Source: a bacterium
GTDB lineage: Bacteria; Patescibacteriota; Saccharimonadia; CAILAD01; GCA-016700035
Direction: 5' to 3'
Assembly: GCA_016700035.1 (NCBI GenBank)
Contig: CP064998.1
Location: 398,790 to 462,789, forward strand
Length of the DNA stretch: 64,000 nucleotides
Shown here: one piece after another, positions 1 through 64,000 of the stretch
How the letters are laid out: every line of letters starts with the position of its first letter
Position numbering within the stretch: the stretch's first letter is position 1
Program-made: the position numbers and the translations under genes
The notes under the pieces: model-generated
Databases searched by the model: none
What the model was told of the DNA's origin: nothing
The model's input: only the letters and a program-made list of their open reading frames with translations

Positions 1-2084
1 AGCAAGTATTGGTTGCGCTCTCGAGATTGACTGTGCTGGACCCTGCTTGTGGATCCGGTGCTTTCCCTATAGGTGTTCTACAGAAAATCGTATATGTACT
101 GCAGCAACTTGATACTGAGGCAAGATACTGGCTGGACAGTCAGCTTTCTAGCGCTACGCCAGAACTCAGAAGACATCTAGAGGAGCAATATACTAATAAA
201 AATTTCGATTATCTCAGAAAATTAGGGGTTATAAGGGAGAGTATATATGGTGTCGACATACAGCCTATTGCGGTTGAAATTGCAAAACTACGCTGCTTCC
301 TGACTCTCATTGTGGAAGAAAAAGTTGACGATGACTTGCCCAACCGAGGTATCGAGCCCTTGCCAAATCTAGATTTTAAATTTGTTTGTGCAAACTCACT
401 CGTTCAACTTCCTGTACACGGCGCGAAGTCTAGTTCAAAGCAACAGCAGCAAATATTTGAAGATACGTCACATATAGATCAGCTTAAAGATATACGAAAC
501 AAGTACTTTGGGGCAACCGCGATGGAGCGACTAGAGCTGCAAAGTAAGTTTAATGCATTGCAGACAGAGATGGCCCTAAAGAACATAGATGAATACAAGG
601 GAGCGGCATCTAGGCTATATAATTCACTTACACGCTGGAAACCCTTTGAGCATAATATGGTTGATTGGTTTGACGCAGAATGGATGTTTGGCATACCCGA
701 TTTTGATATTGTTATTGCCAACCCACCGTATCTTGGAGAAAAAGGCCATAAAGAACTATTTAGAAAGATTCGAGAAGATGGGTTGAAGGATTATTACATG
801 GGAAAAATGGATTTGTTCTATTTCTTCTTCCATCTGGCCATCAATCTTAATCGAGATGGAGGTGTCACCACGTTCATCACCACAAACTATTATCCAACAG
901 CGAGTGGAGCTAAAAAGCTACGTAAAGATATCTTTGAACGTACTCAGATTAGAGAATTAATCAACTTCAACGAACTAAAGATATTTGAGTCAGCTCTTGG
1001 CCAGCACAATATGATAACTGTTCTTGAGAAGTGTAAGGATGACCAGCCTACCTTAATTACAATGGCGCAATCAGGTGGTCTAGCTGGGGCAGATACTCTA
1101 GCGCAGTTGTTAGCTAAGGATTCACCCATAGCAACTTACAGTGCTAATTCAAAGGATGATCTCTTTGACGAAGATGATTATTCGATCAGATTTAGTGGCG
1201 ACGATACAGAAGGGTCTTCTGCTGCTGACTTGGTATTGTCAAAGATAAAAAATAACCAATACGCACTTGAGCACGTCGCATCAATCAATCAGGGGCTCCT
1301 ATCAGGCGCCGACACAGTAACAAAAAAACATAAAGAAAAATTTGACTTGGTAAGTGAGGCTGGAGATGGAATATTTGTCCTAGATGCTACAAGAAGAACC
1401 GACGCTGAAGTGCTTGAAAGTTTCACGCCCAAAGAATTACAATTCGTACATCCATTTTACAAAAACTCAAATATCTATAAGTATTCGTGTGATACCGAAC
1501 CCACTAAGTTTGTGATTTACCTTTCAAGGACAGACGGTATCGATGGTCTCCCGAATATAGCAGCGCATTTGCATAAATTCAAAGCCCTACTGACGAATCG
1601 CCTTACAACGTATAACGAGAGCTACCCATGGTATTCTCTGCACCGAGCTCGTGAACGTTCAATCTTTGAATCTGAAAAGATCATGGTACCCTACCGTTCT
1701 AAAACAAATGTTTTTGGGTACACAAATGAGCCATGGTACTTCCGAACCGATGCCTATTCGGTCATTACGAAAAACAGTGAATACCCACTAAAGTACTTAT
1801 TGGGTATACTTAATTCAAAACTTGCACTATTTTGGTTATATAACAGAGGTAAGCGTAAAGGAGACACTCTTGAACTCTTCTACGATCCACTGTCAAAAAT
1901 TCCAATAGCCAGCTGCTCTGAAGATCAGCAGAAAATGATAATAGCATTAGTTGATGAAATAATTGTGGAAAGATCAAAAGATTCAAGAGCAGATACGCAT
2001 GATACCGAGCAACGCGTTGACCAATTAATTTATGAGATATACGGTCTTACTGACGAAGAGATATCCATAGTCGAGAGCTCGTGA
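1..2084 (+). CDS. Eco57I/MmeI-family N6-adenine DNA methyltransferase (type IIG/IIL restriction-modification or PglX-like), 5' partial at window edge
   Basis: Frame is open to position 1 (TTG at 9 is not a real start). SAM-binding motif I 'VLDPACGSGAF' near the N-terminus. Catalytic motif IV 'NPPY' (IANPPYLGEKG). Long C-terminal target-recognition-like region. Confidence 0.8.
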   Translation, partial: QVLVALSRLTVLDPACGSGAFPIGVLQKIVYVLQQLDTEARYWLDSQLSSATPELRRHLEEQYTNKNFDYLRKLGVIRESIYGVDIQPIAVEIAKLRCFLTLIVEEKVDDDLPNRGIEPLPNLDFKFVCANSLVQLPVHGAKSSSKQQQQIFEDTSHIDQLKDIRNKYFGATAMERLELQSKFNALQTEMALKNIDEYKGAASRLYNSLTRWKPFEHNMVDWFDAEWMFGIPDFDIVIANPPYLGEKGHKELFRKIREDGLKDYYMGKMDLFYFFFHLAINLNRDGGVTTFITTNYYPTASGAKKLRKDIFERTQIRELINFNELKIFESALGQHNMITVLEKCKDDQPTLITMAQSGGLAGADTLAQLLAKDSPIATYSANSKDDLFDEDDYSIRFSGDDTEGSSAADLVLSKIKNNQYALEHVASINQGLLSGADTVTKKHKEKFDLVSEAGDGIFVLDATRRTDAEVLESFTPKELQFVHPFYKNSNIYKYSCDTEPTKFVIYLSRTDGIDGLPNIAAHLHKFKALLTNRLTTYNESYPWYSLHRARERSIFESEKIMVPYRSKTNVFGYTNEPWYFRTDAYSVITKNSEYPLKYLLGILNSKLALFWLYNRGKRKGDTLELFYDPLSKIPIASCSEDQQKMIIALVDEIIVERSKDSRADTHDTEQRVDQLIYEIYGLTDEEISIVESS

Positions 2085-2165
2085 TGAATACGATGACCTA
2101 TAGGAAAAGTTGCACCAATGCAAATTCCATACTTTTGAATTCAGACGCTGTTTTAAAGAGTGATA

Positions 2166-3137
2166 ATGCAAAGACTTTCTAGGCAATGTAAGTCCCTCTT
2201 GGAAAAGTCGCAAGACTCTGCACTACAAGCTGTGTCTACTTATAACGATCCGCGAAGCATCTTTAGGGCGGGTAACTTTACTGTTTTGATGACTATAGCC
2301 TGGACCTCTCTAATGCATGCATACTTCGAAAAACATAAGATAAATTACTACTACAAAAAAAGTAACGGTCGATATGAATACATTGATGGCGACAAAGCAA
2401 CATGGGACCTTCAGCAGTCTCTCAAAAAGGTTTTCGAAGAGAATGATCCTGTTAGGAAGAATGTTGAATTATTCATAAAGTTGAGGAATAAGGTTGAGCA
2501 CAGAAACCTACCGTCACTTGACCAGTTTGTTTTGGGCGAATGCCAAGCATTAGTACTAAATTACGAGACTTGGCTAGTTAACGAATTTGGAAAAGGATCA
2601 TCAATTATCGATACTATGTTTGTGCCTATCCAGCTTTCTAGCAGTAGAAGAACTTTACCTAAGTCGAAACTCGAGCGGGATGTGATTAGTTTTGTTAAAG
2701 ATTACCGAAATCTACTAAGCGTAGATGTTGTTAATTCGCAAAAGTATGAGTTCAAGGCATTCTTTGTGCCTAAGATTGGGAACCATCGTAATTCGTCTGA
2801 TCTAGCGATCGAGTTTGTCAGATACGACGAGACCAATAAAGAAGAGATGGAAAAATACGACAAGGCCATCATTGCAATTAAAGAAAAAGGTGTCCCGGTC
2901 GCCAATGCTGATAGATATAAGCCCACAAAAGTTCTCGAAAAAATTAATGAGCTTAGTAAAAAGAAAAAGAATATGGCATGGCACACATCAATGTGGCAGA
3001 AATATAAAGTCAGGCCAAATGGTAGCGCTTCAAACAAGATTGGCTGCAAGACAGAGTATTGTGTCTATGACTCCCCGCATAGTGACTATGTGTATACGCA
3101 AAAATGGATCGATTTGTTACTGGAAAAGGAGGTTTGA
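2166..3137 (+). CDS. Hypothetical protein with an Rx4H (HEPN-like) motif 'LRNKVEHRN'; possible abortive-infection/RNase-type defence protein
   Basis: ORF with ATG at 2166 and AAGAG 6 nt upstream. Its TGA overlaps the ATG of the next gene (TGATG at 3135-3139). The motif assignment is inference only. Confidence 0.45.
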   Translation: MQRLSRQCKSLLEKSQDSALQAVSTYNDPRSIFRAGNFTVLMTIAWTSLMHAYFEKHKINYYYKKSNGRYEYIDGDKATWDLQQSLKKVFEENDPVRKNVELFIKLRNKVEHRNLPSLDQFVLGECQALVLNYETWLVNEFGKGSSIIDTMFVPIQLSSSRRTLPKSKLERDVISFVKDYRNLLSVDVVNSQKYEFKAFFVPKIGNHRNSSDLAIEFVRYDETNKEEMEKYDKAIIAIKEKGVPVANADRYKPTKVLEKINELSKKKKNMAWHTSMWQKYKVRPNGSASNKIGCKTEYCVYDSPHSDYVYTQKWIDLLLEKEV

Positions 3138-4606
3138 TGAATATATCTAAATCTGACTACCTAAAATACCTCATCTGCCCTAGCTATCTTTGGCTATGGA
3201 AGAACAAACCCGAGGTTGTGCCAACTGATGAAGATGAAGCTATCAAACAGCGCCTTGAGCAAGGTAACGAGATTGAGCGCTACGCTCGACTTCTGTTCCC
3301 CGAAGCTGAGCTCGTTATCTCGCATGGAGCAACCGCTAAGGTCGATACTGAAAAACTTGTAGCTAGCGGCGCCGAAACTATCTTCCAGGCTACGGTTATT
3401 ACAAACGAAGGCTTGCTTGCCATGGCCGACATCATCACTCGAGAAGATACTTCAGATACCTGGACGCTATACGAAGTTAAATCAACCAACTCTATCAAAA
3501 AAGAGCATATTCTCGACCTTTCTTTTCAGCGCGTTGCCTTTGAAGACGCCGGCTACACTATTGGTAAAGTTAAGATCATCTATCTCAATAAGGACTACAA
3601 GCGTCGTGCCACTGTTGTCCCCGATGATCTGTTGATGGAGTCAGATGTTACAAAAGAGGTCGCCGAACTGGTTGAAACCGTCCGCGCTCAGACCCGTGAC
3701 GCTCTGGAATATCTTAAGAAAACCGACGAACCGAACGGCTGTAGTTGCCGGCTCAATTCAAGATCTAAACATTGCCCAACATTCCACTACCTTAACCCAG
3801 ACATCCCAGAATATTCGGTATTTAATATCAGCAGAATAAACGGCAAGAAGCTGGCACTGCTTATAGATAATGACATTGTTAATGTTCACGACGTGCCGGA
3901 AGACATAAAGCTATCACTAATCCAACAGAATCAGGTTGATGCTGAGAAAACTAAGCAGCCAAAGATAGACAAAGCCGCTATCGCAGAGGTATTGAGCGAA
4001 CTTGAATACCCATTGTACTTTCTCGACTATGAGACGGTATCTACCGCACTCCCCCTATACGAAAACTGTAAGCCCTATCAACAGATACCATTTCAGTATT
4101 CACTGCATGTTTTAAAGGAGCCTGGCGCTACCTTGGAGCATTATGAGTACCTTTCTCATGACTCAACCACTTTGCCAGCGCACGAGCTCTTAAGTAACCT
4201 TAAGCAGCAAATTGGACCGAGCGGCAGCGTCATCACCTGGAATAAGTCGTTTGAAATGGGTAGAAATCGTGAAATGGCCGAGCAATATCCTGAATTTGCT
4301 GGTCTCATGAACAGTATCAATGACAGAGTCTTTGATTTGATGGAGATATTCAGTAAACAGCACTTTGTTCATCATAAGTTCAAGGGCAGTAGCTCGATTA
4401 AGAAAGTGCTTCCCGTGCTGGTTGATGGGTTTAGCTATGACGATATGGATATATCCAATGGCCAAGCAGCGGCGCTACGCTGGTACGAGGCAGTGACGTC
4501 GGATGATACTGAGCTAGCCAGCAAGACGTATGAGTCACTCCTTGAATATTGTAAGCTAGATACACTTGCTATGGTTGAGATATATAAAACTCTCAAAAAT
4601 GTTTGA
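3137..4606 (+). CDS. DUF2779-like protein with an N-terminal Cas4/RecB-type PD-(D/E)xK nuclease signature and a Cys cluster
   Basis: GGAGG RBS before ATG 3137. N-terminus 'ISKSDYLKYLICPSYLWLWK' resembles DUF2779 starts. 'DIITRED...YEVKS' fits a D...ExK nuclease motif. Cys at 'ICPS' plus 'GCSCRLNSRSKHC' resembles the Cas4/AddB 4-Cys arrangement. Confidence 0.55.
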   Translation: MNISKSDYLKYLICPSYLWLWKNKPEVVPTDEDEAIKQRLEQGNEIERYARLLFPEAELVISHGATAKVDTEKLVASGAETIFQATVITNEGLLAMADIITREDTSDTWTLYEVKSTNSIKKEHILDLSFQRVAFEDAGYTIGKVKIIYLNKDYKRRATVVPDDLLMESDVTKEVAELVETVRAQTRDALEYLKKTDEPNGCSCRLNSRSKHCPTFHYLNPDIPEYSVFNISRINGKKLALLIDNDIVNVHDVPEDIKLSLIQQNQVDAEKTKQPKIDKAAIAEVLSELEYPLYFLDYETVSTALPLYENCKPYQQIPFQYSLHVLKEPGATLEHYEYLSHDSTTLPAHELLSNLKQQIGPSGSVITWNKSFEMGRNREMAEQYPEFAGLMNSINDRVFDLMEIFSKQHFVHHKFKGSSSIKKVLPVLVDGFSYDDMDISNGQAAALRWYEAVTSDDTELASKTYESLLEYCKLDTLAMVEIYKTLKNV

Positions 4607-4744
4607 CAGCACATCACACTTATGGTAATATCTAAGTTAGTATTTAATTCAGGAGAACATATAGATGATAAGAATCGCACGAGCAAAGTAGTCGCACAAG
4701 CGTCTTTTTTCGTATGATTCTTTCCTATTAGTTTAACTTCTTGT

Positions 4745-4798
4745 AAAAAAGCCGAGCACTTGCGTGACTACTCACCTGAATGCTCGGCTTTTTGTTTT
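4745..4798 (+). terminator. Rho-independent terminator hairpin (gccgagca...tgctcggc followed by a T-tract)
   Basis: Perfect 8-bp GC-rich stem at 4752-4759/4781-4788 followed by 'tttttgtttt'. Confidence 0.6.
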
Positions 4799-4808
4799 GG
4801 AGAAAACT

Positions 4809-6299
4809 ATGTTTAATCTATATAAAATTGCAAAATCATATAAAGATAACCCCGTTCTTAAAGATGTTACCCTGTCGGTTAAATCCGGTGAGGTAATTGC
4901 TCTTATTGGTGCCAATGGTGCTGGTAAGACCACGCTACTTAAGATTTTACTCGGCGAAGTTAAGTCGGATGAAGGACAGATTACAAATCATCATGATGTG
5001 ATCGGTTATATTCCGCAGGAGATGGACAATCTTACCAGTACTATCGAGGAAAGCTTCGGTTCTGTAGAGCCCTGGCGTATTGACTATGCCCTAAATCTGG
5101 TGGGCTTAGAGACTATATCTAAAGATGGATTTCTGGGTAACATGAGTGGTGGTCAAAAAACACGAGTTGCTGTTGCTCAGGTATTGGCTCAAGATCCAGA
5201 ACCAACAGTACTGCTACTAGATGAACCCACCAATAACCTTGACACCGAAGGACTTGATTGGCTTGAGGACTTTGTTAAACGCTTCAAAGGAGCGATTCTC
5301 TTCGTAAGCCACGACCGTCGCTTCATTAACGCTGTGGCAACAAAAGTTGTTGAACTCAAGGATGGGGTGACAAGACAATACGGTGGCAACTATGATTTTT
5401 ACAAAGAACAGAAAGATATTGAGCTTCAGGCTGCACTTGAGAAGTATGAAAAACAGCAAGAAGAAAAGAAGCGACTCAAGAAAGCGATGGTCGCGCAGAA
5501 AGAAGCTACCAAACATGTTCATGAGCACATTAAGCGTGCGGATAATGACAAGTACCAGCGTGACTTCTTTCGAAATAGAGTTTCGGTGAAACTAGGTCAG
5601 AAAGCCAAGAATATAGAAACAAGGCTGGATAAACTCGAAGAAGTCGAACGTCCTGAGTTCAGCGTGGGCTACAGGTTTAGTCTCGGTGGCTCAGTGCATA
5701 ACAGTAAGTTGCTTGTCGAGGTCGAAAATGTATCAAAGTCGTACGAAGACAACACGATTCTAAAGGACAATAATTTCGAGATTAGAGGAAATTCGCACAT
5801 ACACCTCAAAGGTCTAAACGGCTCAGGTAAATCTACTCTACTAAGGCTTATCGCTAAGCAACTTGAGCCCAGTTCTGGGGACATAACTTACGGTAGTGAT
5901 GTGACTGTCGGTTACTTCTCGCAGGATACTGAAGGTTTAGACTACGCAAAATCGGCGATAGATAACCTGAGTACATATGAGACAAATCAGGAAGCAGTGT
6001 ATAGACGGGCCCGAAGCCTAGGAATTGACGCAGAAAGTCTTCAGAAAATGCCAGCCGAGCTGTCTCGTGGGCAACAGTCAAAGCTGGCATTTGCAAAGTT
6101 GCTACTAGCTAACCATGATCTCCTAATATTGGATGAACCAACAAACCACCTTGATATCGCTACGAAAGAGCAGCTTGAAAATGCCTTGCAAAACTATGCC
6201 GGAGCAATACTGGTTGCCTCGCACGATGTATACTTCTTACAACAGCTACAAATAGACAAAACACTTAACCTAGTAGACGGAAAGGTAATAGAATCATGA
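4809..6299 (+). CDS. ABC-F family ATPase (two tandem ABC domains, no transmembrane domain; ribosome-associated or antibiotic-resistance-type)
   Basis: Two Walker A motifs ('GANGAGKTT', 'GLNGSGKST'). Two ABC signature/Walker B regions ('LSGGQKTR...LLLDEPTN', 'LSRGQQSK...LILDEPTN'). A charged KE-rich interdomain linker. GGAGAAAACT RBS before ATG 4809. Confidence 0.85.
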   Translation: MFNLYKIAKSYKDNPVLKDVTLSVKSGEVIALIGANGAGKTTLLKILLGEVKSDEGQITNHHDVIGYIPQEMDNLTSTIEESFGSVEPWRIDYALNLVGLETISKDGFLGNMSGGQKTRVAVAQVLAQDPEPTVLLLDEPTNNLDTEGLDWLEDFVKRFKGAILFVSHDRRFINAVATKVVELKDGVTRQYGGNYDFYKEQKDIELQAALEKYEKQQEEKKRLKKAMVAQKEATKHVHEHIKRADNDKYQRDFFRNRVSVKLGQKAKNIETRLDKLEEVERPEFSVGYRFSLGGSVHNSKLLVEVENVSKSYEDNTILKDNNFEIRGNSHIHLKGLNGSGKSTLLRLIAKQLEPSSGDITYGSDVTVGYFSQDTEGLDYAKSAIDNLSTYETNQEAVYRRARSLGIDAESLQKMPAELSRGQQSKLAFAKLLLANHDLLILDEPTNHLDIATKEQLENALQNYAGAILVASHDVYFLQQLQIDKTLNLVDGKVIES

Positions 6300-7234
6300 A
6301 ACACTACATTATTAACCTGGATGAAGCAAGAAGCTTCCTAGACAACCATCTCAAGTCAAAGACTAAAGATGTTGAGCTGCTAACTGGTGGTGACTGGTCT
6401 GCAGCCTACGCCTATCTGCATGACGGTAAAGAATATGTTATTCGATTTGCTGCCAGCAAAGAAGATTTCGAGAAAGACCAGAAAATTAGTAGCTACGCTA
6501 CACCCACGCTTCGTGTACCAAAGCTAGTTGAGATTGGAAAAGCGCTTCGAGGATATTTTGCGATTTCTGAGCGTAATCACGGAATATTTCTAGATGATCT
6601 AGATGGCGAACAGATGAAAAATACACTACCAAGTCTACTCGCGACTCTAGATGAAATTCGTACAATAGACCTCTCGGATACGAGTGGCTATGGCTCTTGG
6701 GAAGCCAAAGGATCAGCTAGCTATGCAACTTGGCAAGAATACTTGTTAGGTGGTTTTGAAGATAAACCAACCAATCGAGTAAGTGGATGGCGGAAGAAAT
6801 TAGAGTCATCACCAACGGGAGCGGAGTCTTTTGACAGCGTTAAGCTAGTGTTTGAGAAGCTACTTTGTGACTTGCCAGCTGATCGCTACCTTATTCACGG
6901 CGATCTTCTATATCGCAACGTTCTCGTACAAAATGACAGGATTGATGTGGTAATTGATTGGGGCAACTCTATGTACGGTGATTTTCTCTACGATATAGCA
7001 TGGTTGATCTACTGGTGGCCATGGTATCCAGAGTGGAAAGACATCGACATCATGCACGAGGTATTAGAACACTACAAAAAGATTGGGCTAAACATTCCGA
7101 ATATAGAGAATCGACTGTTATGTTATCAAGTCCATATTGGACTAGATGCACAGAAGTATGCTGCCTTCACTGAGCGTTGGGACATATTGGCGCAAAACAC
7201 TTCGCAGACTCTTGATCTTATCGACAAGATATAA
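6296..7234 (+). CDS. Aminoglycoside/macrolide phosphotransferase (APH) family kinase
   Basis: Catalytic loop 'HGDLLYRNVLV' (HGDxxxxN). Mg-binding 'VIDWGNSMYGDFLYD'. Its ATG overlaps the ABC-F stop (ATGA). Confidence 0.75.
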   Translation: MKHYIINLDEARSFLDNHLKSKTKDVELLTGGDWSAAYAYLHDGKEYVIRFAASKEDFEKDQKISSYATPTLRVPKLVEIGKALRGYFAISERNHGIFLDDLDGEQMKNTLPSLLATLDEIRTIDLSDTSGYGSWEAKGSASYATWQEYLLGGFEDKPTNRVSGWRKKLESSPTGAESFDSVKLVFEKLLCDLPADRYLIHGDLLYRNVLVQNDRIDVVIDWGNSMYGDFLYDIAWLIYWWPWYPEWKDIDIMHEVLEHYKKIGLNIPNIENRLLCYQVHIGLDAQKYAAFTERWDILAQNTSQTLDLIDKI

Positions 7235-7252
7235 AAGTGCTAAGATTGAGCT

Positions 7253-7669
7253 ATGAAAATATCAGATATATCTAATGCAGACTTTACCGCGGATACAGAA
7301 CCACGCGACGATTACCTGATAGAGCTTTTGAAACAAGCCTACACTGGTAAAATAACTTGCCGAATGGCTTTAGCAGATATGAGCGCTATAAAACCGTTCT
7401 CAGACTACAAGCCAACAGTTCACGAAGACTACCGCAAGTACTTCACTATTAAGGCTAGGGACGACGTTCCGCCAGGTCTACAGGTCTATGTAAAAGACGG
7501 AAAGCTTATCATGAGTGACGACTTTAACGCCTTTGCCATGTATAACGAACTTGGATTCGAGCGGGCTGTCTGTATTGTCTTAGGTGATACACCTGAGATT
7601 GATGGCGTTGAGTACCATGGCGATCCGTTTATAATGCCTCCTCCAACAGTAGAAGAGCTACCTGCATAG
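7253..7669 (+). CDS. Hypothetical protein; paralog of the interrupted gene at 8705-9124
   Basis: Clear amino-acid similarity to the 8705-9124 ORFs (e.g. 'ISDISNADFTADTEPRDDYLIELLKQAYTGKI' against 'ISDIQNAGFSDDTEPKDNRLIDLLKLAYTKKI'). Confidence 0.5.
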   Translation: MKISDISNADFTADTEPRDDYLIELLKQAYTGKITCRMALADMSAIKPFSDYKPTVHEDYRKYFTIKARDDVPPGLQVYVKDGKLIMSDDFNAFAMYNELGFERAVCIVLGDTPEIDGVEYHGDPFIMPPPTVEELPA

Positions 7670-7757
7670 AATATGCTACTATTGAAATGAATAGCTTGTG
7701 CGCCTTGCGAGAGGGCATGAGCTATTTTTGTAGTGATATAATACAGATAAGAAACCT

Positions 7758-7958
7758 ATGAGTAATAAATCAGCAGCAAAACTAGTTAAAGATGCTCGAA
7801 TCTCTAAAGGCCTGACTCAAACTGAGCTTGCCGAGAAAACCAGCGTGCATTCAAATACCATCGCCAAGATTGAACAGGGCATCCAGCAGCCTTCCTACCC
7901 GACTATCAAGAAGCTATCTAAAGTACTCGATATAGACATCAACGACTTTCCAGAGTAG
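7758..7958 (+). CDS. XRE-family helix-turn-helix transcriptional regulator
   Basis: HTH_3 signature 'LTQTELAEKTSVHSNTIAKIEQG'. 66 aa. Confidence 0.75.
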   Translation: MSNKSAAKLVKDARISKGLTQTELAEKTSVHSNTIAKIEQGIQQPSYPTIKKLSKVLDIDINDFPE

Positions 7959-8415
7959 CTAGCTTATCAAGCTTGGTAAAATGTAGCATCTGAAGAGCAA
8001 GGCTATCGGAGAACGTTCGGCGCATAATCTCGCAACTATCGCCCTGAGATAGAATGTTTAAGCTACCTTCCCAAAGTATTTCTTCGTCAATTATGGCCAG
8101 TTTACGATGATGTTTGACGGTGTAGAGTACTTTTATGCCAATATCCTGCATTGACGCTACGGCATTCTCTGCTTGGATAGCATATTCTTCGTTATGCTCC
8201 TCTGGGCTCCTTGTATTCACTACTATCCTTACACCCTTACGGCGCAACTTTTTCAGTATCGGCAACAGGTGCTCCATCCTCCTCCTGGTTATGAAGGGGC
8301 TTTCTATGATTACAGATTGCTTTGCATGTTTTAAGTCGCGCTCAAATGCTTTATAGAAGGTGTTGTTATCAAAGAGGGATGAGTTATTCATCATCAGCCT
8401 CCTTGGTTTCCTCAT
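7939..8415 (-). CDS. Phospholipase D-like (HKD) domain nuclease, Nuc/BfiI-like
   Basis: HKD motif 'HHRKLAIIDEEILWEGSLN' (HxKx4D...GSxN). Small single-HKD protein, convergent with the XRE gene. Confidence 0.7.
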   Translation of the reverse strand: MRKPRRLMMNNSSLFDNNTFYKAFERDLKHAKQSVIIESPFITRRRMEHLLPILKKLRRKGVRIVVNTRSPEEHNEEYAIQAENAVASMQDIGIKVLYTVKHHRKLAIIDEEILWEGSLNILSQGDSCEIMRRTFSDSLALQMLHFTKLDKLATLESR

Positions 8416-8704
8416 CGAGTAGTTCTCGAATCTCTTCTACATCGACAATTTGGTCATCATCCTGGATCGAAAAAGTTCTATTAAGGAACCTTCGCCCCAG
8501 CCAAAACTTGCACCAAACATGATCTGAATGGTTCACATCTTGCCCAAGAAGGTACGAACGAATTGTTAGTCTAAAATTCTGGTTGAAAGGCTGGTTTTTT
8601 TAGTTTGAATCCTTGTTGGTGCCCTAATCTGTTCAAACCTGGGACTAGAACCATGAAGAATGTATAATGAGGCCATGGATGACAACTCAAAGCAAGACCA
8701 AAAG

Positions 8705-9124
8705 ATGGTAAACATTTCTGATATTCAGAACGCTGGGTTTTCTGACGATACAGAGCCAAAGGATAACCGCCTCATAGATCTACTCAAGCTTGCTTATACA
8801 AAGAAGATTTACTGCCGTACTGTAATTGTAGCTATCGATAACGTCGTTCCGTTTTCTGATTATGTACCGAGTATAAGTGAAGATTAAGTTAAATACTTCA
8901 AAGACAAGTATCAAGCTGGTAGACCACCTGGAATGCTAGTGCATCAACGGGATGACGGCAAGTTCGTCATGTGCGATGATTACAATTCGTATTTTATGTA
9001 CAAGCAAGTAGGTGCTGATAATGTGACTTGCCAAGTGCTTGATGCCGAAAAAGCGCCCGAAAACGTCATTGAAGCAAGTGATCCATATTATATGGAGTTG
9101 CCTAGTGTGGAGCAGATTAACTGA
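8705..9124 (+). pseudogene. Paralog of 7253-7669 interrupted by an in-frame TAA at 8885-8887
   Basis: The ORFs 8660-8887 and 8933-9124 are in the same frame. The codon aligned to Tyr in the paralog ('HEDYRKYF') is TAA here ('SED*VKYF'). Probable start is 'MVNISDIQ' at 8705. Confidence 0.55.
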
Positions 9125-9340
9125 CTCTTTAAGAAAAAGAGTGGTTATAATTATCTACTAAATTTACTTGGTAACTATAACCTTGTGGAAATATTAGAGA
9201 GTGAGATAGCTTTACAATTCTTATTCCTTGTTGGTAAAGGCGCGAATGGCAATTACATTTTCAATCATTGCGTTTAATCTATTCCTTTAAATATTAACCT
9301 ACAGTATACCGCACTTGCACATTACATTTACCCCTCCCCA

Positions 9341-11125
9341 CTACTTCCCAGCCCGAGGCAGCAGCAAACTAACAGTGGTGCCCTTACCAACCACTGACCG
9401 CATGGTAAGTTCACCACCAACTCGCTCTACAATCAGTCTATCTAAGTACAGTGACAAACCAATCCCTTCATAGTCATAGGCTAGGACATCTGTCCCTCTA
9501 GCAAAGGGTTGCATGAGTTGAGCAAGCTTGTCTTTAGCAATACCTACACCAGTGTCTTGAACAGCAAGATGAATCATATCGCCCTGAGCCACAATAGTTA
9601 GGCCAATCTCAGCTCCGGCCTTAGAGAACTTCACCGCATTACCAATCAGTGAGCTAACTATCTGGGCTAGTGCCTCCCGAGTAAGGTTAACAGCTAGATT
9701 TGGTTCAATCTTAGAGTTAAACTTCATACCCTGACTTTCAACATACTCCGTCATGACCGGCAAGTGTGACTCTAACCAAGGCTTGAGTGGGGTGAGGGCA
9801 GTTTCGGCTGAGACTTGACCAACTGTAGTAATCTGACTGAGCTTAGCGGCTACCTGACCAAGCATGGCATAGCCATTAGCGAAGGTTGGAACTTGACCAG
9901 TAGCTAAGAGCTTCTCAGCTGGCAAGCGCATAGCATCAATCTGGTCATTTAATTCCTTAGTAGTAGTCTCCATGAAGCTAACTCGTTGACTGTCAATATT
10001 ACGTTCAAAGCTGAGAGTAGCTTGAGCTTGTTTGTTTAAGGAACGTAAGCGCCAGCGAGCCCGGTAGGTAAACAGTACCATTAAGCCAGCAAAGATAGTT
10101 AGACAGATGAAGACTCCCACAGTGTAAGGGTTCAAGCCCATGCGGCCAACTACTAGAATAACAATCTCAAAGATTAACATTAGTGCCACTGTACTAACTA
10201 CTGGCAACCAAACTCCAGTTCGTCGCATTAAGTGGGGGAGATCTTGTTTATCTAGTTGGACTAAGCTAGCACTAGCTTCAGTGGAGTCTTGGTTAGCTTG
10301 GAGTAAGTTAGCGGTATCATGACTCATAATCTCTAATGAAGCACCAATTACTTTAATCTCATGGGCCATGTGGGGTAGAGCAGTCTGAGCTAACTCTAAG
10401 CTACCTCGCATAATTTGTAATGGTGTATTGAGGTAGTGCGAGCTTAAGTTAACAAAGTCTGCTCGCAACTGCTTACTAACTCGGTAGCGCCTTAAGAGCT
10501 TATCTAGCTGGTTATACACTTGCTGTTCGCGCCAGGTTTGGTAGAGGTAGAAGATAGCTAGAGCCACTAACAGAATGAGTAAACTAGCTGGGGCATAACT
10601 AGCACTGGGGCCAACTGCTCCAATGTAGCCACGGAGTTTTTCGGTGAAGCTACCACTATTAATGCTGGCTTGCTGGGGGGCTGGAGTGGCACTTGGCTTT
10701 GGTTTATACACTGGTGTACCGGGAACTGGTGTGTTGGTTCGGGTGTCGGTGGTTGGGACTTCGGGATCGACAACAACTGGTGGGTCTGGTGTGGTGGTTG
10801 TGGTTGGAGTTGGAGTTGGAGTGGGGTCTGGTGTGACACTTGGAGATGGGCTTGGAGATGGAGTGGATGGAGTGAGGGTAGTAGCTGAAACAGGACTTGT
10901 GTAGGGGCTTGTACCTACACTATTAATGGCTGCTACTCTAAAGTCATAGCTAGTGCTGGGGTTTAGATTGGTTAGGACATGAGAAGTGGGGCTTGGGCCT
11001 TGAACTGGTGCGTTAATCCAGGTCCCAGAAGAACTAGCCTTGTATTGGACTTGGTAGCTAGTGATAGCACTACCACCATCTGAGCTTGGTGGCTGCCAGT
11101 TGAACTTCATGGAACTGGTGGTCAC
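9341..11125 (-). CDS. Giant surface sensor histidine kinase, copy 1, C-terminal segment (FN3 - Pro/Thr linker - TM - H-box - 2 TM - HATPase_c)
   Basis: FN3-like 'YQVQYKASSSGTWINAP...YDFRVAAIN'. Transmembrane 'LLILLVALAIFYLY'. H-box 'SSHYLNTPLQIM'. Two further TM segments. N-box 'LIGNAVKFS', G1 'DTGVGI', G2 'GIGLSL'. Confidence 0.7.
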   Translation of the reverse strand: MTTSSMKFNWQPPSSDGGSAITSYQVQYKASSSGTWINAPVQGPSPTSHVLTNLNPSTSYDFRVAAINSVGTSPYTSPVSATTLTPSTPSPSPSPSVTPDPTPTPTPTTTTTPDPPVVVDPEVPTTDTRTNTPVPGTPVYKPKPSATPAPQQASINSGSFTEKLRGYIGAVGPSASYAPASLLILLVALAIFYLYQTWREQQVYNQLDKLLRRYRVSKQLRADFVNLSSHYLNTPLQIMRGSLELAQTALPHMAHEIKVIGASLEIMSHDTANLLQANQDSTEASASLVQLDKQDLPHLMRRTGVWLPVVSTVALMLIFEIVILVVGRMGLNPYTVGVFICLTIFAGLMVLFTYRARWRLRSLNKQAQATLSFERNIDSQRVSFMETTTKELNDQIDAMRLPAEKLLATGQVPTFANGYAMLGQVAAKLSQITTVGQVSAETALTPLKPWLESHLPVMTEYVESQGMKFNSKIEPNLAVNLTREALAQIVSSLIGNAVKFSKAGAEIGLTIVAQGDMIHLAVQDTGVGIAKDKLAQLMQPFARGTDVLAYDYEGIGLSLYLDRLIVERVGGELTMRSVVGKGTTVSLLLPRAGK

Positions 11126-11283
11126 TTCAGTAATGGAGGGGGAGAGGGGGGCGGAGGGGGCTGTAGCTGGGCATTCTTCTCCAGCATCGTTGATTGTCCA
11201 GCTAAAGTTGGTGATGATGCTTTGGCGTTGAGCTTCAGCATTACAGTATTTGCTAGTGCCAGCATCAAAAATAACTGAGCTTT

Positions 11284-11943
11284 CTAGGTTTTGAGCAGAC
11301 CAAGCAATGAGAGTAGCATCGTAGTTGGGGTGGAGAGGCCAGATGGATTTGGCGTATAAGATTCATCGACGGGATATCCTAGTACTGACGACATCATAAT
11401 CCAAAAATCATCCTTTTCTTGTTGAGTCCATTGGCTATAAGACTTACCTAGCTGTATTTCATTATAAGTAATAAAAACTTGCACTGTGTCACCAAACATA
11501 CCCTGCAAGCTTGCTACATTACTTACGTTCCAGTTAGCTAGTGATTGGTCAAAGCTCGTTGTGCTAGAAAACATGCCTTGCATTTCTATTGCACTGCTAA
11601 CATCCCAATTATTAAGGGGCTGGTTGAAGTCAGTAGCACCTGCAAACATACCATTCATACTGGTTACGCTGCCAACATTCCAGTCATTTAAAGGTTGGTT
11701 GAAGGTATCGGCTTTAAAAAACATACTGATCATATCTGTCACATTGCCAACATTCCAGTTATTTAAAGGTTGGTTGAATCTAGTATAAGCAAACATACCT
11801 CCCATATCTGTCACATTGCCAACATCCCAGCTATTTAAGGGCTGGTTGAAGGCGCTACTTTGCATAAACATACCGTCCATCCTGGTTACATTGCTGACAT
11901 TCCAATTATTTAGGGGGTTGATTGAAGGCGCTGCTTTGTGCAA
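11284..11943 (-). CDS. Giant sensor kinase copy 1, middle segment (DUF285-type repeats), out of frame relative to its flanks
   Basis: Matches the copy-2 protein in frame. It is separated from the flanking segments by G4-versus-G5 and G5-versus-G4 homopolymer differences at 11327-11330 and 11914-11918. Confidence 0.6.
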   Translation of the reverse strand: MHKAAPSINPLNNWNVSNVTRMDGMFMQSSAFNQPLNSWDVGNVTDMGGMFAYTRFNQPLNNWNVGNVTDMISMFFKADTFNQPLNDWNVGSVTSMNGMFAGATDFNQPLNNWDVSSAIEMQGMFSSTTSFDQSLANWNVSNVASLQGMFGDTVQVFITYNEIQLGKSYSQWTQQEKDDFWIMMSSVLGYPVDESYTPNPSGLSTPTTMLLSLLGLLKT

Positions 11944-14900
11944 ACATAAATCTCATATCTGTCACATTGCCAACATCCCAGCTATTTAAGGGCTGGTTGA
12001 AGGCGCTGCTTTGTGTAAACATATATTGCATGCCTGTTACATTGCTGACATCCCAATTATTTAGTGGTTGATTGAAGCTAGTACCACCTGCAAACATACC
12101 TTCCATATTTGTTGAATTGCTGACATCCCAATTATTTAGTGGTTGATTGAAGCTAGTACCACCTGCAAACATACCTTCCATATTTGTTGAATTGCTGACA
12201 TCCCAATTATTTAGTGGTTGATTGAAGCTAGTACCACCTGCAAACATACCACTCATATCTATAACATTACTGACATCCCAATTATTTAAGGGCTGGTTGA
12301 ATGAACCTGCTTCCGTGAACAAATTTGATACATCGGTAACATTACTAACATCCCAATTTTCAATATTAGAATTAAAACTTGATGCCCCTTCAAACATACT
12401 AACCATGCCTGTTACCTGACTTAAGTCTGGCGTATCAGTGGCAGTAAAAGTTGTTATATTCGTAGCGTTGTAAAACATGCTACTCATATCTTGCCACTCA
12501 ATATCGCCCCATTGTTTGACGTCTATAATCTTTTCTTGATCACCATTACTAGATTGATACATGTGTGGGAAGGTGCCAGTTATGGCAATGTCATATTCAC
12601 CGGCAGAACCATAGGTACAAGTTACGTTACCGGTTTGATTGGAGTGTTCTGGGGTACCATCGTTATTACAATCTACGTTGTAGTTATATGTGTAGTTGCC
12701 ATTAGTAGGAATGGTGTATTGGTTATTGTTACTAATGCCGGGGTTATCGGTTTTGACTCGCATGATGAAAGGATCTTGAGGGCAGCTTTCTCCACTATCG
12801 TTGATTGTCCAGCTAAAGTTGGTGATGATGCTTTGGCGTTGAGCTTCAGCATTACAGTATTTGCTAGTGCCAGCATCAAAAATAACTGAGCTTTCTAGGT
12901 TTTGAGCAGACCAAGCAATGAGAGTAGCGTCATAGTTGGGAGTGGATAGACCAGAGCTATCAGGCATAAAGCCGTTAAAGTCCCCAAACATATTGTTCAT
13001 GTCTGTTACGTTCGATAAATCCCAGGTTTCTAAAGACTGATCAAAAGAAGATGCACCAGCAAACATAATTTGCATATCAGTGACATTGCTCGTATCCCAG
13101 CTGTTTAAACTCTGATTAAACGATGAAGCTCCGGCAAACATACCTTGCATAGTAGTCGCATTACTAACATCCCAATTATTCAGTGGCTGATTGAATGAAG
13201 TTGCAAGAGCAAATATACCTAACATATTAGTTACGTTGTTCACGTTCCAGTTATTAAGTGGTTGATTGAACGAGGTAGCGTTAGTAAACATCTGTTCCAT
13301 ACTTGTTACATTACTGGTGTCCCAATTATCCAATGGTTGGTTAAATGGAGACGGGTTATTCATATACTCATCATAAAACATAAGATCCATGTTTATGACA
13401 GCACTTGTATCCCAACTATTGATGGGCTGGTTGAACGCATGAGCATCTAGGAACATACCTCTCATTATTGTTACATTACTTACGTCCCAGTTATCCAATG
13501 GCTGATCAAACGAGTCCGTAAAAGTAAACATTAGTTCCATGCTCATCACATTACTTACGTCCCAGTTATTAACGTCAGAATCAAATAAAGTAGCACGTTC
13601 GAACATTCTGCTCATATCCACCACTTCACTAAGGTCTGGCGTATCGCTAGCTGTAAATATTGTTATACCTGATGCACCCATAAACATACCGCTCATGCTT
13701 TGCCATTCAATATCACCCCACTGCTTGACGTCAATTATTTTTTCTTGATCACCAACTGCCTGTATCATATGCGGGAAGGTACCAGTTATGGCAATGTCGT
13801 ATTCTCCAGCTGAGCCGTAGGTACAAGTTACGTCACCGGTTTGGTTGGTGAATTCTGGAGTCCCATCGTTATTGCAATCTACATTGTAATTATAAGAATA
13901 ATCAATTGTGTTGGTGGGTATAGTATATTGATTGCTGTTGCTAGTGCCCGGGTTGTCGGTTTTAACTCTCATGATGAAAGGATCTTGAGGGCAGGCACTG
14001 GTTGCGAAGGTCTGGTCTTGGCCATAGCTAGTACCATTATTATTTGCAGCATAAGCACGATAGTGGTATGTTGTGCCACAAGTAAGCCCACTTATATTAG
14101 CAGTTATTGTCCCAACATAACGCTTCAGCCTATAACCTAAGTTGTCTTGGATGTAGAGATTACCGTTAGGACTAAATGCAAGATCATGCGGGAATGTAAA
14201 TTCTGTTAGCCCTGGGCCACCACTACCGAACTGCGATATGTAAAAGCCATTACTGCTAAACTTTTGGACACGGTGATTAAAGAAATCCATAACATAGACA
14301 TTGCCGTCTTTGTCAATTGCTGCATTGCTTGGATGGTTGAGTTGCCCATCACCGGTACCATAACTACCCCACTTGGTAACGAAAACTCCGCTAGAATTAA
14401 ATTTTTGGATTCGGTGATTGTTGGTATCAGCTACATATATATATCCACTAGAATCAACGGTGACACCATGAGGATTTGCAAACTGCCCATTACCGTTACC
14501 ATTACTGCCAAATTTCATTAAAAAGCTACCGTTGGCATCGAATTTCTGAATACGATGATTATCTTGATCGGCTACATATATATTGCCACTGGTGTCAAAC
14601 GTAATACCAGCAGGTGTACTAAACTGCCCGTCTCCTGCGCCATTTGTACCAAATTGCGACAAGTATGTGCCACTAGAATTAAACTTCTGGATTCTGTGAT
14701 TTTGTGAATCAGCTACATAAATATTACCGGAACTATCAATAGATACATCATCTGGGGCATTTAATTGCCCATTACCGCTACCAAATGTGCCAAACTTCAT
14801 TAAAAAGTTACCGTCGGCATCGAATTTTTGGATTCTGTGATTTGCCGAATCAGCTACATACACATTGCCACTAGAGTCTGTAGCAACACCATAAGCAAAA

Positions 14901-16900
14901 CCAAATTGCCCATTACCGCTACCTTGTGAACCATATGTAGTTATTGTTGAGCTACTATCAGTAGCTGTTGAGCCATAGCTGTTGGTTGTGCCATATTGAA
15001 ATCCTCGGGCAGTAATACTATCTGGCGAGGTAACACCGTTTAGGGTAGCGGATACATCTGTAATATTTGTTGCCGAATTAGTGCTAACTTGAGGTGCGCG
15101 AGTAGAAGCACAGTCTTGCCCGCCATCAATAATTGTCCATGAGTGGTTAGTTATAATGCTTTGACGTTCTGCAGCTGAAGTACAGTATTTTCTGCTGAAG
15201 GCATTAAGATGGACTCCATTTTTTAGATTTTGTGATGACCAGCCAATAAGAGTCGCGTCATAGTTGGCGACAGAAAGGGCAGTGTAATTAAGCATGTCAT
15301 ACATACCTGTTGTGCCGGTTACATTACTAACATCCCAAGCCGCAAGTGATTGATTAAATGAGCTGGTATTTTTGAACATGCCATACATAAACGTTATGTT
15401 GCCCGTATTCCAATTGTTTAGCGGTTGATTGAATGAAGATGCCCCACTAAACATTGAATCAGTATTAGTAACATGACTCACATCCCAATTGTTTAGCGGT
15501 TGGTTGAATGATGTAGCATTCTTAAATGCATTACCCATATAAGTAACATTGCCCGTATTCCAATTGTTTAGCGGTTGATTAAATGCTGATGCTCCTGTAA
15601 AAATACCGCCTATACTAGTAACACTGCCCGTATTCCAATTGTTTAGCGGCTGGTTGAATGAAGAGGCCCCACTAAACATAACGCTCATACTAGTAACATT
15701 TCCTACATCCCAATTATCTAGTGGTTGATTAAATGATGTAGCATTATAAAATGATGCCCACATACTAGTAACATTTCCTACATCCCAATTGTTTAGAGGT
15801 TGATCAAAGGCGCTAGCACCATAAAACATACTATTCATATCCGTCACATTGCTCACATCCCAGCTATTTAATGGCTGATTAAAAGATGATGCTCCATTAA
15901 AAACACTATGTATGCTGGTAATATGACTTACATCCCAGTGATTTAAGTTTGAGTTTAGGTTTGTGCTATTTGCAAACATCGTATCCAAGCTTGTTAATAA
16001 TGAGAAATCTGGAGCATCTATTGCAGCAACTGAAAGATTTGCACATCCCATAAATGCATATTCCATTGATGCCCATGCATTAGTGCTCCACTGCTCAACA
16101 GTGAGTATTTTTTGCCTATCGCCACCGTTGTTAAATGCAATTCTCGGAAACGTTCCTGTAATACTTACTGTGTACGTACCGGTACTAGCGTAGGTATGTG
16201 TAGAGTTCCCTGTTAGACCAGTACTAGTATTGCCATCACCCCAGTCAACATTATAGTTGTAGCCACCACCAGTAGTTGGAATCGTAATTTGGTTTGGCCC
16301 ACTAACGCCCGGATTATCCGTCTTCCAAGTAGTCACAAACTCCCCCGGCGCCCAATCTCCATTGTAAGTAACTGAATTGTCGGTTGAAGTACTAACTTGG
16401 TTAGTGCCACTAGCTATGTTCTGAGCTGTAATCACTTCTTGAGCGATGGTTGGGGTGATTGTACCAGCTCCAGTGGCTTGAATACGTACTTCATAAGTTG
16501 TTTTGTTGAAGGTTCCAGCTTCAGTAATAGATTGGATTGCTTGCCCAGGAGCTGTACCAGCTAGAGTGATGTCGGTATTAGTAAAAGTAGACTCATCAAT
16601 AGCTTCATTGAATTGTACGGTAAAGACAGAAGTATAGGAGGGGTTAGCATCAGGGGTACCAGTCTTTTGATCTATTGATACAGTTAAGCTACCCGGTGCT
16701 GCCTTACCGCCATGCTTATCGTTATATAGTCCAGCGTATAAAAAACTAATTAAGGTAATCGCAATAGCCGATAAGAAGATGAAGAGTCTTTGACCTGAAG
16801 TAATATTAAGCCGTTGTTTTAACTTCTTCTTAGAACGACGCCGGTGTTCAGCCTTATCTACAGCATCAGTAACAGACTTCTTATTGCTCATAGGATCCAA
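11906..16900 (-). CDS. Giant sensor kinase copy 1, N-terminal segment (signal-anchor, Ig-like region, DUF285-type repeat blocks, NHL propeller)
   Basis: N-terminus 'MDPMSNKKSVTDAV...RRSKKKLKQ' plus TM 'LFIFLSAIAITLISFLY'. Many 'FNQPLNNWDVSNVTxMxxMF' repeats (Mycoplasma DUF285/PF03382 type). Six 'YVADxxNHRIQKF' NHL repeats. Confidence 0.7.
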   Translation of the reverse strand: MDPMSNKKSVTDAVDKAEHRRRSKKKLKQRLNITSGQRLFIFLSAIAITLISFLYAGLYNDKHGGKAAPGSLTVSIDQKTGTPDANPSYTSVFTVQFNEAIDESTFTNTDITLAGTAPGQAIQSITEAGTFNKTTYEVRIQATGAGTITPTIAQEVITAQNIASGTNQVSTSTDNSVTYNGDWAPGEFVTTWKTDNPGVSGPNQITIPTTGGGYNYNVDWGDGNTSTGLTGNSTHTYASTGTYTVSITGTFPRIAFNNGGDRQKILTVEQWSTNAWASMEYAFMGCANLSVAAIDAPDFSLLTSLDTMFANSTNLNSNLNHWDVSHITSIHSVFNGASSFNQPLNSWDVSNVTDMNSMFYGASAFDQPLNNWDVGNVTSMWASFYNATSFNQPLDNWDVGNVTSMSVMFSGASSFNQPLNNWNTGSVTSIGGIFTGASAFNQPLNNWNTGNVTYMGNAFKNATSFNQPLNNWDVSHVTNTDSMFSGASSFNQPLNNWNTGNITFMYGMFKNTSSFNQSLAAWDVSNVTGTTGMYDMLNYTALSVANYDATLIGWSSQNLKNGVHLNAFSRKYCTSAAERQSIITNHSWTIIDGGQDCASTRAPQVSTNSATNITDVSATLNGVTSPDSITARGFQYGTTNSYGSTATDSSSTITTYGSQGSGNGQFGFAYGVATDSSGNVYVADSANHRIQKFDADGNFLMKFGTFGSGNGQLNAPDDVSIDSSGNIYVADSQNHRIQKFNSSGTYLSQFGTNGAGDGQFSTPAGITFDTSGNIYVADQDNHRIQKFDANGSFLMKFGSNGNGNGQFANPHGVTVDSSGYIYVADTNNHRIQKFNSSGVFVTKWGSYGTGDGQLNHPSNAAIDKDGNVYVMDFFNHRVQKFSSNGFYISQFGSGGPGLTEFTFPHDLAFSPNGNLYIQDNLGYRLKRYVGTITANISGLTCGTTYHYRAYAANNNGTSYGQDQTFATSACPQDPFIMRVKTDNPGTSNSNQYTIPTNTIDYSYNYNVDCNNDGTPEFTNQTGDVTCTYGSAGEYDIAITGTFPHMIQAVGDQEKIIDVKQWGDIEWQSMSGMFMGASGITIFTASDTPDLSEVVDMSRMFERATLFDSDVNNWDVSNVMSMELMFTFTDSFDQPLDNWDVSNVTIMRGMFLDAHAFNQPINSWDTSAVINMDLMFYDEYMNNPSPFNQPLDNWDTSNVTSMEQMFTNATSFNQPLNNWNVNNVTNMLGIFALATSFNQPLNNWDVSNATTMQGMFAGASSFNQSLNSWDTSNVTDMQIMFAGASSFDQSLETWDLSNVTDMNNMFGDFNGFMPDSSGLSTPNYDATLIAWSAQNLESSVIFDAGTSKYCNAEAQRQSIITNFSWTINDSGESCPQDPFIMRVKTDNPGISNNNQYTIPTNGNYTYNYNVDCNNDGTPEHSNQTGNVTCTYGSAGEYDIAITGTFPHMYQSSNGDQEKIIDVKQWGDIEWQDMSSMFYNATNITTFTATDTPDLSQVTGMVSMFEGASSFNSNIENWDVSNVTDVSNLFTEAGSFNQPLNNWDVSNVIDMSGMFAGGTSFNQPLNNWDVSNSTNMEGMFAGGTSFNQPLNNWDVSNSTNMEGMFAGGTSFNQPLNNWDVSNVTGMQYMFTQSSAFNQPLNSWDVGNVTDMRFMFAQSSAFNQPPK
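12061..12250. repeat. Perfect 75-bp (25-codon) tandem repeat, about 2.5 units, inside copy-1 DUF285 block
   Basis: The unit 'ttagtggttgattgaagctagtaccacctgcaaacataccttccatatttgttgaattgctgacatcccaatta' restarts at 12061, 12136 and 12211. It encodes 'FNQPLNNWDVSNSTNMEGMFAGGTS' repeated. Confidence 0.8.
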
Positions 16901-17076
16901 GCTTGGGGCCTCCCACAGATTAATGAGTCGTCACCAGAAGAGACATTTAATCCACACCAGCCATAGCTGGAATGCTCAAGGTCTAACATTGTATTTAGTT
17001 TATATCTCTCCATCACCCTCAATAACAACATTTTGAAAATACCTAAGTGCTTATCCTTAAATTATAGTCGTTAGAT

Positions 17077-17096
17077 GGGGGAAGGGGAAGGGGGGA
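17077..17096. repeat. G-rich microsatellite (GGGGAA)n about 180 bp upstream of copy-1 start codon; two units here, three in copy 2
   Basis: 'gggggaaggggaagggggga' here, against 'gggaaggggaaggggaagggggg' at 27411-27435. Confidence 0.6.
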
Positions 17097-17160
17097 TATT
17101 ACTCATACTTAAATTTGTATGGTGCGACAAAGTTTCAGGATACTAAATATAGCCTATATG

Positions 17161-18501
17161 CTATTTAGAGAATAGTTCTTTCCATAGTTTTTTAAGTAAC
17201 TTCGGTGAGAATATACCACTCTGTCTTTGACGGGGGCCTTCTGGTGGCACCATTAGGCGTAGAGCTTTTGGTAGAATTTCTATTAAAACTGGATTCGTAT
17301 ATTCTTCACGTTCACCATCCACGCCAACTACAAGCTTTTGGCCTGGAGAATTAACTTTAAAATTTTTTGCAGTCCATTGATATACACTACCAATATTATT
17401 GTCTGCAAATGATTTATTAATTATCACGGCATCCACCATCTGTCGAATAAGTTGGTCGGTTAATTTAGTAATAGCAGTAATTTGAAGGATGCCTTTATCT
17501 AGATGATTGCGTCTACCTAGCTCGAATACGTTAGCTGTTTCATATTCATTAACACCAACTAAGATTTGAGTAGTATACCTATGTTTTTTATTGGATGCAT
17601 CCACGAAAGCGAGCGGATAATATTTTTTAGTACCATTAAGTAAATTCTGTAAAACCCCCCGTGTTGTACGGATTTTGTTATCACGATATTCAGGATTGTC
17701 AACTATATCAGCGTATAAGCCAAACGAAACATTATTTAAGAATATCCGACCATTAATCGAACCAACATCGACCCTGCGTTCAACTCCACGAAAGCTAACA
17801 AGGGCATCACTAATTTCTTCAGGCTTAAAGCCGGCATCTCGCGCAAAATGACAGCGAGTACCGCCGGGCAACACCACTAGCGGCAAATCATGTTCGATGG
17901 CTACTTTTGCAACTGCCCCGAGGGTGCCGTCTCCTCCAGAGACACCAAGTACGTCAGCTCCACTTACTACTGCGTCTTGGGCTAACCGCTCAATGTTGTC
18001 AGATTTTTTGGTAACTACCACTTTAATACCCAATTTTTTGGCTTGTTGTGGAATATCAGCCTTGATTGCCCGTCCATCGCCAGATTTTGGATTAATAATA
18101 AGGACAGCGTTACTAAACTTAGCGGATTGAGTGGCTAGTATGGCTTGCTCACGTTTTTGGCGCCAGTATTCGCGTCGCAAAATTCCAACAAGTATGGCAT
18201 ATATTATGGCGAGACCGATAATGCGCAGTAAAAGAAAATTATTATTATCTAAATGAAAGTAGTAGATACTATAGATAAGAACACCACTGCTAAATAGTAA
18301 AACTGCCCATCCAGTCAAAAGTCGGGCTTTAGTGCCGGTAAAAATAAGCCATGCCGCATAGCAACTCAATGCAAATGCAATTAGGGTGATGGCAAATATA
18401 CCAGGACTAGAGAATGCCAAATCGATGACTGTTAGTACGATTAGGCCGAATACCCCTAGTGCGGTAGCGATGAGTAGTCTCCATCCAACTGAAATTTTCA
18501 T
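17161..18501 (-). CDS. Membrane-anchored lipid kinase, DAGK catalytic-domain family (YegS/BmrU-like)
   Basis: N-terminal hydrophobic segments. Catalytic 'VLGVSGGDGTLGAVA' GGDGT motif. 'INPKSGDG' nucleotide loop. Confidence 0.7.
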   Translation of the reverse strand: MKISVGWRLLIATALGVFGLIVLTVIDLAFSSPGIFAITLIAFALSCYAAWLIFTGTKARLLTGWAVLLFSSGVLIYSIYYFHLDNNNFLLLRIIGLAIIYAILVGILRREYWRQKREQAILATQSAKFSNAVLIINPKSGDGRAIKADIPQQAKKLGIKVVVTKKSDNIERLAQDAVVSGADVLGVSGGDGTLGAVAKVAIEHDLPLVVLPGGTRCHFARDAGFKPEEISDALVSFRGVERRVDVGSINGRIFLNNVSFGLYADIVDNPEYRDNKIRTTRGVLQNLLNGTKKYYPLAFVDASNKKHRYTTQILVGVNEYETANVFELGRRNHLDKGILQITAITKLTDQLIRQMVDAVIINKSFADNNIGSVYQWTAKNFKVNSPGQKLVVGVDGEREEYTNPVLIEILPKALRLMVPPEGPRQRQSGIFSPKLLKKLWKELFSK

Positions 18502-18536
18502 ACTTATATTATATTACGACCATCAAGCAATAGTGT

Positions 18537-19457
18537 TTACAGATCATAGCCATGGAGGCCCGCCACTCTTTTACAGGTCTTTGTAACGTAGTCTATCTCA
18601 GTTTTTGTTAAACGCTTTTTCCATAGCTCGGTTAAGTCTTTTGATTTACGGTGTATGGAGTGAATTTTCGTATCCTTACCTTCGGCTTTATTTTTGGCAT
18701 TGGTCAGTTCGTCAACTTTAGCTTTAACCGTGGTGGAATATTCTAATCCCAAACGCTTAAAAAGTTGCTTAAACTCTTGCTCGGGGTTGCTACTAATATC
18801 TTCATGCTTAATAAAAATCCAGTCTGGATATTTCTGCGACAACTCATAAGCTTTTTCATAGACCATATTATAAAGTAGGGCTGTTTCCTCGAGCTTTGTA
18901 TGATTGCCTTTTGCAAACTCTTTAGCTTCTTTTTTATATTGAGGTAAATAGGTATTTAATAGCTCATTTTGGTGGGCGAGACGATCAAATGGTACACCCC
19001 AATCAACTTGTTTACAGCTGGCTACCAGTGCCAGTGGGTTACGCAAAAGGAATATTACTTGAGTATCGTATGCTTTATATAGCCACTCAGCCGCAAATGG
19101 ACTTAAGGGATCTTTGTAGAGGGGCTGTTTGCCCATTAGTCGTTTAGAGTTATTAAAATGTTTAAAATGTGTGCGGTATGGCTTTTCATTACCCTCGTAT
19201 ATATAGGGGTACCATGTATTGAGGTTGAGTCCGCAAATTGGGCAATAGGTGTCACGCGAGAGGTCATCAAACCAGGGTGATAGTGGTTCATAAACATAGC
19301 GCAGTTCATTAGCTTGAGCCAGAATAGTCCCAACAAAAGTGGTGCCTCCACGATGCGTACCGCTAATTAATATTGGTCGCACTTCCATCTCTGGTAAGAT
19401 CAGGCTAAATTTCTGCATTACATAATATAGGATGGAGCGAAATTTATTTTCAATCAT
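18537..19457 (-). CDS. Sulfotransferase family protein
   Basis: PAPS 5'-phosphosulfate-binding-like loop 'ISGTHRGGTTFV'. About 300 aa soluble protein. Its start codon overlaps the beginning of repeat copy B. Confidence 0.6.
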   Translation of the reverse strand: MIENKFRSILYYVMQKFSLILPEMEVRPILISGTHRGGTTFVGTILAQANELRYVYEPLSPWFDDLSRDTYCPICGLNLNTWYPYIYEGNEKPYRTHFKHFNNSKRLMGKQPLYKDPLSPFAAEWLYKAYDTQVIFLLRNPLALVASCKQVDWGVPFDRLAHQNELLNTYLPQYKKEAKEFAKGNHTKLEETALLYNMVYEKAYELSQKYPDWIFIKHEDISSNPEQEFKQLFKRLGLEYSTTVKAKVDELTNAKNKAEGKDTKIHSIHRKSKDLTELWKKRLTKTEIDYVTKTCKRVAGLHGYDL

Positions 19458-19529
19458 TGCGTTTAATCTATTCCTTTAAATATTAACTTACAGTATACCG
19501 CACTTGCACATTACATTTACCCCTCCCCA

Positions 19530-19823
19530 CTACTTCCCAGCCCGAGGCAGCAGCAAACTAACAGTGGTGCCCTTACCAACCACTGACCGCATGGTAAGTT
19601 CACCACCAACTCGCTCTACAATCAGTCTATCTAAGTACAGTGACAAACCAATCCCTTCATAGTCATAGGCTAGGACATCTGTCCCTCTAGCAAAGGGTTG
19701 CATGAGTTGAGCAAGCTTGTCTTTAGCAATACCTACACCAGTGTCTTGAACAGCAAGATGAATCATATCGCCCTGAGCCACAATAGTTAGGCCAATCTCA
19801 GCTCCGGCCTTAGAGAACTTCAC
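19530..19823 (-). CDS. Giant sensor kinase copy 2, detached C-terminal HATPase_c fragment (downstream of a 2-bp insertion)
   Basis: Identical to the last 97 aa of copy 1 (G1/G2 boxes). The reported first residue is a GTG codon corresponding to Val in copy 1. Confidence 0.6.
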   Translation of the reverse strand: MKFSKAGAEIGLTIVAQGDMIHLAVQDTGVGIAKDKLAQLMQPFARGTDVLAYDYEGIGLSLYLDRLIVERVGGELTMRSVVGKGTTVSLLLPRAGK

Positions 19824-19855
19824 CGCATTACCAATCAGTGAGCTAACTATCTGGG

Positions 19856-22800
19856 CTAGTGCCTCCCAGGAGTAAGGTTAACAGCTAGATTTGGTTCAAT
19901 CTTAGAGTTAAACTTCATACCCTGACTTTCAACATACTCCGTCATGACCGGCAAGTGTGACTCTAACCAAGGCTTGAGTGGGGTGAGGGCAGTTTCGGCT
20001 GAGACTTGACCAACTGTAGTAATCTGACTGAGCTTAGCGGCTACCTGACCAAGCATGGCATAGCCATTAGCGAAGGTTGGAACTTGACCAGTAGCTAAGA
20101 GCTTCTCAGCTGGCAAGCGCATAGCATCAATCTGGTCATTTAATTCCTTAGTAGTAGTCTCCATGAAGCTAACTCGTTGACTGTCAATATTACGTTCAAA
20201 GCTGAGAGTAGCTTGAGCTTGTTTGTTTAAGGAACGTAAGCGCCAGCGAGCCCGGTAGGTAAACAGTACCATTAAGCCAGCAAAGATAGTTAGACAGATG
20301 AAGACTCCCACAGTGTAAGGGTTCAAGCCCATGCGGCCAACTACTAGAATAACAATCTCAAAGATTAACATTAGTGCCACTGTACTAACTACTGGCAACC
20401 AAACTCCAGTTCGTCGCATTAAGTGGGGGAGATCTTGTTTATCTAGTTGAACTAAGCCAGCACTGGCTTCAGTGGAGTCTTGGTTAGCTTGGAGCAAGTT
20501 AGCGGTATCATGACTCATAATCTCTAATGAGGCACCAATTACTTTAATCTCATGGGCCATGTGGGGTAGGGCAGTCTGAGCTAACTCTAAGCTACCTCGC
20601 ATAATTTGCAATGGTGTATTGAGGTAATGCGAGCTTAGGTTAACAAAGTCTGCTCGCAACTGCTTACTAACTCGGTAGCGTCTTAAGAGTTTGTCTAAGT
20701 GATTATACACTTGCTGTTCGCGCCAGGTTTGGTAGAGGTAGAAGATAGCTAGCGCTACTAACAGAATGAGTAAACTAGCTGGTGCATAACTAGCACTGGG
20801 ACCGAGGGCTCCGATGTAGCCACGAAGTTTTTCGGTGAAGCTACCACTACCATCTTGCACTCGTTGGGGAGCTGGAGTAACACTTGGCTTTGGCTTATAC
20901 ACTGGTGTACCAGGAACTGGCGTGTTGGTTCTGGTGTCAGTGGTTGGAACTTCGGGATCCGGGGTTGGGGTAACAGTAGTGGTTGGTGATGGGGTGGGGT
21001 CTGGTGTAACGCTTGGAGATGGTGATGGGGTGGATGGAGTGAGGGTAGTGCCAGACACCGGGCTAGTGTAAGGGCTAGTACCTACACTATTAATGGCTGC
21101 CACTCTAAAGTCATAGCTAGTGCTGGGGTTTAGGTTAGTTAGTACATGGGTAGTTGGTAATGGACCTTGGGTTGGAGCATTAATCCAGGTACTACTAGAA
21201 GAGGCTTTGTACTGGACTTGGTAGCTGGTGATGGGGCTATTACCATCGTCAGCTGGTGGTTGCCAGTTGAGCTTCATGGATGTAGTGGTTACATCCGTGA
21301 TGGAGGGAGAGAGAGGGGCGGAGGGGGCTGTAGCTGGGCAGTCTTTACCGGCATCATTTATTGTCCAGCTTTTGTTAGTGATGATGCTTTGGCGTTGAGC
21401 TTCAGCATTACAGTATTTGCTAGTGCCAGCATCAAAAATAACTGAGCTTTCTAGGTTTTGAGCAGACCAAGCAATGAGAGTAGCATCGTAGTTGGGGGTG
21501 GAGAGGCCAGATGGATTTGGCGTATAAGATTCATCGACGGGATATCCTAGTACTGACGACATCATAATCCAAAAATCATCCTTTTCTTGTTGAGTCCATT
21601 GGCTATAAGACTTACCTAGCTGTATTTCATTATCAGTAATAGAAGCTTGTACTATGTCACCAAACATACCCTGCATACTTACTACATTACTGATATTCCA
21701 ACTATCTAGTGATTGGTCAAAGCTCGTTGTGCTAGAAAACATGCCTTGCATTTCTATTGCACTGCTAACATCCCAATTATTAAGGGGCTGGTTGAAGTCA
21801 GTAGCACCTGCAAACATACCATTCATACTGGTTACGCTGCCAACATTCCAGTCATTTAAAGGTTGGTTGAAGGTATCGGCTTTAAAAAACATACTGATCA
21901 TATCTGTCACATTGCCAACATTCCAGTTATTTAGAGGTTGATTGAATCTAGTATAAGCAAACATACCTCCCATATCTGTCACATTGCCAACATCCCAGCT
22001 ATTTAAGGGCTGGTTGAAGGCGCTACTTTGCATAAACATACCGTCCATCCTGGTTACATTGCTGACATTCCAATTATTTAGGGGTTGATTGAAGGCGCTG
22101 CTTTGTGCAAACATAAATCTCATATCTGTCACATTGCCAACATCCCAGCTATTTAAGGGCTGGTTGAAGGCGCTGCTTTGTGTAAACATATATTGCATGC
22201 CTGTTACATTGCTGACATCCCAATTATTTAAGGGTTGGTTGAAGGCATCGGTTTCAAAAAACATACCTTCCATATTTGTTGAATTGCTGACATCCCAATT
22301 ATTTAGTGGTTGATTGAAGCTAGTACCACCTGCAAACATACCTTTCATATTTGTTGAATTGCTGACATTCCAATTATTTAGGGGTTGATTGAAGGCGCTG
22401 CTTTGTGCAAACATAAATCTCATATCTGTCACATTGCCAACATCCCAGCTATTTAAGGGCTGGTTGAAGGCGCTGCTTTGTGTAAACATATATTGCATGC
22501 CTGTTACATTGCTGACATCCCAATTATTTAAGGGCTGGTTGAATGAACCTGCTTCCGTGAACAAATTTGATACATCGGTAACATTACTAACATCCCAATT
22601 TTCAATATTAGAATTAAAACTTGATGCCCCTTCAAACATACTAACCATGCCTGTTACCTGACTTAAGTCTGGCGTATCAGTGGCAGTAAAGGTTGTAATA
22701 TTCTTAGCGTCACGGAACATTTGACTCATATCCTGCCAGGCAATATCGCCCCATTGTTTGACATCTATAATCTTTTCTTGATCGCCATTAGATTGATACA

Positions 22801-25800
22801 TGTGTGGGAAAGTGCCAGTTATGGCAATGTCATATTCACCGGCAGAACCATAGGTACAAGTTACGTTACCGGTTTGATTGGAGTGTTCTGGAGTCCCATC
22901 GTTATTGCAATCTACGTTGTAGTTATATGCGTAGTTGCCATTAGTAGGAATGGTGTATTGGTTATTGTTGCTAATGCCGGGGTTGTCGGTTTTGACACGC
23001 ATTATGAAAGGATCTTGAGGGCAGCTTTCTCCACTATCGTTGATTGTCCAGCTAAAGTTAGTGATGATACTTTGGCGTTGAGCTTCAGAATTACAGTATT
23101 TGCTAGTGCCAGCGTCAAATGTGACCGAGCTTTCTAGGTTTTGAGCAGACCAAGCAATTAAAGTAGCGTCGTAGTTGGGGGTGGAGAGGCCGGATGGATT
23201 GGGTACATAGGACTCATCGACAGGGTAGCCTATATACCAAGACATTTGCCACCAAAAATTATCTTTTTCAGCTTGAGTCCATTGAGCGTAGGATTTACCA
23301 AGTTGCTGTTCAAAGCCTTGTTTAGCAAGTAATATATAATCGCTAAACATGCCTTGCAAACTTGCTACATTACTAACATTCCAGTTAGCTAGCGATTGAT
23401 CGAAGCTTGTTGTGTTAGCAAACATACCCGTCATGACTGTTACATTGCTAACGTTCCAGTTATTTAGGGGTTGATTGAAACTAGTATTGACTGCAAACAT
23501 TAAACTCATATTTGTTACATTGCTAACATCCCAGTCATTGAGAGGTTGATTGAAGGCACTGGTTCGCCATAACATAAAGCTCATATCTGTTACATTGCTA
23601 ACATTCCAGCCGTTGAGTGGTTGATTAAAAGATGTAGCAAAGGCAAACATACCTTCCATATTAGTCACAACACTCGTATCCCAATTATTTATATTTTGAT
23701 TAAAATATTGAGCACCGGTAAACATGTTCTCCATTGTTACAACACTGCTTGTGTCCCAGTTATTGAGGGGCTGGTTGAATGGTACGCTGCTTTCGGCCAT
23801 TTCCCATCCAAACATCCAAGACATATCAACAACATTGCTAACGTCCCAGTTATTGAGAGGTTGATTAAAGGCACTAGTTTCCATAAACAATTGACTCATA
23901 TTTGTAACGTTACTAACATCCCAGTTATTTAAAGGTTGGTTAAAGCTGTCTGTTCCATAAAATAAGCCGAACATATCAACAACACTACTAACATCCCAGT
24001 CATTGAGGGGTTGATTGAAGGCATCGGCATCTTGAAACACCCGGTGCATACTGGTAATGTTACTAACATCCCAATTATTTATATTTGTATCAAAGTTTGT
24101 CGCGTTAGCAAAGACGTTATCCATACTGGTTACCTGGCTTAAGTTTGGGGTATCTGTAGCGGTAAACACAGATATATTTGAAGCACCAGAGAACATTCCA
24201 GTCATATCTTGCCATTCAATATCACCCCATTGTTTGACGTCTATAATCTTTTCTTGATCGCCACTACTAGGTTGATACATATGTGGAAAAGTGCCAGTTA
24301 TAGCAATGTCGTACTCCCCGGCAGAACCATATGTGCAAGTAACATTGCCAGTTTGGTTGGTGTATTCTGGAGTACCATCGTTATTGCAATCTACGGCGTA
24401 ATTATATGTATAGTTGTTATTAGCAGGAATGGTGTATTGGTTATTGTTACTGGCACCGGGGTTATCAGTTTTGACGCGCATTATGAAAGGTTGTTGAGCA
24501 CAAGCACTGGTTGTAAAAGTTTGGTCTTGGCCATAGCCAGTGCCATAACCGTTGGTAGCATATGCTCGGTAATGATATGTTGTGCCACAGGTTAGCCCAC
24601 TTATATTAGCAGTTATTGTCCCAACATAACGCTTCAGTCTATAACCTAAGTTGTCTTGGATGTAGAGATTACCGTTAGGACTAAATGCAAGATCATGCGG
24701 GAATGTAAATTCTGTTAGCCCTGAGCCACCACTGCCGAACTGCGATATGTAAAAACCATTACTGCTAAACTTTTGGACACGGTGATTAAAGAAATCCATA
24801 ACATAGACATTGCCGTCTTTGTCAATCGCTGCATTGCTAGGATGATTGAATTGTCCGTTACCGCTACCACCGCTACCCCACTTAGTAACGTATGCACCTG
24901 TAGAATCAAATTTTTGAATGCGATTATTATATGTATCGGATACATATATATAGCCAGATCCATCTACAGTTACACCATGTGGTTGACTGAACTGACCGTT
25001 ACCACTACCATTTGAACCAAATTTCATGAGGAAGTTGCCATTAGAATCGAATTTTTGAATACGATTATTATCCGTGTCGGCAATAAATATATTATCGCTA
25101 TCATCTATGTAAATACTGGTCAGAGCATTGAACTGTCCATCGCCCGTTCCGCTAGAGCCCCACTTAGAAACATATACCCCACTAGGGTTAAATTTCTGAA
25201 CTCGATGATTGTGTGTGTCTGCAACGTATATACTGCCTGCGCTGTCAACTGCCACGTCGTTTATAGCACTTAATTGTCCATCACCACTACCACTGACGCC
25301 AAACTTCATTAAAAAGTTACCGTCAGCATCAAATTTTTGAATACGGTGTCTCTCTGAATCTGCAACGTAGACATTACCACTAGAGTCTGTAGTAATACCA
25401 TAAGCAAAGCCAAACTGACCATCGCCAGTTCCGCTAGAGCCATGAGTGGTAATTGTGGCACTACTGTCGGTGGCTGTTGAGCCATAGCTGTTAGTTGTAC
25501 CATATTGAAATCCACGAGCTGTAATTGCATCTGGCGAAGTAACACCGTTTAGGGTAGCGGATACATCTGTAATATTTGTTGCCGAATTTGTATCAACTTG
25601 CGGTGCGCGAGTAGAGGCACAATCCTGCCCGCCATCACTAATTGTCCATGAATGATTGGTTATAATATTCTGGCGCTCAGTAGTAGAGACACAGTATTTG
25701 CTGGTGCCTCCGTTAAATGTAATTCCGTTATTTAAAGCTTGCTGACTCCATGCGGTTAGCGTTGTGTCATAATTACTTGTTGAAAGCCCTGATCCACCGG

Positions 25801-27202
25801 AAAACATATTTGACATATTAGTTACGTTACTAACATTCCAGTTATTTAACGATTGATTGAAAGATGTAGCATAATTAAACATACCCGACATATTAGTAAC
25901 ACTACTAACATTCCAGTCATTTAGCGATTGATTGAAAGATGTAGCATAATTAAACATATTTGACATATTAGTTACGTTACTGACGTTCCAATTATCAATA
26001 GATTGATTAAAGGTAGTGTTATTAAACATTTCCCTCATATTAATAACGTTACCTGTATCCCAATTGTTAATGGATTGATTAAACGACTGCGCACCATAAA
26101 ATAACATGTGCATATATATCACATTGCTTACGTCCCAATTATTTAGGGGTTGGTTGAATGATTTTGCATTGTGGAACATGCCACTTATATTAGTTACATT
26201 ACTGACATCCCAGTGGTTTATATTACTATTGAAACTGTTCGCAACACCCGCACCAGTGAACATAGATGACATATCGGTTACTTGACTTAAGTCGGGAGCA
26301 TCAAGTGCTGATATCTGGAATACACCCGGAACATCACCCTGATATTCAAATGACTGGCCCATAGATTTCCACTGGTTCGTTCCCCATTGTAATACATCAA
26401 GAACCTTTCTCTGTCCGACTGCAGTGTATGCGTGAAAGCTTGGGAATAAACCTGTAATACTTATTTCATATTGGCCTGGTACTCCGTAATTGCAGGTATA
26501 GTTGCTGGTTTGATTTGTGGCTTCTGGAGTACCGTCATTATTACAGTCAACGGTGTAGTTATAGGGTGAAGCTGTAACTCCTATTGTAAACTGATTATTA
26601 CCGTTTGAACCTGGGTTATCTGTCTTAACCCTAATTATAAACTCCCCAGGCGCCCAATCGCCGTTGTAAGTAACCGAGTTGTCAGTTGAAGTTGATGCTT
26701 GGTTAGTGCCACTAGCTATGTTCTGGGCTGAGATTAGTTCTTGGGCTATGGTTGGGATGATGGTTCCTGCACTGGTAGCTTGGATACGTACTTCATAGGT
26801 TGTTTTGTTGAAGGTTCCGGCTTCGGTAATTGATTGGATTTGTTGTCCTGGTGCAGTACCACCTAGAGTTATGTCTGGGTTAGTAAAGGTAGCCTCATCA
26901 ATAGCTTCATTAAACTGCACGGTAAAGACAGAAGTATAGGAAGGGTTAGCATCAGGGGTACCAGTTTTTTGATTTATTGATACAGTTAAGCTACCCGGAG
27001 CTGCCTTACTGTCATGACGGTCATTATATAAACCGGCATATAGAAAGCTAATTAAGGTAATTGCAATAGCCGATAAGAAGATGAAGAGTCTTTGACCTGA
27101 AGTAATATTAAGCCGTTGTTTTAACTTCTTCTTAGAACGACGCCGGTGCTCAGCCTTATTTACAGCATCAGTAACAGACTTCTTATTGCTCATAGGATCC
27201 AA
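19856..27202 (-). CDS. Giant (2448 aa) surface repeat protein / sensor histidine kinase, copy 2
   Basis: Domain order: signal-anchor, Ig-like region, DUF285 block, NHL propeller, FN3-like, DUF285 block, linker, DUF285 block, FN3, Pro/Thr linker, TM, H-box 'SHYLNTPL', 2 TM, start of HATPase (N-box region). It ends prematurely at '...NLTPGRH' because of a 2-bp insertion relative to copy 1. Confidence 0.75.
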   Translation of the reverse strand: MDPMSNKKSVTDAVNKAEHRRRSKKKLKQRLNITSGQRLFIFLSAIAITLISFLYAGLYNDRHDSKAAPGSLTVSINQKTGTPDANPSYTSVFTVQFNEAIDEATFTNPDITLGGTAPGQQIQSITEAGTFNKTTYEVRIQATSAGTIIPTIAQELISAQNIASGTNQASTSTDNSVTYNGDWAPGEFIIRVKTDNPGSNGNNQFTIGVTASPYNYTVDCNNDGTPEATNQTSNYTCNYGVPGQYEISITGLFPSFHAYTAVGQRKVLDVLQWGTNQWKSMGQSFEYQGDVPGVFQISALDAPDLSQVTDMSSMFTGAGVANSFNSNINHWDVSNVTNISGMFHNAKSFNQPLNNWDVSNVIYMHMLFYGAQSFNQSINNWDTGNVINMREMFNNTTFNQSIDNWNVSNVTNMSNMFNYATSFNQSLNDWNVSSVTNMSGMFNYATSFNQSLNNWNVSNVTNMSNMFSGGSGLSTSNYDTTLTAWSQQALNNGITFNGGTSKYCVSTTERQNIITNHSWTISDGGQDCASTRAPQVDTNSATNITDVSATLNGVTSPDAITARGFQYGTTNSYGSTATDSSATITTHGSSGTGDGQFGFAYGITTDSSGNVYVADSERHRIQKFDADGNFLMKFGVSGSGDGQLSAINDVAVDSAGSIYVADTHNHRVQKFNPSGVYVSKWGSSGTGDGQFNALTSIYIDDSDNIFIADTDNNRIQKFDSNGNFLMKFGSNGSGNGQFSQPHGVTVDGSGYIYVSDTYNNRIQKFDSTGAYVTKWGSGGSGNGQFNHPSNAAIDKDGNVYVMDFFNHRVQKFSSNGFYISQFGSGGSGLTEFTFPHDLAFSPNGNLYIQDNLGYRLKRYVGTITANISGLTCGTTYHYRAYATNGYGTGYGQDQTFTTSACAQQPFIMRVKTDNPGASNNNQYTIPANNNYTYNYAVDCNNDGTPEYTNQTGNVTCTYGSAGEYDIAITGTFPHMYQPSSGDQEKIIDVKQWGDIEWQDMTGMFSGASNISVFTATDTPNLSQVTSMDNVFANATNFDTNINNWDVSNITSMHRVFQDADAFNQPLNDWDVSSVVDMFGLFYGTDSFNQPLNNWDVSNVTNMSQLFMETSAFNQPLNNWDVSNVVDMSWMFGWEMAESSVPFNQPLNNWDTSSVVTMENMFTGAQYFNQNINNWDTSVVTNMEGMFAFATSFNQPLNGWNVSNVTDMSFMLWRTSAFNQPLNDWDVSNVTNMSLMFAVNTSFNQPLNNWNVSNVTVMTGMFANTTSFDQSLANWNVSNVASLQGMFSDYILLAKQGFEQQLGKSYAQWTQAEKDNFWWQMSWYIGYPVDESYVPNPSGLSTPNYDATLIAWSAQNLESSVTFDAGTSKYCNSEAQRQSIITNFSWTINDSGESCPQDPFIMRVKTDNPGISNNNQYTIPTNGNYAYNYNVDCNNDGTPEHSNQTGNVTCTYGSAGEYDIAITGTFPHMYQSNGDQEKIIDVKQWGDIAWQDMSQMFRDAKNITTFTATDTPDLSQVTGMVSMFEGASSFNSNIENWDVSNVTDVSNLFTEAGSFNQPLNNWDVSNVTGMQYMFTQSSAFNQPLNSWDVGNVTDMRFMFAQSSAFNQPLNNWNVSNSTNMKGMFAGGTSFNQPLNNWDVSNSTNMEGMFFETDAFNQPLNNWDVSNVTGMQYMFTQSSAFNQPLNSWDVGNVTDMRFMFAQSSAFNQPLNNWNVSNVTRMDGMFMQSSAFNQPLNSWDVGNVTDMGGMFAYTRFNQPLNNWNVGNVTDMISMFFKADTFNQPLNDWNVGSVTSMNGMFAGATDFNQPLNNWDVSSAIEMQGMFSSTTSFDQSLDSWNISNVVSMQGMFGDIVQASITDNEIQLGKSYSQWTQQEKDDFWIMMSSVLGYPVDESYTPNPSGLSTPNYDATLIAWSAQNLESSVIFDAGTSKYCNAEAQRQSIITNKSWTINDAGKDCPATAPSAPLSPSITDVTTTSMKLNWQPPADDGNSPITSYQVQYKASSSSTWINAPTQGPLPTTHVLTNLNPSTSYDFRVAAINSVGTSPYTSPVSGTTLTPSTPSPSPSVTPDPTPSPTTTVTPTPDPEVPTTDTRTNTPVPGTPVYKPKPSVTPAPQRVQDGSGSFTEKLRGYIGALGPSASYAPASLLILLVALAIFYLYQTWREQQVYNHLDKLLRRYRVSKQLRADFVNLSSHYLNTPLQIMRGSLELAQTALPHMAHEIKVIGASLEIMSHDTANLLQANQDSTEASAGLVQLDKQDLPHLMRRTGVWLPVVSTVALMLIFEIVILVVGRMGLNPYTVGVFICLTIFAGLMVLFTYRARWRLRSLNKQAQATLSFERNIDSQRVSFMETTTKELNDQIDAMRLPAEKLLATGQVPTFANGYAMLGQVAAKLSQITTVGQVSAETALTPLKPWLESHLPVMTEYVESQGMKFNSKIEPNLAVNLTPGRH
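22047..22536. repeat. Intragenic tandem duplication with a 300-bp period in copy 2 (about 190 bp identical segment repeated)
   Basis: 22081-22236 is identical to 22381-22536. The + strand pseudo-ORFs 22089-22313 and 22389-22661 share their first ~50 aa. Confidence 0.7.
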
Positions 27203-27410
27203 GCTTGGGGCCTCCCACAGATTAATGAGTCATCACCAGAAGAGACACTTAAGCCACACCAGCCATAGCTAGAATACTTAAGGTTTAACCTAAGACATCT
27301 GCCCCTCTGGCAAAAGGCTGTAATTATATTTAGTTTATATCTCTCCATCACCCTCAACAACATTCTTAAAATACCTAAATGCTTATCCTTAAATTATAGT
27401 TGTTTGATGA

Positions 27411-27435
27411 GGGAAGGGGAAGGGGAAGGGGGGAT
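27411..27435. repeat. G-rich microsatellite (GGGGAA)n, three units, upstream of copy-2 start
   Basis: 'gggaaggggaaggggaagggggg'. Compare 17077-17096. Confidence 0.6.
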
Positions 27436-27454
27436 GTTTGTTAGGGAGAGATGT

Positions 27455-27982
27455 TTATTGGTTGGTTGTGTATTCGCTTATATTCTCAAGTACATATTTT
27501 TGCAAGTCTTCTATATATTTATCGTCCTCATCGGTGGCGCCAGCACACTCGCTCTGCCAATATGTACCAAGCCAGACTCGATACCACTGATTATGAATTT
27601 GCCTATGCTGCTCTTTGAGTGTCATATCAGATCCTTTTATGACTGCCTCAGCGATAGCTGTATCGACAGGCCAGATTGCCACCGGATACTCACAGCGATT
27701 AAAATAAGATTCATTATTATCTCGAATAAGATAGCGTTTGGATACCCCAGACGGTAAGTTAATTGGTTCAACTTTATAACTCAGCCCGCGCATGGCTGGG
27801 TCTTGCACCGATAACGAGGATCCCGTTATCGCCAGAACGAAGGGCTTGTCTGAAGCTACTGGGCGACTGAAGCCCAAATAAAATCCATATAGTAGTGAAA
27901 TTACCGCAAGTATAGCTATTGCAATAATAATTCCAGGCAATAGCCTCAGTCCATGTTGCTGATATCGTTTATGTTGTTTCAT
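27455..27982 (-). CDS. Hypothetical membrane-anchored protein
   Basis: ORF with an N-terminal TM 'LLPGIIIAIAILAVISLLYGFY'. No recognisable motif. Confidence 0.5.
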   Translation of the reverse strand: MKQHKRYQQHGLRLLPGIIIAIAILAVISLLYGFYLGFSRPVASDKPFVLAITGSSLSVQDPAMRGLSYKVEPINLPSGVSKRYLIRDNNESYFNRCEYPVAIWPVDTAIAEAVIKGSDMTLKEQHRQIHNQWYRVWLGTYWQSECAGATDEDDKYIEDLQKYVLENISEYTTNQ

Positions 27983-28040
27983 ACTTACAACAAATTAATT
28001 GCTTATGCTCTTTAAGTATAGTGGAAATTAACGCACTTCA

Positions 28041-28436
28041 CTACCGGTTAACAGAGCGTTCTGTTGAGGCGTTATATTCGGCTAGCTCTTCTTCTAATTT
28101 ATGCTTTTTATTATCTAGATAGTGCATTAAGTTTGTGATTGCAGCACTTAGAACTAAGTAGAAAATAATCGCAAAAATAGCTGAGATATCAAGATAGCCG
28201 GTTTCACCAACTGGCTTGGTGGGGAAGATACCGCGGAACGGCGCCATTAGGTCAGTTGTTACATTGTAAACCCATTGCACAAATGGAGTACTAGGGTTGG
28301 CCGAGAATAGTAAGAAGAATACTCTAAATAACAGCAGTGCGTTTGCAAAATATAGAAAGCCGTTGGCAAAATAGGCTACAGCTCGACCAAAAGTAACTGT
28401 CTGTAAGGTTGACTGGGGGTTTTTCTTATCGCTCAT
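28041..28436 (-). CDS. Hypothetical small integral membrane protein
   Basis: Three or four hydrophobic segments. 131 aa. Confidence 0.5.
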   Translation of the reverse strand: MSDKKNPQSTLQTVTFGRAVAYFANGFLYFANALLLFRVFFLLFSANPSTPFVQWVYNVTTDLMAPFRGIFPTKPVGETGYLDISAIFAIIFYLVLSAAITNLMHYLDNKKHKLEEELAEYNASTERSVNR

Positions 28437-28558
28437 ATTAAAACTTATTCCTTTCTATATAATTTCTTAAGTCTAAGTATACTCGCAAATTCGAATTTTT
28501 ATTAGTCGTATTAGTTGGGGGAGGTAGTATAATATATATGTAAGTAAAGGAGTTAAAG

Positions 28559-28966
28559 ATGAGAGGTCCGATCGACTATATTGTTATTGGCTTTACTGGT
28601 AACAGGTTTAAAGGTGACATATTAGCTGAGCTAGCAGCTTCAGTTGAGCAGGGTGTAATATCTGTGCTTGACTTAGCTGTTATTGCTAAGGCTGAAAATG
28701 GGAGTGTGGCAAAGGTAGAATTGGTTGATGTTGAGGGGTTAGAAAATATTCTGCCGGCTAATCGAGAAGAACTGATTAACGAAGATGACATCGCAGAAAT
28801 TGCAGATGTGCTGGATGATAACTGTTCGGCTGGACTGCTAATTATTGAACATCTGTGGGCAAAGGGATTAAAGAAGGCTATTTTAGATGCCGATGGAGTG
28901 CTGCTAGCTGAGGGACGTATTCATCCAGATGCATATACAGAAGTAATTGAGAAAGGAGCAAACTAA
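28559..28966 (+). CDS. Hypothetical protein (acidic, soluble)
   Basis: AGGAG RBS before ATG. Translationally coupled (TAATG) to the next ORF. Confidence 0.5.
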   Translation: MRGPIDYIVIGFTGNRFKGDILAELAASVEQGVISVLDLAVIAKAENGSVAKVELVDVEGLENILPANREELINEDDIAEIADVLDDNCSAGLLIIEHLWAKGLKKAILDADGVLLAEGRIHPDAYTEVIEKGAN

Positions 28967-29223
28967 TGCCGGGATTATTGCGAGGTATGGCCAGAACAGC
29001 AGTTGTTGCCGGAACTGCCACAGCAGTTTCAAACCGAGTGAGCCGAAGACAGGCTAATAAATGGGCAAGTGAAGAGGAACTACAAGCACCTGCCCAAGAG
29101 ACCCCTGTATCCCAGGGTGATGATCCGTATGTTGAGCTTGAAAAACTCGGCCAACTGAAGGCGGATGGGATCATTACTGAAGAAGAATTTGCAGCTAAGA
29201 AAAGGCAACTTCTAGGTTTATAG
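28966..29223 (+). CDS. SHOCT-domain small protein
   Basis: C-terminal 'LEKLGQLKADGIITEEEFAAKKRQLLGL' matches the SHOCT short C-terminal domain pattern. Confidence 0.55.
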   Translation: MPGLLRGMARTAVVAGTATAVSNRVSRRQANKWASEEELQAPAQETPVSQGDDPYVELEKLGQLKADGIITEEEFAAKKRQLLGL

Positions 29224-29231
29224 GTTAAATA

Positions 29232-29272
29232 AAAAATAGGCACTCCATGTAGGGGTGCCTATTTTTTATTAT
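29232..29272. terminator. Bidirectional rho-independent terminator between convergent genes
   Basis: Stem 'ataggcac'/'gtgcctat' flanked by an A-tract on one side and a T-tract on the other. Confidence 0.6.
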
Positions 29273-29576
29273 TTTGGCGAGCCTGATAGCGTTCGATGCG
29301 GTGAGTTGCTGCCCCTTTTACTAAGACATTGAGCGTGGCGGCAATGATACCGACACCAAAAAGTACATAGAAGATTGTGAATAATTTGCCAATTTCAGTC
29401 TTTGGAACAATATCACCATAACCAATCGTAGTAAGGGTGATGGTGGAAAAATATAAGGCATCAAGCCAGGTTAAACTTTCGGTATAGTGATAAAAAACCG
29501 TACCAATACTCAATACAAAGACGGCTATAAAAGCAACCCATCTAAAACGCTTGGCGGTACGCAGTGCTTCATTCAT
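29259..29576 (-). CDS. Minimal two-TM potassium channel pore protein (KcsA-like)
   Basis: Selectivity-filter signature 'TLTTIGYGDIVP' between two hydrophobic helices. 105 aa. Confidence 0.7.
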   Translation of the reverse strand: MNEALRTAKRFRWVAFIAVFVLSIGTVFYHYTESLTWLDALYFSTITLTTIGYGDIVPKTEIGKLFTIFYVLFGVGIIAATLNVLVKGAATHRIERYQARQNNKK

Positions 29577-29828
29577 GATATGTAATATTGTATGCCACTT
29601 ATACTATTGTGTAAAAATTGACAACTATAGCTTCATATTTTATAAATAACGAGCACACCTTGAAGTAAGCGCAAAACACAAAATAGTCACCTTCAGCGCG
29701 CGCATGCGATGCACGCCAGCAATGACTGCGTAGTGGTACAGCCCACCAGAACTACTGAGGCCTTTATTGTAAGTTGACTATATGTGTGGTACGATACTAA
29801 ACCGTTTTGCACCTTACCCAATAGGAGA

Positions 29829-30389
29829 ATGATGTCTGCAGTTCACCGCACACATTTACTACATAAACAGATAGTAAATGGGCTAACCCTACAGAAAGCA
29901 ACTCCAATGTGTCAGATTTGTTGGGGTGTTGCAGATGAGTCTGGGAGAGGGATAGAAGAAACATATCTAGCCATTAGTGACCTGATTGATATTGGAATCT
30001 TGAACTTTCGGGCACGCGCTTTTTTGCCGGAGCAAGCCGAATCAATGGCTGTCATATCGATTAACCATTATGGTAGCTACCTGTTTGATGAGCTATTGGA
30101 TCTGAGTATTTCGACTAAAGCACTATCTCGTAGCGACACCATGCTCACGGTGCTTCAGACCTGTGGATCATCTACGAAAGATGAGCTATTTAAGCAGGTG
30201 GCCTTTGTTAGACGACCATCACGCTATAGTTACGCATCTTTCGTACTTACACTACGATACCTCTCGATGACGGGCAGGGTGGAGATTATTCAGCCCAAGG
30301 TTGATACCCCAGTTTATAGCGTCACACAAGATGGCCAAGCTAGACTTAAGCGTATTCACAAGCAGGTGGCTGGCGATAATCACCTATAA
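29829..30389 (+). CDS. Hypothetical protein
   Basis: AGGAGA RBS before ATGATG at 29829. No recognisable motif. Confidence 0.45.
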   Translation: MMSAVHRTHLLHKQIVNGLTLQKATPMCQICWGVADESGRGIEETYLAISDLIDIGILNFRARAFLPEQAESMAVISINHYGSYLFDELLDLSISTKALSRSDTMLTVLQTCGSSTKDELFKQVAFVRRPSRYSYASFVLTLRYLSMTGRVEIIQPKVDTPVYSVTQDGQARLKRIHKQVAGDNHL

Positions 30390-30404
30390 AGTTCTAGTAT
30401 TACT

Positions 30405-30440
30405 AAAAAAGCAAACCCCATTAAGAGTGGGGTTTTTACT
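30405..30440 (+). terminator. Rho-independent terminator
   Basis: Stem 'aaacccca'/'tggggttt' followed by a T-tract. Confidence 0.6.
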
Positions 30441-30501
30441 ATTGTGTTAATTAAAAAATTATATTAAAATACTTCTCACGTCCAAACCCCATGGAGGAAC
30501 C

Positions 30502-30741
30502 TTGTCATCAGAACGTCAAAAGGCTCAGGTGCGTAGTCGAATCCTGGAGATCCTGGGATCATGCGAAGAGAACGGATGTCATAACGCAACTTTGATTGGT
30601 CGCCTGCAGACCATGCGCTTCCCGCGCCGGGTTTATACTAGTGCCATCCAGTCGCTCCAGGCATCTGGGCAGATCGTGCGCGTAGCGTGTGGTGATAGCT
30701 ATCGTTGGCATCTCACCGATCAACCCGTCACCGCATCCTGA
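30502..30741 (+). CDS. Hypothetical small protein (GC-richer than its surroundings)
   Basis: ORF only. Its composition differs from the neighbouring sequence. Confidence 0.35.
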   Translation: MSSERQKAQVRSRILEILGSCEENGCHNATLIGRLQTMRFPRRVYTSAIQSLQASGQIVRVACGDSYRWHLTDQPVTAS

Positions 30742-30817
30742 CCTTTACCCTAATCTGAGGCCTTTTCACCCAGTCATCTGGGTAATTAAACCATAGCTTT
30801 CACGCAATATGTGAAGG

Positions 30818-31561
30818 CTATTTTTTTACAGTTTTTTTACGTGTGTGCGGTCTCTTAGGTGTAGCCTTACTTAAAGATGGTTTTTTATTGGCCGACTTGG
30901 TAGTTTTCTTGCTTAGGCTGTCATTAGTTGATTTTGGACTATTTTTTTTAGATAGATCTAAGCCCGTTAAGGCTGAACTGGTTGCTGTAATAAGATAATT
31001 ACTCGGTGCTGAAAGTTTTTCCTGAATATCTTCGGCAACTTTTGAATCAACCGCCTCCAATAGTACACCCTGTGCGCCACCAATTAAGTCAAGTTGCACA
31101 TAGCTTGATTTGAGAAAACGATCAAATGGGTTAGAAACAATTGTCATTTTTTGAATATGGCCATAATCTACGATGGTTGTACGACGAGTCGGCCAGCCAG
31201 CCTGGATAACTACACCTTTTGGAGTAAAAGTGTAGTTGGTTGTAAAAGCTGAAATAATTGCGCGCAGTAGAGAATATAGACTTATCGCTACTAAAAATAC
31301 AGCCATAACGCGTGGCAGGGGCGATAAAAATGCTCGCCCAATATCTTGGTCGGCCATCCCAAAAATTTTGGCTGAGCGAATTAGACCAATGGCTGTAGCT
31401 CCCACCATAATAATTAGAACCCATAATATAAACTTTTTAAAAGTCGACCACCAGTGATAACCAAAGAAGTATAAAAAGGCCCAGCGTGAGAGCTTGATAG
31501 TGGTTTCTTTACTGGTTGAAGAATTTTTACGCTTTTTTGCCATATTCTTATTACAGTACAA
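30818..31561 (-). CDS. Hypothetical membrane protein with a Lys-rich C-terminal tail
   Basis: Two TM segments after a basic N-terminus. C-terminal 'KKTTKSANKKPSLSKATPKRPHTRKKTVKK'. Confidence 0.5.
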   Translation of the reverse strand: MYCNKNMAKKRKNSSTSKETTIKLSRWAFLYFFGYHWWSTFKKFILWVLIIMVGATAIGLIRSAKIFGMADQDIGRAFLSPLPRVMAVFLVAISLYSLLRAIISAFTTNYTFTPKGVVIQAGWPTRRTTIVDYGHIQKMTIVSNPFDRFLKSSYVQLDLIGGAQGVLLEAVDSKVAEDIQEKLSAPSNYLITATSSALTGLDLSKKNSPKSTNDSLSKKTTKSANKKPSLSKATPKRPHTRKKTVKK

Positions 31562-31641
31562 CTTTTAGCTTTAGTCACCAAGCATAAGTGGGGTGAGGGG
31601 TGGACTAGAAAATAGCTTGAGATAGGTATTACAATGTAGGT

Positions 31642-32376
31642 ATGTCCAAGGAAAATTTTTCTTACTACCGAGGTGAACAATTTGTGGTCTGGCAACAAAA
31701 ATTCAGCGTAGAAGAGTTTGCTCAAGAGTTTAATATCTCACCATACTCAGCTATGAAAATTCTACTAAACATGGAGTCTGCCGGCCTAATTAATGAAACA
31801 AATACACCCGGGACATTTAAATCCTGCATTTCAAAAGCCAGCAATGCCAATGAAGCTAATGCTGAAATACATCAGCTCTTAGGGGCGGCAACTCGCTACG
31901 TACGTGATTTTGGCAGTACGGATGCAACATTAATGGCAAAAGCTCTTTTTATTACCAAAAAACAGGCTGGCCAGCTACTTAAAACCATGGCTGCAGTAGG
32001 GATTGTTGAACAAAAACCTATGTACCAAGCGCTGACCGAAGAAGACGTTCGTGCTCGGGGTAAGAATTGGTATCATCCGTTTACTTCATCGGTACAGTTA
32101 TTGGATAGTGAAGGCTTGAACCAGATGGTCTTTCATGCCGACAGTGATGCAATATATCCTGAAGTTGAAAAATATGTTATCCAAACTGGCTCCGCGAGTG
32201 CAGCGCAACTTCAACGTCAATTTCATATTGGCTATGCGCGTGCCGCACGCTTACTAGACAACTTAGAGGAAGCAGGTGTAATAGGGCCAGCAAATGGGCC
32301 TTTACCGCGCCAGGTTTTCCGTAAGCCACCAATTGATTTTGACATGGGCGGAAACGAAGCTGATGATAAGCCGTGA
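31642..32376 (+). CDS. Protein with FtsK-gamma-like winged-helix domain(s)
   Basis: C-terminal 'SAAQLQRQFHIGYARAARLLDNLEEAGVIGPANG' fits the FtsK gamma domain pattern. An N-terminal segment 'FAQEFNISPYSAMKILLNMESAGLI' looks similar. Confidence 0.5.
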   Translation: MSKENFSYYRGEQFVVWQQKFSVEEFAQEFNISPYSAMKILLNMESAGLINETNTPGTFKSCISKASNANEANAEIHQLLGAATRYVRDFGSTDATLMAKALFITKKQAGQLLKTMAAVGIVEQKPMYQALTEEDVRARGKNWYHPFTSSVQLLDSEGLNQMVFHADSDAIYPEVEKYVIQTGSASAAQLQRQFHIGYARAARLLDNLEEAGVIGPANGPLPRQVFRKPPIDFDMGGNEADDKP

Positions 32377-32546
32377 CCTACAAGAATAATTTATAGGTTA
32401 AGGCACCATAGAAGTACTACTCTATAAAAAGATTTTTAAGATATTACAATAGCTAATTAAAAGTCTATATTTTGATGCCTACTTGAGAGTAGCGCTAATT
32501 GTGGGTATGCTGTAAAGCATAAGTATTTAAGCGAGATTTTTTTGCA

Positions 32547-33389
32547 ATGAAGCTTCTGCGTAGTAGGCGAAATGGAATGGGGGTAATAGAGATTATTATT
32601 GGAGCAGCAGTAATAATTTTGATAGGTGGAGGCATTTGGTATGCCTTAAATGGGAATAAAAAAAATGAACTAACACCAGCGCCAACTGCAGTTGCAGTAA
32701 AAAAAGAAGCTAAGCTAATCTGGCAACAAACCTCAGATGGTTGGCAAGCTTCCGAGGCTCCACCAGATTGCCCGACCCAACCCATGTTGAAGACTCCGAC
32801 TAATCTTAGTAAAGTCACTAGCATCTTATATCCAGGCCAAAAGCGAGGGGGTAATTATAAGTCGCATGGTGGATTTCGCTTGGATGGTACATCAAATTCA
32901 TTGGTTGTCGTAACAGCTCCGATCGATGGCTACGTGGTGCGTGGTGCGCAATACATCGAGCAAGGTGAAGTTCAGTATATGTTCGACATTATGAATAATT
33001 GCGGAGTAATGTATCGACTGGACCACCTAGGTACTCTATCAACAAAACTAAAAGATGCTACGAAAACTTGGCCGCCAGCTCAAGTAGATAGCTCGCAAAC
33101 TCAGCCAGTCACAGCTACGGTTCATATTGAAGCTGGTGAGACCCTAGCGACATCGGTCGGTTTTGTTAAGTCAAAGAATACATTCTTCGATTTTGGCGTG
33201 TATGATTTTCGTAGTCAAAATGCAATAAGTAAATCTGCTACCTATCAAGCTGCGCATAGCCAATTCAAGGAGACTGATTGGCATGCAGTCTGTTGGTTTA
33301 ACTGGATGCCAGAGGCTGACGAGAAGATTATCCGTGCACTTCCTTCTGGTGACCCAGCCAGCGGTAAAACCAGTGACTACTGTCGATAA
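32547..33389 (+). CDS. Hypothetical secreted/membrane-anchored protein
   Basis: N-terminal hydrophobic anchor 'GVIEIIIGAAVIILIGGGIWYAL'. Confidence 0.5.
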   Translation: MKLLRSRRNGMGVIEIIIGAAVIILIGGGIWYALNGNKKNELTPAPTAVAVKKEAKLIWQQTSDGWQASEAPPDCPTQPMLKTPTNLSKVTSILYPGQKRGGNYKSHGGFRLDGTSNSLVVVTAPIDGYVVRGAQYIEQGEVQYMFDIMNNCGVMYRLDHLGTLSTKLKDATKTWPPAQVDSSQTQPVTATVHIEAGETLATSVGFVKSKNTFFDFGVYDFRSQNAISKSATYQAAHSQFKETDWHAVCWFNWMPEADEKIIRALPSGDPASGKTSDYCR

Positions 33390-33648
33390 ACCATATTTTG
33401 TCTATATTGTTCGCTGTAACGACGGGTCATTGTATACTGGTGTTAGCCACGATGTAGAGAGGCGAGTTGCTGACCATAATTCCGGCAAGCAGGGGGCAAA
33501 ATATACTCGCTCACGCCGACCGGTCCAGTTAGTGTTCAGAAAAAAAGTAAAAAACCGCTCAAGTGCCCAGCAAGAAGAGTGGCGGATTAAGCAATTAAGT
33601 CGTCGAGATAAACAAAAACTAATAACTGCTGGTATGATGAGGGAATAA
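33373..33648 (+). CDS. GIY-YIG nuclease family protein (YhbQ-like); start uncertain (GTG at 33373 proposed, ORF open from 33283)
   Basis: 'KPYFVYIVRCNDGSLYTGVSHDVERRVADHN' matches the GIY-YIG core. Confidence 0.55.
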   Translation: MTTVDKPYFVYIVRCNDGSLYTGVSHDVERRVADHNSGKQGAKYTRSRRPVQLVFRKKVKNRSSAQQEEWRIKQLSRRDKQKLITAGMMRE

Positions 33649-33911
33649 TGAAGTTAAAGCGTATTATTGTAGATGTTCGAGAGCCTCGAGAATTTAGTCA
33701 GAGCCATGTAGTGGGAGCTGTTAACATACCGCTAAGTAATATTAATAATTTAAGCCAATACTTGCCAAATGCTAATTTTGATGACGAATTGATATTATAT
33801 TGTCGGTCGGGTGGTCGAGCCGAAATGGCTTGTCATTCTATATCAATGCTTGGTTTTAGCAGTGTAGTTAATGGCGTGAACCAAGAGACGGTTGAAGAAA
33901 ATTACTGTTAG
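33648..33911 (+). CDS. Rhodanese-like single-domain sulfurtransferase
   Basis: Active-site loop 'CRSGGRA'. Confidence 0.7.
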   Translation: MKLKRIIVDVREPREFSQSHVVGAVNIPLSNINNLSQYLPNANFDDELILYCRSGGRAEMACHSISMLGFSSVVNGVNQETVEENYC

Positions 33912-33935
33912 TTCTAAATCCAGTATAATAGTAGT

Positions 33936-34364
33936 ATGAAAAAGGGTAGCTTGTATGTTATTTTGCAATTCATACTTTTGGCAATACTGGCACTTAGTAG
34001 CAATCAGACACCGCGCATATTGAGCTTTATACTGGCCGGTGGCGCAATTTTACTTGGTCTTACAGCAATGCTTGCCATGACTAAGCCAACCCTAACCGTT
34101 ATGCCAGAAATTGCTCGCGGAGCAGAACTCAGCACCACTGGACCATACAAATACATCCGGCACCCAATATATACCGCACTAATGATTCTGGGGTTAGCAA
34201 TGTTATTACAAAATGCTACTACTATACGCATATTGGTATATATATCATTAGTGATAATTCTTATACTAAAGGCCAATTATGAGGAGCGCCTCCTAGCCAA
34301 ACACTACCGTCAATACACACCATATAAGAAAACCACCAAGCGGTTTATACCCGGCATATACTAA
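33936..34364 (+). CDS. Isoprenylcysteine carboxyl methyltransferase (ICMT/PEMT) family membrane methyltransferase
   Basis: 'TTGPYKYIRHPIYTALMI' motif. Multiple TM segments. Confidence 0.7.
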   Translation: MKKGSLYVILQFILLAILALSSNQTPRILSFILAGGAILLGLTAMLAMTKPTLTVMPEIARGAELSTTGPYKYIRHPIYTALMILGLAMLLQNATTIRILVYISLVIILILKANYEERLLAKHYRQYTPYKKTTKRFIPGIY

Positions 34365-34435
34365 CTATTCATAGGTTGTGGTTATCTTAAAAATTCAGAT
34401 ATTTTTCAGTTAAGCGGTTTAATATTTGTAAGTAT

Positions 34436-35263
34436 ATGCAAAAACTAGACTCACGAGTACCTCACTATCAGCTCGAACTTAAAGCCTATGGTGAGTCACA
34501 CAAGCCACGAGTTATCCTGCTACACGGTATTGCTACTAGCTCAATTATTTGGCAGAAACTAGTTGGCGAGCTTAGCTCCAACCATCATGTTGTAGTGCTC
34601 GACTTATTAGGACATGGTAAAAGCCCAAAACCCACCAACATTTCATACACAGCGCAAATTCAAGCTCAGTCAATCCATTACACCCTTGCCATAAATGGGT
34701 TATTACACCCCAGCATTATAGTTGGTTTTTCAATTGGTGCCTTAATTGCAACACGTTTTTCGGTGATGTATCCAGATTTAGTAGAGTCATTGGTGGTTGC
34801 AGCCCCACCAATATATCAACAAAAAACGATTGATCATCGTAGGCTACTAGACCGATCTTACCAAGTGCTGTATTCTGCCCTGGCAAAATTACCCAAAAAA
34901 GCCACACTTAAGACTACAGCTAGTTTGCAGCGTCGAACACCCCAGCTAATGGGTAAAAATCGACTCTGTGAAGAAACCTGGCATCCAATTTTCAGTAGCT
35001 TAGCGCATACCGTACAGGAGCAAAGCTTTAGTCAAGATATTCAATATCTCAACCAGCGAACCAAAGTGCATCTCCTGTACGGTGCATTCGATCACTTGGT
35101 TATTGCCAAGCATATCCATGCGGTGGCAGACTCTCGATCACAGACTCATATCAAAAGAATCTTAGCTCCGCATGCTATTACCTCACGCTACGTCAAAGCG
35201 ATTAATCAGACGGTACACGAAATCTCAAGTCAAACATTAACAGCGTCAGGCTCGGCGTATTAA
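34436..35263 (+). CDS. Alpha/beta hydrolase fold protein
   Basis: 'VILLHGIATSS' oxyanion region and 'GFSIGA' GxSxG nucleophile elbow. Confidence 0.7.
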   Translation: MQKLDSRVPHYQLELKAYGESHKPRVILLHGIATSSIIWQKLVGELSSNHHVVVLDLLGHGKSPKPTNISYTAQIQAQSIHYTLAINGLLHPSIIVGFSIGALIATRFSVMYPDLVESLVVAAPPIYQQKTIDHRRLLDRSYQVLYSALAKLPKKATLKTTASLQRRTPQLMGKNRLCEETWHPIFSSLAHTVQEQSFSQDIQYLNQRTKVHLLYGAFDHLVIAKHIHAVADSRSQTHIKRILAPHAITSRYVKAINQTVHEISSQTLTASGSAY

Positions 35264-35291
35264 TTAAGAGTATTTGCTATACTTAAAATAT

Positions 35292-36005
35292 ATGATTGAA
35301 GTGCGCGATGTAAGTAAGACTTACGGCAAGGGTGATAATCTCTTTACCGCCCTACATAAAGTTAGTCTACAAATTCCTGCCGGTACTACGGTGGCTATTG
35401 TTGGCAAGTCTGGTTCTGGCAAATCGACTCTGATGCACATTATGAGTGGTCTTGATCGGGCTAGTAGTGGGGAAGTAGTGGTCAATAGAAAAAATCTCCA
35501 CGATATGAAGCCACGTTATATTGATAAGTTTCGTGCCTCGGAGATGAGTTTTATATTTCAGGCCTTCTTTGTGGAGGCCAATCAAACTTGCTACCAAAAT
35601 GTAATGCTACCGCTAGAAATCGCTCGAGTTGCCCGACGCAAGCGTCAGGGCTTAGTGATGAATGCTCTAAGGGCGGTTGAACTTGAAGGTAAGGTCGATA
35701 GCTTAGCCAGCAGTTTGTCGGGTGGACAAAAACAGCGCCTAGCGATTGCTCGAGCCATCGTCAATAAGCCAAAATTAATTTTTGCCGATGAGCCAACTGG
35801 CAATCTTGACAGTAATACTGGCGAGTTAATTATTAAATTACTTTTCGACCTCAATAAAAAACTAGGGTGTACATTAATAATCGTGACGCATGACTTGGAG
35901 TTAGCACAAAGATGTCGTATGCAAATCCATATGAAAGATGGCGAAATTCAAGATGATATAAAAAAAATAAAGTCAGCTAGCGTAGATCGGGTGGTTAAAA
36001 AATGA
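35292..36005 (+). CDS. ABC transporter ATP-binding protein (MacB/LolD-like)
   Basis: Walker A 'GKSGSGKST'. Signature 'LSGGQKQR'. Walker B 'IFADEPTGNLD'. Confidence 0.85.
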   Translation: MIEVRDVSKTYGKGDNLFTALHKVSLQIPAGTTVAIVGKSGSGKSTLMHIMSGLDRASSGEVVVNRKNLHDMKPRYIDKFRASEMSFIFQAFFVEANQTCYQNVMLPLEIARVARRKRQGLVMNALRAVELEGKVDSLASSLSGGQKQRLAIARAIVNKPKLIFADEPTGNLDSNTGELIIKLLFDLNKKLGCTLIIVTHDLELAQRCRMQIHMKDGEIQDDIKKIKSASVDRVVKK

Positions 36006-37369
36006 TCCTACGTGACCTAATTAATCGAGCTAGTCGCAGCTTACGTAGTGCAAAAGGGCGCACTATTTTAACGGCCTTAGCGATTGCGGTTGGAACCTTT
36101 GCCCTTACTTTAACAATGGCTGCCAGTAATGGTGCTACGGCTTTTGTAAACAAAATCATTGCTGAGAACTTTGATCCATCTGAACTTATTGTGACGGCCG
36201 ATGAATCGATATTTGGGCGAGGAGATACCACAAAACCACGAGAGTATGATCCAAGTTTTGGTATGGGGGTAGCCAACAGTGGTGCAACCACCCAGGTAAA
36301 GCGCCTCACCGAGGAAGACATCACTAAGCTTAAAGCGATTGACGGGGTTGAATCGGTTCGAGAAGATTTGCAAATAAATTTACACTATATTACACGTGAA
36401 GGTCAGAAGAAGTATGTAGCTACAGCGGCCACATTTAACCCTGCTCAAAAACCAGAGCTAGTAGCTGGCTCAATACCTCAACCACTTGATGGGGAGCGAG
36501 TTTTGCTACCTGAAGGATATATTTCTGCACTGGGTTTTTCAAGCGCCGAAGAAGCAATTGGCAAGACAGTGATTTTTTCAGTTCAAAAACCGTTGTCTCC
36601 GGCTGAGATGATGGCTTTAACCACTTCCGGTGCCACCCCAGAAGAAATCGCCAACCAGGCTCAAACTAATTCACAACAATTCGAATATAAAATTGCAGCC
36701 GTTATGCGCAAGCCCGTCACTGCCCAGCCTGGTACAGATCTCTACCTCTACATTGGTGCTGATGATGCTCGCAAACTCAATGACATTACAACTGCCGGCA
36801 CGACAAATTACCGAAAATTTAACTATGTTTTTGTGAAAGTCAAAGACGGCACAAATGAAAAAAGTATGGCTGAGGTGCAGAATAAAATCAAGAATTTGGG
36901 CTTTATTTCACAAAGCGTAAAAGAAACTCAGGAGTTTCTTACGAATATCATCGGAGTATTGCAGGGGATTGTAGCTGCCTTTGGGGCAATTGCGATCATT
37001 GCATCGGTCTTTGGTATTGTAAATACTATGTATATTTCGGTTTTACAGCGTACGCGTGAGATCGGCCTGATGAAAGCCCTGGGGATGCGCAAGCAAGATA
37101 TTGGCCATCTTTTCCGGTTTGAAGCAGCTTGGATTGGGTTAATTGGCGGTGTTATTGGCTCATTAACTGCAGTTGTACTGGGCGTAGCTTTAAACCCTTG
37201 GATTACGCAAAAAATTAATTTGGGTGAAGGGAATAGTCTACTGATATTTCGTCCCATTGAAATAATTATACTAATTTTGATACTAATGCTAGTTTCCATA
37301 TTGGCCGGCTGGCTACCATCCAGAAAAGCGGCCAAACTCGACCCAATTGAGGCACTTCGCACTGAGTAG
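36002..37369 (+). CDS. ABC transporter permease, FtsX/MacB-like
   Basis: N-terminal TM, large periplasmic domain, C-terminal 3-TM FtsX region. ATGA overlap with the upstream ATPase gene. Confidence 0.8.
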   Translation: MILRDLINRASRSLRSAKGRTILTALAIAVGTFALTLTMAASNGATAFVNKIIAENFDPSELIVTADESIFGRGDTTKPREYDPSFGMGVANSGATTQVKRLTEEDITKLKAIDGVESVREDLQINLHYITREGQKKYVATAATFNPAQKPELVAGSIPQPLDGERVLLPEGYISALGFSSAEEAIGKTVIFSVQKPLSPAEMMALTTSGATPEEIANQAQTNSQQFEYKIAAVMRKPVTAQPGTDLYLYIGADDARKLNDITTAGTTNYRKFNYVFVKVKDGTNEKSMAEVQNKIKNLGFISQSVKETQEFLTNIIGVLQGIVAAFGAIAIIASVFGIVNTMYISVLQRTREIGLMKALGMRKQDIGHLFRFEAAWIGLIGGVIGSLTAVVLGVALNPWITQKINLGEGNSLLIFRPIEIIILILILMLVSILAGWLPSRKAAKLDPIEALRTE

Positions 37370-37534
37370 CATATAATATTGCGTAGAAAGTTAATATGTG
37401 TTAGAATATAAGCACATATTAATCAGCTCTCTTTTATAAATATCGAGTCTTAGGAGAAATCAACGCAAGCGCACGGCGCTTTGGCCTCGCTGTTTTAAAG
37501 CGAGATAATTTTTCCATAGAAAGGCTCTTTTCTT

Positions 37535-38770
37535 TTGCACAATTCATCAACTAGACGTCCCGGCGGTCCTCGCCGTAGTTATTCTTCCCGACCAGGTCGA
37601 CCGCATAATCCACACAAACCTCGCTACGGTAGCGGTAAGCGTAAGCCAACCAAATTTGGTAAGCAGTTTATTGATCCTACCAAATTCATTAACGCTGCGA
37701 CCAAGCCGGCCGACCAAACACCGTATCAAGCCAAGCACGTCTTTGCCGATTTTGGATTTATTAAAGACCTGCAACGCAACCTAGATCAAAAAGGTTACAC
37801 CGTTCCAACTGCCATCCAGGATCAGTCTATCCACTCGGCAATTGAAGGTCGTGACATTATTGGCCTAGCTAATACTGGCACCGGTAAAACTGCTGCTTTC
37901 TTACTACCAATTATTCAGCGTCTTAAAACTGATAATCAAAAACAGTCGGCTCTAATTATTGCCCCTACTCGAGAATTGGCTACCCAAATTGACGATGAAT
38001 TTAGGGCTTTTGCACATGGCTTAAAGCTATATTCTGCCGTCTGTGTGGGCGGAATGAATATTCGACCACAAATCCAACAGTTATCTCGACATCCACATCT
38101 TATTATCGGGACACCTGGTCGGCTGAAAGATTTATTGGATCAAAAAGTCCTGCGCTTGTCGCAAGTTAGTTTTTTTGTTCTAGATGAAGCTGATCGTATG
38201 CTTGACATGGGCTTCATGCCGGATCTTAAGGCTATCATGGCTTATTTGCCAGAAAAGCGACAATCCCTGTGTTTTTCCGCCACAATTACACCAGATATTT
38301 CTCAGCTCCTCGATACCCTACTCAACGATCCCATAACCGTATCGGTCCGCACTCAAGAGACTAGTGAGCATGTTGAACAAAATATTGTCCGCTATGACGG
38401 CCGAGAAGATAAGCTTGAAAAACTTACGGAGATCCTAAATCAACCGGACTTTGAGCGGGTTCTGATATTTGGTGAAACGAAATTTGGCGTGCAACGCTTA
38501 GCTGAAACGCTCTCTCGTTCTGGCAAGCGAGCCGAAGCGATTCATGGTAATAAATCTCAACCCCAGCGCCAGCGTAGTCTTAAGGCCTTTAAGGATGGGC
38601 GAGTGCACATCTTAGTGGCAACCGATGTGGCAGCGCGAGGCTTAGATATTCCAAATGTAAATTTGGTGATTAACTATGATACACCACAGACCTATGCTGA
38701 TTATATCCATCGCATTGGTCGGACTGGCCGAGCTGGCCAAGCTGGACACGCTCTCACTTTCGTCGATTAG
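37535..38770 (+). CDS. DEAD-box ATP-dependent RNA helicase with an Arg-rich N-terminal extension
   Basis: Motifs 'ANTGTGKT' (I), 'PTRELA' (Ia), 'VLDEADRML' (DEAD box), 'SAT' (III), 'HRIGRTGRAG' (VI). The true start may be downstream of 37535. Confidence 0.85.
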   Translation: MHNSSTRRPGGPRRSYSSRPGRPHNPHKPRYGSGKRKPTKFGKQFIDPTKFINAATKPADQTPYQAKHVFADFGFIKDLQRNLDQKGYTVPTAIQDQSIHSAIEGRDIIGLANTGTGKTAAFLLPIIQRLKTDNQKQSALIIAPTRELATQIDDEFRAFAHGLKLYSAVCVGGMNIRPQIQQLSRHPHLIIGTPGRLKDLLDQKVLRLSQVSFFVLDEADRMLDMGFMPDLKAIMAYLPEKRQSLCFSATITPDISQLLDTLLNDPITVSVRTQETSEHVEQNIVRYDGREDKLEKLTEILNQPDFERVLIFGETKFGVQRLAETLSRSGKRAEAIHGNKSQPQRQRSLKAFKDGRVHILVATDVAARGLDIPNVNLVINYDTPQTYADYIHRIGRTGRAGQAGHALTFVD

Positions 38771-38846
38771 TGCGTTTTTTGTGAAATAATTCACTGTTAT
38801 TTTTTAGATTTTTGCGCTAGGCTAGAGTGTAGTATAAGGAGGGTAT

Positions 38847-39086
38847 TTGAGGGTTGTACTACGCCACGCCTGGCGCTCTATCATTACTGTCGTTGGTCTA
38901 ACTCTCATCTTGATTGGCTTGGCTTTTTTGGTGCTTCCAGGACCGGGGCTGTTAATAATAATAGCTGGACTCGCTATCTTAGCTCGAGAGTTTATTTGGG
39001 CACAAGGACTACTAGACAAGGCGCAAACTTCGGCGAGGCGTCAGTATGACCGCGTAGCCAGCCGTAAAGCAGATCGAAAAAACTAG
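38847..39086 (+). CDS. PGPGW-motif small membrane protein
   Basis: 'LVLPGPGLLIIIAGLAILAREF'. Confidence 0.5.
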   Translation: MRVVLRHAWRSIITVVGLTLILIGLAFLVLPGPGLLIIIAGLAILAREFIWAQGLLDKAQTSARRQYDRVASRKADRKN

Positions 39087-39088
39087 TA

Positions 39089-39703
39089 TTATAGTTCTTT
39101 TTTATTATAGCCACCGAGCCGTCGCCATAATAAAAGCCCAACCCCGACCACTAATAACCCCAAAACTAAATAGGATAGCGGTTTAACATGCTGAGCGATT
39201 AAATGATGCCGATCACCAAGCAAATAACCACCTAAAACTAATAGGATGGTCCAGGTAGCTGTTCCTAATAATGACAGCAGGATGAATGGTAGGGGGCGAA
39301 TTCGATGCAGGCCAGCTGGAACCGATATAAGTGAGCGCATACCAGGAAGCAGGCGAGCAAAAAAGATCGCCACTAAGCCATGTTTTTCGAACCACTGCTG
39401 TGATTTTGCGACATCTTTTTCTTTTAACCCCATCCATTTGCCGTGTTGAGCCACAAAAGCTCGGAGTTTATGTTCCTGTAAGCTACGACCAAGAATATAA
39501 AAACATCCTGCTCCAGCCAAGGAGCCGAGTGTGCCAGCAATAATTACCCCCACCAAATTTAATTCACCCTGATAAGCCGAATAGCCAGCCAGTGGTAGAA
39601 CTAGTTCCGACGGAATTGGCGGGAAAATAGTCTCAATAAACATAACTATAAAAATACCGATATAGCCGAACTGAGCTATAACATGAGCAATACTATCAAT
39701 CAT
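39089..39703 (-). CDS. DedA/SNARE-associated family membrane protein
   Basis: 'FVMFIETIFPPIPSELVLPLAGY' and 'GKWMGLKEKDV...WFEKHG' are typical of DedA proteins. Confidence 0.7.
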   Translation of the reverse strand: MIDSIAHVIAQFGYIGIFIVMFIETIFPPIPSELVLPLAGYSAYQGELNLVGVIIAGTLGSLAGAGCFYILGRSLQEHKLRAFVAQHGKWMGLKEKDVAKSQQWFEKHGLVAIFFARLLPGMRSLISVPAGLHRIRPLPFILLSLLGTATWTILLVLGGYLLGDRHHLIAQHVKPLSYLVLGLLVVGVGLLLWRRLGGYNKKEL

Positions 39704-39922
39704 AGGCAGTATCGTATCAAATTAAGGATTTTTTATCTACAAAACCTCACATTTAATTCGCTTTATTGACAAAATACAGTATAATAATAATGTCTAGAAA
39801 CAGATACCATAGTGTAGGCTGTCGACCAGATAATGCCAAGATGCCCGAACTTGGTGTTAAATGGATCTTATTCCAGCAGTATAGCAGTAACGGGGCCGTT
39901 AAAAACGGTAAGTAGGAGATAT

Positions 39923-40183
39923 ATGGCAACTAAGCTATTCGTGGGATCACTCCCATATTCAACCACAGACGAAGAACTCTCAGAGGCTTTTTCAGCTGTT
40001 GGTACAGTAGTAAGCGCAAAAGTAATTTTTGATCGCGATACCCAGCGCTCAAAGGGCTTTGGGTTCGTAGAAATGAGCTCAGACGAAGAGGCTCAATCGG
40101 CAATTAAGCAACTAGATGGTTCAGAAATGGATGGTCGTCGCATTGTTGTCAACGAAGCTCGACCGATGGCTCCGCGCAACTAA
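39923..40183 (+). CDS. RRM-type RNA-binding protein
   Basis: RNP2 'LFVGSL' and RNP1 'KGFGFVEM'. GGAGAT RBS before ATG 39923. The upstream part of ORF 39833-40183 is ignored. Confidence 0.75.
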   Translation: MATKLFVGSLPYSTTDEELSEAFSAVGTVVSAKVIFDRDTQRSKGFGFVEMSSDEEAQSAIKQLDGSEMDGRRIVVNEARPMAPRN

Positions 40184-40206
40184 GTATTCGCTAGCTAGAA
40201 AATATT

Positions 40207-40249
40207 ACACCAAAATACCGCTCCAATAGGGCGGTATTTTGGTGTAATA
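40207..40249 (+). terminator. Rho-independent terminator after the RRM gene
   Basis: Stem 'acaccaaaataccgc'/'gcggtattttggtgt'. Confidence 0.6.
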
Positions 40250-40290
40250 ACAATGAGTAGAACTGCGTAGTTTTCTGATACAATAAAAGC

Positions 40291-41001
40291 ATGAGCGAAA
40301 TAAATGACGCCAGAGGTGGCTTTCCATCAGAATTAATTATCATTCGTCATGGCCTATCTGAGCTAAATGTGCGTCTAGCAATCGCCAAGGCACACCATGA
40401 TAGTAGTCGCGTTTTACTTGATCAAATTCGAGACGCTGATGTCCCGCTAACAAAAATAGGCTTTGAGCAGGCTTCCCGAACCGGTCAAGCTCTTGCAAGC
40501 CACTACAGAAAGATCGATAAAGCCTATGTTAGTCCTACACTCCGAACTCGTGATACATTTTCTCAAATTCAGTCTGCCATCAACTACCATATCCCATTTC
40601 AGATAGAAGATCGCATTCGAGAACGTGAATTTGGTATTTTTGGACAAATGACAAGCTATGGCATTGAAAAGCATTATCCAGTTGAGGCCGCTCGCTTAAA
40701 GCTTGAGGGCAATTATTACTATCGACCTCTAGGTGGAGAATCGTACCCCGATATGGGCAACCGACTGCATAGTTTTCTACATTCAATCTATCGCCATCAA
40801 GCTGGCAAGAGAATACTAGTTATTACTCACGCCGATGTTGTTCAGATGATCCGCAAAATATTGGAAAAGCTAACCGAAGCTCAACTTCTAGAGCTCAATG
40901 AGACCGATGATGTGCTAAACTGCAGTATAACGCAGTATGCTTATAGTGCGGATATAAACTACTTGCGCCTAGTGCGCTATAACGAGGTGTATTACCAATG
41001 A
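40291..41001 (+). CDS. Histidine phosphatase superfamily (phosphoglycerate-mutase-like) protein
   Basis: 'IIIRHGLSELN' RHG catalytic motif. 'ITHADV' near the C-terminus. Confidence 0.65.
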   Translation: MSEINDARGGFPSELIIIRHGLSELNVRLAIAKAHHDSSRVLLDQIRDADVPLTKIGFEQASRTGQALASHYRKIDKAYVSPTLRTRDTFSQIQSAINYHIPFQIEDRIREREFGIFGQMTSYGIEKHYPVEAARLKLEGNYYYRPLGGESYPDMGNRLHSFLHSIYRHQAGKRILVITHADVVQMIRKILEKLTEAQLLELNETDDVLNCSITQYAYSADINYLRLVRYNEVYYQ

Positions 41002-41720
41002 ACAAGAAGAAATTAGTCTTTGATATTGAGATGGTTGGCGAAGACTTTGATGCAATGGACGAGCTGACCCAGCAAGATCTTATGAAGAGCTTACCCGATC
41101 CTAAAGTTGATCAAAAAAAATATGACTCCGAATTTGAAGAGCTCAAGCGCAAGCTGGTTTTCTCACCACTAACTGGTAAGGTGATAGCTATTGGGGTATA
41201 TAATCCAGATGAGACCAAAGGGGCAGTCTACTATGATGCTGGCAAAACTCAGCCAGAAGATACAGAAATAGACAACATTAAATATGTCGCCATGACCGAA
41301 CCAGAGATGCTAACAAAATTTTGGGCATTAGCCGAAGTGCATGATGAGTTTATTAGCTTTTTTGGCCGGCGCAGTGATGTACCATACCTAATGATCCGAT
41401 CGGCTATTCATGGCATCCGTCCAACCCGCGATCTAACGTCAAATCGCTATAACAATCTTGGTGCCCCCACAGCTACTCATTATGACCTGGCCGAACTATT
41501 AAGCTTCAACGGTCTGGCTATGTATCGTGGTAGTTTGCATCGTTGGTGTCGAGCTTTTTCAATTGATACACCCAAAACTGACGAAATGGCTGGTGATAAG
41601 GTGGGGCAAGCTTATATCGATGGTAAATACCTAGAAATAGCTCAGTATAATGCCTTGGATATTATTGCCACCGCAAAGCTCTACGATCACTGGGAGAGAT
41701 ATTTTAAACCGCGAGTATAA
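40998..41720 (+). CDS. RNase H-like 3'-5' exonuclease (PolB-exonuclease-like, DEDDy-type)
   Basis: 'LVFDIEM' exo I-like motif. 'YNALDIIATAKLYD' resembles exo III YxxxD. Weak, inference. Confidence 0.45.
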   Translation: MNKKKLVFDIEMVGEDFDAMDELTQQDLMKSLPDPKVDQKKYDSEFEELKRKLVFSPLTGKVIAIGVYNPDETKGAVYYDAGKTQPEDTEIDNIKYVAMTEPEMLTKFWALAEVHDEFISFFGRRSDVPYLMIRSAIHGIRPTRDLTSNRYNNLGAPTATHYDLAELLSFNGLAMYRGSLHRWCRAFSIDTPKTDEMAGDKVGQAYIDGKYLEIAQYNALDIIATAKLYDHWERYFKPRV

Positions 41721-41732
41721 AGGAGAAAGATT

Positions 41733-42197
41733 ATGGAGATTGGCTCAAAAGCCCCCAATTTTACACTATTGGACCAAAATGAAAAATCACATAGTTTAAA
41801 AGACCTAGCTGGCAAGCATACTCTGATCTATTTTTATCCAAAAGATGACACGCCCGGGTGCACAACTCAAGCCTGTTCATTACGCGATAGCATTGAAGAC
41901 CTGCGTAGTGACAACATTGAAGTACTCGGTGTTTCAGCCGATTCAGTTGATAGTCATAAGAAGTTTGCCGAAAAATATAATTTGCCTTTTCCAGTACTAT
42001 CTAACCCAGAAAAAGATATGATTGAAGCCTATCATGCTTGGGGTGAGCGCTCGATGTATGGACGTAAATTTATGGGTATTATTCGTTCAGCTGTGTTGAT
42101 CAGCCCAGATCTTACTATTGAAGCTCACTGGCCAAAAATTCAACCCCTCAAAACTGTCCCGACAGTGCGTGCCTGGATGCAAGAGCACAGTCGCTAG
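41733..42197 (+). CDS. bcp: Thioredoxin-dependent thiol peroxidase (Bcp-type peroxiredoxin)
   Basis: 'YFYPKDDTPGCTTQACSLRD' with peroxidatic and resolving Cys. Confidence 0.85.
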   Translation: MEIGSKAPNFTLLDQNEKSHSLKDLAGKHTLIYFYPKDDTPGCTTQACSLRDSIEDLRSDNIEVLGVSADSVDSHKKFAEKYNLPFPVLSNPEKDMIEAYHAWGERSMYGRKFMGIIRSAVLISPDLTIEAHWPKIQPLKTVPTVRAWMQEHSR

Positions 42198-42219
42198 CTC
42201 TATCTGATATACTGGTAAT

Positions 42220-43683
42220 ATGAGTAGCCAAAGCCCTATTCGCGTGCGATTTGCACCATCTCCAACCGGATTTTTACACATTGGAGGAGTACGCACTGCA
42301 CTTTTTAACTATCTATTTGCCAAAAAACACGGTGGCACATTTATTCTACGACTAGAAGACACTGACCGTGAGCGGTTTGTAGAGTCTGGTATTACCCAAA
42401 TTAGCGAGGTACTAGATTGGCTAGGCATCATACCAGATGAAGGCTATTGGGAAGGTGAGCATATCGGTGACGCCGGCCCCTACATTCAAAGCCAGCGCCT
42501 ACCTCATTATGATGACTTCGCTCAAAAACTGATCGATATGGGTGTGGCTTACCGTAGCTATATCACGCCTGATGATTTTCAAAAAAATCGCCAAATCGCC
42601 ATTGATGCCAAAAAGCCATTTGTTTATCGGCGCAGTATGGAGCCTCAAGCCTCGGAACAAAGCTCCAAGGCACCAATTCGGTTGGATATCCTTGCTTTGC
42701 AAAAAAAACTGACAACCCCCAATATAGTTTGGGAAGACGCTATTCGTGGTAAATTTGAGCTAGATTGGTCGATCCTAGATGACTTTATTTTAGTCAAAGC
42801 TGATGGCTTCCCAACCTATAACTTCGCTAATATTATCGATGATCATACCATGCAGATATCCCATGTCCTGCGAGGTGATGAGTTTATTAGCTCTACAGCA
42901 AAACATGCTATTCTATATGATGCACTGGGCCTTGAGCGCCCGATCTGGGCTCATCTACCTCTTATTTTGGGTTCTGATGGAGCAAAGCTTTCCAAGCGAC
43001 ACGGCGATACCGATGCCTTGCAGTACCGAGAAAAAGGCTATCTACCAGAAGCAATCCTCAACTTTTTAGCTCAGCTTGGCTGGAATGATGGCACAGAACA
43101 AGAAATTTTTTCTTTAGAAGAAATGGTACAAAAATTCAGCCTGGAGCGTATTCAAAAAAGTCCTGCTAAATTTGATGTTGATCGCCTAGACTGGATGAAT
43201 GGAATTTTTATTCGTGAAAAACTCTCTGAACAAGACTATATTAACCGAGCTTTAGCAGAGCTTCCACAGGCCAATTTAACAAATACCACACTAGCTCAAT
43301 CTGCTGTACTGCTCGAGAGAGAGCGTATTAAAACATTTAAAGAACTGCCGGAGTTGGTCGCTTTTTTCTTTACCAGGCCCAATAATCACACCGAGATAAA
43401 GAATCTAATTATCAAAAAAGCCACGCTTGAAGAGGCTTCTAAAATTCTTGAAGCCTCAATAAAGAGTCTCTCCGAATTAACTTCATCTGATGCGGCTGAT
43501 ATTGAAACTCAACTGCGAGATTCTGCGCAAGAGCATAATATAAAAGCTGGACAGATGTTTTATGTGATTCGAGTTGCCATTACTGGCAAGACTGCTGCTC
43601 CTGGATTATTTGAGACAATCTCAGTTCTAAGCGTAGGAGAAACTATTGAGCGCCTTAAAATCACGCAAAAAGCATTAAACTAA
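42220..43683 (+). CDS. gltX: Glutamate--tRNA ligase
   Basis: HIGH motif 'PSPTGFLHIGGVRTALFN'. 'KLSKRHG' KMSKS motif. Class I GluRS length. Confidence 0.9.
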   Translation: MSSQSPIRVRFAPSPTGFLHIGGVRTALFNYLFAKKHGGTFILRLEDTDRERFVESGITQISEVLDWLGIIPDEGYWEGEHIGDAGPYIQSQRLPHYDDFAQKLIDMGVAYRSYITPDDFQKNRQIAIDAKKPFVYRRSMEPQASEQSSKAPIRLDILALQKKLTTPNIVWEDAIRGKFELDWSILDDFILVKADGFPTYNFANIIDDHTMQISHVLRGDEFISSTAKHAILYDALGLERPIWAHLPLILGSDGAKLSKRHGDTDALQYREKGYLPEAILNFLAQLGWNDGTEQEIFSLEEMVQKFSLERIQKSPAKFDVDRLDWMNGIFIREKLSEQDYINRALAELPQANLTNTTLAQSAVLLERERIKTFKELPELVAFFFTRPNNHTEIKNLIIKKATLEEASKILEASIKSLSELTSSDAADIETQLRDSAQEHNIKAGQMFYVIRVAITGKTAAPGLFETISVLSVGETIERLKITQKALN

Positions 43684-43686
43684 ATA

Positions 43687-45096
43687 CTACTGTCGGTCGT
43701 AAAACTGTACGCTCCAGACTGTTTCACCAGGGGTGCTACCAACACCCAGCCCAAAGCTAACCGATCCAGTGTTGGAGAATTGAATAGTTTGACCAAGTAG
43801 TCTACCAACCGTACCGCCATTAGACACCTGAATTTTCGACCAGCGAGCATACAGCTCAGCCGGTGCACCAAGACCCTGATTACTAATATTTATTGTGGCT
43901 TGGTTTTGTGAACTCGCCAACTGTGTACCAGTTACCGATGTGCAATCCGGACTACAGCTAGCGTTCGCCCAAAAAGTAATTATTTTTGGCCCAATGCCAG
44001 CACTATTAGCAGCTACCGTGCCCTGATTAGCTAGATTTAACCCGCCCGATCCATCAATCATAATAGCCGGTGTGGTCGTAACCCCCGAAGCAATTCGCAA
44101 TATCCCGCGGTTAGAAATATTAAGATTACCAGTTATCCAGACCGGGCCCGACATTGTAACCTGGCAATTATTGGATAGATTTACTGTGCCAGTAATCTTA
44201 ACATTAGCAGGCCAAGTGATTTGCTGATTGCCCCAACAAGAGGCCTGTGAACCTGTTAGATTATTGGTAGCAGCTGCTTTATGCGAAGCCCGATCATAAT
44301 CTGGCAGAGTGGGGGCTGGAACGCCAGAGCTAGCGACTAATCCACCATTTGTCATACCATTACCATTTATCTGGTTATTGGCCGATACATTGCCATAAAT
44401 ATGGGCTTGATTAGTCAAAGTAATTGGCTGTCCAGTCGAACAGAGGCTTGGATAGGCGCTGGTGGCGGGCACGGGGCAGGTATAATGAGCTACCTGGGTA
44501 GCGACTGGAGTAGCGACTGATCCAATCTGGGCCGTATTAGACATCGATAACGTTCCACCAACATATACCGCACCATTCGATATGCGTGCACTATTAGTCA
44601 TAATTAGTCCACCTGGTCCAGTCTGAACAGAATAATTGGTAGCTGGAAGAGTAGAGGCAATCAAGGTAATCTTAACTGTACGAGTTGCAGTTGGCGTAGT
44701 GCTGGACTGAGGGCGATAAATCCTACCCTTAGCCCACAAGATCTTTTCATTCGGAATGCTACCTGCCTGAATACAGCTATCATATACGGCACGCCCTTTA
44801 ATGGCATCATTATAGAGCTCAGTACCACCGGTAGGATTATCAGAGAGTGGGCAAGTTGCAGTGGTCCCTGAGTAACTCGTATTAGCATTCAAGCTGGCAA
44901 TTGCTGAATCAGCGCCAGCTTCAGCTACTGCTAGAGCATTGAGGGAATTATAGTCACGGCGGACATTTGAGTAATTGATTAGTGAAGAGCGATAAATTGC
45001 CAAACCGATTACCAAAAAGCTTCCACCCATCACCAAAGTAATAAGTAGAGTAAAGCCCTTTTTGCCCCTATTAATAGAATGTTTTTTCTTACGCAT
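43687..45096 (-). CDS. Large pilin-like / PilX-like minor pilin (type IV pilus or pseudopilus component)
   Basis: N-terminal 'KKGFTLLITLVMGGSFLVIGLAIY' prepilin-like hydrophobic helix, followed by a Thr/Asn/Gly-rich beta-rich body. Confidence 0.55.
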   Translation of the reverse strand: MRKKKHSINRGKKGFTLLITLVMGGSFLVIGLAIYRSSLINYSNVRRDYNSLNALAVAEAGADSAIASLNANTSYSGTTATCPLSDNPTGGTELYNDAIKGRAVYDSCIQAGSIPNEKILWAKGRIYRPQSSTTPTATRTVKITLIASTLPATNYSVQTGPGGLIMTNSARISNGAVYVGGTLSMSNTAQIGSVATPVATQVAHYTCPVPATSAYPSLCSTGQPITLTNQAHIYGNVSANNQINGNGMTNGGLVASSGVPAPTLPDYDRASHKAAATNNLTGSQASCWGNQQITWPANVKITGTVNLSNNCQVTMSGPVWITGNLNISNRGILRIASGVTTTPAIMIDGSGGLNLANQGTVAANSAGIGPKIITFWANASCSPDCTSVTGTQLASSQNQATINISNQGLGAPAELYARWSKIQVSNGGTVGRLLGQTIQFSNTGSVSFGLGVGSTPGETVWSVQFYDRQ

Positions 45097-45105
45097 TATT
45101 TATCC

Positions 45106-45792
45106 TCATTTATTCCTTAAAGCTGCGGTTGTACCATAGCTAGATTCAAACATCTGACTACCAATACTGCGTGTTTGCGATAACTCATAGCGCACTGCTT
45201 CGGTACCACTAGGGGAGGCTACAACATTACCTGATGCATCTAAGTATGTTGTGGTGAGATTGGCGATATCCGCTACTACCTTGGAATCGGGTGGACATGC
45301 AGGAGTAGACTGAGCTGGTGGACAAGTAGTTGTCGTAGCATTATTAGGCGCAACTGTATTGGCGATCGTTCTACGATACAAAATATCGGTATTAGGCTCC
45401 AGGTAAAAAATTACATTATCGGTATATAAGCTGGTATGAGTGGCGTCGATATATATTATATTACCACTCGCATCACGAGCAGGGACAGCCAATATAAGCG
45501 TTGCGCCAGATCCAGTCGCACTAGTCCAGGAATAGGGGTTTTCAGGATTTGGAGCATGACTATCTGGCTGAGAGTTTTGGGCTTCTACCGATTTTGCTGA
45601 ACGAATAACCTGCGCTACCGTCTCCACAGCCGTCTTGGTGTTGGTCTGCAGTTGAGTTCTAGTGCTCTCGCGTCGCCAATTTACATAGCTTCGACTAATG
45701 ACCTGGAGTGTTATAAGCAATAACAGGGAAGCAATAGCAATACTAACTAACATCTCGATAAGAGTAATCCCAGAATAATGCCGACGCTTCAT
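45106..45792 (-). CDS. Type IV prepilin-like protein
   Basis: Class III signal 'RRHYSGITLIEMLVSIAIASLLLL' (G/ITLIEM). Confidence 0.7.
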   Translation of the reverse strand: MKRRHYSGITLIEMLVSIAIASLLLLITLQVISRSYVNWRRESTRTQLQTNTKTAVETVAQVIRSAKSVEAQNSQPDSHAPNPENPYSWTSATGSGATLILAVPARDASGNIIYIDATHTSLYTDNVIFYLEPNTDILYRRTIANTVAPNNATTTTCPPAQSTPACPPDSKVVADIANLTTTYLDASGNVVASPSGTEAVRYELSQTRSIGSQMFESSYGTTAALRNK

Positions 45793-46214
45793 CGATTTAT
45801 CCCGTGTAAACCTATCAATGTTGATGTACCGACGGTTCGTGATTTACCAGATTGTGTGTAACTTAGCTGAATATCGACTCGCTTGAGAGTACTGGGAGTA
45901 ACCTCTGTAATAGTAACCGTAGCAGAACGAGGGTTTTGCAGAGTGGTGAATGGTGCCATTTCTGTAGTAAAATCAGACACCCCAACATCTAGGTCATTAA
46001 ATGGTGTATTGCGTAACAGCTCAAGCTTCTGTTGCATCAGTTCAACTGCTTCGGTTTGTGCATCTGAGCGATTATTTACCACACCAATCCCAATAAAGGC
46101 CTGGGTGACAGCTACAAAAACAACCAACATTACAGTAGCTGCGACAAGCTGCTCAACTAATGTAAAACCCTGCTTGGAATGCCCGTATTTCATGCCTTTA
46201 TTATACGCAAGCAT
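45789..46214 (-). CDS. Type IV prepilin-like protein
   Basis: 'KQGFTLVEQLVAATVMLVV' prepilin cleavage motif with Glu at +5. Confidence 0.7.
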   Translation of the reverse strand: MLAYNKGMKYGHSKQGFTLVEQLVAATVMLVVFVAVTQAFIGIGVVNNRSDAQTEAVELMQQKLELLRNTPFNDLDVGVSDFTTEMAPFTTLQNPRSATVTITEVTPSTLKRVDIQLSYTQSGKSRTVGTSTLIGLHGINR

Positions 46215-46301
46215 AACTAATTTTAACAGGTGTAAACTATTGACTTTTAATAATGTTTATGCTATTATTGCATATTCTATTGACAAATAGATTATCTTAT
46301 T

Positions 46302-47381
46302 ATGAAAAAGATTAAGCATAAACATCATTTAGCTCTTATTATACCCGGACACAACGAGGAGCTAGTTATAGAAAAGACTATTCTTTCGGCAATTGCTGCT
46401 GGCTTGTCGGTTCGACATATTTATGTTGTAGACGATAATTCGTCGGACAAAACAGCTGAGATAGCTCAGTCAATCCTTGGTTCAGCCCACGTATTAACGG
46501 TTAGTCGATCGGGTAAAGCTTTGGCGATAAAAAAAGCCATCAAGGCTTTCAAGATTAAAAGTCGATACACTTGGCTCCACATTGCTGATGCTGATTCAGC
46601 TTTTGAAGGTCGCTATTTTACTGTTCTTAAAAAAGAGCTTGACCCAAAAAAATATGTGGCCGCAACTGGCTATGTAAAATCAATGTATGGTGGCTGGATC
46701 TCTAAGTATCGTGCTTATGAATATAGTTTTGGTCAAGAGATTATGCGTCGTATTCAACACATGCTCGGTGTAATACCAGTTATTCCTGGCCCAACAAGCT
46801 GCTTTAGAACCGACATTTTAAAGGATCTAGACTTTGAAACCAACAATTTTACCGAAGACTTTGATATTACTATCCAAATACACCGTAAGAAATTAGGACG
46901 GATAGGTTTTATAGCCCAAGCTCGTACTCTCACCCAAGACCCAAAAGACTATAGCGATTATGTTAAGCAAATTACTCGCTGGTACCGTGGTTTTTGGCAG
47001 GGTGTTTTAACCTACAAAGTAGGGCGAGGCTGGCAAAAAATTGATGGCTATTTAGGCTATCAGATTTTAGAGATGTTTGCTTATTACTTTAACCTTTTAG
47101 TACTGTTACCAATCCTACTAATTAGTGGTAGAGGAGTACATGTTATCGCCCAAACCTTCCTGCTTGATGTTGGCATTTTCTTTGCTATGACAATTATGGC
47201 CTGCATTACTCATCGCAGGTTAGATATTATTAGTGCATTCCCATTATTTTATCTACTGCGCATCACCAATATGGCCATATATGTTAAAGCCTTTTTTGAA
47301 GTAGTAGTCTTACGTCGTTTTCGTGGTCCACAGGTTGGTTGGTCAACCGAAAATCGTCGCTATAAAGTGGTGGAGTCATAA
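46302..47381 (+). CDS. Processive family-2 glycosyltransferase (cellulose/PNAG/chitin-synthase-like) with C-terminal TM domain
   Basis: 'YVVDDNSSDKT' D,D motif region. 'QITRWYRGFWQ' QxxRW motif. Several C-terminal TM helices. Confidence 0.75.
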   Translation: MKKIKHKHHLALIIPGHNEELVIEKTILSAIAAGLSVRHIYVVDDNSSDKTAEIAQSILGSAHVLTVSRSGKALAIKKAIKAFKIKSRYTWLHIADADSAFEGRYFTVLKKELDPKKYVAATGYVKSMYGGWISKYRAYEYSFGQEIMRRIQHMLGVIPVIPGPTSCFRTDILKDLDFETNNFTEDFDITIQIHRKKLGRIGFIAQARTLTQDPKDYSDYVKQITRWYRGFWQGVLTYKVGRGWQKIDGYLGYQILEMFAYYFNLLVLLPILLISGRGVHVIAQTFLLDVGIFFAMTIMACITHRRLDIISAFPLFYLLRITNMAIYVKAFFEVVVLRRFRGPQVGWSTENRRYKVVES

Positions 47382-47384
47382 AGC

Positions 47385-48743
47385 GTGAAGTCAAAATATC
47401 GTAATTTCTTGCTTTACCTACTGGCGGCTGGATTTTTAATTTGGCACCTTGTTCCGCTAATGAGTATTGGCTCAGCTATGACACCCAAACCCAAAACCAA
47501 TCTCGAGTTAGCTCAAGATACCACCTGCTATGGTGGCGACTTGGATATACCTACATTTGGAGATCCGCTTCATGATCCGATTATCACTACACTTAATCAA
47601 AAGAATTCTATCATCAACTATCGCACTGCATCGCTACCGGTTAAACTAGACCCTTACCCAAAATCTGTTGACTCACTACCGGAACCCAGCTGGCAAACAG
47701 CTCATTATGGGAAGAATGTACCTATATTTATCATAAACCAGCAAAACTCCGAGCAGGCATCTTTGCGTGTCGAAATTGTTGACTATCTAGATGGTGATGC
47801 CAAGTGGCAAACCCAAAGCATTCCGGTCCAGTCAGGTGATATGCTAACTTTTAAAAACGAATATCGCTCAAATCAGAACATTGTAACAAGTGCGGCACTG
47901 CGCCAGGTTGATGGTAGTGATAAATACATAACTCTCAAACAGCTAACTGATTCCGAAGATTGGAGTAGTCAAACTTCCACCATGATAATTCCAAAAGGTA
48001 CTGTGTCAATACGCTTTGCAACCATCCTAGACAAGGCTGGTTGGCTTGAAACACGCAATTACAGCATCACGCGTATGGATGCCCCAAAGCTCAAGCGCGG
48101 AATTGCTACCTTTACTTTTGATGATGGCTGGAAATCAATCTACCAGCAAGGCTTGCCATTATTTAATAAATACAATATTAAGACTACTCAGTTTGTCGTG
48201 GCAGGCTATGACACAAACTCAGCTTACATGAGCACAGATGAAATTCTTGATATGCAGAAGCAAGGACATGATATTGGTTCACATTCCTACTCACACGCTG
48301 ATCACTCAAAAATCCATGATGAGGATCTAATGCGCGAGATAGCAGGATCGAGAACAGTATTAAACGCTAAGTTTGGTGGCATCAATAACGTAGCAGCCCC
48401 GTTTGGTCGCTATAACCAAGACGTGACACGGACAATCCGCGAGTGCTACCAAAGCCATCGTACAACCGATACTGGCTTTAATGCAGCTGGCTATGACCGC
48501 TATCAAATTAAGGTACAGAATGTTGAAGTTAATACTACTCCTGAACAGATTCAAGGGTGGGCTGAATTTGCTCGAGATAATAATTTATGGCTCATTTTAG
48601 TTTATCACCAAGTCCAGGATGGCGGTGAGTATTCTGTAGATTCTAAACAGCTCGAAAGCCATCTAAAAGCCGTTAAGGACACTGGCATTCATACAGCTAC
48701 TTTCGAAGAAGCCCTACTAGAGACCTATCCTCAGGGGCGCTAA
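47385..48743 (+). CDS. Polysaccharide deacetylase (NodB/CE4 domain) with N-terminal signal and a pre-domain
   Basis: 'IATFTFDDGWKSIYQ' (TFDDG motif). 'GSHSYSHAD' His motif. GTG start at 47385. Confidence 0.75.
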   Translation: MKSKYRNFLLYLLAAGFLIWHLVPLMSIGSAMTPKPKTNLELAQDTTCYGGDLDIPTFGDPLHDPIITTLNQKNSIINYRTASLPVKLDPYPKSVDSLPEPSWQTAHYGKNVPIFIINQQNSEQASLRVEIVDYLDGDAKWQTQSIPVQSGDMLTFKNEYRSNQNIVTSAALRQVDGSDKYITLKQLTDSEDWSSQTSTMIIPKGTVSIRFATILDKAGWLETRNYSITRMDAPKLKRGIATFTFDDGWKSIYQQGLPLFNKYNIKTTQFVVAGYDTNSAYMSTDEILDMQKQGHDIGSHSYSHADHSKIHDEDLMREIAGSRTVLNAKFGGINNVAAPFGRYNQDVTRTIRECYQSHRTTDTGFNAAGYDRYQIKVQNVEVNTTPEQIQGWAEFARDNNLWLILVYHQVQDGGEYSVDSKQLESHLKAVKDTGIHTATFEEALLETYPQGR

Positions 48744-48744
48744 T

Positions 48745-49962
48745 CTAGAACGCTGCCCTAGCTGCCAACCCAAGTGCATAATCAGCCCACCACTCACCGC
48801 TAGCTGGTGCACCATTGCAGGCACCATCTGATTCACCGGGGTATTTGAGCCACAAATAGGCATCCACCGGGTTACCTGATTGTGCACTTGGCGGCAAGCC
48901 AAGTCCACGACCAGATGGATTGCACCATTCTAGATTTGGAGCTGGCCCCTGACCATTACGACTAGTATCAATCACAACATGCAACCCACCAGTTTGCCGG
49001 CTAATCTGCGTGCCATAGTTTTGTGATTCAGCAGTAGTTAGGAAGTTTGAAACATTTAGTGAAATACCCTGTAATCCCTGTGTGCCAACCTGACGAATAC
49101 GGTCCGCCATAACACTTGCTGAATGCCATCTTGCATTACCGGCGTCAAGATATACATAGTGGTTTTTATCGGCTGAGAGCGTATTAATAGCCGTACGCAA
49201 AACATCAGCTCGCTCCTGACGCTGGCCTGAATTCAGGCAATCCCAGCCCGCAATAGCATCTGGTTCTAGAATAAATACCGCTTTTCTACCTTGACTAGCA
49301 TTAGCAATAGACTGCACCCAAGTTCGATAAGCCGAAGCACTACTAGCACCTCCTGCCGAATAGCTACCGCAGTCTCGAATCGGGATATTATACAAAATAA
49401 ATACCGGTAGAGCCCCTTGAGATTGCATTTGCCCCAACCACTGACGAGTGGCCGAGCCAATATCACCGTACCAGCCTCCGAGCCAAGTACCAACTGAATT
49501 ATTAGCGATTTTTCCAATCATCCCAGCATCAGCTGGCCGTGAAGCTTGCCAGGCATTTACCTGTTGACGAGCAGGGGAGTCAGGATCAACAAATAGCCTC
49601 GCACCACTAAAGGGGTTTTGACGTACCGATACTGACTGACTATGGCTTTGTGAATCTTTTTGCTCGGCTTGAGCCTGGGCTTCTTTGAGTGATTCTGCTG
49701 GACTTGCGGTGGTGGTCGGGGCAGGTATGGCGGTTGCTTGAGGCTGAGGTACCGAGGCCGTTAAACTCTGGCTGGCCGTCGGCAAGTAGCGAGCGAGCAG
49801 GGGGGATAGTGATAATGCGCCACCAACATACAATATGGTAGCTAAAAGCGTTAATACTCCGAGTCGAATTCGTCGTAATATCAAGTTATTCAATTCACCC
49901 CCCTTATGCTTTTTATAGTTTAAGCTAAAGAAGTCAAAAAGGTCAACTAAAAGTATTGACAA
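48745..49962 (-). CDS. Glycoside hydrolase family 6 (endoglucanase/cellobiohydrolase-like), secreted
   Basis: 'IPIRDCGSYSAGGAS' (GH6 catalytic Asp region, compare PDRDCAA). 'FILEPDAIAG'. 'YVYLDAGNARW'. 'WLKYPGESDG' (GH6 C-terminal signature). Confidence 0.65.
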   Translation of the reverse strand: MSILLVDLFDFFSLNYKKHKGGELNNLILRRIRLGVLTLLATILYVGGALSLSPLLARYLPTASQSLTASVPQPQATAIPAPTTTASPAESLKEAQAQAEQKDSQSHSQSVSVRQNPFSGARLFVDPDSPARQQVNAWQASRPADAGMIGKIANNSVGTWLGGWYGDIGSATRQWLGQMQSQGALPVFILYNIPIRDCGSYSAGGASSASAYRTWVQSIANASQGRKAVFILEPDAIAGWDCLNSGQRQERADVLRTAINTLSADKNHYVYLDAGNARWHSASVMADRIRQVGTQGLQGISLNVSNFLTTAESQNYGTQISRQTGGLHVVIDTSRNGQGPAPNLEWCNPSGRGLGLPPSAQSGNPVDAYLWLKYPGESDGACNGAPASGEWWADYALGLAARAAF

Positions 49963-50077
49963 TTCTGCTTATGTCTGATACAATACTACTCATAAGAAAT
50001 GAGGGTGAATCACATATTGTGACTTGCCCTCATTTTTTTGTATGCAGATCACGTAATGAATTTATTAAGGAGTCGCT

Positions 50078-50251
50078 ATGACTTACGGAAAAGGTGGCGG
50101 AACGCTCCCTACAACTGTTGGAATTGCTACTGGTGCAGCTTTGCCTGCAACTGGTGCTACTGACAGCTGGATGGTTGCTCTTGCAGCAGCTATCGCAGCC
50201 GGCTTGGTTGCTTGGGGTATGCTCTACGCAATCAAAAATCGCGTTCGCTAA
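50078..50251 (+). CDS. 57-aa micro-ORF consisting essentially of an LPXTG-type cell-wall sorting signal (LPATG + hydrophobic helix + KNRVR)
   Basis: AAGGAG RBS 8 nt before ATG 50078. 'ALPATGATDSWMVALAAAIAAGLVAWGMLYAIKNRVR*'. No N-terminal signal peptide. Confidence 0.45.
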   Translation: MTYGKGGGTLPTTVGIATGAALPATGATDSWMVALAAAIAAGLVAWGMLYAIKNRVR

Positions 50252-50321
50252 TACAAAACGCAACACTTTAAAGCCTTCTTTATTAGATATTATTTATCAC
50301 AAAAAGAAGGCTTTTGCGTAT

Positions 50322-51542
50322 CTACTTCCAGGTAGGTGGTATTGTAGTTGGTACAATACTGATCCAGGTCTGACCACGGTTTAATGACACCGGAGCACCC
50401 ACGCTATCCAAAAATTGCATACGGTCAGTAGCTGAGTTCTTCACCCAACTAATTTCTTTGACCGTACCGTCCTGAAAAATATAGCCTGCACCCTTGCCAA
50501 TGATATTTATATCCGTTTTAGGTTTGCCATTTTTCTGCGTTCCAGCTACTGTTGAAGCTTTTAATACAATAACCACCTTAGGATTCACCTGCTTATTACC
50601 AGCCCCAGCATCGACATCAGCTCTACCACCAACTTCTCGCAAATAGCTATTTGAAACCGTATCATACTTAAAGATAGCTCTATAATCGGCACTAGAAAAG
50701 CTAGCCGTAATAACTGTGGCGCTTGGAGTATCGGACGGAGTATCATCCTTGCGTGGCCAAGGAGTAAAGGCTGGTGCCTTATCCCAGCCTCGAGAAGCTA
50801 TAAGCTTTGTGTATTGTTCGCCATAAATATATAAGTTATGAGGGGCTATTTTTGTATTAATACGTCGAAATGGACCTGTCGCAAGGGCTTCGATATTTTT
50901 AAAATCAGGGTTTTGCGCTAACGCTAGTCCATCCATAGATCCACCGGCATGGGCCGTAGGCGCCCCATATTCTATTGCTGAATAAAAGAACACTGGCCGC
51001 AGACTTCGTACTGGACCAATATCTTTTGGTGTATCAGCTTGCCAGAGAGCCAGATAGCGTGTTATACCACCTTCAGCTAGAGCCTCATAGACCACTCCTG
51101 CACTAGATAGGCCAGATTGCGGTCGGGCACCAAGTTGGCCGGCCATATTTTCAATAATTGAGGCCATAACTGGTTTTTCTGATACCGCAGGCTCCACTAA
51201 TACTCCTGTTAAACTGCTTGGCTTGGTGGTGGGCTCTGGGCTAGCCTCCGTCTTAACGGCTTCTGTTTTTTGGGGTGCTGGACTAGCAATCGGTGCCTTA
51301 CGAGTTAATAAAAAATACCCACCTAGAACTACAATTAACAGTGCAACACCACCAATCAACCATGGCCAACGCTTCTTATGGCTAGCTTTATTGTATATAG
51401 ACGATGGATGATGGTCGTTAATAAGTGACTCACCACGTTTTTTCGATTCTACCGGAACAGGTCGTAATGCTGTCGGGTCTAAACTCGCCTCGATAGAATT
51501 AAGGCCTGGCAATTGATTAATATTTTTATTTTTTTTACGCAT
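50322..51542 (-). CDS. Membrane-anchored extracytoplasmic protein, possibly DUF3048 (YerB-like)
   Basis: N-terminal basic region plus TM 'WLIGGVALLIVVLGGYFLL', then a large outside domain. Family assignment tentative. Confidence 0.45.
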   Translation of the reverse strand: MRKKNKNINQLPGLNSIEASLDPTALRPVPVESKKRGESLINDHHPSSIYNKASHKKRWPWLIGGVALLIVVLGGYFLLTRKAPIASPAPQKTEAVKTEASPEPTTKPSSLTGVLVEPAVSEKPVMASIIENMAGQLGARPQSGLSSAGVVYEALAEGGITRYLALWQADTPKDIGPVRSLRPVFFYSAIEYGAPTAHAGGSMDGLALAQNPDFKNIEALATGPFRRINTKIAPHNLYIYGEQYTKLIASRGWDKAPAFTPWPRKDDTPSDTPSATVITASFSSADYRAIFKYDTVSNSYLREVGGRADVDAGAGNKQVNPKVVIVLKASTVAGTQKNGKPKTDINIIGKGAGYIFQDGTVKEISWVKNSATDRMQFLDSVGAPVSLNRGQTWISIVPTTIPPTWK

Positions 51543-51616
51543 AGTATTGATAGTTAGCTACAACTAATTAACTGTACATGATTATAGCACAAGCACTTTA
51601 TTCCACATCGGAAAGT

Positions 51617-52651
51617 CTAGTCCCAGTTCAAAGTGCCTCCTGTCTGATATTCTGTAACACGAGTTTCAAAAAAGTTTTTTTCTTTAGTTAGATCAATCGC
51701 TTCGCTCATCCAGGGAAATGGGTTATCAACATTAAATTGTGCGGGTAAACCAACTCGTTGCAAACGGCGATCAGCGATATGTTCAATATACTGCCGAAAA
51801 CCATCTGCGTTCATGCCAAAAATACCTCTTGGAAAAACTTCGGAAGCGAAAGTATACTCTAATTGCGCCGCCCGACGCACCAGCTCCACAATATGCTCTT
51901 GAAATTTCGGCGTCCACAACTCAGGCTGTTCTTCCTTTATAGTATTAATTAGTTTGATGCCAAAATTAAGGTGTTGTGTTTCATCGCGCATAATGTATTG
52001 AATCTGCTCAGCGGTACCAACCATTTTATTTTGACGCTGGAAGCCAAACATAACAGCAAATGAACTATAGAAGAAAATACCCTCCAAGATAAGTGAAAAT
52101 ACACATAAATTTTCAAGAAATTTTTGATCACTCTCAAATGTACCAGTTTTAAATGTAGGGTCAAAAATACCCTCATTAAAGCTTAAGATAAACTCTGCTT
52201 TAGAATAAATTGCATCAACTTCTCGATACATATTAAAAATCTCACCACCATCCAGACCCAAGCTTTCCACGATATACTGATAGGCATGAGTATGAATAGC
52301 CTCCTCATAACCCTGGCGCAATAAGTACATCCGACACTCCGGGCTAGTAATATGCTTGTAAAGTGCTAGCACAATATTATTGGCAGCAATTGAGTCGGCC
52401 GTCGTAAAAAACCCCAAAACTGTTTTTAAAGCCTTCACTTCATCATCGGTGAGACGACCATTGCGCAACTGCTCAATATCGCTCATCATGGTAATCTCGG
52501 TAGGAAGCCAATGATTAGCATTGCCAGCATTATAGGCATCCCAGGCAAAAGCATGTTTCATGGGGTGAAGCTGAATTACGTCAGCATCAGCTCCATTAAT
52601 AATGCGTCGTGCATTAATATCGGGGCGAATTGTCGTTTTAGTGATTGGCAT
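51617..52651 (-). CDS. nrdB: Ribonucleotide reductase class I small (beta) subunit
   Basis: Ferritin-like di-iron carboxylate motifs ('YEEAIHTHAY', 'LEGIFFYSSFA', 'RDETQHLNF'). Immediately downstream of the alpha subunit. Confidence 0.85.
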   Translation of the reverse strand: MPITKTTIRPDINARRIINGADADVIQLHPMKHAFAWDAYNAGNANHWLPTEITMMSDIEQLRNGRLTDDEVKALKTVLGFFTTADSIAANNIVLALYKHITSPECRMYLLRQGYEEAIHTHAYQYIVESLGLDGGEIFNMYREVDAIYSKAEFILSFNEGIFDPTFKTGTFESDQKFLENLCVFSLILEGIFFYSSFAVMFGFQRQNKMVGTAEQIQYIMRDETQHLNFGIKLINTIKEEQPELWTPKFQEHIVELVRRAAQLEYTFASEVFPRGIFGMNADGFRQYIEHIADRRLQRVGLPAQFNVDNPFPWMSEAIDLTKEKNFFETRVTEYQTGGTLNWD

Positions 52652-52691
52652 AAATCCTCCTAATCTAGCATTAAGTTATTCCTTGAAGAGC

Positions 52692-55535
52692 TTACTGACA
52701 AGCTTCGCAGTCTGGATCTAGAATTGAGCAAACTTTTAGTGTTTCCTGACTGGTAGCCACCATGGTTTGAGTTGATACTTGAGTGGCGACAGTAGCATCA
52801 ATTGATGTAATTATATTGCCGCCAACCGAACTGCTGGAACTAAAATCTCGCTTATGCGTATCGCCGAAAGCTGCAGTATCGACAGTTGATTTTTCAACCT
52901 GACTAGCAGCCAGTGAACGCAGATAGTAAGTGGTCTTTAGTCCCATACGCCAAGCGTAGCTATAAACGTCAGCCAGCATCTTGCCATTAGTCCCTCGCAT
53001 AAAAATATTCAAACTTTGGCTCTGATCAATCCATTTACCACGATAAGCTGCCGTACGAATTAGCCAGTCGGCTGAAATCTCAAACACTTCCTTATATTTA
53101 TCACGAATATTAACTGGTATCTCGGAGATTTGCGCCACACTGCCGTCATAAAATTTTAGTTTCTTAATCATCTCATCGTTCCATAAATCTAGGGCTTTTA
53201 GATCTTCAACAAGATAGGGATTAATAACTGTAAAATCTCCCGACATATTTGCTTTAACATATAGATTTTTAAAGATTGGCTCAATGCATGGATAGCAACC
53301 AACAATATTTGAGATTGTTGCAGTTGGCGCAATCGCCATCGTGTTTGAGTTGCGCATACCGTTTTTCTTAACCATCTCATAGACTGGCGCCCAATTGAGA
53401 CGACGCGTTCTAGCCACATCAATCTTTTGACCGCGCTCTGCCTCTAGAATATCTAGCGTATCAATCGGGAATATACCTCGATCCCACTTCGACCCCTTAA
53501 AACTCTCGTAAGCGCCTCTTTCTTTAGCGAGCTCCGAGGATCCAATAATGGCATAATATGATATCAACTCCATTGATACATCAGCGAATTCAACGGCTGC
53601 TTCCGATGCAAAGTCAATATCTAGTTGATAGAGGGCATCCTGAAAGCCCATAATGCCAAGACCAACTGGGCGATGGCGCATATTACTGGCCTTAGCTTCT
53701 TTAGTAGGGTAATAGTTTAGATCTACAACGTTATCTAGCATCCGCATCGCCAGGGTGACCGTTTCTTTAATTTTATCGTGATCTAGCACTTCACCGTTGA
53801 TATGAAGGGCCATATTAACGCTACCCAAATTACAAACGGCAGTCTCTTCACTAGAAGTGTTGAGAGTGATTTCCGTGCACAAGTTTGAGCTATGCACCAC
53901 ACCAACATGATCTTGGGGGGAACGAAGATTGCAAGGGTCCTTAAATGTAATCCATGGGTGGCCGGTTTCAAAAAGCATAGTGAGCATCTTACGCCATAGA
54001 TCCACAGCCGGAATTCGCTTGAAATTGTTAAGTTTGCCCAATTCAACTTGTTTTTCATAATTTTCATAGGCCAGCTCAAACTTTTTACCGTATAGATCAT
54101 GTAAATCTGGTGTTTCATCCGGGGAAAATAAGGTCCACATGGCACCAGCCTGAACTCGTTTCATAAATAGATCCGGAATCCAGTGGGCGGTATCCATATC
54201 ATGTGTGCGCCGACGTTCATCGCCGGTATTTTTGCGAAGCTCTAAAAACTCCTCAATATCCAAATGCCAAGTCTCCAGGTAGGCACAAGTGGCTCCACGG
54301 CGCTTACCGGAGCGATTGATAGCTACCGTCACATCATTGGCTATCTTTAAGAACGGAATTACACCTTGCGAGCTAACATTTGTTGTCTTAATTAGCGATC
54401 CCGTAGCTCGAATAGCGGTATAATCTGTACCAATTCCACCAGAATATTTGGAAAGTTGAGCATTATCCGAGAAGAGCTTAAAAATATTCTCCAAGTCATC
54501 ACTGACGGTATTAAGATAGCAAGATGAGAGTTGTGGATAGGTAGTGCCAGAATGAAAGAGGGTGGGGGTTGACGGTACATATCGATGGGTCGACATAATG
54601 TCATAAAACTTCTTAGCCCAATCGGTTCGGTCTTTTTTAGATTCCTGCATCGCCATACCCATAGCTACGCGCATCCAAAAAGCTTGTGGTGTTTCCAGAA
54701 TTATATCCTCGCTACCGGCAGAGCGTAGGAAATAACGATCATAGAGCACTTGTAACCCCATATAGTCAAACAAATCATCGCGATTAAGATCCATGTATTC
54801 AGCCAGCTCATCTAAGTTAAAATCAAGAATTTCAGCCTGCAAGCGCCCCTCATCAACACCGCGTCTAAGATTAGTAAGAAAAGTCTGGCGATAAGCTGAT
54901 GGAATCTTTTTTTCACTAGCCTCACCAGCTACTTCTTGATGGAGTTTATGCAAAAGCAGGCGAGCGGCAAATTTTGTGTAGTCAGTGTCACGCTCGATAA
55001 AGCTTCTAGATGTCATCACAATAGCTTCAAAAAGCTCACTAACAGCAATCCCGTCATATAGATTGGTCTTAACCGATTCGATAATTGATGCAACGTCAAC
55101 ACCGTCTAGATTGGCGGCAAAACGCTGAATAGTTTTTTCAAGTTTTTTGGGATCAAATTTCTCTGGTTTACCATTTGAGTTCAGTACTGAAATGCCAGTT
55201 TTTTCTAACTTTGCAACTTGCTCTTCCTGCTCAGTCTGACGCTGTTTTTTATGCTCTTCGCGATACACAATATAGCTACGAGCAGTTTGATAATATCCAG
55301 CCCGCATCAGCTCCTGCTCAATAAGGTCTTGAATACTCTCCACATCTGGCGTTGCATCGATATGCAATACGGCTAGATTATCTATAACCGCATCGGTTAG
55401 TTCATAAACACGCTCCACCTCAATCTCACCATCCACCGAAAGACTAGCCTTTAAGATAGCATCGGCTATGCGCTGTTTATCAAAATCTACTACCGTACCA
55501 TTACGTTTTTTAATTTGCTCAAAACTCATCCTCAC
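52692..55535 (-). CDS. nrdA: Ribonucleotide reductase class I large (alpha) subunit with N-terminal ATP-cone
   Basis: ATP-cone 'IKKRNGTVVDFDKQRIADAI'. 947 aa. Catalytic Cys/Asn/Glu region 'SSNLCTEITL'. C-terminal CxxC-type tail '...DPDCEACQ'. Confidence 0.9.
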   Translation of the reverse strand: MRMSFEQIKKRNGTVVDFDKQRIADAILKASLSVDGEIEVERVYELTDAVIDNLAVLHIDATPDVESIQDLIEQELMRAGYYQTARSYIVYREEHKKQRQTEQEEQVAKLEKTGISVLNSNGKPEKFDPKKLEKTIQRFAANLDGVDVASIIESVKTNLYDGIAVSELFEAIVMTSRSFIERDTDYTKFAARLLLHKLHQEVAGEASEKKIPSAYRQTFLTNLRRGVDEGRLQAEILDFNLDELAEYMDLNRDDLFDYMGLQVLYDRYFLRSAGSEDIILETPQAFWMRVAMGMAMQESKKDRTDWAKKFYDIMSTHRYVPSTPTLFHSGTTYPQLSSCYLNTVSDDLENIFKLFSDNAQLSKYSGGIGTDYTAIRATGSLIKTTNVSSQGVIPFLKIANDVTVAINRSGKRRGATCAYLETWHLDIEEFLELRKNTGDERRRTHDMDTAHWIPDLFMKRVQAGAMWTLFSPDETPDLHDLYGKKFELAYENYEKQVELGKLNNFKRIPAVDLWRKMLTMLFETGHPWITFKDPCNLRSPQDHVGVVHSSNLCTEITLNTSSEETAVCNLGSVNMALHINGEVLDHDKIKETVTLAMRMLDNVVDLNYYPTKEAKASNMRHRPVGLGIMGFQDALYQLDIDFASEAAVEFADVSMELISYYAIIGSSELAKERGAYESFKGSKWDRGIFPIDTLDILEAERGQKIDVARTRRLNWAPVYEMVKKNGMRNSNTMAIAPTATISNIVGCYPCIEPIFKNLYVKANMSGDFTVINPYLVEDLKALDLWNDEMIKKLKFYDGSVAQISEIPVNIRDKYKEVFEISADWLIRTAAYRGKWIDQSQSLNIFMRGTNGKMLADVYSYAWRMGLKTTYYLRSLAASQVEKSTVDTAAFGDTHKRDFSSSSSVGGNIITSIDATVATQVSTQTMVATSQETLKVCSILDPDCEACQ

Positions 55536-55552
55536 CCTCCTGGATTATTGTT

Positions 55553-55601
55553 TTTGTATATATAGTGTAGTTTATTAAACTAATTACACTATATATAGCG
55601 T
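55553..55601. promoter_or_regulatory. Pair of NrdR-box-like palindromes overlapping the probable nrdAB promoter
   Basis: 'acactatatatagcgt' (55586-55601) matches the acaCwAtATaTwGtgt consensus at 15/16 positions. 'tttgtatatatagtgt' (55553-55568) matches one half-site. Centres about 33 bp apart. A TTGACA-16-TATATA promoter on the minus strand overlaps them. Confidence 0.4.
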
Positions 55602-55938
55602 AGTATAATGATGTCAAACCATTTATGGTTGCTTGACTTAAATTAGTATCACTCTCACTGCACACATATTTTACTTACGAACATAATACGAAAATACTTA
55701 TATTCGTGTCAACCCCCACTACAAACGTGCATATCAATCTATTACCTATAATACGCACCAATATAGCAGGGAGCAAATATTAAAAAACACCCTTAAACGA
55801 AGGCCCTACAATCTGGTAATATATGTCTAATTGTGGTATAGTTTCTAAGTTCAAAATCTATCAATACCATATTTTGCGCGAAGTGTTGCACCGCAAATAT
55901 ACCCCAAAAGAAGCTAAAGAGTATTTCAGCCACCGCTC

Positions 55939-56013
55939 GGTCCCATCGTCTAACGGTTAGGACGCCAGATTCTCAATCTGGAAATCGGAGTTCGATTCTC
56001 CGTGGGATCACCA
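55939..56013 (+). tRNA. tRNA-Glu (anticodon CTC)
   Basis: Cloverleaf built by hand. Acceptor 'ggtccca'/'tgggatc' with discriminator A and CCA. T-arm 'cggag ttcgatt ctccg'. Anticodon stem 'ccaga'/'tctgg' with loop 'ttCTCaa'. Confidence 0.8.
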
Positions 56014-56019
56014 AAACAA

Positions 56020-56046
56020 GAGCCCCTGAAAGTGGGGTTTTTGTTT
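56020..56046 (+). terminator. Weak hairpin plus T-tract after the tRNA
   Basis: 'agcccctgaaagtggggtttttgtttt'. Confidence 0.4.
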
Positions 56047-56310
56047 TGGTGGTTTCTCTACGCGAGAAACGAATCGAACACCGGTTCGAAGAACAAGGCA
56101 GCGCACAGGAGTTTACTCCGAGCACTGCTGCAGTTCGCAAGCCTTTAGGCTTATTCCCCGTGAGGTCACCAAGTAGAAAATACAACTAATAACAGATAAG
56201 AAAGTGTTCTAAAATATATTCAAGACACTTTCTTTTTTGTATCCCACCTCTGTAACATCGAGTTCTAATCCCGTATGGTCACGAAGCTGTTTGCATCCCT
56301 TTCACCATGG

Positions 56311-56319
56311 TGTATAATA
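56311..56319 (+). promoter_or_regulatory. Extended -10 element (TGtgTATAAT) upstream of the DGR target gene
   Basis: 'tgtataat' 65 bp before ATG 56384. Confidence 0.4.
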
Positions 56320-56383
56320 TACGTAAGCAGTTTATTTCAATAGATAAAGCTACAAATATAACTAAACAAGAAAGGAGCCGACC

Positions 56384-57811
56384 ATGGACAGCCAAACCGT
56401 GACCCAGACTATTAACGTTATCGTTGGTGGCGACTCTGGTGCTGGTGGCAACCTGGCCGACACTGGTACATCATTATTCCTGCCAACCCTGATTGCCCTA
56501 ATCCTCCTGACAGCCGGCCTCTTCCTGTGGTACAAAACTACTCGTCGTTCATCTCACTTTAAATTAGCCAACATACGTAAATCGAGCTCTCGGGGCTTCA
56601 GTATCCTCGTCCTGCTTACCCTTGCTACTGTGCTTTCTACCACCAACCTCCCCATTGCCTCTGCCGCTCCCACTCTCTCCCTCGGTACCGACCAGAACAC
56701 CATTCACATAACCGTTCCTCAAGTTGGTGGTACGGCTACGGCTACTACAACTCTCACCAGTGGCACTGCTAACGCCAGCGGTTACACCCTAACCGCCAGC
56801 TTGACTGAACCAGAACCAGGCATTGGCATCAAACTCAAGGGTGGTGATGTCACGACTGACACTAGTCTCAACCCTGGAGACGCTCCACTGACTCTCAAAG
56901 CTACCGACGCTGCATCAAGCAATGATACAACCGACGTAACCCTCACCTTTGCTATAGATGGTAGTGTTACGCCCGGGCAAAAAGAACTAAAGCTCAACTA
57001 CGCTGTCGCTGACAATGAAGCAGAGGGTGAAGCAGGATCTACCCTCCAAGCCTTCACTAGCAGTGACTGTAGTGCACTACCTATCTACACTGGCACCAAT
57101 GAAGAAGCTGTCATCACCCTCACTGACACGAGAGGCGACAACCAAACCTACCAAGTAGCCAAACTAGCCGACAACAACTGCTGGATGTTAGAGAACCTCA
57201 AGCTTGGTAGTACCACAGGCACCCTCACCCTGACACCAAGTGACTCAGACGTAGCCAGCAACTTCACCTTGCCGCAACTCACCACCACCGGCACTACTGA
57301 CCCTGACAACCCCGGAGCCTACGGCCCGGTCACCGGTGATACTGGAGAGGGCGAAACCAACTACGGTTACCTCTACAACTGGCCTGCAGTGACAGCTGGT
57401 GAATCCAGAGCCTCCCACACTGAAACAGACGGTGATGCACCATACTCCATCTGCCCGAGCGGATGGCGCTTGCCAACCGTTGGCTTCAGCTATGACGAAG
57501 AGACAGAGACGGCAACCGCTTCTGGTGATTACTCAAACCTTGACATCGCCTTTGGCGGTACTGGCCAGTACGCAGACAGTGGTGCAAACATTGCCAAATG
57601 GCAACACGATGGACCGTTTAAAGGTACTTTTGCTGGCGGCTGGGACGAGGGCTTCGTCAGCCAGGGTGTCTCCGCTGGCTTGTGGTCTCGTTCAGCCTTC
57701 CCAGACTATGTCGACGACGCAGACCTCGCGGGCTTCAATGCTGGAGTAGTCTATCCAGGCGTCGTCGCTCCTCGGGGCGTCGGGCTAGCTGTTCGCTGTC
57801 TCTTACAGTAG
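56384..57811 (+). CDS. DGR target protein: secreted/anchored Thr-rich protein with C-terminal Fib_succ_major/DUF1566-like (C-type-lectin-fold) domain
   Basis: N-terminal TM 'LFLPTLIALILLTAGLFLWY'. 'NNCWMLENLKLG' (the CWMAENL signature of TIGR02145/DUF1566). Ends '...GLAVRCLLQ'. The last 61 codons form the VR. Confidence 0.8.
   Translation: MDSQTVTQTINVIVGGDSGAGGNLADTGTSLFLPTLIALILLTAGLFLWYKTTRRSSHFKLANIRKSSSRGFSILVLLTLATVLSTTNLPIASAAPTLSLGTDQNTIHITVPQVGGTATATTTLTSGTANASGYTLTASLTEPEPGIGIKLKGGDVTTDTSLNPGDAPLTLKATDAASSNDTTDVTLTFAIDGSVTPGQKELKLNYAVADNEAEGEAGSTLQAFTSSDCSALPIYTGTNEEAVITLTDTRGDNQTYQVAKLADNNCWMLENLKLGSTTGTLTLTPSDSDVASNFTLPQLTTTGTTDPDNPGAYGPVTGDTGEGETNYGYLYNWPAVTAGESRASHTETDGDAPYSICPSGWRLPTVGFSYDEETETATASGDYSNLDIAFGGTGQYADSGANIAKWQHDGPFKGTFAGGWDEGFVSQGVSAGLWSRSAFPDYVDDADLAGFNAGVVYPGVVAPRGVGLAVRCLLQ
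57628..57810 (+). repeat. DGR variable repeat (VR) at the 3' end of the target gene
   Basis: Aligns base for base with 59914-60096. About 24 mismatches, all at TR adenines (TR AAC codons against VR GTC/TCC/GGC/GAC/CTC/TAT etc.). Confidence 0.85.
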
Positions 57812-57861
57812 AATCAGATTCATCTGAGGCTACTGTCTGGGTAGCCCACAAAGCGAGGCAT

Positions 57862-57893
57862 GGCGGTTAGGGGTGACCACCCCTAACCCCGCC
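57862..57893 (+). other. GC-rich hairpin about 50 bp downstream of the VR; candidate DGR homing cis-structure or terminator
   Basis: 'ggcggttagggg tgaccac cccctaaccccgcc' forms a near-perfect 12-bp stem. Confidence 0.45.
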
Positions 57894-57939
57894 GAGTCGA
57901 CTGGGTGCCCCAGCAAACGAAAATAACAAAATCTATGTA

Positions 57940-57967
57940 TTGACATGCTAACTAAAGTGTATACAAT
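57940..57967 (+). promoter_or_regulatory. Sigma70-like promoter TTGACA-16-TACAAT driving the toxin-antitoxin pair; probably a leaderless transcript
   Basis: 'ttgacatgctaactaaagtgtatacaat', with the ATG at 57975 about 7-8 nt after the -10. Confidence 0.4.
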
Positions 57968-57974
57968 GGTTAGT

Positions 57975-58256
57975 ATGAGTACTGTATTGAATGTAAAAAT
58001 TGATCCCGCTCTAAAGAAGAGGGCTCAGAGTGTTGCCAAAGAGCTCGGCTTGCCTATGAGTATAGTGGTAGCTGCCAGTTTGCGAGAGTTCGTTAATACC
58101 AGGAGCATAACTATATCGGATTCGCCACGGCTTAGGCCAGAAGTGGAGGCCGAATTACTGGCTATGTCAAAAAAAGTACGTGCTGGTGAGCTAGATGATT
58201 ATTCGCCTGCTTTTAATAATATAGAAGAAAGCTTTGCGTGGCTTAATGCAAAATGA
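57975..58256 (+). CDS. DinJ/RelB-family antitoxin
   Basis: 'MSTVLNVKIDPALKKRAQSVAKELGLPMSIVV...' matches the DinJ N-terminal ribbon-helix-helix pattern. It overlaps the toxin gene by 4 nt (ATGA). Alternative ATG starts at 57966 and 57945. Confidence 0.65.
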   Translation: MSTVLNVKIDPALKKRAQSVAKELGLPMSIVVAASLREFVNTRSITISDSPRLRPEVEAELLAMSKKVRAGELDDYSPAFNNIEESFAWLNAK

Positions 58257-58513
58257 CTATAAGGTATAGTAAAAAATTCAGAAAACAGTACAAAAAACTT
58301 ACTCCAAAGATGCAACAAAAAACCACAGACGCCATAAAGCTCTGGTCGCAAAAGCCCAATGACGAGTCGCTTCGGTTACATAAACTTAGCGGTAAGATGA
58401 GCCGTTTTTACAGCATTGATATAGCTGGCGACTTACGAGCACTGTATGAAATTGTAGATAACGAAGTATTTTTGTACCAAATGGTCGGTACGCATAGTCA
58501 GTTATACGGCTAA
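58253..58513 (+). CDS. YafQ/RelE-ParE-family type II toxin (mRNA interferase)
   Basis: 'YSKKFRKQYKKL...' and C-terminal 'MVGTHSQLYG' (compare YafQ 'RTGTHAALFG'). 86 aa. Confidence 0.75.
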   Translation: MTIRYSKKFRKQYKKLTPKMQQKTTDAIKLWSQKPNDESLRLHKLSGKMSRFYSIDIAGDLRALYEIVDNEVFLYQMVGTHSQLYG

Positions 58514-58582
58514 CGTAAGCCGAGGGGGGCAGCAGATCTAAAACTAATCTTTTAACCGAGTTGTCTAGATTCAAAATAAAAT

Positions 58583-59686
58583 TTGTCAGCAAACACAATG
58601 AAAATAAACACCCAACACAACCGTACGTCGTGGCTCTCAAAAGAACTCGGGAAAGCTTATGTAGACGCCCGACGTGGTAAAACAAAGAAGCCAGAAGTGG
58701 AAAAGTTCGACAAAATTGCCAAATCAGAACTGGTGGCGCTGGCACAAGAAATTCATACGCGTACCTACATGCCACGACCGTCAACTGCTTTCATTGTCAA
58801 CAAACCCATCAAACGAGAGATATTTGCAGCTGCCTTTCGTGATCGAGTAGTACATCACTTTTTGTTCAACCAAGTAAGTAGTTGGTGGGATGCCCGGTTT
58901 ATTGAAGATAACTACAGTTGCCGCCTCGGCAAGGGTACACTGTATGGTATTCGCCGGCTTGACCACCACATTCGTTCAGTCAGTCGTAACTACACCCGTC
59001 CAGCCTACATACTAAAGCTTGATTTTCAGGGATACTTCATGAGTCTGGAGCGCAAAAAGCTCTACAGCCGGGCCATGTGGGGACTGAATCGGCAGTTCCC
59101 TAATCAGGGCTACGCCTACCAATTGTGTAAGTTTTTGTGGAAGGTCATTATCTTTAACGACCCACTGAAAGAGGCAGTGTTCAACTGTCCGCGTAGTGCT
59201 TGGAAAGGTCTGCCGCCCAGCAAGAGTTTGTTTCACCAGCCCAAAGGCCGTGGTATTGCCATTGGCAACCTAACCTCACAGCTACTGAGTAATATCTATC
59301 TTGACCAACTAGATCGATTTGTGACGCTGGAGCTCGGCTTCAAACACTATGGACGCTACGTTGATGATTTCTACATCGTTTCAAGTGATAAAAATGAACT
59401 GGTTGAAGCGACCAGGACAATAGAGCGCTATGTAGAGGATCAGTTGGCACTAAAACTGCATCCTCATAAGCGACACCTGCAGGAATGTAGCCGTGGTGTG
59501 GCCTTCCTTGGGGCGGTTGTCTACCCATTTCGCTTGCACCCAGGCAAACGCTTGAAACGCAACTTACTAGCGGCACTTTCGAACCCGGATTGCTCAAAAG
59601 AAACCGAAGCATCGTATCGAGGGCTGGTGAAGCATTATAAACACAAAAAGCTTCTTGGTGGTTTAAAACTTCGGGGGGTACAATAA
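58583..59686 (+). CDS. DGR-type reverse transcriptase
   Basis: RT motifs 'LDFQGYFMSL' (2), 'IGNLTSQLLSNIYLDQLD' (4, with the DGR-specific SQ in place of SP) and 'YVDDFYIVS' (5, YxDD). About 367 aa, typical for a DGR reverse transcriptase. No Avd-like ORF is adjacent. Confidence 0.85.
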   Translation: MSANTMKINTQHNRTSWLSKELGKAYVDARRGKTKKPEVEKFDKIAKSELVALAQEIHTRTYMPRPSTAFIVNKPIKREIFAAAFRDRVVHHFLFNQVSSWWDARFIEDNYSCRLGKGTLYGIRRLDHHIRSVSRNYTRPAYILKLDFQGYFMSLERKKLYSRAMWGLNRQFPNQGYAYQLCKFLWKVIIFNDPLKEAVFNCPRSAWKGLPPSKSLFHQPKGRGIAIGNLTSQLLSNIYLDQLDRFVTLELGFKHYGRYVDDFYIVSSDKNELVEATRTIERYVEDQLALKLHPHKRHLQECSRGVAFLGAVVYPFRLHPGKRLKRNLLAALSNPDCSKETEASYRGLVKHYKHKKLLGGLKLRGVQ

Positions 59687-59913
59687 CAGTATGCTTTGCT
59701 TGGCGGCAACCGGGTAATGCTTGGTGGCAACTATTGCTTGTTACCCGGTGAGTAGTCAGGCAGATAAGCATATGTAAGAGACAATACTCACTAGTCTTGA
59801 TGTGATGAAGACTAGTTCTGTGGGAGTAGCGCCACCAAGACTTGCCTGCATTCGGTACGCTGAGTGCAGGATAATGAGTAGTATTGTAAGGTAGTCCGGT
59901 GGTGTGTTCCGGG

Positions 59914-60096
59914 TTTTGCTGGCAACTGGGACGAGGGCTTCGACAACCAGGGTGACAACGCTAACTTGTGGTCTCGTTCAGCCTTCCCAGACAATGTCGA
60001 CAACGCAGACAACGCGAACTTCAATGCTGGAGAAGTCAATCCAGGCAACAACGCTCCTCGGGGCAACGGGCTAGCTGTTCGCTGACTCTTACGGTA
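59914..60096 (+). repeat. DGR template repeat (TR), downstream of the reverse transcriptase
   Basis: Cognate of the VR. Carries A (mostly as AAC) at every variable position. Not inside a long ORF. Confidence 0.85.
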
Positions 60097-60121
60097 TATT
60101 TTGTGGTGGCTCTATGGCTTG

Positions 60122-62716
60122 CTACACCTCAATCGGCTCATCTTCCGAGTCATTATCTTTAGCGTCTTGTGTTTCATGAGACTCGGTTTTATCTGCTTTT
60201 TTCTTTTTCGTTTCATCTTCGTACTCATACGCATACAACTTCCTTGAAGACTCTATGACTTTCCGAGCCATAGCCTTATCTCCCTCGTCTTCCAGAAGCA
60301 AAGTCTCCCCAGACATCGGTTCCTGCGATCGTATAGCACTCAGCCTTGCATAGAAATTGTAACTGGGTAGATTGGCTATCTCGCCTTCATCGATAAATGG
60401 CTTAAATAATGGTAGTACCAATTGCTCATCTACCGGGCTACCCGTCCTAAAGCTAATAACTGTACCAACATTGGCTAAGATTATCTGGACTAGTCTTTGT
60501 TCGTCCTGCTGTGCTGTAGACTGCTCAGCCATAGTCAGAAACAGCTTGTATTTACGAGCTTCGGATAGCATCTGGACAAACGGCATCGTCGCAAAGTTCT
60601 GGAATTCATCGACGTAGAGGTAAAATGGTTCTCGCTCGTCTTGGGTTAACCGAGATCTACGTAAAGCTGCTAACTGTAGCTTGGCCAGCACAGCTGTACC
60701 AAATAGTTCTGACGTATCCTCTCCCAGGTTGCCCTTGCTGAAGTTGCAGATCAGGATCTTGCCAGAAAACAGGATATCATCAAAGTCGATGGTCGATTTG
60801 GGTCTGCACATAACTCGTTTGGTACTGGGCGAGAATTCAAAGCGACCAATTTTGCTGGTTACTCCATGGCTCATCTTGACTCGTTGCATCGCACCGGCTT
60901 TACCGAGTTCATTCTGCCAGAAGTTCTTTAAGGTTCCAGCTGGCAGTGCATTGGTTATTTTCTTACGGTAGTTGTCGTTAGTGAGGAGTTCAAAGATAGT
61001 GAAGATAGTGGGATCGTCAGTTGTTAGGGCTGTTTGTATAGCGTTGCGGAGCACATACTCAATCCGATGTCCTCCTGAATCATCGTCGGAGAATATTTTA
61101 CGGAGTACCGATATGACTGATTCAGTCACTCGATCTTTTTCTCGCTCCAAAGCACTACCAGTCAGACCATCTGGTATTTCTAGCAGGTTCATAGCCAGTG
61201 GATGGTCAATATCGTCAGGATTAAAGTAGATAACATCTTTGATTCTATCTTTTGGAATGTATTTGAGCAGTGTTAAAGCCATATCTCCGTGAGGATCAAT
61301 GACGGCTAATCCCTTACCATCTTTAATATCTTGAATGATACCGTACTGAAGCATAGTGGTTTTACCGTTTCCTGTTCCGCCAATAATATAGACATGCCGT
61401 TCACGTTCAGCCTCAGTGAGGCCTATTAAGGTTTCGCTGCCAAGGTGACTGTTCTTGCCTAAGGTCACATCAAGATACTTTGCACTCTTGAGAGAGGTTG
61501 GTGCTGGCAAGGTTTTGCTGAGTGACTTTGAGATGTTTTCAGTGCGAGCTGACGTACTATGAGGGAAATGGTATAAGGCACTCAGTTCAGTCGAGCTTAA
61601 AACATTACTATTTCTATGCACTAGTGACGGCAAGCGATGATCGAGTACCCATATCCGATGTCGCACACCAAGCCACGGTATCCAAGCTCTCGTGGTTCGT
61701 AGTCTTTGCCAGGTTGGGGTAGCGTAGGTAGCCATCGAGTTAGCTAGTGATTGGGCTCTAGATTTAGCTCGGGCTTTATCTGTAGCCACAATCTGAGTCC
61801 GGATATCGACATAAAATAAGTCTTGGGTTAACTTGTCATGCATTCGGTCCAAAAGCTCTTGTTCGGCCGGAGGGATATGGGTATTAGTAGGTAGACTGTT
61901 AGTAGCTTTAGAGCTTGCTGGTATATCGTGATACAGAAAACCATAAATCATACTCCAGGCAATAACAAACGGTAGCTTTACAATCGCAAAGATAATCCGA
62001 AAGATGCTTTTATGACCAAACTTTTTCTCAAGGCTTGATCCCGACCAGTAACCCTGGCGTATCTTACGATCAATTGCAAAAGCCTCAGAGATAACAGCTG
62101 GCGTGACGACGAGTTGTAAACTAACCCGTTCATTATCTTCAAGCTTTGTCATCGAGCTGGTTAAGTAGGCGACTGGATCATGTTCATGCAGGGACTTTGA
62201 CGTATCCAGGGGCATAGCGTAGTGTTCAGTTTGTTTGTAGGTTTGCAGAGCCATAAATCCTTTGGTCTCACGACTATCTTTAACGACTTGAACTTTTACG
62301 TCAGGACTGTAGGCAGCAACTGCCTGCCGGATAAGTTCCTCGGCTGCCTTACTTGACCGTATAAGATAACGAATACCTTTGTCTTTGGTTGATACTATCT
62401 CTAGCGAAAATGACGGTACATAGCGTAAAATTACATCCTTGAAACTTCGTGATTTAAGGAGGCCATGTAGTACTGAGAATAGCTGCGTGGTGGCAAGTGG
62501 AGCTTTGTTGGTAAAAGCCGGTGGTGTCAACTCAAGTAAAACTGCTTCCTGTTTGTACTTTCGGTAGTAATTATAGAGTCTAAGGATAAGACCAATAACG
62601 AAAGCCAGTACAGTGATTAACACAACAAGGAGCCCTAACCACGGTAAAATGGTTTGTAGTCTTTCAACTATCTGCCCACCAGAATTATCCGTCATGGCAG
62701 CTCCTGTAGTTTCCAA
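60122..62716 (-). CDS. Membrane-anchored P-loop ATPase, type IV secretion coupling protein-like (TraD/VirD4/TrwB or HerA-FtsK-related)
   Basis: N-terminal TM 'LGLLVVLITVLAFVIGLIL'. Walker A 'IIGGTGNGKTT'. Walker B 'FYLYVDEFQNF'. Acidic C-terminal tail. Confidence 0.55.
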   Translation of the reverse strand: METTGAAMTDNSGGQIVERLQTILPWLGLLVVLITVLAFVIGLILRLYNYYRKYKQEAVLLELTPPAFTNKAPLATTQLFSVLHGLLKSRSFKDVILRYVPSFSLEIVSTKDKGIRYLIRSSKAAEELIRQAVAAYSPDVKVQVVKDSRETKGFMALQTYKQTEHYAMPLDTSKSLHEHDPVAYLTSSMTKLEDNERVSLQLVVTPAVISEAFAIDRKIRQGYWSGSSLEKKFGHKSIFRIIFAIVKLPFVIAWSMIYGFLYHDIPASSKATNSLPTNTHIPPAEQELLDRMHDKLTQDLFYVDIRTQIVATDKARAKSRAQSLANSMATYATPTWQRLRTTRAWIPWLGVRHRIWVLDHRLPSLVHRNSNVLSSTELSALYHFPHSTSARTENISKSLSKTLPAPTSLKSAKYLDVTLGKNSHLGSETLIGLTEAERERHVYIIGGTGNGKTTMLQYGIIQDIKDGKGLAVIDPHGDMALTLLKYIPKDRIKDVIYFNPDDIDHPLAMNLLEIPDGLTGSALEREKDRVTESVISVLRKIFSDDDSGGHRIEYVLRNAIQTALTTDDPTIFTIFELLTNDNYRKKITNALPAGTLKNFWQNELGKAGAMQRVKMSHGVTSKIGRFEFSPSTKRVMCRPKSTIDFDDILFSGKILICNFSKGNLGEDTSELFGTAVLAKLQLAALRRSRLTQDEREPFYLYVDEFQNFATMPFVQMLSEARKYKLFLTMAEQSTAQQDEQRLVQIILANVGTVISFRTGSPVDEQLVLPLFKPFIDEGEIANLPSYNFYARLSAIRSQEPMSGETLLLEDEGDKAMARKVIESSRKLYAYEYEDETKKKKADKTESHETQDAKDNDSEDEPIEV

Positions 62717-62764
62717 TCTGATTGCATAAAGAGTAACAGAGGTGGTCTAAGGAGGCAATAGCTG

Positions 62765-63925
62765 TTATTTACTGAACTGTGAATCTTGTATTGGTAGATA
62801 GCCTTGAGTGTCGAGTTGCATGACTACACCAAGAGTCAATGCGTTGCGATTTAGCCGGATAGTGTAGCGACGAGACTTGTCTCCATCCAATGGTCGCAAG
62901 AAGTTTTGCTGTCGTAATTTACGGATGGCTTTCGAGATGTTAACGTGTGATATTTCGTCTGCAAATAGTGGCTTGAAATCAGCAGCTTGAACAATGTCTT
63001 TTTCTATAGCTATTTTGAGCATTTTGTACTCGAGTTCATTAATGCGTTGTTTTTCTAGTGCATAATCAAGGGCAGGTACAATAATTTTTCCTTTTGTAAA
63101 AGACGCATCGAGTAATTCGTTGACATTGTCTACTTCATTTTTGACACCACGTAACATGTACTCACACCACTTGAGTATTCCAGGATCAGTGTTTTTGTCA
63201 GCCTCGGCAAGCATAGCGTAATACTGGTTTCTATCATTGCCAAATACGGCTGCAGGGCTTAGTAAACGCATACCGTCCCCATCAATAAAACCTTGTTTTG
63301 TGAGCATCGCATAAGTAAGAAGCCTGACGACTCGTCCGTTGCCATTACCAAAGGGGTGAATCCACGTAAAGTAGTGGTGTGCTACCGCATCTTTCAGTAG
63401 ATCGAACTGTGGATCAACCTTTTGATTTATAAAATCAAAAAGGTTGTCCATTAAATCTGGAATATCTGACCAGGCTGCAAGGGAGATATTCGATTTACTT
63501 ATACTACGTGGTTCATTTCTATACGCTCCAGCACGCGTATCACCCTCCTTAGACGGGTCTAGGCCATCAACGACGATCTGGTGCAAACGGAGGATCAGCG
63601 CTTTATTTATGATGAGGTCTGAACCTTGCTTCTCGATAAAGTCGATACCCTTCTCGATGTTTGTGATTTCACGGATCTGTTCGGTCTGCTTTGTAGACTG
63701 ATCTTCATCGTCCCGAACGGCTTCAACAAAATTCGCAACAGTCGTATGGTTACCTTCTATGCGTGCGGAAGCAATACTCTCGATAGCATGGAAGAGCGAT
63801 TTAAGTTCAAAGAAAAGCCAGGGCGGAGTTGAACCGCTGACTCGCCGATTACGAAGACGTTCAAGCTCAATAACTAGCTTGATAGTTTCGGTGTCTACGG
63901 CTGGTTTCGGGATATATAGTTTCAT
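62765..63925 (-). CDS. Fic-family protein (AMPylation / phosphocholination type)
   Basis: Canonical Fic motif 'HPFGNGNGRVVRLL' (HPFx[D/E]GNGR). C-terminal winged-helix-like region. Confidence 0.85.
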   Translation of the reverse strand: MKLYIPKPAVDTETIKLVIELERLRNRRVSGSTPPWLFFELKSLFHAIESIASARIEGNHTTVANFVEAVRDDEDQSTKQTEQIREITNIEKGIDFIEKQGSDLIINKALILRLHQIVVDGLDPSKEGDTRAGAYRNEPRSISKSNISLAAWSDIPDLMDNLFDFINQKVDPQFDLLKDAVAHHYFTWIHPFGNGNGRVVRLLTYAMLTKQGFIDGDGMRLLSPAAVFGNDRNQYYAMLAEADKNTDPGILKWCEYMLRGVKNEVDNVNELLDASFTKGKIIVPALDYALEKQRINELEYKMLKIAIEKDIVQAADFKPLFADEISHVNISKAIRKLRQQNFLRPLDGDKSRRYTIRLNRNALTLGVVMQLDTQGYLPIQDSQFSK

Positions 63926-64000
63926 ATGTTATCTTTTTCAATAAACTATGTAACCTATTCATTATATCACATGTAACCAAAAAGCAAATTATAATCTGTT

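Follow-up and report, generated by a model that had tools for sequence, protein, structure and literature searches.

Positions 1–4606 of the window, by which we mean the entire 64,000-nt stretch of DNA that was analysed, are best explained as the 3′ portion of an operon of four co-directional genes on a Candidatus Saccharibacteria chromosome. The first three genes of this operon are strain-variable cargo of a slot that is bordered by trbC/trbL on the left and by a DUF2779 gene on the right. We favour, with a probability of about 0.62, a reading in which this cargo includes a DUF3644 HEPN protein that would act as an autonomous, single-gene module attached to restriction-modification (R-M), and in which the DUF2779 protein is a lineage-conserved nuclease and a non-obligate partner. 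The matches of the three open reading frames (ORF1–3) on which this reading builds are at the level of profiles, and are not chance motif hits.

Organization of the operon

The predicted order of the operon is a PLD-SNF2 helicase gene (outside the window), an MmeI/Eco57I-family methyltransferase gene, the DUF3644 HEPN gene, the DUF2779 gene and a hairpin terminator. The following features were delineated:

3..2084, + strand: ORF1, C-terminal part of the methyltransferase, open at the window start (Pfam and PADLOC matches)
2085..2165, + strand: 81-nt spacer between the methyltransferase and HEPN genes (sequence)
2166..3137, + strand: ORF2, DUF3644 / PDC-S19 HEPN gene, 323 aa (Pfam and PADLOC profiles)
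3135..3139, + strand: TGATG, overlap of the ORF2 stop and the ORF3 start (sequence)
3137..3790, + strand: predicted N-terminal Cas4/MGME1/AddB-like PD-(D/E)xK nuclease domain of the DUF2779 protein (ORF3, 489 aa) (residues, Foldseek)
3791..4606, + strand: linker and predicted C-terminal DUF2779/RNase H-like DEDDy 3′–5′ exonuclease domain (Pfam, residues)
4746..4798, + strand: strong hairpin followed by a U-run, GCCGAGCA...UGCUCGGCUUUUUGUUUU (inverted repeat I1, fold)

The hairpin has a folding energy of -28.4 kcal/mol (z = -5.66) and is likely the terminator of the defence operon; it is also possible that it acts as an attenuator of the next gene. ORF2 starts more likely at ATG 2166 than at GTG 2160, and its TGA (3135–3137) has one base in common with the ATG of ORF3 (3137), which is preceded at 5 nt by AAGGAGG. 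The spacer contains a weak promoter-like site found by consensus scan (TTCAGA-16-GATAAT, 2140–2167); since such sites are rarer than in shuffled sequence, it provides no evidence of function.

The methyltransferase and its upstream gene

ORF1 comprises the last 693 of the 1121 residues of a protein that is identical, over its full length, to P0218, named Candidatus Saccharibacteria bacterium and encoded on a 916-kb contig. It is predicted to be an MmeI/Eco57I-family, gamma-class N6-adenine DNA methyltransferase with a TaqI-like target-recognition domain, in agreement with the first-pass annotation, which had recognized the family by its NPPY and GSGAF motifs. Motif I (GSGAF) is found at nt 51–65 and motif IV (NPPY) at nt 720–731, and the Pfam families Eco57I (1.5e-32), TaqI_C (4.3e-15) and MmeI_Mtase (2e-08) match, as does the PADLOC model REase_MTase_IIG (4.8e-53, profile positions 731–1245 of 1247). 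Gamma-class motifs combined with a TaqI-like target-recognition domain are the hallmark of type IIG (MmeI/Eco57I) enzymes, with which the methyltransferase shares the MmeI_hel, MmeI_Mtase, Eco57I and TaqI_C domains; it may differ from them at the N-terminus, where a nuclease motif is not evident. The N-terminus of P0218, outside the window, aligns to type IIG profiles and displays a candidate nuclease motif, D..FEVT, in which the Lys is absent, and a search of P0218 for a fused N-terminal PD-(D/E)xK endonuclease with the MmeI_N profile gave no match.

Upstream of the window lies a gene for a 1081-aa PLD(HKD)-SNF2 helicase that overlaps the methyltransferase gene by 4 nt (L134–L136), and the two proteins may together constitute an R-M-like unit. 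The pair recalls class 1 DISARM (DrmD SNF2, DrmMI methylase, DrmC PLD), as the PLD-SNF2 protein matches DrmD and the methyltransferase matches DrmMI. This assignment was rejected: DrmA and DrmB (DUF1998) are absent, and only two genes lie between trbC and DUF3644 (L134).

A strain-variable defence slot

In strains with a 90–97% identical DUF2779 gene and ~100% identical downstream genes, the DNA upstream of window position 3146 is entirely different. Nucleotide homology to L091, L092 and L093 begins at this position, and in L092 the identity rises from 75–82% to 99% inside DUF2779, near position 3600. The alternative cargo of related strains consists of type I, type III, other type IIG, GmrSD, Ppl or NYN genes, or of nothing at all, and the left flank of the slot is formed by the T4SS pilin genes trbC/trbL (L134, L089, L127). 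The slot is a known kind of defence hot-spot, and this exchangeable restriction and defence cargo upstream of DUF2779 bears out the defence island that had been proposed from the sequence. At least eight restriction or abortive-infection cargoes are exchanged between near-identical strains in the interval from the T4SS pilin genes to the conserved nuclease gene, and a clear defence hot-spot is documented in Saccharibacteria, which are episymbionts with tiny genomes.

The DUF2779 gene is a fixed neighbour of the island and not a dedicated partner of the HEPN protein. It would be expressed as the last gene of whatever operon fills the slot. In all cargo variants the last upstream gene ends 0–6 nt from the DUF2779 ATG or overlaps it, a spacing that would not be predicted for a passive hot-spot flank and that stands as a counterpoint to the best explanation. 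The island-less L092 and L093 retain an intact 489-aa DUF2779 gene with its own upstream spacer. As a further counterpoint, the gene is 5′-truncated or frameshifted in the island-less L094 and L095.

Sequence, fold and genomic contexts of the DUF2779 protein

ORF3 is a predicted Cas4/MGME1-like nuclease with a four-Cys cluster, fused to a putative DEDDy exonuclease. The Cas4-like DUF2779 assignment made at first reading is corroborated by the Pfam profile DUF2779 (PF11074; 2.6e-42, 144.5 bits against a cut-off of 23.3), which spans aa 294–420 and is accompanied by a weak RNase_H_2 match at aa 350–486. The protein carries ISKSDYLKYLICPSYLW at aa 3–19, and its N-terminal domain includes D98, E113-x-K115 (in YEVK, aa 112–115) and Q131, together with a cluster of Cys14 and C202-x-C204-x8-C213. 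D98, E113 and K115 are invariant, as are C14, C202, C204 and C213 among 41 close homologues. The D...ExK triad, the one N-terminal and three C-terminal cysteines and the RecB-like fold are those of Cas4. In the C-terminal domain, D297-x-E299, D400 and Y471-x3-D475 are shared by all 23 sequences compared, the most distant of them at 34% identity, and supply the four acidic residues and the Tyr/His of the Exo I–III motifs that define DEDD(y) exonucleases; the exonuclease domain of DUF2779 has been assigned to clade F.17 (PMC3985635).

The AF2 model of ORF3 has a pLDDT of 88.8 and matches MGME1 and Cas4 SSO0001 (Foldseek probability 1.00 for both) and AddB (0.89), whereas ERI2 and Pan2 give weak matches only. 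ORF3 stays below the cut-offs of the Cas4 profiles TIGR00372 (25.5 bits versus 65) and PF01930 (20.2 versus 22.7) and of NCBIfam UU173 (71.3 versus 225 bits), and PADLOC holds no model for it beyond weak Cas4 matches. No CRISPR-like array or Rfam CRISPR match was found within the 64 kb, and no cas gene among the ten larger window genes scanned. MMSYN1_0389, the solo-Cas4/MGME1/AddB nucleases and the TM0106-type RecB-like proteins resemble ORF3 in the Cas4-like PD-(D/E)xK domain, the DEDD(y/h) exonuclease and the catalytic residues. The mycoplasma DUF2779 protein has two of the cluster cysteines, compared with all four in ORF3. What sets ORF3 apart from known DUF2779/Cas4-type nucleases is its fixed position at the end of exchangeable restriction operons, with no adjacent cas genes or CRISPR array. 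Judging from these domains, the protein most likely acts on the ends of linear DNA, degrading or resecting them in both polarities, with the Cas4-like part acting as a 5′ nuclease and the DEDDy part as a 3′–5′ exonuclease.

Many DUF2779 homologues of 60–98% identity are encoded on near-complete Saccharimonadales contigs. In other CPR lineages the gene occurs among iscS-like, dsbA, terC, pheS, pheT and gyrB genes, while on plasmids of unrelated phyla it stands beside defence-like genes in 8 of the 9 contexts inspected, a small sample biased towards accessory genes; this plasmid association is another counterpoint to the best explanation. The plasmid neighbours include Qat genes, a dGTPase, WYL regulators, PLD nucleases, NERD proteins and large ATPases, and an ATPase-DUF2779-WYL cassette is common to Rhodoferax and Diaphorobacter, with the related genes rearranged in Sphingobium.

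With its constant place at the end of exchangeable restriction operons and its defence-like plasmid neighbourhoods, DUF2779 could be an unrecognised defence nuclease. According to this rather unlikely alternative, it is a defence component, a terminal effector common to different operons. Expressed together with whichever restriction module lies upstream, it would degrade the linear DNA that the modules make, RecBCD-like after restriction and possibly feeding nucleotide salvage; DUF3644 and DUF2779 would then belong to one pathway without being a specific pair. RecBCD and de novo nucleotide synthesis appear to be absent from these bacteria. The tight 3′ coupling to at least eight different upstream operons is consistent with such a role, as are the terminator found only after DUF2779, the two intact nuclease sites, the plasmid neighbourhoods and the damaged genes of L094 and L095. 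Against it argue the intact genes of L092 and L093, the housekeeping neighbours in other CPR lineages, the lack of a PADLOC model other than for Cas4, the bias of the plasmid sample and the quasi-essentiality of the DUF2779 gene in JCVI-syn3.0 (PMC13621843). The residual novelty of the locus resides in this widespread, uncharacterised dual nuclease, which is quasi-essential in mycoplasmas. If its link to restriction operons is functional, the DUF2779 family would gain a role: placed last in, and translationally coupled to, interchangeable restriction operons (type I, III, IIG or GmrSD, optionally extended by HEPN, Ppl or NYN genes), it would serve all of them downstream by breaking down the invader DNA that they cut, perhaps feeding nucleotide salvage.

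The DUF3644 HEPN protein

ORF2 matches Pfam DUF3644 (PF12358) at 1.7e-47 (161.8 bits against a cut-off of 27.6), with aa 13–184 aligned on profile positions 2–181 of 183. The PADLOC check returned PDC-S19 (model PDLC04950, E=3.5e-121), with aa 3–323 on profile positions 1–330 of 353, and six more PDC-S19 models match too. The predicted N-terminal helical HEPN domain extends over aa ~6–141 and contains RNKVEH (R107...H112) at nt 2484–2501. The Rx4H motif singled out by the first-pass annotation is therefore present and agrees with the Rx4-6H pattern of the HEPN superfamily: in 26 sequences, with homologues of 26–78% identity, R107 and H112 never vary, and conservation of N108 and E111 is at least 90%. 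The C-terminal half (aa ~185–323) is conserved and has no assigned fold. The AF2 model has a pLDDT of 81.6, with residues 201–246 below 50, and the HEPN fold, an all-alpha core of four helices, was not recovered by structure search.

DUF3644 had already been recognized in a 2013 survey as one of the HEPN families, "occurring in R-M system operons" (PMC3710099), and it is the PADLOC single-gene candidate PDC-S19. The family forms 2763 clusters at 50% identity, most of them full-length matches. PDC-S19 is a bioinformatic candidate, and no paper testing it was found in the literature. On sequence grounds, ORF2 is best regarded as a new member of this already catalogued defence-candidate family, which is now placed in a CPR genome. 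It resembles PDC-S19/DUF3644 (the "EC042_2821" HEPN family of Anantharaman et al. 2013) in the full-length match, the invariant Rx4H and the location at the 3′ end of an R-M operon, and differs in its CPR host and in following a PLD-SNF2 and type IIG-like methyltransferase pair.

The attachment to R-M, BREX or DISARM operons on which the prediction of PDC-S19 rests is seen here in its R-M form, with the gene placed after the methyltransferase. In a census of 80 genomic DUF3644 loci (71 upstream and 72 downstream immediate neighbours, 143 in all), DNA methyltransferases were the commonest kind of neighbour (~27 of 143: Eco57I 8, N6_N4 4+3, C5 1, D12 6, DUF1156 5), which supports the candidate defence role of PDC-S19/DUF3644; ResIII proteins accounted for 5 of the 143, and DUF2779 for only 1. 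In the closest homologues the gene is located behind a type III R-M operon, with the Res stop overlapping the DUF3644 start, and on a Rhodococcus plasmid the gene immediately before DUF3644 encodes a methyltransferase.

These neighbourhoods would also suit an improbable alternative, in which DUF3644 forms an R-M pair with the adjacent methyltransferase and serves as its nuclease, with a REase-like DNase in its C-terminal half and the HEPN domain as an accessory. Solitary D12 and N6_N4 enzymes are among the methyltransferase neighbours, 3 of the 26 homologues match PF18740 (EC042_2821 REase-like domain; best E-value 1.2e-4), D212, E216 and K239 are nearly invariant, and REase fusions are listed for the family in the 2013 survey (PMC3710099). 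However, the window protein itself has no PF18740 match, the region of residues 201–246 is the one modelled with pLDDT below 50, and it is the HEPN motif that contributes the invariant residues. Moreover, the operon already has a PLD nuclease fused to SNF2, and a Res subunit is present in the type III contexts.

In the preferred reading, by analogy with other R-M-attached HEPN proteins, the Rx4H site of DUF3644 most likely cleaves RNA once an invader escapes or disturbs restriction, and the cell would then stop growing or lose the invader. This model matches the mode of action of PrrC and the reported activities of HEC-08 and Ishtar. PrrC and RloC, anticodon nucleases of type I R-M operons, likewise represent a HEPN RNase attached to R-M as a second defence line; they differ in being fused to ABC ATPases and in belonging to a HEPN family other than DUF3644. 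HEC-08 (E. coli ECOR52, Payne et al. 2024 preprint) is a validated anti-phage HEPN protein whose RNxxxH motif is essential for defence, and mutation of the motif His inactivates related HEPN defence proteins (bioRxiv 10.1101/2024.01.29.577857). Like ORF2, HEC-08 is a single-gene, defence-embedded HEPN protein with, according to its authors, an N-terminal DUF3644 domain; in contrast, it gave no Pfam DUF3644 match here and has a zinc-finger-like C-terminus, and, the motif apart, no homology to ORF2 was detected (BLASTP E=3.1; hhalign probability 0.2%, 17 columns). Ishtar HEPN proteins clear plasmids (2026 preprint) and are similarly encoded by a single gene near defence genes; they begin with a HEPN domain of the DUF4145 or DUF3644 type, which is followed by a C-terminal domain of unknown function. 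The window locus also adjoins T4SS genes. Only the RNxxEH motif of the ORF2 family aligns with Ishtar-family sequences (hhalign probability 14.8%, 15 columns), in a comparison with 9 sampled homologues of 172–261 aa.

Co-occurrence of the DUF3644 and DUF2779 genes

The attractive hypothesis that ORF2 and ORF3 form an uncharacterised, dedicated and translationally coupled two-gene abortive-infection module beside an R-M system is corrected by these data. DUF2779 homologues number more than 6000, compared with 97 for DUF3644, and conservation of the pair as neighbours largely failed, with recurrence only in L089 and L009. Such a module is very improbable and already largely refuted by co-occurrence, since DUF2779 lies within 10 kb at only 1 of the 80 DUF3644 loci and DUF3644 is found at 0 of 37 metagenomic DUF2779 loci, the closest DUF3644 homologue (78% identity, after a type III R-M operon) lacks DUF2779, near-identical strains exchange DUF3644 for unrelated genes, and PDC-S19, HEC-08 and Ishtar are single-gene systems. 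The TGATG overlap with its strong ribosome-binding site, which had suggested joint function, is indeed present at 3135–3139; it is weak evidence for such a function because gene overlaps are common in this genome (of 38 co-oriented neighbour pairs in the window, 7 overlap and 13 lie within 20 nt). In L089 the two genes have the same order with a 4-nt overlap, and in L009 they are adjacent and divergent; both loci speak for the pair, and this recurrence, with DUF2779 proteins of only 38–39% identity, is a counterpoint to the best explanation.

Gene layout and the probable restriction unit

The window opens with the three co-oriented ORFs that the first-pass annotation had described, arranged as follows.

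Genes at the start of the window
3..2084, plus strand: ORF1, C-terminal part of an MmeI/Eco57I-family methyltransferase gene that continues beyond the window start; GSGAF at nt 51-65, NPPY at nt 720-731
ATG 2166 (most plausible start) to TGA 3135-3137, plus strand: ORF2, DUF3644 HEPN gene; RNKVEH at nt 2484-2501
ATG 3137, plus strand: ORF3, DUF2779 nuclease gene; AAGGAGG five bases upstream of the start

The TGATG overlap is present as well, one base being common to the stop codon of ORF2 and the start codon of ORF3. A site scan detected no terminator-like sites between the three genes and one weak match inside ORF3. Beyond ORF3, folding and an inverted-repeat search located a strong hairpin with a U-run at 4746-4798 (dG -28.4 kcal/mol, z -5.66).

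The ORF1 product matches the Pfam families Eco57I (1.5e-32) and TaqI_C (4.3e-15), as well as N6_Mtase and MmeI_Mtase, and its match to the PADLOC type IIG models spans only profile positions 731-1245 of 1247. A full-length protein identical to it (P0218, 1121 aa; source name 'Candidatus Saccharibacteria bacterium', longest contig 916 kb) contains MmeI_hel, DUF7814 (weak), MmeI_Mtase, Eco57I and TaqI_C domains by profile search. As to a possible fused nuclease domain in the upstream part of the methyltransferase, the N-terminus of P0218 can be aligned to type IIG profiles, but no profile match to MmeI_N was obtained, and the candidate nuclease motif, FEVT, is devoid of the lysine. In three loci (L134-L136), a gene for a 1081-aa PLD(HKD)-SNF2 helicase precedes the methyltransferase gene with a 4-nt overlap and matches the PADLOC models 'HKD+Snf2' (3.7e-42) and DrmD; divergent trbC/trbL-type T4SS pilin genes lie farther upstream. 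These features suggest that the restriction unit is probably a two-gene system consisting of the PLD-SNF2 protein and the methyltransferase.

The DUF3644 HEPN protein

ORF2 encodes a DUF3644 protein (Pfam, 1.7e-47) that matches the PADLOC defence-candidate model PDC-S19 over its full length (3.5e-121). The predicted Rx4H HEPN motif holds in an alignment of 26 homologues (26-78% identity), in which R107 and H112 never vary and N108 and E111 are nearly invariant. Anantharaman et al. 2013 (PMC3710099) described DUF3644 as a HEPN family that overlaps their 'EC042_2821' family and is found in operons of R-M systems. The PDC candidates of Payne et al., which were entered into PADLOC, are based on genes located inside BREX, DISARM and type I R-M systems; PDC-S19 is not named in the main text or the searched supplementary material of that study. 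With ORF2, a candidate family that was already known gains a new member.

Two closer identifications were considered. The same group validated HEC-08, a different HEPN protein that requires its motif histidine for defence; orthology of ORF2 to HEC-08 was rejected, as the E. coli gene, retrieved from the supplement and E. coli genomes, shares the motif alone. Ishtar (2026 preprint) comprises single-gene HEPN proteins, with DUF4145 or DUF3644, that are reported to clear plasmid RP4; an identity with Ishtar was not upheld either, the alignment with sampled Ishtar homologues being confined to the motif.

At 50% identity, the DUF3644 family resolves into 2763 clusters with an E-value no higher than 1e-3. 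Most of these cover the whole 330-position profile, and the C-terminal half is therefore an integral part of the protein. The AF2 model of ORF2 (mean pLDDT 81.6) displays long helices around the motif, and residues 201-246 fall below a pLDDT of 50, although P202, K203, D212, E216 and K239 are nearly invariant. Structure searches recovered no HEPN match, and profile searches against PDB sequences returned no solved relative for DUF3644 or for DUF2779. Three of the 26 homologues match PF18740, the EC042_2821 REase-like domain (best E-value 1.2e-4), while the ORF2 protein itself is unmatched; the C-terminal half of the family may be a cryptic nuclease-like domain.

The DUF2779 nuclease

The identification of ORF3 as a Cas4-like DUF2779 nuclease is supported by its family match (2.6e-42), by invariant Cas4-type residues and by fold matches to Cas4 SSO0001 and MGME1. 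Weak matches to RNase_H_2 and Cas4 were also obtained. The expected motifs are all present, namely the ISKSDYLKYLICPSYLW start, D98, YEVK and the cysteines C14, C202, C204 and C213. In a set of 23 sequences that extends to 34% identity, both a Cas4-type site (D98, E113, K115, Q131) and a DEDDy site (D297, E299, D400, Y471, D475) are invariant, and the four cysteines are so in 41 close homologues. The AF2 model (pLDDT 88.8, pTM 0.83) matches MGME1 and Cas4 SSO0001 with a probability of 1.00, AddB with 0.89, and DEDD exonucleases weakly. This two-site architecture agrees with the assignment of DUF2779 to a 3'-5' exonuclease clade by Majorek et al. (PMC3985635), who noted its fusion to DUF83, and with the JCVI-syn3.0 study (PMC13621843), in which the quasi-essential MMSYN1_0389 is described as a Cas4-like and DEDDh/y fusion. 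No CRISPR arrays were detected in the 64-kb window.

DUF3644 and DUF2779 are not a dedicated pair

The first-pass annotation had proposed that ORF2 and ORF3 form an uncharacterised two-gene abortive-infection module. Their distribution argues against this. In a sample of 80 DUF3644 loci (one genome per species, many phyla, flanks of up to 10 kb on both sides), DUF2779 is nearby in only one, L009, in divergent orientation. A Pfam scan of the neighbours (71 upstream, 72 downstream) is dominated by DNA methyltransferases (Eco57I 8, N6_N4 4+3, C5 1, D12 6, DUF1156 5), with ResIII 5 (3 upstream, 2 downstream) and DUF2779 1. The closest DUF3644 homologue (78% identity) comes last in an operon of SNF2 and type III Mod/Res genes, shares 8 nt with Res and is not accompanied by DUF2779; the next closest (72%) follows Mod-DUF6119-Res and precedes a DUF2779 protein only 38% identical to ORF3. 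Conversely, DUF3644 is found in 0 of 37 metagenomic DUF2779 loci. Homologues of DUF2779 number more than 6000, against 97 for DUF3644, and many of the former, 60-98% identical, come from Saccharimonadales contigs 0.7-0.96 Mb long. Overlapping genes are in themselves nothing unusual in this window: of its 38 co-oriented gene pairs, 7 overlap.

Variable cargo upstream of DUF2779

The genes upstream of DUF2779 are swapped between relatives, as listed below.

Genes immediately upstream of DUF2779 in related loci
L101, L102: MmeI-like type IIG enzyme followed by an unrelated protein of 327/328 aa
L096: HsdR followed by a Ppl-like ATPase
L128: type III Mod/Res followed by a Ppl-like ATPase
L130: Mod-NYN-Res
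L132: SNF2, 296-aa protein, Mod, 255-aa protein, Res
L127: GmrSD
L092, L093: 196-aa gene, divergent
L094, L095: no island; DUF2779 5' end lost

With varied genes upstream and DUF2779 constant, the gene order of the window is one of many cargo states, and DUF2779 is the fixed right-hand gene of a defence slot whose left flank consists of the trbC/trbL pilin genes (L134, L089, L127). The defence-island claim is upheld. Strain-variable R-M and other defence genes replace each other here, and the island is a textbook example of a hot-spot, in an unusual host. Nucleotide alignment of L091, L092 and L093 to the window begins only at position 3146, and identity to L092 rises from 75-82% to 99% at about position 3600, which marks a recombination junction inside the DUF2779 gene. 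No att-like direct repeats flanking the island were found in window positions 1-9000. In more distant CPR lineages, DUF2779 has iscS-like, dsbA-like, cupin and terC genes to one side and pheS, pheT and gyrB to the other.

The 327/328-aa protein (L101:9015-9998, L102:9009-9995) occupies the exact DUF3644 position, between the MmeI-like type IIG enzyme and DUF2779. By search it neither belongs to DUF3644 nor matches any PADLOC model, and a weak match to HEPN_RiboL-PSP (1.3e-4) was obtained for the L102 protein alone. The protein may represent a further R-M-attached effector that is not yet catalogued. The ATPases matching the PADLOC Ppl model (L128:4335-7004, 889 aa, 1e-39, with a weak N-terminal PHP match as well; L096:3205-6003, 932 aa, 2e-28) are encoded between the R-M operon and DUF2779, with a 4-nt overlap with the DUF2779 start in L128 and a 5-nt gap in L096.

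Is DUF2779 itself a defence component?

DUF2779 is the sole element of the locus with real residual novelty. That it is itself defence-related appears unlikely to us, yet it does not behave as a purely passive flank, and several observations keep the defence reading alive. The last gene of every cargo variant overlaps the DUF2779 ATG or ends 0-6 nt from it. In eight of nine plasmid contexts inspected (Campylobacterota, Cyanobacteriota, Bacillota, Rhodothermota and Pseudomonadota), the neighbours of DUF2779 are QatC/TatD, dGTPase, WYL regulators, PLD and NERD proteins or large ATPases; the order ATPase-DUF2779-WYL is common to Rhodoferax and Diaphorobacter plasmids, and in Sphingobium homologous ATPase and WYL genes adjoin DUF2779 in a different arrangement. 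Finally, DUF2779 is damaged in the two loci that are devoid of the island (L094, L095).

In these island-less relatives the first 47-92 codons are gone (L094:9023-10351; L095:971-2299; protein P0121, 394 aa), and the L095 gene is, in addition, broken into two ORFs of 267 and 116 aa. The 5'-truncated form occurs on eight contigs of up to 942 kb and is thus no assembly accident. In the plasmid loci (L142:3851-8465, L146:2736-7470, L147:2498-6479), the Rhodoferax and Diaphorobacter ATPases are 55% and the WYL proteins 63% identical, and the Sphingobium ATPase is 32-33% identical; the three genes may constitute an uncharacterised WYL-regulated system. A single ATPase partner across phyla was rejected, as BLASTP detected no relationship of the Ppl-like ATPases of CPR bacteria to the ATP-binding proteins of the plasmids. 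A divergence gradient of DUF2779 was likewise rejected as a sign of travel with the island: the far-side flanks (the 138-aa protein, HTH and PLD genes) are equally divergent (72-87%), and the outlier is the ABC-F/APH block (~100% identical).

Proposed mechanism

Beyond the observed gene order, domain content, intact catalytic motifs, cargo variability and flanks, a mechanism can be proposed in which the PLD-SNF2 protein and the methyltransferase would restrict unmethylated DNA. The DUF3644 protein would function autonomously as a HEPN RNase and add a second line of defence to the R-M system to which it is attached; in principle it would resemble PrrC, and in its proposed phenotype HEC-08 and Ishtar. 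DUF2779 would trim or degrade linear DNA ends with both polarities.

Other genes in the window

Downstream, an ABC-F ATPase gene (4809-6299) overlaps that of an APH-family phosphotransferase (6296-7234). The ABC-F protein is about 33% identical to plasmid Msr-type ribosomal-protection ABC-F proteins, and together the two genes resemble a resistance pair of the msr/mph style that is preceded by a leader. This leader has a promoter-like site (4603-4631) and AGGAGA with an 8-codon uORF (4666-4692, MIRIARAK); the hairpin and U-run at 4746-4798 also lie within it, just 5' of the ABC-F ribosome-binding site. The block is about 100% nucleotide-identical in L092, L093, L095 and L130, where both flanks reach only 72-87%; L132, L096 and L089 lack it at this position. 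Its near-identity between diverged flanks and its patchy presence suggest a recent horizontal spread among diverged Saccharibacteria.

The conserved backbone continues with the 138-aa protein, unassigned to a family (7253-7669), an XRE-type HTH gene (7758-7958) and a PLDc_2 small nuclease (7939-8415, minus strand). Behind these genes the 138-aa gene has a disrupted second paralogue, which is present as two ORFs (8660-8887 and 8933-9124). The minus strand encodes two giant proteins, predicted to be surface proteins, of 1664 and 2448 aa (11906-16900 and 19856-27202), both genes with tandem repeats of 75-nt period; the 1664-aa protein, the one of the two that was scanned, contains DUF285, NHL and PKD repeats. 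A T4SS coupling-protein-like ATPase with TraG/TrwB/HerA matches is located at 60122-62716 (minus strand). In L086:9290-13958, TraG-, VirB4- and CHAP-type genes adjoin a DUF3644-bearing type III operon, and defence cargo in this lineage is found repeatedly beside T4SS genes.

Follow-up and report, generated by a model that had tools for sequence, protein, structure and literature searches.

In this work we describe a locus in the genome of a Candidatus Saccharibacteria bacterium which, judged by its sequence and by structural modelling, is a real diversity-generating retroelement (DGR). It lies at positions 56,384 to 60,096 of the 64-kb stretch of DNA that was analysed (the window) and, taken as a whole, is very probably best explained as a functional DGR of Architecture A2, lacking Avd and ordered target/VR-RT-TR. 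An earlier reading of the sequence alone had proposed that adenine-specific mutagenic homing acts on a target of the Fib_succ_major type, and every test run agreed with this proposal. As a type the element is already catalogued, and its novelty lies in two conserved RNA structures that had not been described. The features of the locus are provided in Table 1.

Table 1. Features of the DGR locus, in window positions.
Feature	Position	Strand	Remarks
Sigma-70-like promoter match, 5' of target gene	56290..56318	+	TTTGCA-17-TATAAT; consensus match only
DGR target gene	56384..57811	+	475 aa; VR at C-terminal end
VR	57628..57810	+	mutagenised A-sites 57638-57780; last ~30 nt IMH-like, including T57799, read as fixed
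Hairpin at target end	57805..57836	+	ACAGTAG 57805-57811 / CTACTGT 57830-57836; 18-nt loop
Conserved 77-nt structured element 3' of VR	57838..57915	+	RNAalifold, model R2
TA operon promoter-like site	57940..57967	+	TTGACA-16-TACAAT; 11/12 matches
RelB/DinJ-like antitoxin gene	57975..58256	+	93 aa from likely start ATG 57975; ORF open from 57945
RelE/YafQ-family toxin gene	58253..58513	+	86 aa; 4-nt overlap with relB
DGR reverse transcriptase (RT)	58598..59686	+	362 aa from ATG 58598; ORF open from TTG 58583; IGNLTSQ, YVDD
Structured RNA domain, Sp-like, 5' of TR	59700..59913	+	covariation, RNAalifold, model R1
H1	59773-59782 (primer-like strand) / 60084-60093 (TR 3' end)	+	partners ~310 nt apart
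H2	59783-59788/59880-59885	+	partner strand just 5' of TR
H3	59790-59796/59810-59816	+	
H4	59720-59728/59831-59839	+	
H5	59846-59855/59860-59869	+	loop in GGTACGCT
TR	59914..60096	+	3' end 60084-60093 pairs with 59773-59782 (H1)

A repeat search returned the same direct repeat that had been noticed by eye (183 nt, 86% identity, spacing 2286), and its two copies aligned without gaps. When the mismatches were tabulated by TR base, 24 of the 25 lay on TR adenines and the single other one was G(TR)>A(VR) at 60093/57807, close to the 3' edge, in agreement with the sequence-only reading, which had counted about 24 A-sites plus one edge difference. Given 45 A in the 183 nt of the TR, the hypergeometric probability of at least 24 of 25 mismatches falling on A by chance is 1.2 × 10−16. 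The changes from TR to VR at A-sites were A>G (11), A>T (11) and A>C (2), with 23 of the 24 affecting the first or second codon position in the frame of the target, and the TR codons at variable sites were chiefly AAC (10), as had been claimed, together with AAT (3) and GAC. The A>T at 60085/57799 occupies codon position 3 and, because the TR reads GACTCTT and the VR GTCTCTT in 22 of the 22 related loci holding both copies, these sequences identify it as a fixed difference of the IMH/IMH* type and not as random mutagenesis. The 25 differences are split into 23 mutagenic and 2 fixed or edge ones. The TR design, with 42 adenines and 22 variable codons of which none is convertible to a stop, permits about 10^21 peptides. 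No additional VR-like copies were found in the 64-kb window.

Both RT motifs named in the earlier reading, IGNLTSQ (with SQ) and YVDDF, are present in the ORF, and the SQ motif aligns with IGSLTSQ of the BPP-1 enzyme, bRT. This protein (8ub7) was the closest solved structure by sequence (E 5.5 × 10−29; profile E 6.6 × 10−42), as against about 10−7 to 10−11 for group II intron and retron RTs, and it was also the top structural match (8ub7_A, E 6.6 × 10−18, TM 0.83) of the AF2 model of the RT (pLDDT 94). With respect to the target, the protein has a predicted TM helix in its N-terminal part and a beta-sandwich domain, its C-terminal part being a Fib_succ_major/FGE-CLec-like domain that ends in the VR, and it is predicted to be a membrane-anchored surface protein. 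The target showed no detectable sequence similarity to solved structures; its CLec fold is moderately supported. In comparison with TvpA of Treponema denticola and other FGE/CLec-fold DGR variable proteins, the domain is a member of the Fib_succ_major (FISUMP) family and the Foldseek search with the target was negative. It must be noted that the count of sigma-70-like sites, such as the one 5' of the target gene, was not above the shuffled expectation.

The first of the two RNA structures lies between the RT gene and the TR and contains five helices. They were 90-97% paired, with two-sided changes in 22 pairs versus 4-8 in slid registers, and these values were reached by 0 of 500 shuffles; the helices had first been drawn by eye on the same 17-22 related sequences, and the shuffle controls leave the phylogenetic signal in. 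RNAalifold independently recovered H3, H4 and H5, and model R1 detected the domain in 6 loci outside its building set and gave a single match in the window. A Rfam search of the domain gave no match at E ≤ 1. H1 holds a universal A59781.A60085 mismatch, and H1 and H2 cross H4 (pseudoknot), so that they could represent conformations alternative to it.

For the topology of the BPP-1 DGR RNA we relied on Handa et al. (bioRxiv 10.1101/2023.10.23.563531), and by analogy the domain would reproduce its template:primer and cPRT Stop duplexes in a circularly permuted form. The transcript, running from the RT through the structured RNA to the TR, would fold with its primer-like strand on the TR 3' end, H1 thereby acting as the template:primer duplex of Bordetella phage DGR RNA, and with the adjoining strand on the sequence just 5' of the TR, where H2 would be a cPRT-Stop-like barrier ending cDNA synthesis. 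The candidate for the priming nucleotide is A59781, an invariant base that is mismatched in every case, and templating would start at G60084. The RT would then copy the TR, misincorporating opposite A, and the cDNA would replace the VR. Directionality would come from features specific to the VR, namely its fixed GTCTCTT end, the hairpin next to it and the 77-nt element conserved behind it.

It is possible, although we consider it rather unlikely, that the 5' RNA is instead a 3' UTR or stability element of the RT, a regulatory RNA or only an RT-binding scaffold, and that priming takes place elsewhere, namely 3' of the TR, from nicked RNA or from target DNA. The priming role of the 5' strand is drawn from analogy and only 3 pairs of H1 covary, the other 6 being invariant and hence uninformative; nevertheless, the positions on either side of the H1 core covary with the TR, not with the VR, across ~310 nt, and H2 comes directly after the H1 strand with its partner 5' of the TR, as in the template:primer/cPRT Stop layout of BPP-1. 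Priming 3' of the TR would agree with a conserved stretch of ~90 nt that 9 of the 17 loci have there and that probably represents the end of a convergent VirD4-like gene (its 3' end), but the other 8, with clean A-specific VRs, have nothing in common 3' of the TR. The distant inverted-TR clade has no recognisable counterpart of the domain, which also fits a role other than priming; against it, mutagenised adenines occur as close as 8 nt to the H1 duplex (18 distinct TR/VR pairs).

The order in BPP-1 is mtd-avd-TR-brt (Handa et al., 2018; bioRxiv 10.1101/2023.10.23.563531; PDB 8ub7). The window element resembles it in its DGR-clade RT with I/LGxxxSQ and YxDD motifs and the same fold, in the A-specific TR/VR changes, the VR at the target 3' end, the IMH-like fixed differences and the hairpin after the VR, and in an RNA where the strand pairing with the TR 3' end is followed immediately by that pairing with the TR 5' flank, a short stem-loop and further stem-loops. 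It differs in having neither an avd gene nor a counterpart of the Avd-binding stem-loop, in the position of the whole Sp-like domain (5' of the TR, not 3'), in the linker between primer-like and stop-like strands (0 nt, 2 nt in BPP-1), in the universal A.A mismatch adjoining the duplex end, in a conserved ~37-aa insertion between RT motifs 3 and 4, in the extra 77-nt structure after the VR, and in being cellular or ICE-like rather than phage-borne. In the msr-msd ncRNA of retrons the priming nucleotide likewise precedes the template on its 5' side, and the cDNA start is positioned by pairing of the 5' strand with the template 3' end, as proposed here. Unlike in retrons, the RT is of a different clade, the ncRNA lies 3' of the RT gene instead of preceding it, no effector gene is present, and the template is a protein-coding repeat that would undergo adenine mutagenesis and be homed into a gene.

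The second RNA structure, 3' of the VR, consists of 26 base pairs with a TGACCA loop and internal loops CACAAAGCGAGGC / GAGTCGACTGGG, and RNAalifold found compensatory changes in 16 of the 26 pairs. Each cassette contained a single match to model R2, located in every case between the VR and the RT, and scores were 51-93 bits on the + strand but did not exceed 18.5 bits on the − strand; a Rfam search of the element gave no match. In addition, the 5' arm of the hairpin at the target end is formed by the last codons of the target and its stop codon. In most relatives this hairpin has an 8-bp stem and a 4-nt loop, its arms changing together with the VR flank. Of the 22 distinct VR ends, about 13 had stems of at least 7 bp, compared with 24% of shuffled flanks, and the hairpin was absent in about 7 loci.

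The target-RT-TR order is common to all close relatives of the RT, and a conserved Avd-sized ORF was sought without success in at least 14 relatives with this order; at the locus itself, the absence of Avd refers to the 64-kb window. The architecture had been called atypical, which was largely not borne out. An RT followed by a TR and lacking any accessory gene corresponds to Architecture A2 in Wu et al. (2018; PMC5758913), where Avd-less DGRs represent 26-29% of the set and 'X' variants, with ORFs nested between the target and the core, are found across all architectures. The locus has the RT-TR core of A2 or 'Lineage 3' and, like the 'X' variants, unrelated ORFs (here relBE) between target and core, whereas that survey gives no cis RNA structure for such elements. 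The order is unusual within CPR, where the clade is a minority type because about 90% of the surveyed DGRs are TR-(avd)-RT (B3) (PMC5758913).

The toxin-antitoxin pair reported within the cassette is real, but it is probably not a cassette component, since it occurs in a narrow lineage only. RelE scored 41.6 bits with Pfam YafQ_toxin (cut-off 30) and 41.7 bits with TIGR02385 (cut-off 27.9); RelB reached 35.9 bits with TIGR02384, below cut-off, the family alignment beginning at ORF residue 11, and was called as 93 aa in L094. The pair is confined to the window, L001, L093 and L094 and is missing from L002 (96% RT identity) and all other relatives, and because of this it looks like a lineage-specific insertion and a passenger. 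It would be a recently inserted addiction module, whose promoter is probably the only recognisable one 5' of the RT in the window lineage. We consider it improbable that the pair is functional in the cassette, replacing Avd or regulating RT/TR expression under stress as a new DGR architecture. Its position between target and RT on the same strand, the sole promoter-like site with no terminator-like site found between relE and the RT, a protein identical to RelE found only in the same DGR context and the continued VR diversification in TA-bearing lineages are compatible with such a function, but the VRs of the relatives without the pair are equally clean in their A-specificity. RelE-family toxins are mRNA interferases and are not known to take part in reverse transcription. 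Moreover, nested unrelated ORFs were already known in DGR cassettes (PMC5758913).

Comparisons between assemblies suggest that the DGR is active. When the window is compared with the sister genome L001, identity is 100% over the TR and a further 25 nt, with flanks at 89-96%, while 25 of the 32 sites that differ between their VRs are at TR-A; some ordinary drift also occurs, because the other 7 differences are non-A. In metagenomic variants of the target (P0121-P0127) the differences coincide exactly with AAC/AAT/GAC codons of the TR. When the 18 distinct TR/VR pairs from the clade were combined, changes were present at 429 of 768 TR-A sites, versus 85 of 2382 non-A sites. A fossil DGR, whose VR/TR signature persisted after homing ceased, is very unlikely: the 7 non-A differences of the L001 VR would agree with it, but the RT ORF is intact, with catalytic motifs and a high-confidence fold, the TR is conserved though neighbouring sequence diverges, all mismatches in the mutagenised zone of the window VR are at A-sites, closely related lineages (93-98% identity) have VRs that differ at such sites, and selection appears to preserve covariation in both RNA structures. 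A group II intron or retron-type RT beside a duplicated gene fragment can practically be dismissed, given that the group II intron, retron and DRT models topping the NCBIfam list, which has no DGR RT model and therefore returns others, are far sub-threshold (e.g., 87 bits vs. 300), that bRT ranks first by sequence, profile and fold, that the mismatches are A-specific, and that intron RNA domains and Rfam matches were looked for and not found.

Paul et al. 2017 is said to be a source on the DGRs of CPR/Patescibacteria. As in these DGRs (DGR clade 2; Roux et al., 2021, PMC8144416), the element is cellular, in an epibiont of reduced genome, with a single target and a C-terminal VR; unlike typical CPR targets, which lack recognisable TM or conserved domains (PMC8144416), the window target combines a Fib_succ_major-type domain with a beta-sandwich and a predicted TM helix. 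A DGR of a Saccharibacteria (CPR) genome would hypermutate a surface protein, and its two conserved RNA structures suggest how DGRs may operate without the helper protein Avd.

The variable region (VR) at the 3′ end of the target gene and the template region (TR) placed after the reverse transcriptase (RT) gene form a single direct repeat of 183 nt with 86% identity, as revealed by a repeat search, and formal alignment confirmed the coordinates proposed in the sequence-only reading. The ungapped alignment contained 25 mismatches, of which 24 fell on an adenine of the TR (11 A>G, 11 A>T and 2 A>C); the 25th, a G>A change, lay close to the 3′ edge, where one additional mismatch had indeed been noted. 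Adenines account for 45 of the 183 nt of the TR, which gives a probability of 1.2e-16 of finding at least 24 of 25 mismatches on A. The TR codons at the changed sites were chiefly AAC, AAT and GAC, and 23 of the 24 A-site changes affected the first or second codon position in the target frame, in agreement with the predominance of AAC codons perceived by eye. The copied zone of the TR contained 42 adenines and 22 variable codons, none of them able to turn into a stop codon, with a potential diversity of ~10^20.8 peptides. No other VR-like copy was found across the window when only the non-A positions of the TR were scored.

The sole change at codon position 3 was the A>T at 60085/57799. There, the TR reads GACTCTT and the VR GTCTCTT in all 22 related loci holding both copies, and this is a fixed difference of the IMH/IMH* type, not a random mutation. 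It also affects the reading frame: positions 60083-60085 of the TR are TGA where 57797-57799 of the VR are TGT, the codon of the invariant Cys472 of the target, and therefore the fixed A/T difference places a stop codon in the TR frame.

The evidence for activity comes from comparisons between assemblies. With respect to the closest locus, L001, the TR showed no differences over its 183 nt, nor over 208 nt when the next 25 nt were included; the segments flanking it were 89-96% identical, and of the 32 differences in the VR, 25 were at TR adenines. Target homologues from metagenomes, 77-96% identical overall, varied exactly at the AAC, AAT and GAC codons of the TR while keeping the scaffold FAGxWxEGFxxQGxxAxLWSRSAFPDxVDxAxxAxFxAGxVxPGxxAPRGxGLAVRCLL, and in P0121-P0127 among them the variation within the VR was restricted to TR-A codons. 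Clade-wide, in 18 distinct TR/VR pairs, 429 of 768 TR adenines were changed vs. 85 of 2382 other positions, and in the last 60 nt of the repeat the non-A differences were only 2 of 788. Taken together, these data indicate that the locus is a true diversity-generating retroelement (DGR), very probably active.

The RT, located between the repeats, has an RVT_1 domain and the motifs IGNLTSQ (SQ rather than SP) and YVDDF, which had been recognized as of DGR type and which align with IGSLTSQ and YMDD of the Bordetella phage BPP-1 DGR RT (bRT; 8ub7). Residues N224, S227, Q228 and Y254-D257 were invariant among 56 homologues. Against solved structures, bRT was the best match of the RT by phmmer (E 5.5e-29, all others ≥5e-7) and also of the family profile (6.6e-42, followed by 8e-12), with group II intron and retron RTs reaching only 1e-7 to 1e-11 in these sequence and profile comparisons. 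The AlphaFold model (pLDDT 94) led to the same result in Foldseek, in which bRT was the best hit (E 6.6e-18, TM 0.83), above the group II intron RTs, and bRT states occupied the top five positions. Thus, judged by similarity of sequence, profile and fold, the enzyme is of the DGR clade and nearer to bRT than to the group II intron or retron RTs. Assignment to a group II, retron or DRT type through NCBIfam, which has no DGR RT model, gave matches far under the cut-offs and was uninformative. Between motifs 3 and 4, within residues ~158-214 (window ~59070-59245), there is a conserved insertion of ~37 aa relative to bRT. Group II intron RTs carry at this position the processivity-linked 3a/alpha-loop, which DGR RTs reportedly lack; the insertion might compensate for the missing Avd.

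All close relatives of this RT, beginning with that of L001 (98% identical, in a Saccharibacteria MAG), were from Saccharibacteria or Patescibacteria, and the organism itself belongs to Candidatus Saccharibacteria (CPR); among RTs on viral contigs, identity reached 49% at most. Another related locus, L016 (JAUCCH010000045.1), is a complete, GC-rich DGR of the same type, with an RT 74% identical and both RNA elements described below, on a contig whose bin is assigned to the actinobacterium Leucobacter sp. As Saccharibacteria typically have Actinobacteria as hosts, this locus is attributed to either mis-binning or transfer.

A simple TR/VR detector was applied to 80 genome loci. In all the close relatives (RT at least 71% identical) the order was target/VR, RT and TR on one strand, with the TR starting ~170-245 nt past the RT stop, so the TR-after-RT order that had called attention in the window is that of its whole group. 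The accessory gene avd occurs in ~74% of DGRs and is not strictly defining. Its reported absence was corroborated, as there was no unassigned ORF of at least 71 aa at 55536-60121 in the window and no conserved ORF of Avd size among 11 related cassettes inspected; a neighbouring ORF of 136 aa had no Pfam match. The architecture had been considered atypical, and this view largely does not hold, given that each of its features was already catalogued by Wu et al. (2018; PMC5758913): Architecture A, without accessory gene, comprises 29% of DGRs, A2 denotes the RT-TR order, an Avd-less lineage is recorded, and in the "X" variants ORFs that are not conserved are nested in the interval from target to core. 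The cassette is therefore an A2-X, unusual only relative to the CPR set of that study, which is ~90% TR-(avd)-RT (PMC5758913). In a more distant Saccharibacteria/Nanosyncoccus clade (L021-L080, RT ~50% identical), the TR lies 60-130 nt past the RT stop on the opposite strand (e.g., L031:7139-7333 and L040:7129-7323), so that the A-specific mismatches appear as T on the RT strand, and the target may be on either strand.

The toxin-antitoxin (TA) pair described inside the cassette was also substantiated. The RelE/YafQ toxin scored above the curated cut-offs (PF15738, 41.6 bits, cut-off 30; TIGR02385, 41.7 bits, cut-off 27.9), and it is preceded, with a 4-nt overlap, by a RelB/DinJ-like antitoxin gene (TIGR02384, 35.9 bits, under the 45.65 cut-off) with an upstream promoter-like site of 11/12 matches. 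Judged by these features, the pair appears to be a genuine type II system of the RelBE/YafQ-DinJ type. Apart from the window, the pair was present in L001, L093 and L094 alone, and L002, with an RT 96% identical, has a different 144-nt spacer in place of the 705-nt TA segment; therefore, a recent insertion as a passenger is the best reading. The TA promoter is the sole promoter-like site ahead of the RT, from which we infer that it may incidentally drive RT/TR transcription in the window lineage.

The DGR is preceded by genes of the chromosome (ribonucleotide reductase subunits, GH6 and DUF3048) and a tRNA-Glu, and it is followed by genes encoding a coupling protein (VirD4/TraD-like) and a Fic protein. 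In L001, L011 and L093, genes for a large serine recombinase and for a Replic_Relax protein lie ahead of the target (L001:979-3712; L093:1-2042), which suggests an ICE-like element as the carrier of the DGR. Both genes of L001 are absent from the window. Between the tRNA-Glu and the DGR, on the − strand, we observed a tRNA-like remnant with a GGTGTTCGATTC T-arm-like motif and the end ...ACCACCA, for which neither ARAGORN nor Rfam gave a call. This segment may be the junction of the chromosome and the mobile island, because homology with L001 begins only at 56311.

In the target protein (475 aa), a TM helix is predicted at residues 32-54 and a beta-sandwich lies at 97-210, and the C-terminal domain ends in the VR. 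As to the proposal that this domain is of the Fib_succ_major type with a C-type lectin fold, homologues are annotated as FISUMP/TIGR02145 and the Pfam Fib_succ_major score (32.7 bits) was just under the cut-off of 33.9. Neither Foldseek nor sequence searches matched the target to the PDB and, therefore, the CLec/FGE fold is plausible, with only moderate support. The N-terminus (residues 1-95, 56384-56670) contains an LPXTG-like LADTG motif followed by a hydrophobic helix and the basic tail KTTRRS, shaped like a sortase sorting signal yet N-terminal, and then a second, signal-peptide-like segment ending in PIASA/AP. Some target homologues are annotated as LPXTG-anchored.

The DGR itself thus follows an architecture already catalogued, and DGRs are well known in its phylum. 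What is new is the presence of two RNA structures supported by covariation, above all the domain located 5′ of the TR. When 17 loci were aligned from the RT stop to beyond the TR, there was strong conservation before the TR and nothing shared after it in 8 of the 17. An explicit structure of five helices (H1-H5) was tested on these 17 loci plus 8 further metagenome loci. Overall, 90.5-97.2% of its cells were paired and 22 pairs had compensatory changes vs. 4-8 when the registers were slid by 1-3 columns, and none of 500 shuffles scored as high. RNAalifold independently recovered H3, H4 and H5; it cannot predict H1 and H2 because both cross H4 (pseudoknot). The coordinates of all these features are as follows.

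Features of the cassette and its surroundings (positions in the window)
Feature	Position	Description
tRNA-Glu	55939-56013	
tRNA-like remnant	56060-56175	− strand
VR	57628-57810	3′ end of target gene
Post-VR hairpin	57805-57811/57830-57836	18-nt loop
Conserved structure after hairpin	57838-57915	77 nt; 26 predicted pairs, 16 with compensatory changes
TA pair	57975-58513	RelB/RelE
RT ORF	58598-59686	362 aa
Structured RNA domain	59700-59913	5′ of TR
H4	59720-59728/59831-59839	97% paired; changes on both sides in 7/9 pairs
H1	59773-59782/60084-60093	second strand in TR 3′ end, ~310 nt apart; core AAGAG.C/G.CTCTT invariant
H2	59783-59788/59880-59885	100% paired; changes on both sides in 4/6 pairs
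H3	59790-59796/59810-59816	hairpin directly after H2 5′ strand
H5	59846-59855/59860-59869	encloses conserved GGTACGCT
TR	59914-60096	after RT
VirD4/TraD-like and Fic genes	60122-63925	− strand

In H1, the pairs flanking the core covary (UA18/CG3/UG1; CG13/GC4/GU1/UA1; UA8/UG8/CG3), and A59781 stands opposite A60085 as a mismatch in every sequence. The VR was considered as the covarying partner of the upstream H1 strand and rejected: the core fits it better, yet the bases beside the core track the TR and not the VR. For H2, the alternative register ACTCA/TGAGT was discarded, as the compensatory changes in two loci (L013 and L086) support only CAATACT/AGTATTG. The covariance model of the domain (R1) matched once in the window and in 6 loci outside its training set, each time just past the RT. 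In Rfam, the window at gathering threshold and 57780-60140 at E≤1 gave only tRNA, including no RT-1 to RT-19 motif; therefore, neither RNA element corresponds to a described family. In the distant inverted-TR clade (~50% RT identity), whose alignment is poor, neither R1 nor R2, the model of the second structure, had matches, and when duplex energies were scanned for a primer-like strand 5′ vs. 3′ of the TR, the positions were scattered over flanks of unequal length. Additionally, ~90 nt past the TR (60097-60190) are conserved in 9 of the 17 loci, including L005, L006 and L008, which have no VirD4-like gene after the TR; they may be a remnant of the 3′ end of that gene or an extra RNA segment in part of the clade.

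The second structure adjoins the VR. In most relatives the VR is followed by a hairpin whose 5′ arm consists of the last codons and the stop of the target gene, typically with 8 bp and a 4-nt loop; it was found at ~13 of 22 VR ends vs. 24% of shuffles and recalls the inverted repeat after the IMH in BPP-1. Immediately thereafter, the 77-nt structure has an invariant G.U pair, a TGACCA loop and the conserved internal loops CACAAAGCGAGGC and GAGTCGACTGGG. Its covariance model (R2) gave one match per cassette, always in the VR-RT interval, with 51-93 bits on the + strand and at most 18.5 on the − strand. A DNA cruciform is disfavoured, as G.U pairs far outnumber A.C cells and the score is strand-specific, and therefore an RNA, or a single-stranded + strand element, is favoured. 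In L003 and L004 the structure ends ~15 nt ahead of the start codon of the RT; in the window it still adjoins the VR, and the TA insertion lies between it and the RT. Target marking, a 5′ UTR operator of the RT and RNA processing are candidate roles.

In the BPP-1 ribonucleoprotein, a spacer (Sp) lies 3′ of the TR (Handa et al., bioRxiv 10.1101/2023.10.23.563531). Sp47-56 pairs with TR117-129 as the template:primer duplex, in which A56 is the priming nucleotide and templating begins at G117; 2 nt further on, Sp59-70 pairs just 5′ of the TR (cPRT Stop), followed by a short stem-loop, a single-stranded ring and the RT-binding stem-loop, and an Avd-binding stem-loop is placed between the TR and the primer strand (same source). 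In the window, the domain is 5′ of the TR instead, and the sequence 3′ of the TR is unrelated in the 8 loci mentioned. The order is primer-like strand, stop-like strand, short stem-loop, further stems, stop partner, TR and template strand, that is, the BPP-1 RNA with its ends joined and opened between the TR and Sp. As in BPP-1, a strand pairs with the 3′ end of the TR (H1, whose pairing is supported by covariation and which would serve in priming), next to a duplex resembling cPRT Stop (H2, a putative stop) and then the short hairpin H3. The Avd stem-loop has no counterpart, since the permuted order has no segment that joins the 3′ end of the TR to the primer strand, and this fits the missing avd. 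By analogy, the candidate for the priming nucleotide would be A59781, invariant and always mismatched, and templating would start at G60084. The mutated TR adenines reach within 8 nt of G60084 in the 18 TR/VR pairs and position 60085 was never transferred to the VR (22/22 loci), both consistent with this assignment. The primer-like strand could also register the RNA-linked cDNA on the VR and so give directionality, because it is perfectly complementary to the VR end GTCTCTT and mismatched to the TR.

In retron msr-msd RNA the primer is 5′ of the template, a topology like that of the window RNA. In the literature searched, we met no description of a 5′ spacer for a DGR RNA, although one may still exist; the survey of Handa et al. 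(bioRxiv 10.1101/2023.10.23.563531) covered Avd-containing DGRs only, with 40 nt upstream and 100 nt downstream of the TR. The reading of the domain as a permuted, Avd-free form of the BPP-1 DGR RNA has about equal chances of being right or wrong. The complete proposal is likewise evenly balanced: the clade would use a circularly permuted, Avd-independent DGR RNA, with the entire spacer-like domain and the priming nucleotide (candidate A59781) 5′ of the TR, the RT and one ~400-nt RNA would constitute the complete mutagenic machine, and the 77-nt structure would mark the target.

This is relevant because Avd-less DGRs, about a quarter of the total, perform a cis-primed, processive and adenine-mutagenic reverse transcription that is without explanation. 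An Avd-independent mechanism was only postulated by Wu et al. (2018; PMC5758913), and the sole structural model, that of BPP-1, requires Avd (bioRxiv 10.1101/2023.10.23.563531). The clade offers a compact, testable system consisting of a 362-aa RT, ~215 nt of structured RNA and the TR, in which covariation defines the base pairs as well as candidates for the priming adenosine and the stop element. As only one protein is needed, an Avd-free system would suit DGR-based directed evolution. In addition, the conserved structure by the VR bears on target recognition, the least understood DGR step. Finally, the obligate epibiont carries the target gene on an ICE-like element, and the target, as a surface protein anchored in the membrane, is a plausible determinant of host attachment or phage evasion.

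Follow-up and report, generated by a model that had tools for sequence, protein, structure and literature searches.

The toxin-antitoxin (TA) pair that lies between the VR and the reverse transcriptase (RT) of a DGR in the 64,000-nucleotide stretch of DNA analysed here (hereafter the window) is very probably an ordinary autonomous type II TA cassette inserted in a permissive spacer of the element, a passenger and not a part of the DGR. The insertion would have occurred in a recent ancestor of one species-level lineage of Saccharibacteria, when ~676 bp landed in the short spacer between a conserved structure following the VR and the start codon of the RT, in a DGR of the target-RT-TR type. The first-pass annotation of this DNA had located the pair between the VR and the RT, which we confirmed, the two genes being co-oriented with the RT and with the template repeat (TR). 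It had also entertained the pair as a component of the DGR, which is contradicted by 18 TA-less relatives with the same DGR and flanks, by an empty paralogous cassette in a metagenomic contig, and by homologues of the pair outside DGRs.

The element that holds the pair (Table 1) is a working, bona fide DGR: 24 of the 25 VR/TR mismatches in the window are at TR adenines. The host genome is that of a Candidatus Saccharibacteria, and the related RTs, of which 172 were found in genome contigs, are mostly in contigs labelled Saccharibacteria. Diversification of the VR continued after the TA pair arrived, because the VRs of TA-bearing loci differ at TR-adenine positions while their TR remained identical. 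In pairwise comparisons these VRs differ by 19-39 nt, with 82-100% of the differences at TR-adenine positions and the TR identical in six loci; between the window and locus L082 all 21 VR differences are at such positions.

Table 1. Features of the DGR and of the TA cassette it contains, in window coordinates
Feature	Position	Strand	Basis or remark
Promoter-like site upstream of target gene	56290-56318		
DGR target gene	56384..57811	+	VR at 3′ end, 57628-57810
Post-VR hairpin	57805..57836	+	Spans target stop codon; variable
Conserved structured element 3′ of hairpin	57837..57913	+	Compensatory changes
8-nt direct repeat CAGCAAAC, left copy	57911..57918	+	Insertion junction
Putative sigma-70-type promoter of TA cassette	57940..57967	+	TTGACA 57940-57945, 16-nt spacer, TACAAT 57962-57967
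Operator-like inverted repeat CTAAC...GTTAG	57948..57973	.	Brackets perfect palindrome TGTATACA (57958-57965), overlaps -10
Antitoxin gene, 93 aa, RelB/DinJ-like, RHH N-terminus	57975..58256	+	Consistent sub-cut-off RelB/DinJ matches
Toxin gene, 86 aa, RelE/YafQ fold	58253..58513	+	Pfam, NCBIfam, Foldseek
Spacer from toxin stop to RT start	58514..58597	+	84 nt, without terminator
8-nt direct repeat CAGCAAAC, right copy	58587..58594	+	Just upstream of RT ATG
DGR RT	58598..59686	+	Pfam RVT_1
TR	59914..60096	+	VR/TR comparison; 100% identical in six other TA-bearing loci
Terminator-like hairpin with T-run 3′ of TR	60164..60182	+	

Comparison with related elements reveals the insertion. When both TA proteins were searched by tblastn against 80 related RT loci, only one was positive (L001, whose RT is 98% identical to that of the window), and we thus rejected the idea of a conserved accessory pair of the DGR. 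The TA-less relatives include L002, L003 and L004, with RTs 96%, 92% and 88% identical to that of the window, and 15 more. In these 18 clade members (RT 71-96% identical) the end of the VR is separated from the start of the RT by 84-220 nt; the distance is 787 nt in the window and 793 nt in L001, where the pair is present. The end of the RT is 215-259 nt away from the TR in the window, in L001 and in the 18 clade members. L002 and L003 have empty sites whose alignment with the window ends at 57916/57917; for L002 it picks up again at 58622, the 5′ flank of the RT and its first codons having been replaced by the insertion. Metagenomic contig L083 carries tandem paralogous cassettes, the upstream one with the empty site and the downstream one with the filled site.

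The two copies of the octamer CAGCAAAC at the borders enclose an insert of ~676 nt. This repeat resembles a short duplication of the target or a microhomology; by a rough estimate, the probability of a chance octamer match near both junctions is ~0.01-0.02. In a more distant clade (RT ~50% identical) the detection of VR and TR failed and TA content was judged from the ORF layout only: the small ORFs between target and RT were target-gene fragments or an accessory ORF of 247-383 aa, not TA genes. The exception in this clade is a pair of PIN and antitoxin genes upstream of the L034 cassette.

The identity of the toxin is solid by family and by predicted fold. The 86-aa protein scored above the cut-offs of Pfam YafQ_toxin (PF15738; E=1.6e-10, 41.6 bits, cut-off 30) and of NCBIfam RelE_StbE (TIGR02385; 41.7 bits, cut-off 27.9), and below that of the narrower YafQ model TIGR00053 (37.5 bits, cut-off 87.25). 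Its AlphaFold model (pLDDT 88.5) was matched by Foldseek to HP0894, to the YafQ of E. coli and V. cholerae, to YoeB and to RelE, with probability 1.0, a lowest E of 2e-6 and a highest TM of 0.77. Among the residues invariant in 37 members of the family are K11, Q12, D60, R62, H81 and S82, and H43 and Y85 are nearly invariant. The catalytic residues of E. coli YafQ are H50, H63, D67, H87 and F91. In the alignment with HP0894, which is a sequence alignment only, H43, D60, H81 and Y85 of the toxin correspond to the positions of H50, D67, H87 and F91, and the counterpart of the CH histidine of HP0894 (H63 in E. coli YafQ) is a residue other than histidine. The toxin alleles of the window and L001 differ by 10 synonymous and 2 non-synonymous changes (dN/dS 0.04, from small counts). 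The 67-aa toxin found on many contigs might be thought a truncation, but it results from a different start call and the 86-aa ORF is intact in all copies.

The upstream protein looks like a RelB/DinJ-like antitoxin, all its matches being below cut-off. NCBIfam RelB_DinJ (TIGR02384) matched with E=5.4e-9 and 36.2 bits (cut-off 45.65) and Pfam RelB with 18.4 bits (cut-off 22.4). A profile built from 30 antitoxin homologues had E. coli DinJ (4q2u and 4ml0) as its top PDB matches, at E=0.02 and over the RHH region; phmmer with the single sequence against the PDB gave noise only. The structural model (pLDDT 74) has helices at 11-24, 28-43, 55-69 and 83-92, that is, two helices at the position of the RHH and two C-terminal ones where the toxin-binding tail is expected, and its Foldseek matches to RHH antitoxins were all non-significant. 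We accepted the assignment because the RelB/DinJ matches are consistent and because it agrees with the order and overlap of the genes. The first-pass description of a DinJ/YafQ-type pair, within the RelB/RelE superfamily, thus holds for the toxin, by family score and by Foldseek matches to YafQ and HP0894, and stays below family cut-offs and structural significance for the antitoxin. A mechanical call starts the antitoxin ORF at 57945, giving 103 aa; this start is unlikely, because homologous cassettes share only the equivalent of 57975. Between the window and the L001 allele the antitoxin gene has 3 synonymous and 2 non-synonymous changes (dN/dS 0.19, again from small counts).

The two ORFs overlap by the four nucleotides ATGA (58253-58256), as originally annotated, and the antitoxin-first layout recurs among the called genes of homologous loci. 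By analogy with DinJ-YafQ and RelBE, one may propose how the cassette would work. Its promoter would produce a two-gene mRNA, from which the antitoxin would be translated first and the toxin by coupling across the overlap. The RHH antitoxin, either alone or in complex with the toxin, would bind the palindrome that overlaps the -10 and thereby repress the promoter; upon loss of the antitoxin, the free toxin would cleave mRNA in a ribosome-dependent manner. Autoregulation and toxicity are thus predictions made from the better-known systems.

The candidate promoter of the cassette matches the consensus at 11 of 12 positions and is the top-scoring site in 56000-60400. Yet the window contains six such 11/12 matches, against ~1.9 in shuffled sequences, and the match by itself is therefore weak evidence. 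Its conservation in seven other contexts of the cassette is real evidence, from sequence comparison, for a functional promoter beyond chance. In the seven upstream regions that could be read, the similarity to the window starts exactly at the -35, which is TTGACA (once TTGATA); the 16-nt spacer is always kept, the -10 is TACAAT, TAAAAT or TACAAC, and the start position follows it after 7-8 nt (7 nt in the window). Six of the seven have an ATG at that position, and L081 has an ACG, with an in-frame ATG within the -10. Synonymous sites are saturated between cassette copies from different neighbourhoods (dN 0.07-0.16); that the promoter nucleotides were nevertheless kept indicates that their conservation was selected. 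An inverted repeat TAACC...GGTTA is also conserved in other cassettes, together with a palindrome, TGTATACA or TGTATAAA, that overlaps the -10; it is a putative binding site for the antitoxin.

The location of this promoter ~7 nt before the ATG had been taken in the first-pass annotation as a sign of leaderless mRNA, and its position and the spacing conserved in the other contexts fit this reading. Were transcription to start 7-8 nt 3′ of the -10, the transcript would begin at the ATG, and there is no room for a Shine-Dalgarno motif between the -10 and the antitoxin ATG; the TA mRNA is thus probably leaderless or nearly so. This layout may be common in the genome and not specific to the pair, since a Shine-Dalgarno-like motif precedes only 10 of the 36 larger ORFs in the window and for several ORFs the mechanically called start comes 6 nt after the end of a TACAAT or TATAAT.

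The cassette is also found far from any DGR. Seven homologous toxins (91, 85, 83, 82, 78, 76 and 74% identical) occupy at least eight unrelated neighbourhoods; no RT is nearby in any of them, and wherever the upstream flank could be read it contained an ORF of 93-115 aa that directly precedes the toxin and overlaps its start. One copy adjoins SmpB, an RHH-PIN pair and DUF488 and is followed by a NUDIX hydrolase gene; another has a thioredoxin-like gene upstream and RidA further downstream. Others are flanked by transketolase and fructose-bisphosphate aldolase, or by an RHH-PIN pair and an S8 peptidase, and the remaining ones adjoin an MJ0043_C-domain gene, a glycosyltransferase, NUDIX/NAPRTase, or a histidine kinase. 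These neighbourhoods reveal the promiscuity of the cassette, which appears to be self-contained and to move between genomic sites.

The VR, the structures downstream of it, the RT and the TR were left intact by the insertion, which can thus be tolerated by the element. None of the 11 other TA-bearing loci has a disrupted copy of either TA ORF. The L001-type DNA is ~97% identical to the window, its toxin allele occurs in 199 blocks of the assembly collection, and the order target-antitoxin-toxin-RT was found in 10 of the 10 places shown for it. The arrangement is therefore not fleeting and may bring some benefit, which counts against a simple passenger. So does the sub-lineage of L083 and L087, where the gap from the RT stop to the TR is stretched to 986 nt by a second pair, encoded on the opposite strand and made up of a PIN toxin and a PhdYeFM antitoxin: this is more than one accident would predict. 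The cassette with two pairs has 23 of 25 VR/TR differences at adenines. The passenger reading is also weakened by the sub-threshold scores on which the antitoxin was assigned, and by the failure to find any other small ORF matching a Pfam toxin family in the window.

These observations call for an assessment of more integrated roles, and notably of the transcription of the RT and TR. In the TA-less L003 and L004 the start codon of the RT is ~20 nt past the conserved CCCAGCAA. This proximity to the structured element leaves no room for a promoter of its own and implies that the RT is transcribed from upstream, the ancestral transcription unit being probably target-RT-TR. After the insertion, the RT and TR may be transcribed from the target-gene promoter, from the TA promoter, or from both. 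Read-through from the latter is possible because the pair is co-oriented with the RT and the sequence separating the toxin gene from the RT has no terminator-like site; the predicted RNA fold of the 84-nt spacer is no better than those of shuffles (z = -0.29). The TA promoter might even have been co-opted, so that the RT and TR depend mainly on an autoregulated promoter and mutagenic retrohoming increases when the antitoxin is degraded, e.g., under stress. This would fit the displacement of the RT's own 5′ flank and first codons, the strong conservation of the promoter, the purifying selection on both genes, and the activity of the DGR in a widely sampled lineage. However, ~18 relatives run the same DGR without the pair, the promoter is the same in kind at other sites and has nothing specific to DGRs, and read-through from the target-gene promoter explains the expression of RT and TR equally well. 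Co-option thus seems quite unlikely to us. It is just as improbable that the TA promoter took over, or adds to, the transcription of RT and TR and that the repeated capture of TA pairs by the DGR cassette, with DinJ/YafQ ahead of the RT and PIN/Phd behind it, reflects selection for retaining or regulating the DGR and not accident; if true, the hypermutation of a surface-protein gene would be coupled to a stress-sensitive, autoregulated TA state.

The pair could instead owe its retention to protecting the DGR, or the surrounding variable island, from deletion by acting as an addiction module. The region is variable, its neighbours in different strains including tRNA-Glu, Replic_Relax, a type IV coupling protein, and Fic or PIN-Phd, and the second pair of L083 and L087, together with the intact genes under purifying selection, would be expected under this hypothesis. 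Yet all other clade members retained their DGRs without the pair, and chromosomal TA pairs can persist selfishly, with no benefit to neighbouring genes; stabilisation therefore seems unlikely. A role in abortive infection or phage defence, independent of the DGR and within a defence island, is very unlikely. Phage defence has been reported for some RelE-type TA systems, and the Fic protein encoded nearby (62765-63925) gives a match to the SoFic defence model (E=1e-44), but neither TA protein matches any PADLOC model and homologous cassettes are surrounded by housekeeping genes, e.g., transketolase, SmpB and NUDIX. Co-option, stabilisation and phage defence are thus possible readings without specific support. 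Finally, the ORFs might be chance or decaying remnants with no function, given that public start calls disagree (67 or 86 aa for the toxin, 93 or 103 aa for the antitoxin) and that the antitoxin scores are under curated cut-offs. This is refuted by full ORFs intact in every copy, by dN far under dS, by hundreds of homologues with invariant residues, and by the confident toxin model with its fold match.

As a TA system, the cassette resembles the DinJ-YafQ of E. coli and V. cholerae and the HP0894/HP0892 of H. pylori, which are also antitoxin-first overlapping pairs with ~90 aa in each protein. The modelled fold of the toxin is similar to those of YafQ and HP0894 (TM 0.62-0.77), its C-terminal GTHSQLY pairs with GSHSELF in the alignment with the HP0894 toxin, the N-terminus of the antitoxin aligns with the RHH region of DinJ, and a palindrome lies over the promoter as in DinJ-YafQ-type systems. 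The pair differs from these systems by the low identity to the solved toxins (20-24%), by an antitoxin under the family cut-offs, by its probably leaderless transcript, and by its host, a Saccharibacteria episymbiont; its toxicity is a prediction.

Concerning its location, TA cassettes such as relBE, higBA, parDE and phd-doc stabilise the arrays of Vibrio superintegrons and genomic islands. Like them, ours is a small unit carrying a putative promoter inside an element that generates variation, and its family is present at many sites; in contrast to them, it is hosted by a retroelement, its insertion occurred in one lineage only, and a stabilising effect is hypothetical. The pair also occupies the position, between target and RT, of DGR accessory genes such as Avd or the ORF of 247-383 aa that immediately precedes the RT in the sister clade. 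Contrary to these genes, it is confined, within the clade's twenty or so cassettes, to a single lineage, and contrary to Avd its predicted folds are RelE and RHH rather than a helical bundle and its homologues are unlinked to RTs. A full-text literature search returned no paper with a title or abstract on TA genes inside a DGR cassette. This arrangement, a variant location for a known kind of module, thus seems to have gone unreported, and does not amount to a new kind of system.

The insertion is nevertheless informative about DGRs. It reveals that foreign genes amounting to ~0.7 kb are tolerated between VR and RT and, in one sub-lineage, a further 0.8 kb between RT and TR, with VR/TR differences still on TR adenines. 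Tolerated inserts help to delimit the segments of a DGR cassette that need to remain contiguous. Genomes of the L083 type, with filled and empty cassettes side by side, provide a natural control for the effect of the TA promoter on the expression of the retroelement. Annotators should also be cautious, since a gene between VR and TR is not automatically a DGR accessory gene.

The insertion took place directly 3′ of the structured element that follows the VR. In the DGR of BPP-1, the target site comprises the IMH and a hairpin or cruciform downstream of the VR, and the sequences just 3′ of the VR must stay intact (Guo et al. 2011, PMC3240598). The element studied here similarly has a hairpin right after the VR, and the TA pair lies beyond it, consistent with this requirement, even if the apex loop GACC is unlike the GRNA consensus of BPP-1-type hairpins. 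The second, far larger element, conserved in sequence and structure, is absent from that study (PMC3240598). Among 22 distinct sequences, it has compensatory changes in 18 of the 25 predicted pairs, and its motifs CAAAGCGAGGC and GAGTCGACTGG are almost invariant; no Rfam family matched in 57600-60400. This structured element may merit a study of its own more than the TA pair.

In one contig related to the window (L083), two paralogous cassettes of the diversity-generating retroelement (DGR) lie in tandem, with reverse transcriptase (RT) segments ~87-88% identical at the DNA level. The upstream cassette lacks the DinJ/YafQ-type toxin-antitoxin pair and the downstream one carries it, so that the two constitute a natural pair of empty and filled sites. 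The sub-lineage represented by L083 and a second locus bearing this pair, L087, also shows another toxin-antitoxin insertion into the DGR type seen in the window, composed of a PIN toxin (139-147 aa) and a PhdYeFM antitoxin (81 aa). The gap between RT and template repeat (TR) is 986 nt with this insert vs 215-259 nt otherwise, and in the cassette that bears it 23 of the 25 differences between the variable repeat (VR) and TR still fall at adenines.

A conserved structured element, preceded by a hairpin, follows the VR and is present in every member of the window's clade with RT identity above 70%. It consists of an outer stem of 11 bp and an inner stem with the cap GTGACCAC, and includes the near-invariant strings CAAAGCGAGGC and GAGTCGACTGG. 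Across 22 distinct sequences, compensatory changes were found at 18 of its 25 predicted pairs. The element had no match in Rfam and is not present 3' of TR. The target hairpin described in the DGR of BPP-1 (PMC3240598) is much smaller, and the element of the window's clade may be a new DGR cis element.

In the window, a tRNA-Glu gene lies upstream of the DGR target gene, whereas the neighbours of the same DGR in other strains (L082, L083, L085) are variously a Replic_Relax gene, a further RT and a PIN-Phd pair. These strain-to-strain differences suggest that the DGR resides in a recombining, island-like region. The window also encodes a Fic-domain protein matching a defence model, next to a type IV secretion coupling-protein-like ATPase.

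Coordinates of the features discussed in the text
Feature	Location	Strand	Remarks
tRNA-Glu	window 55939-56013		~370 nt upstream of DGR target gene
Hairpin	window 57805-57836	+	ahead of structured element
Conserved structured element	window 57837-57913	+	directly 3' of VR
Type IV secretion coupling-protein-like ATPase	window 60122-62716	-	adjoins Fic-domain gene
Fic-domain protein	window 62765-63925	-	PADLOC SoFic defence model, E=1e-44
Tandem paralogous DGR cassettes	L083:1-8163
PIN toxin, PhdYeFM antitoxin	L083:5425-6082	minus	between RT stop and TR
PIN toxin, PhdYeFM antitoxin	L087:1952-2609	minus	between RT stop and TR
Putative PIN/VapC-type toxin, antitoxin-like ORF	L034:4347-5056	minus	reading of translations
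ORF starts with hexamer 6 nt ahead (examples)	window 31642, 40291, 18501 (-)
1664-aa ORF	window 11906-16900	-	very large
2448-aa ORF	window 19856-27202	-	very large

The DGRs of a sister clade (L021-L079), with RTs 44-55% identical to that of the window, have an ORF of 247-383 aa immediately 5' of the RT, in many cases overlapping it, which presumably encodes an accessory protein; in the window's clade, the interval from target to RT contains no such ORF at all. Judging from its translations, an ORF pair directly 5' of the accessory ORF in another Saccharibacteria DGR (L034) resembles a toxin of the PIN/VapC type and the cognate antitoxin. DGR RTs of the Saccharibacteria type also occur on contigs from bins labelled Leucobacter, Clostridia and Prevotella (L016, L029, L078), labels that probably result from binning contamination or host-associated co-binning.

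A hexamer, TACAAT or TATAAT, ends 6 nt ahead of several other mechanically called ORF starts in the window. Among the 36 large ORFs, a Shine-Dalgarno-like motif is present in only 10. This genome may often use leaderless initiation. Finally, the 25 nt preceding the starts of two very large ORFs are identical (CATTAATCTGTGGGAGGCCCCAAGC), which suggests that their 5' regions are duplicated.
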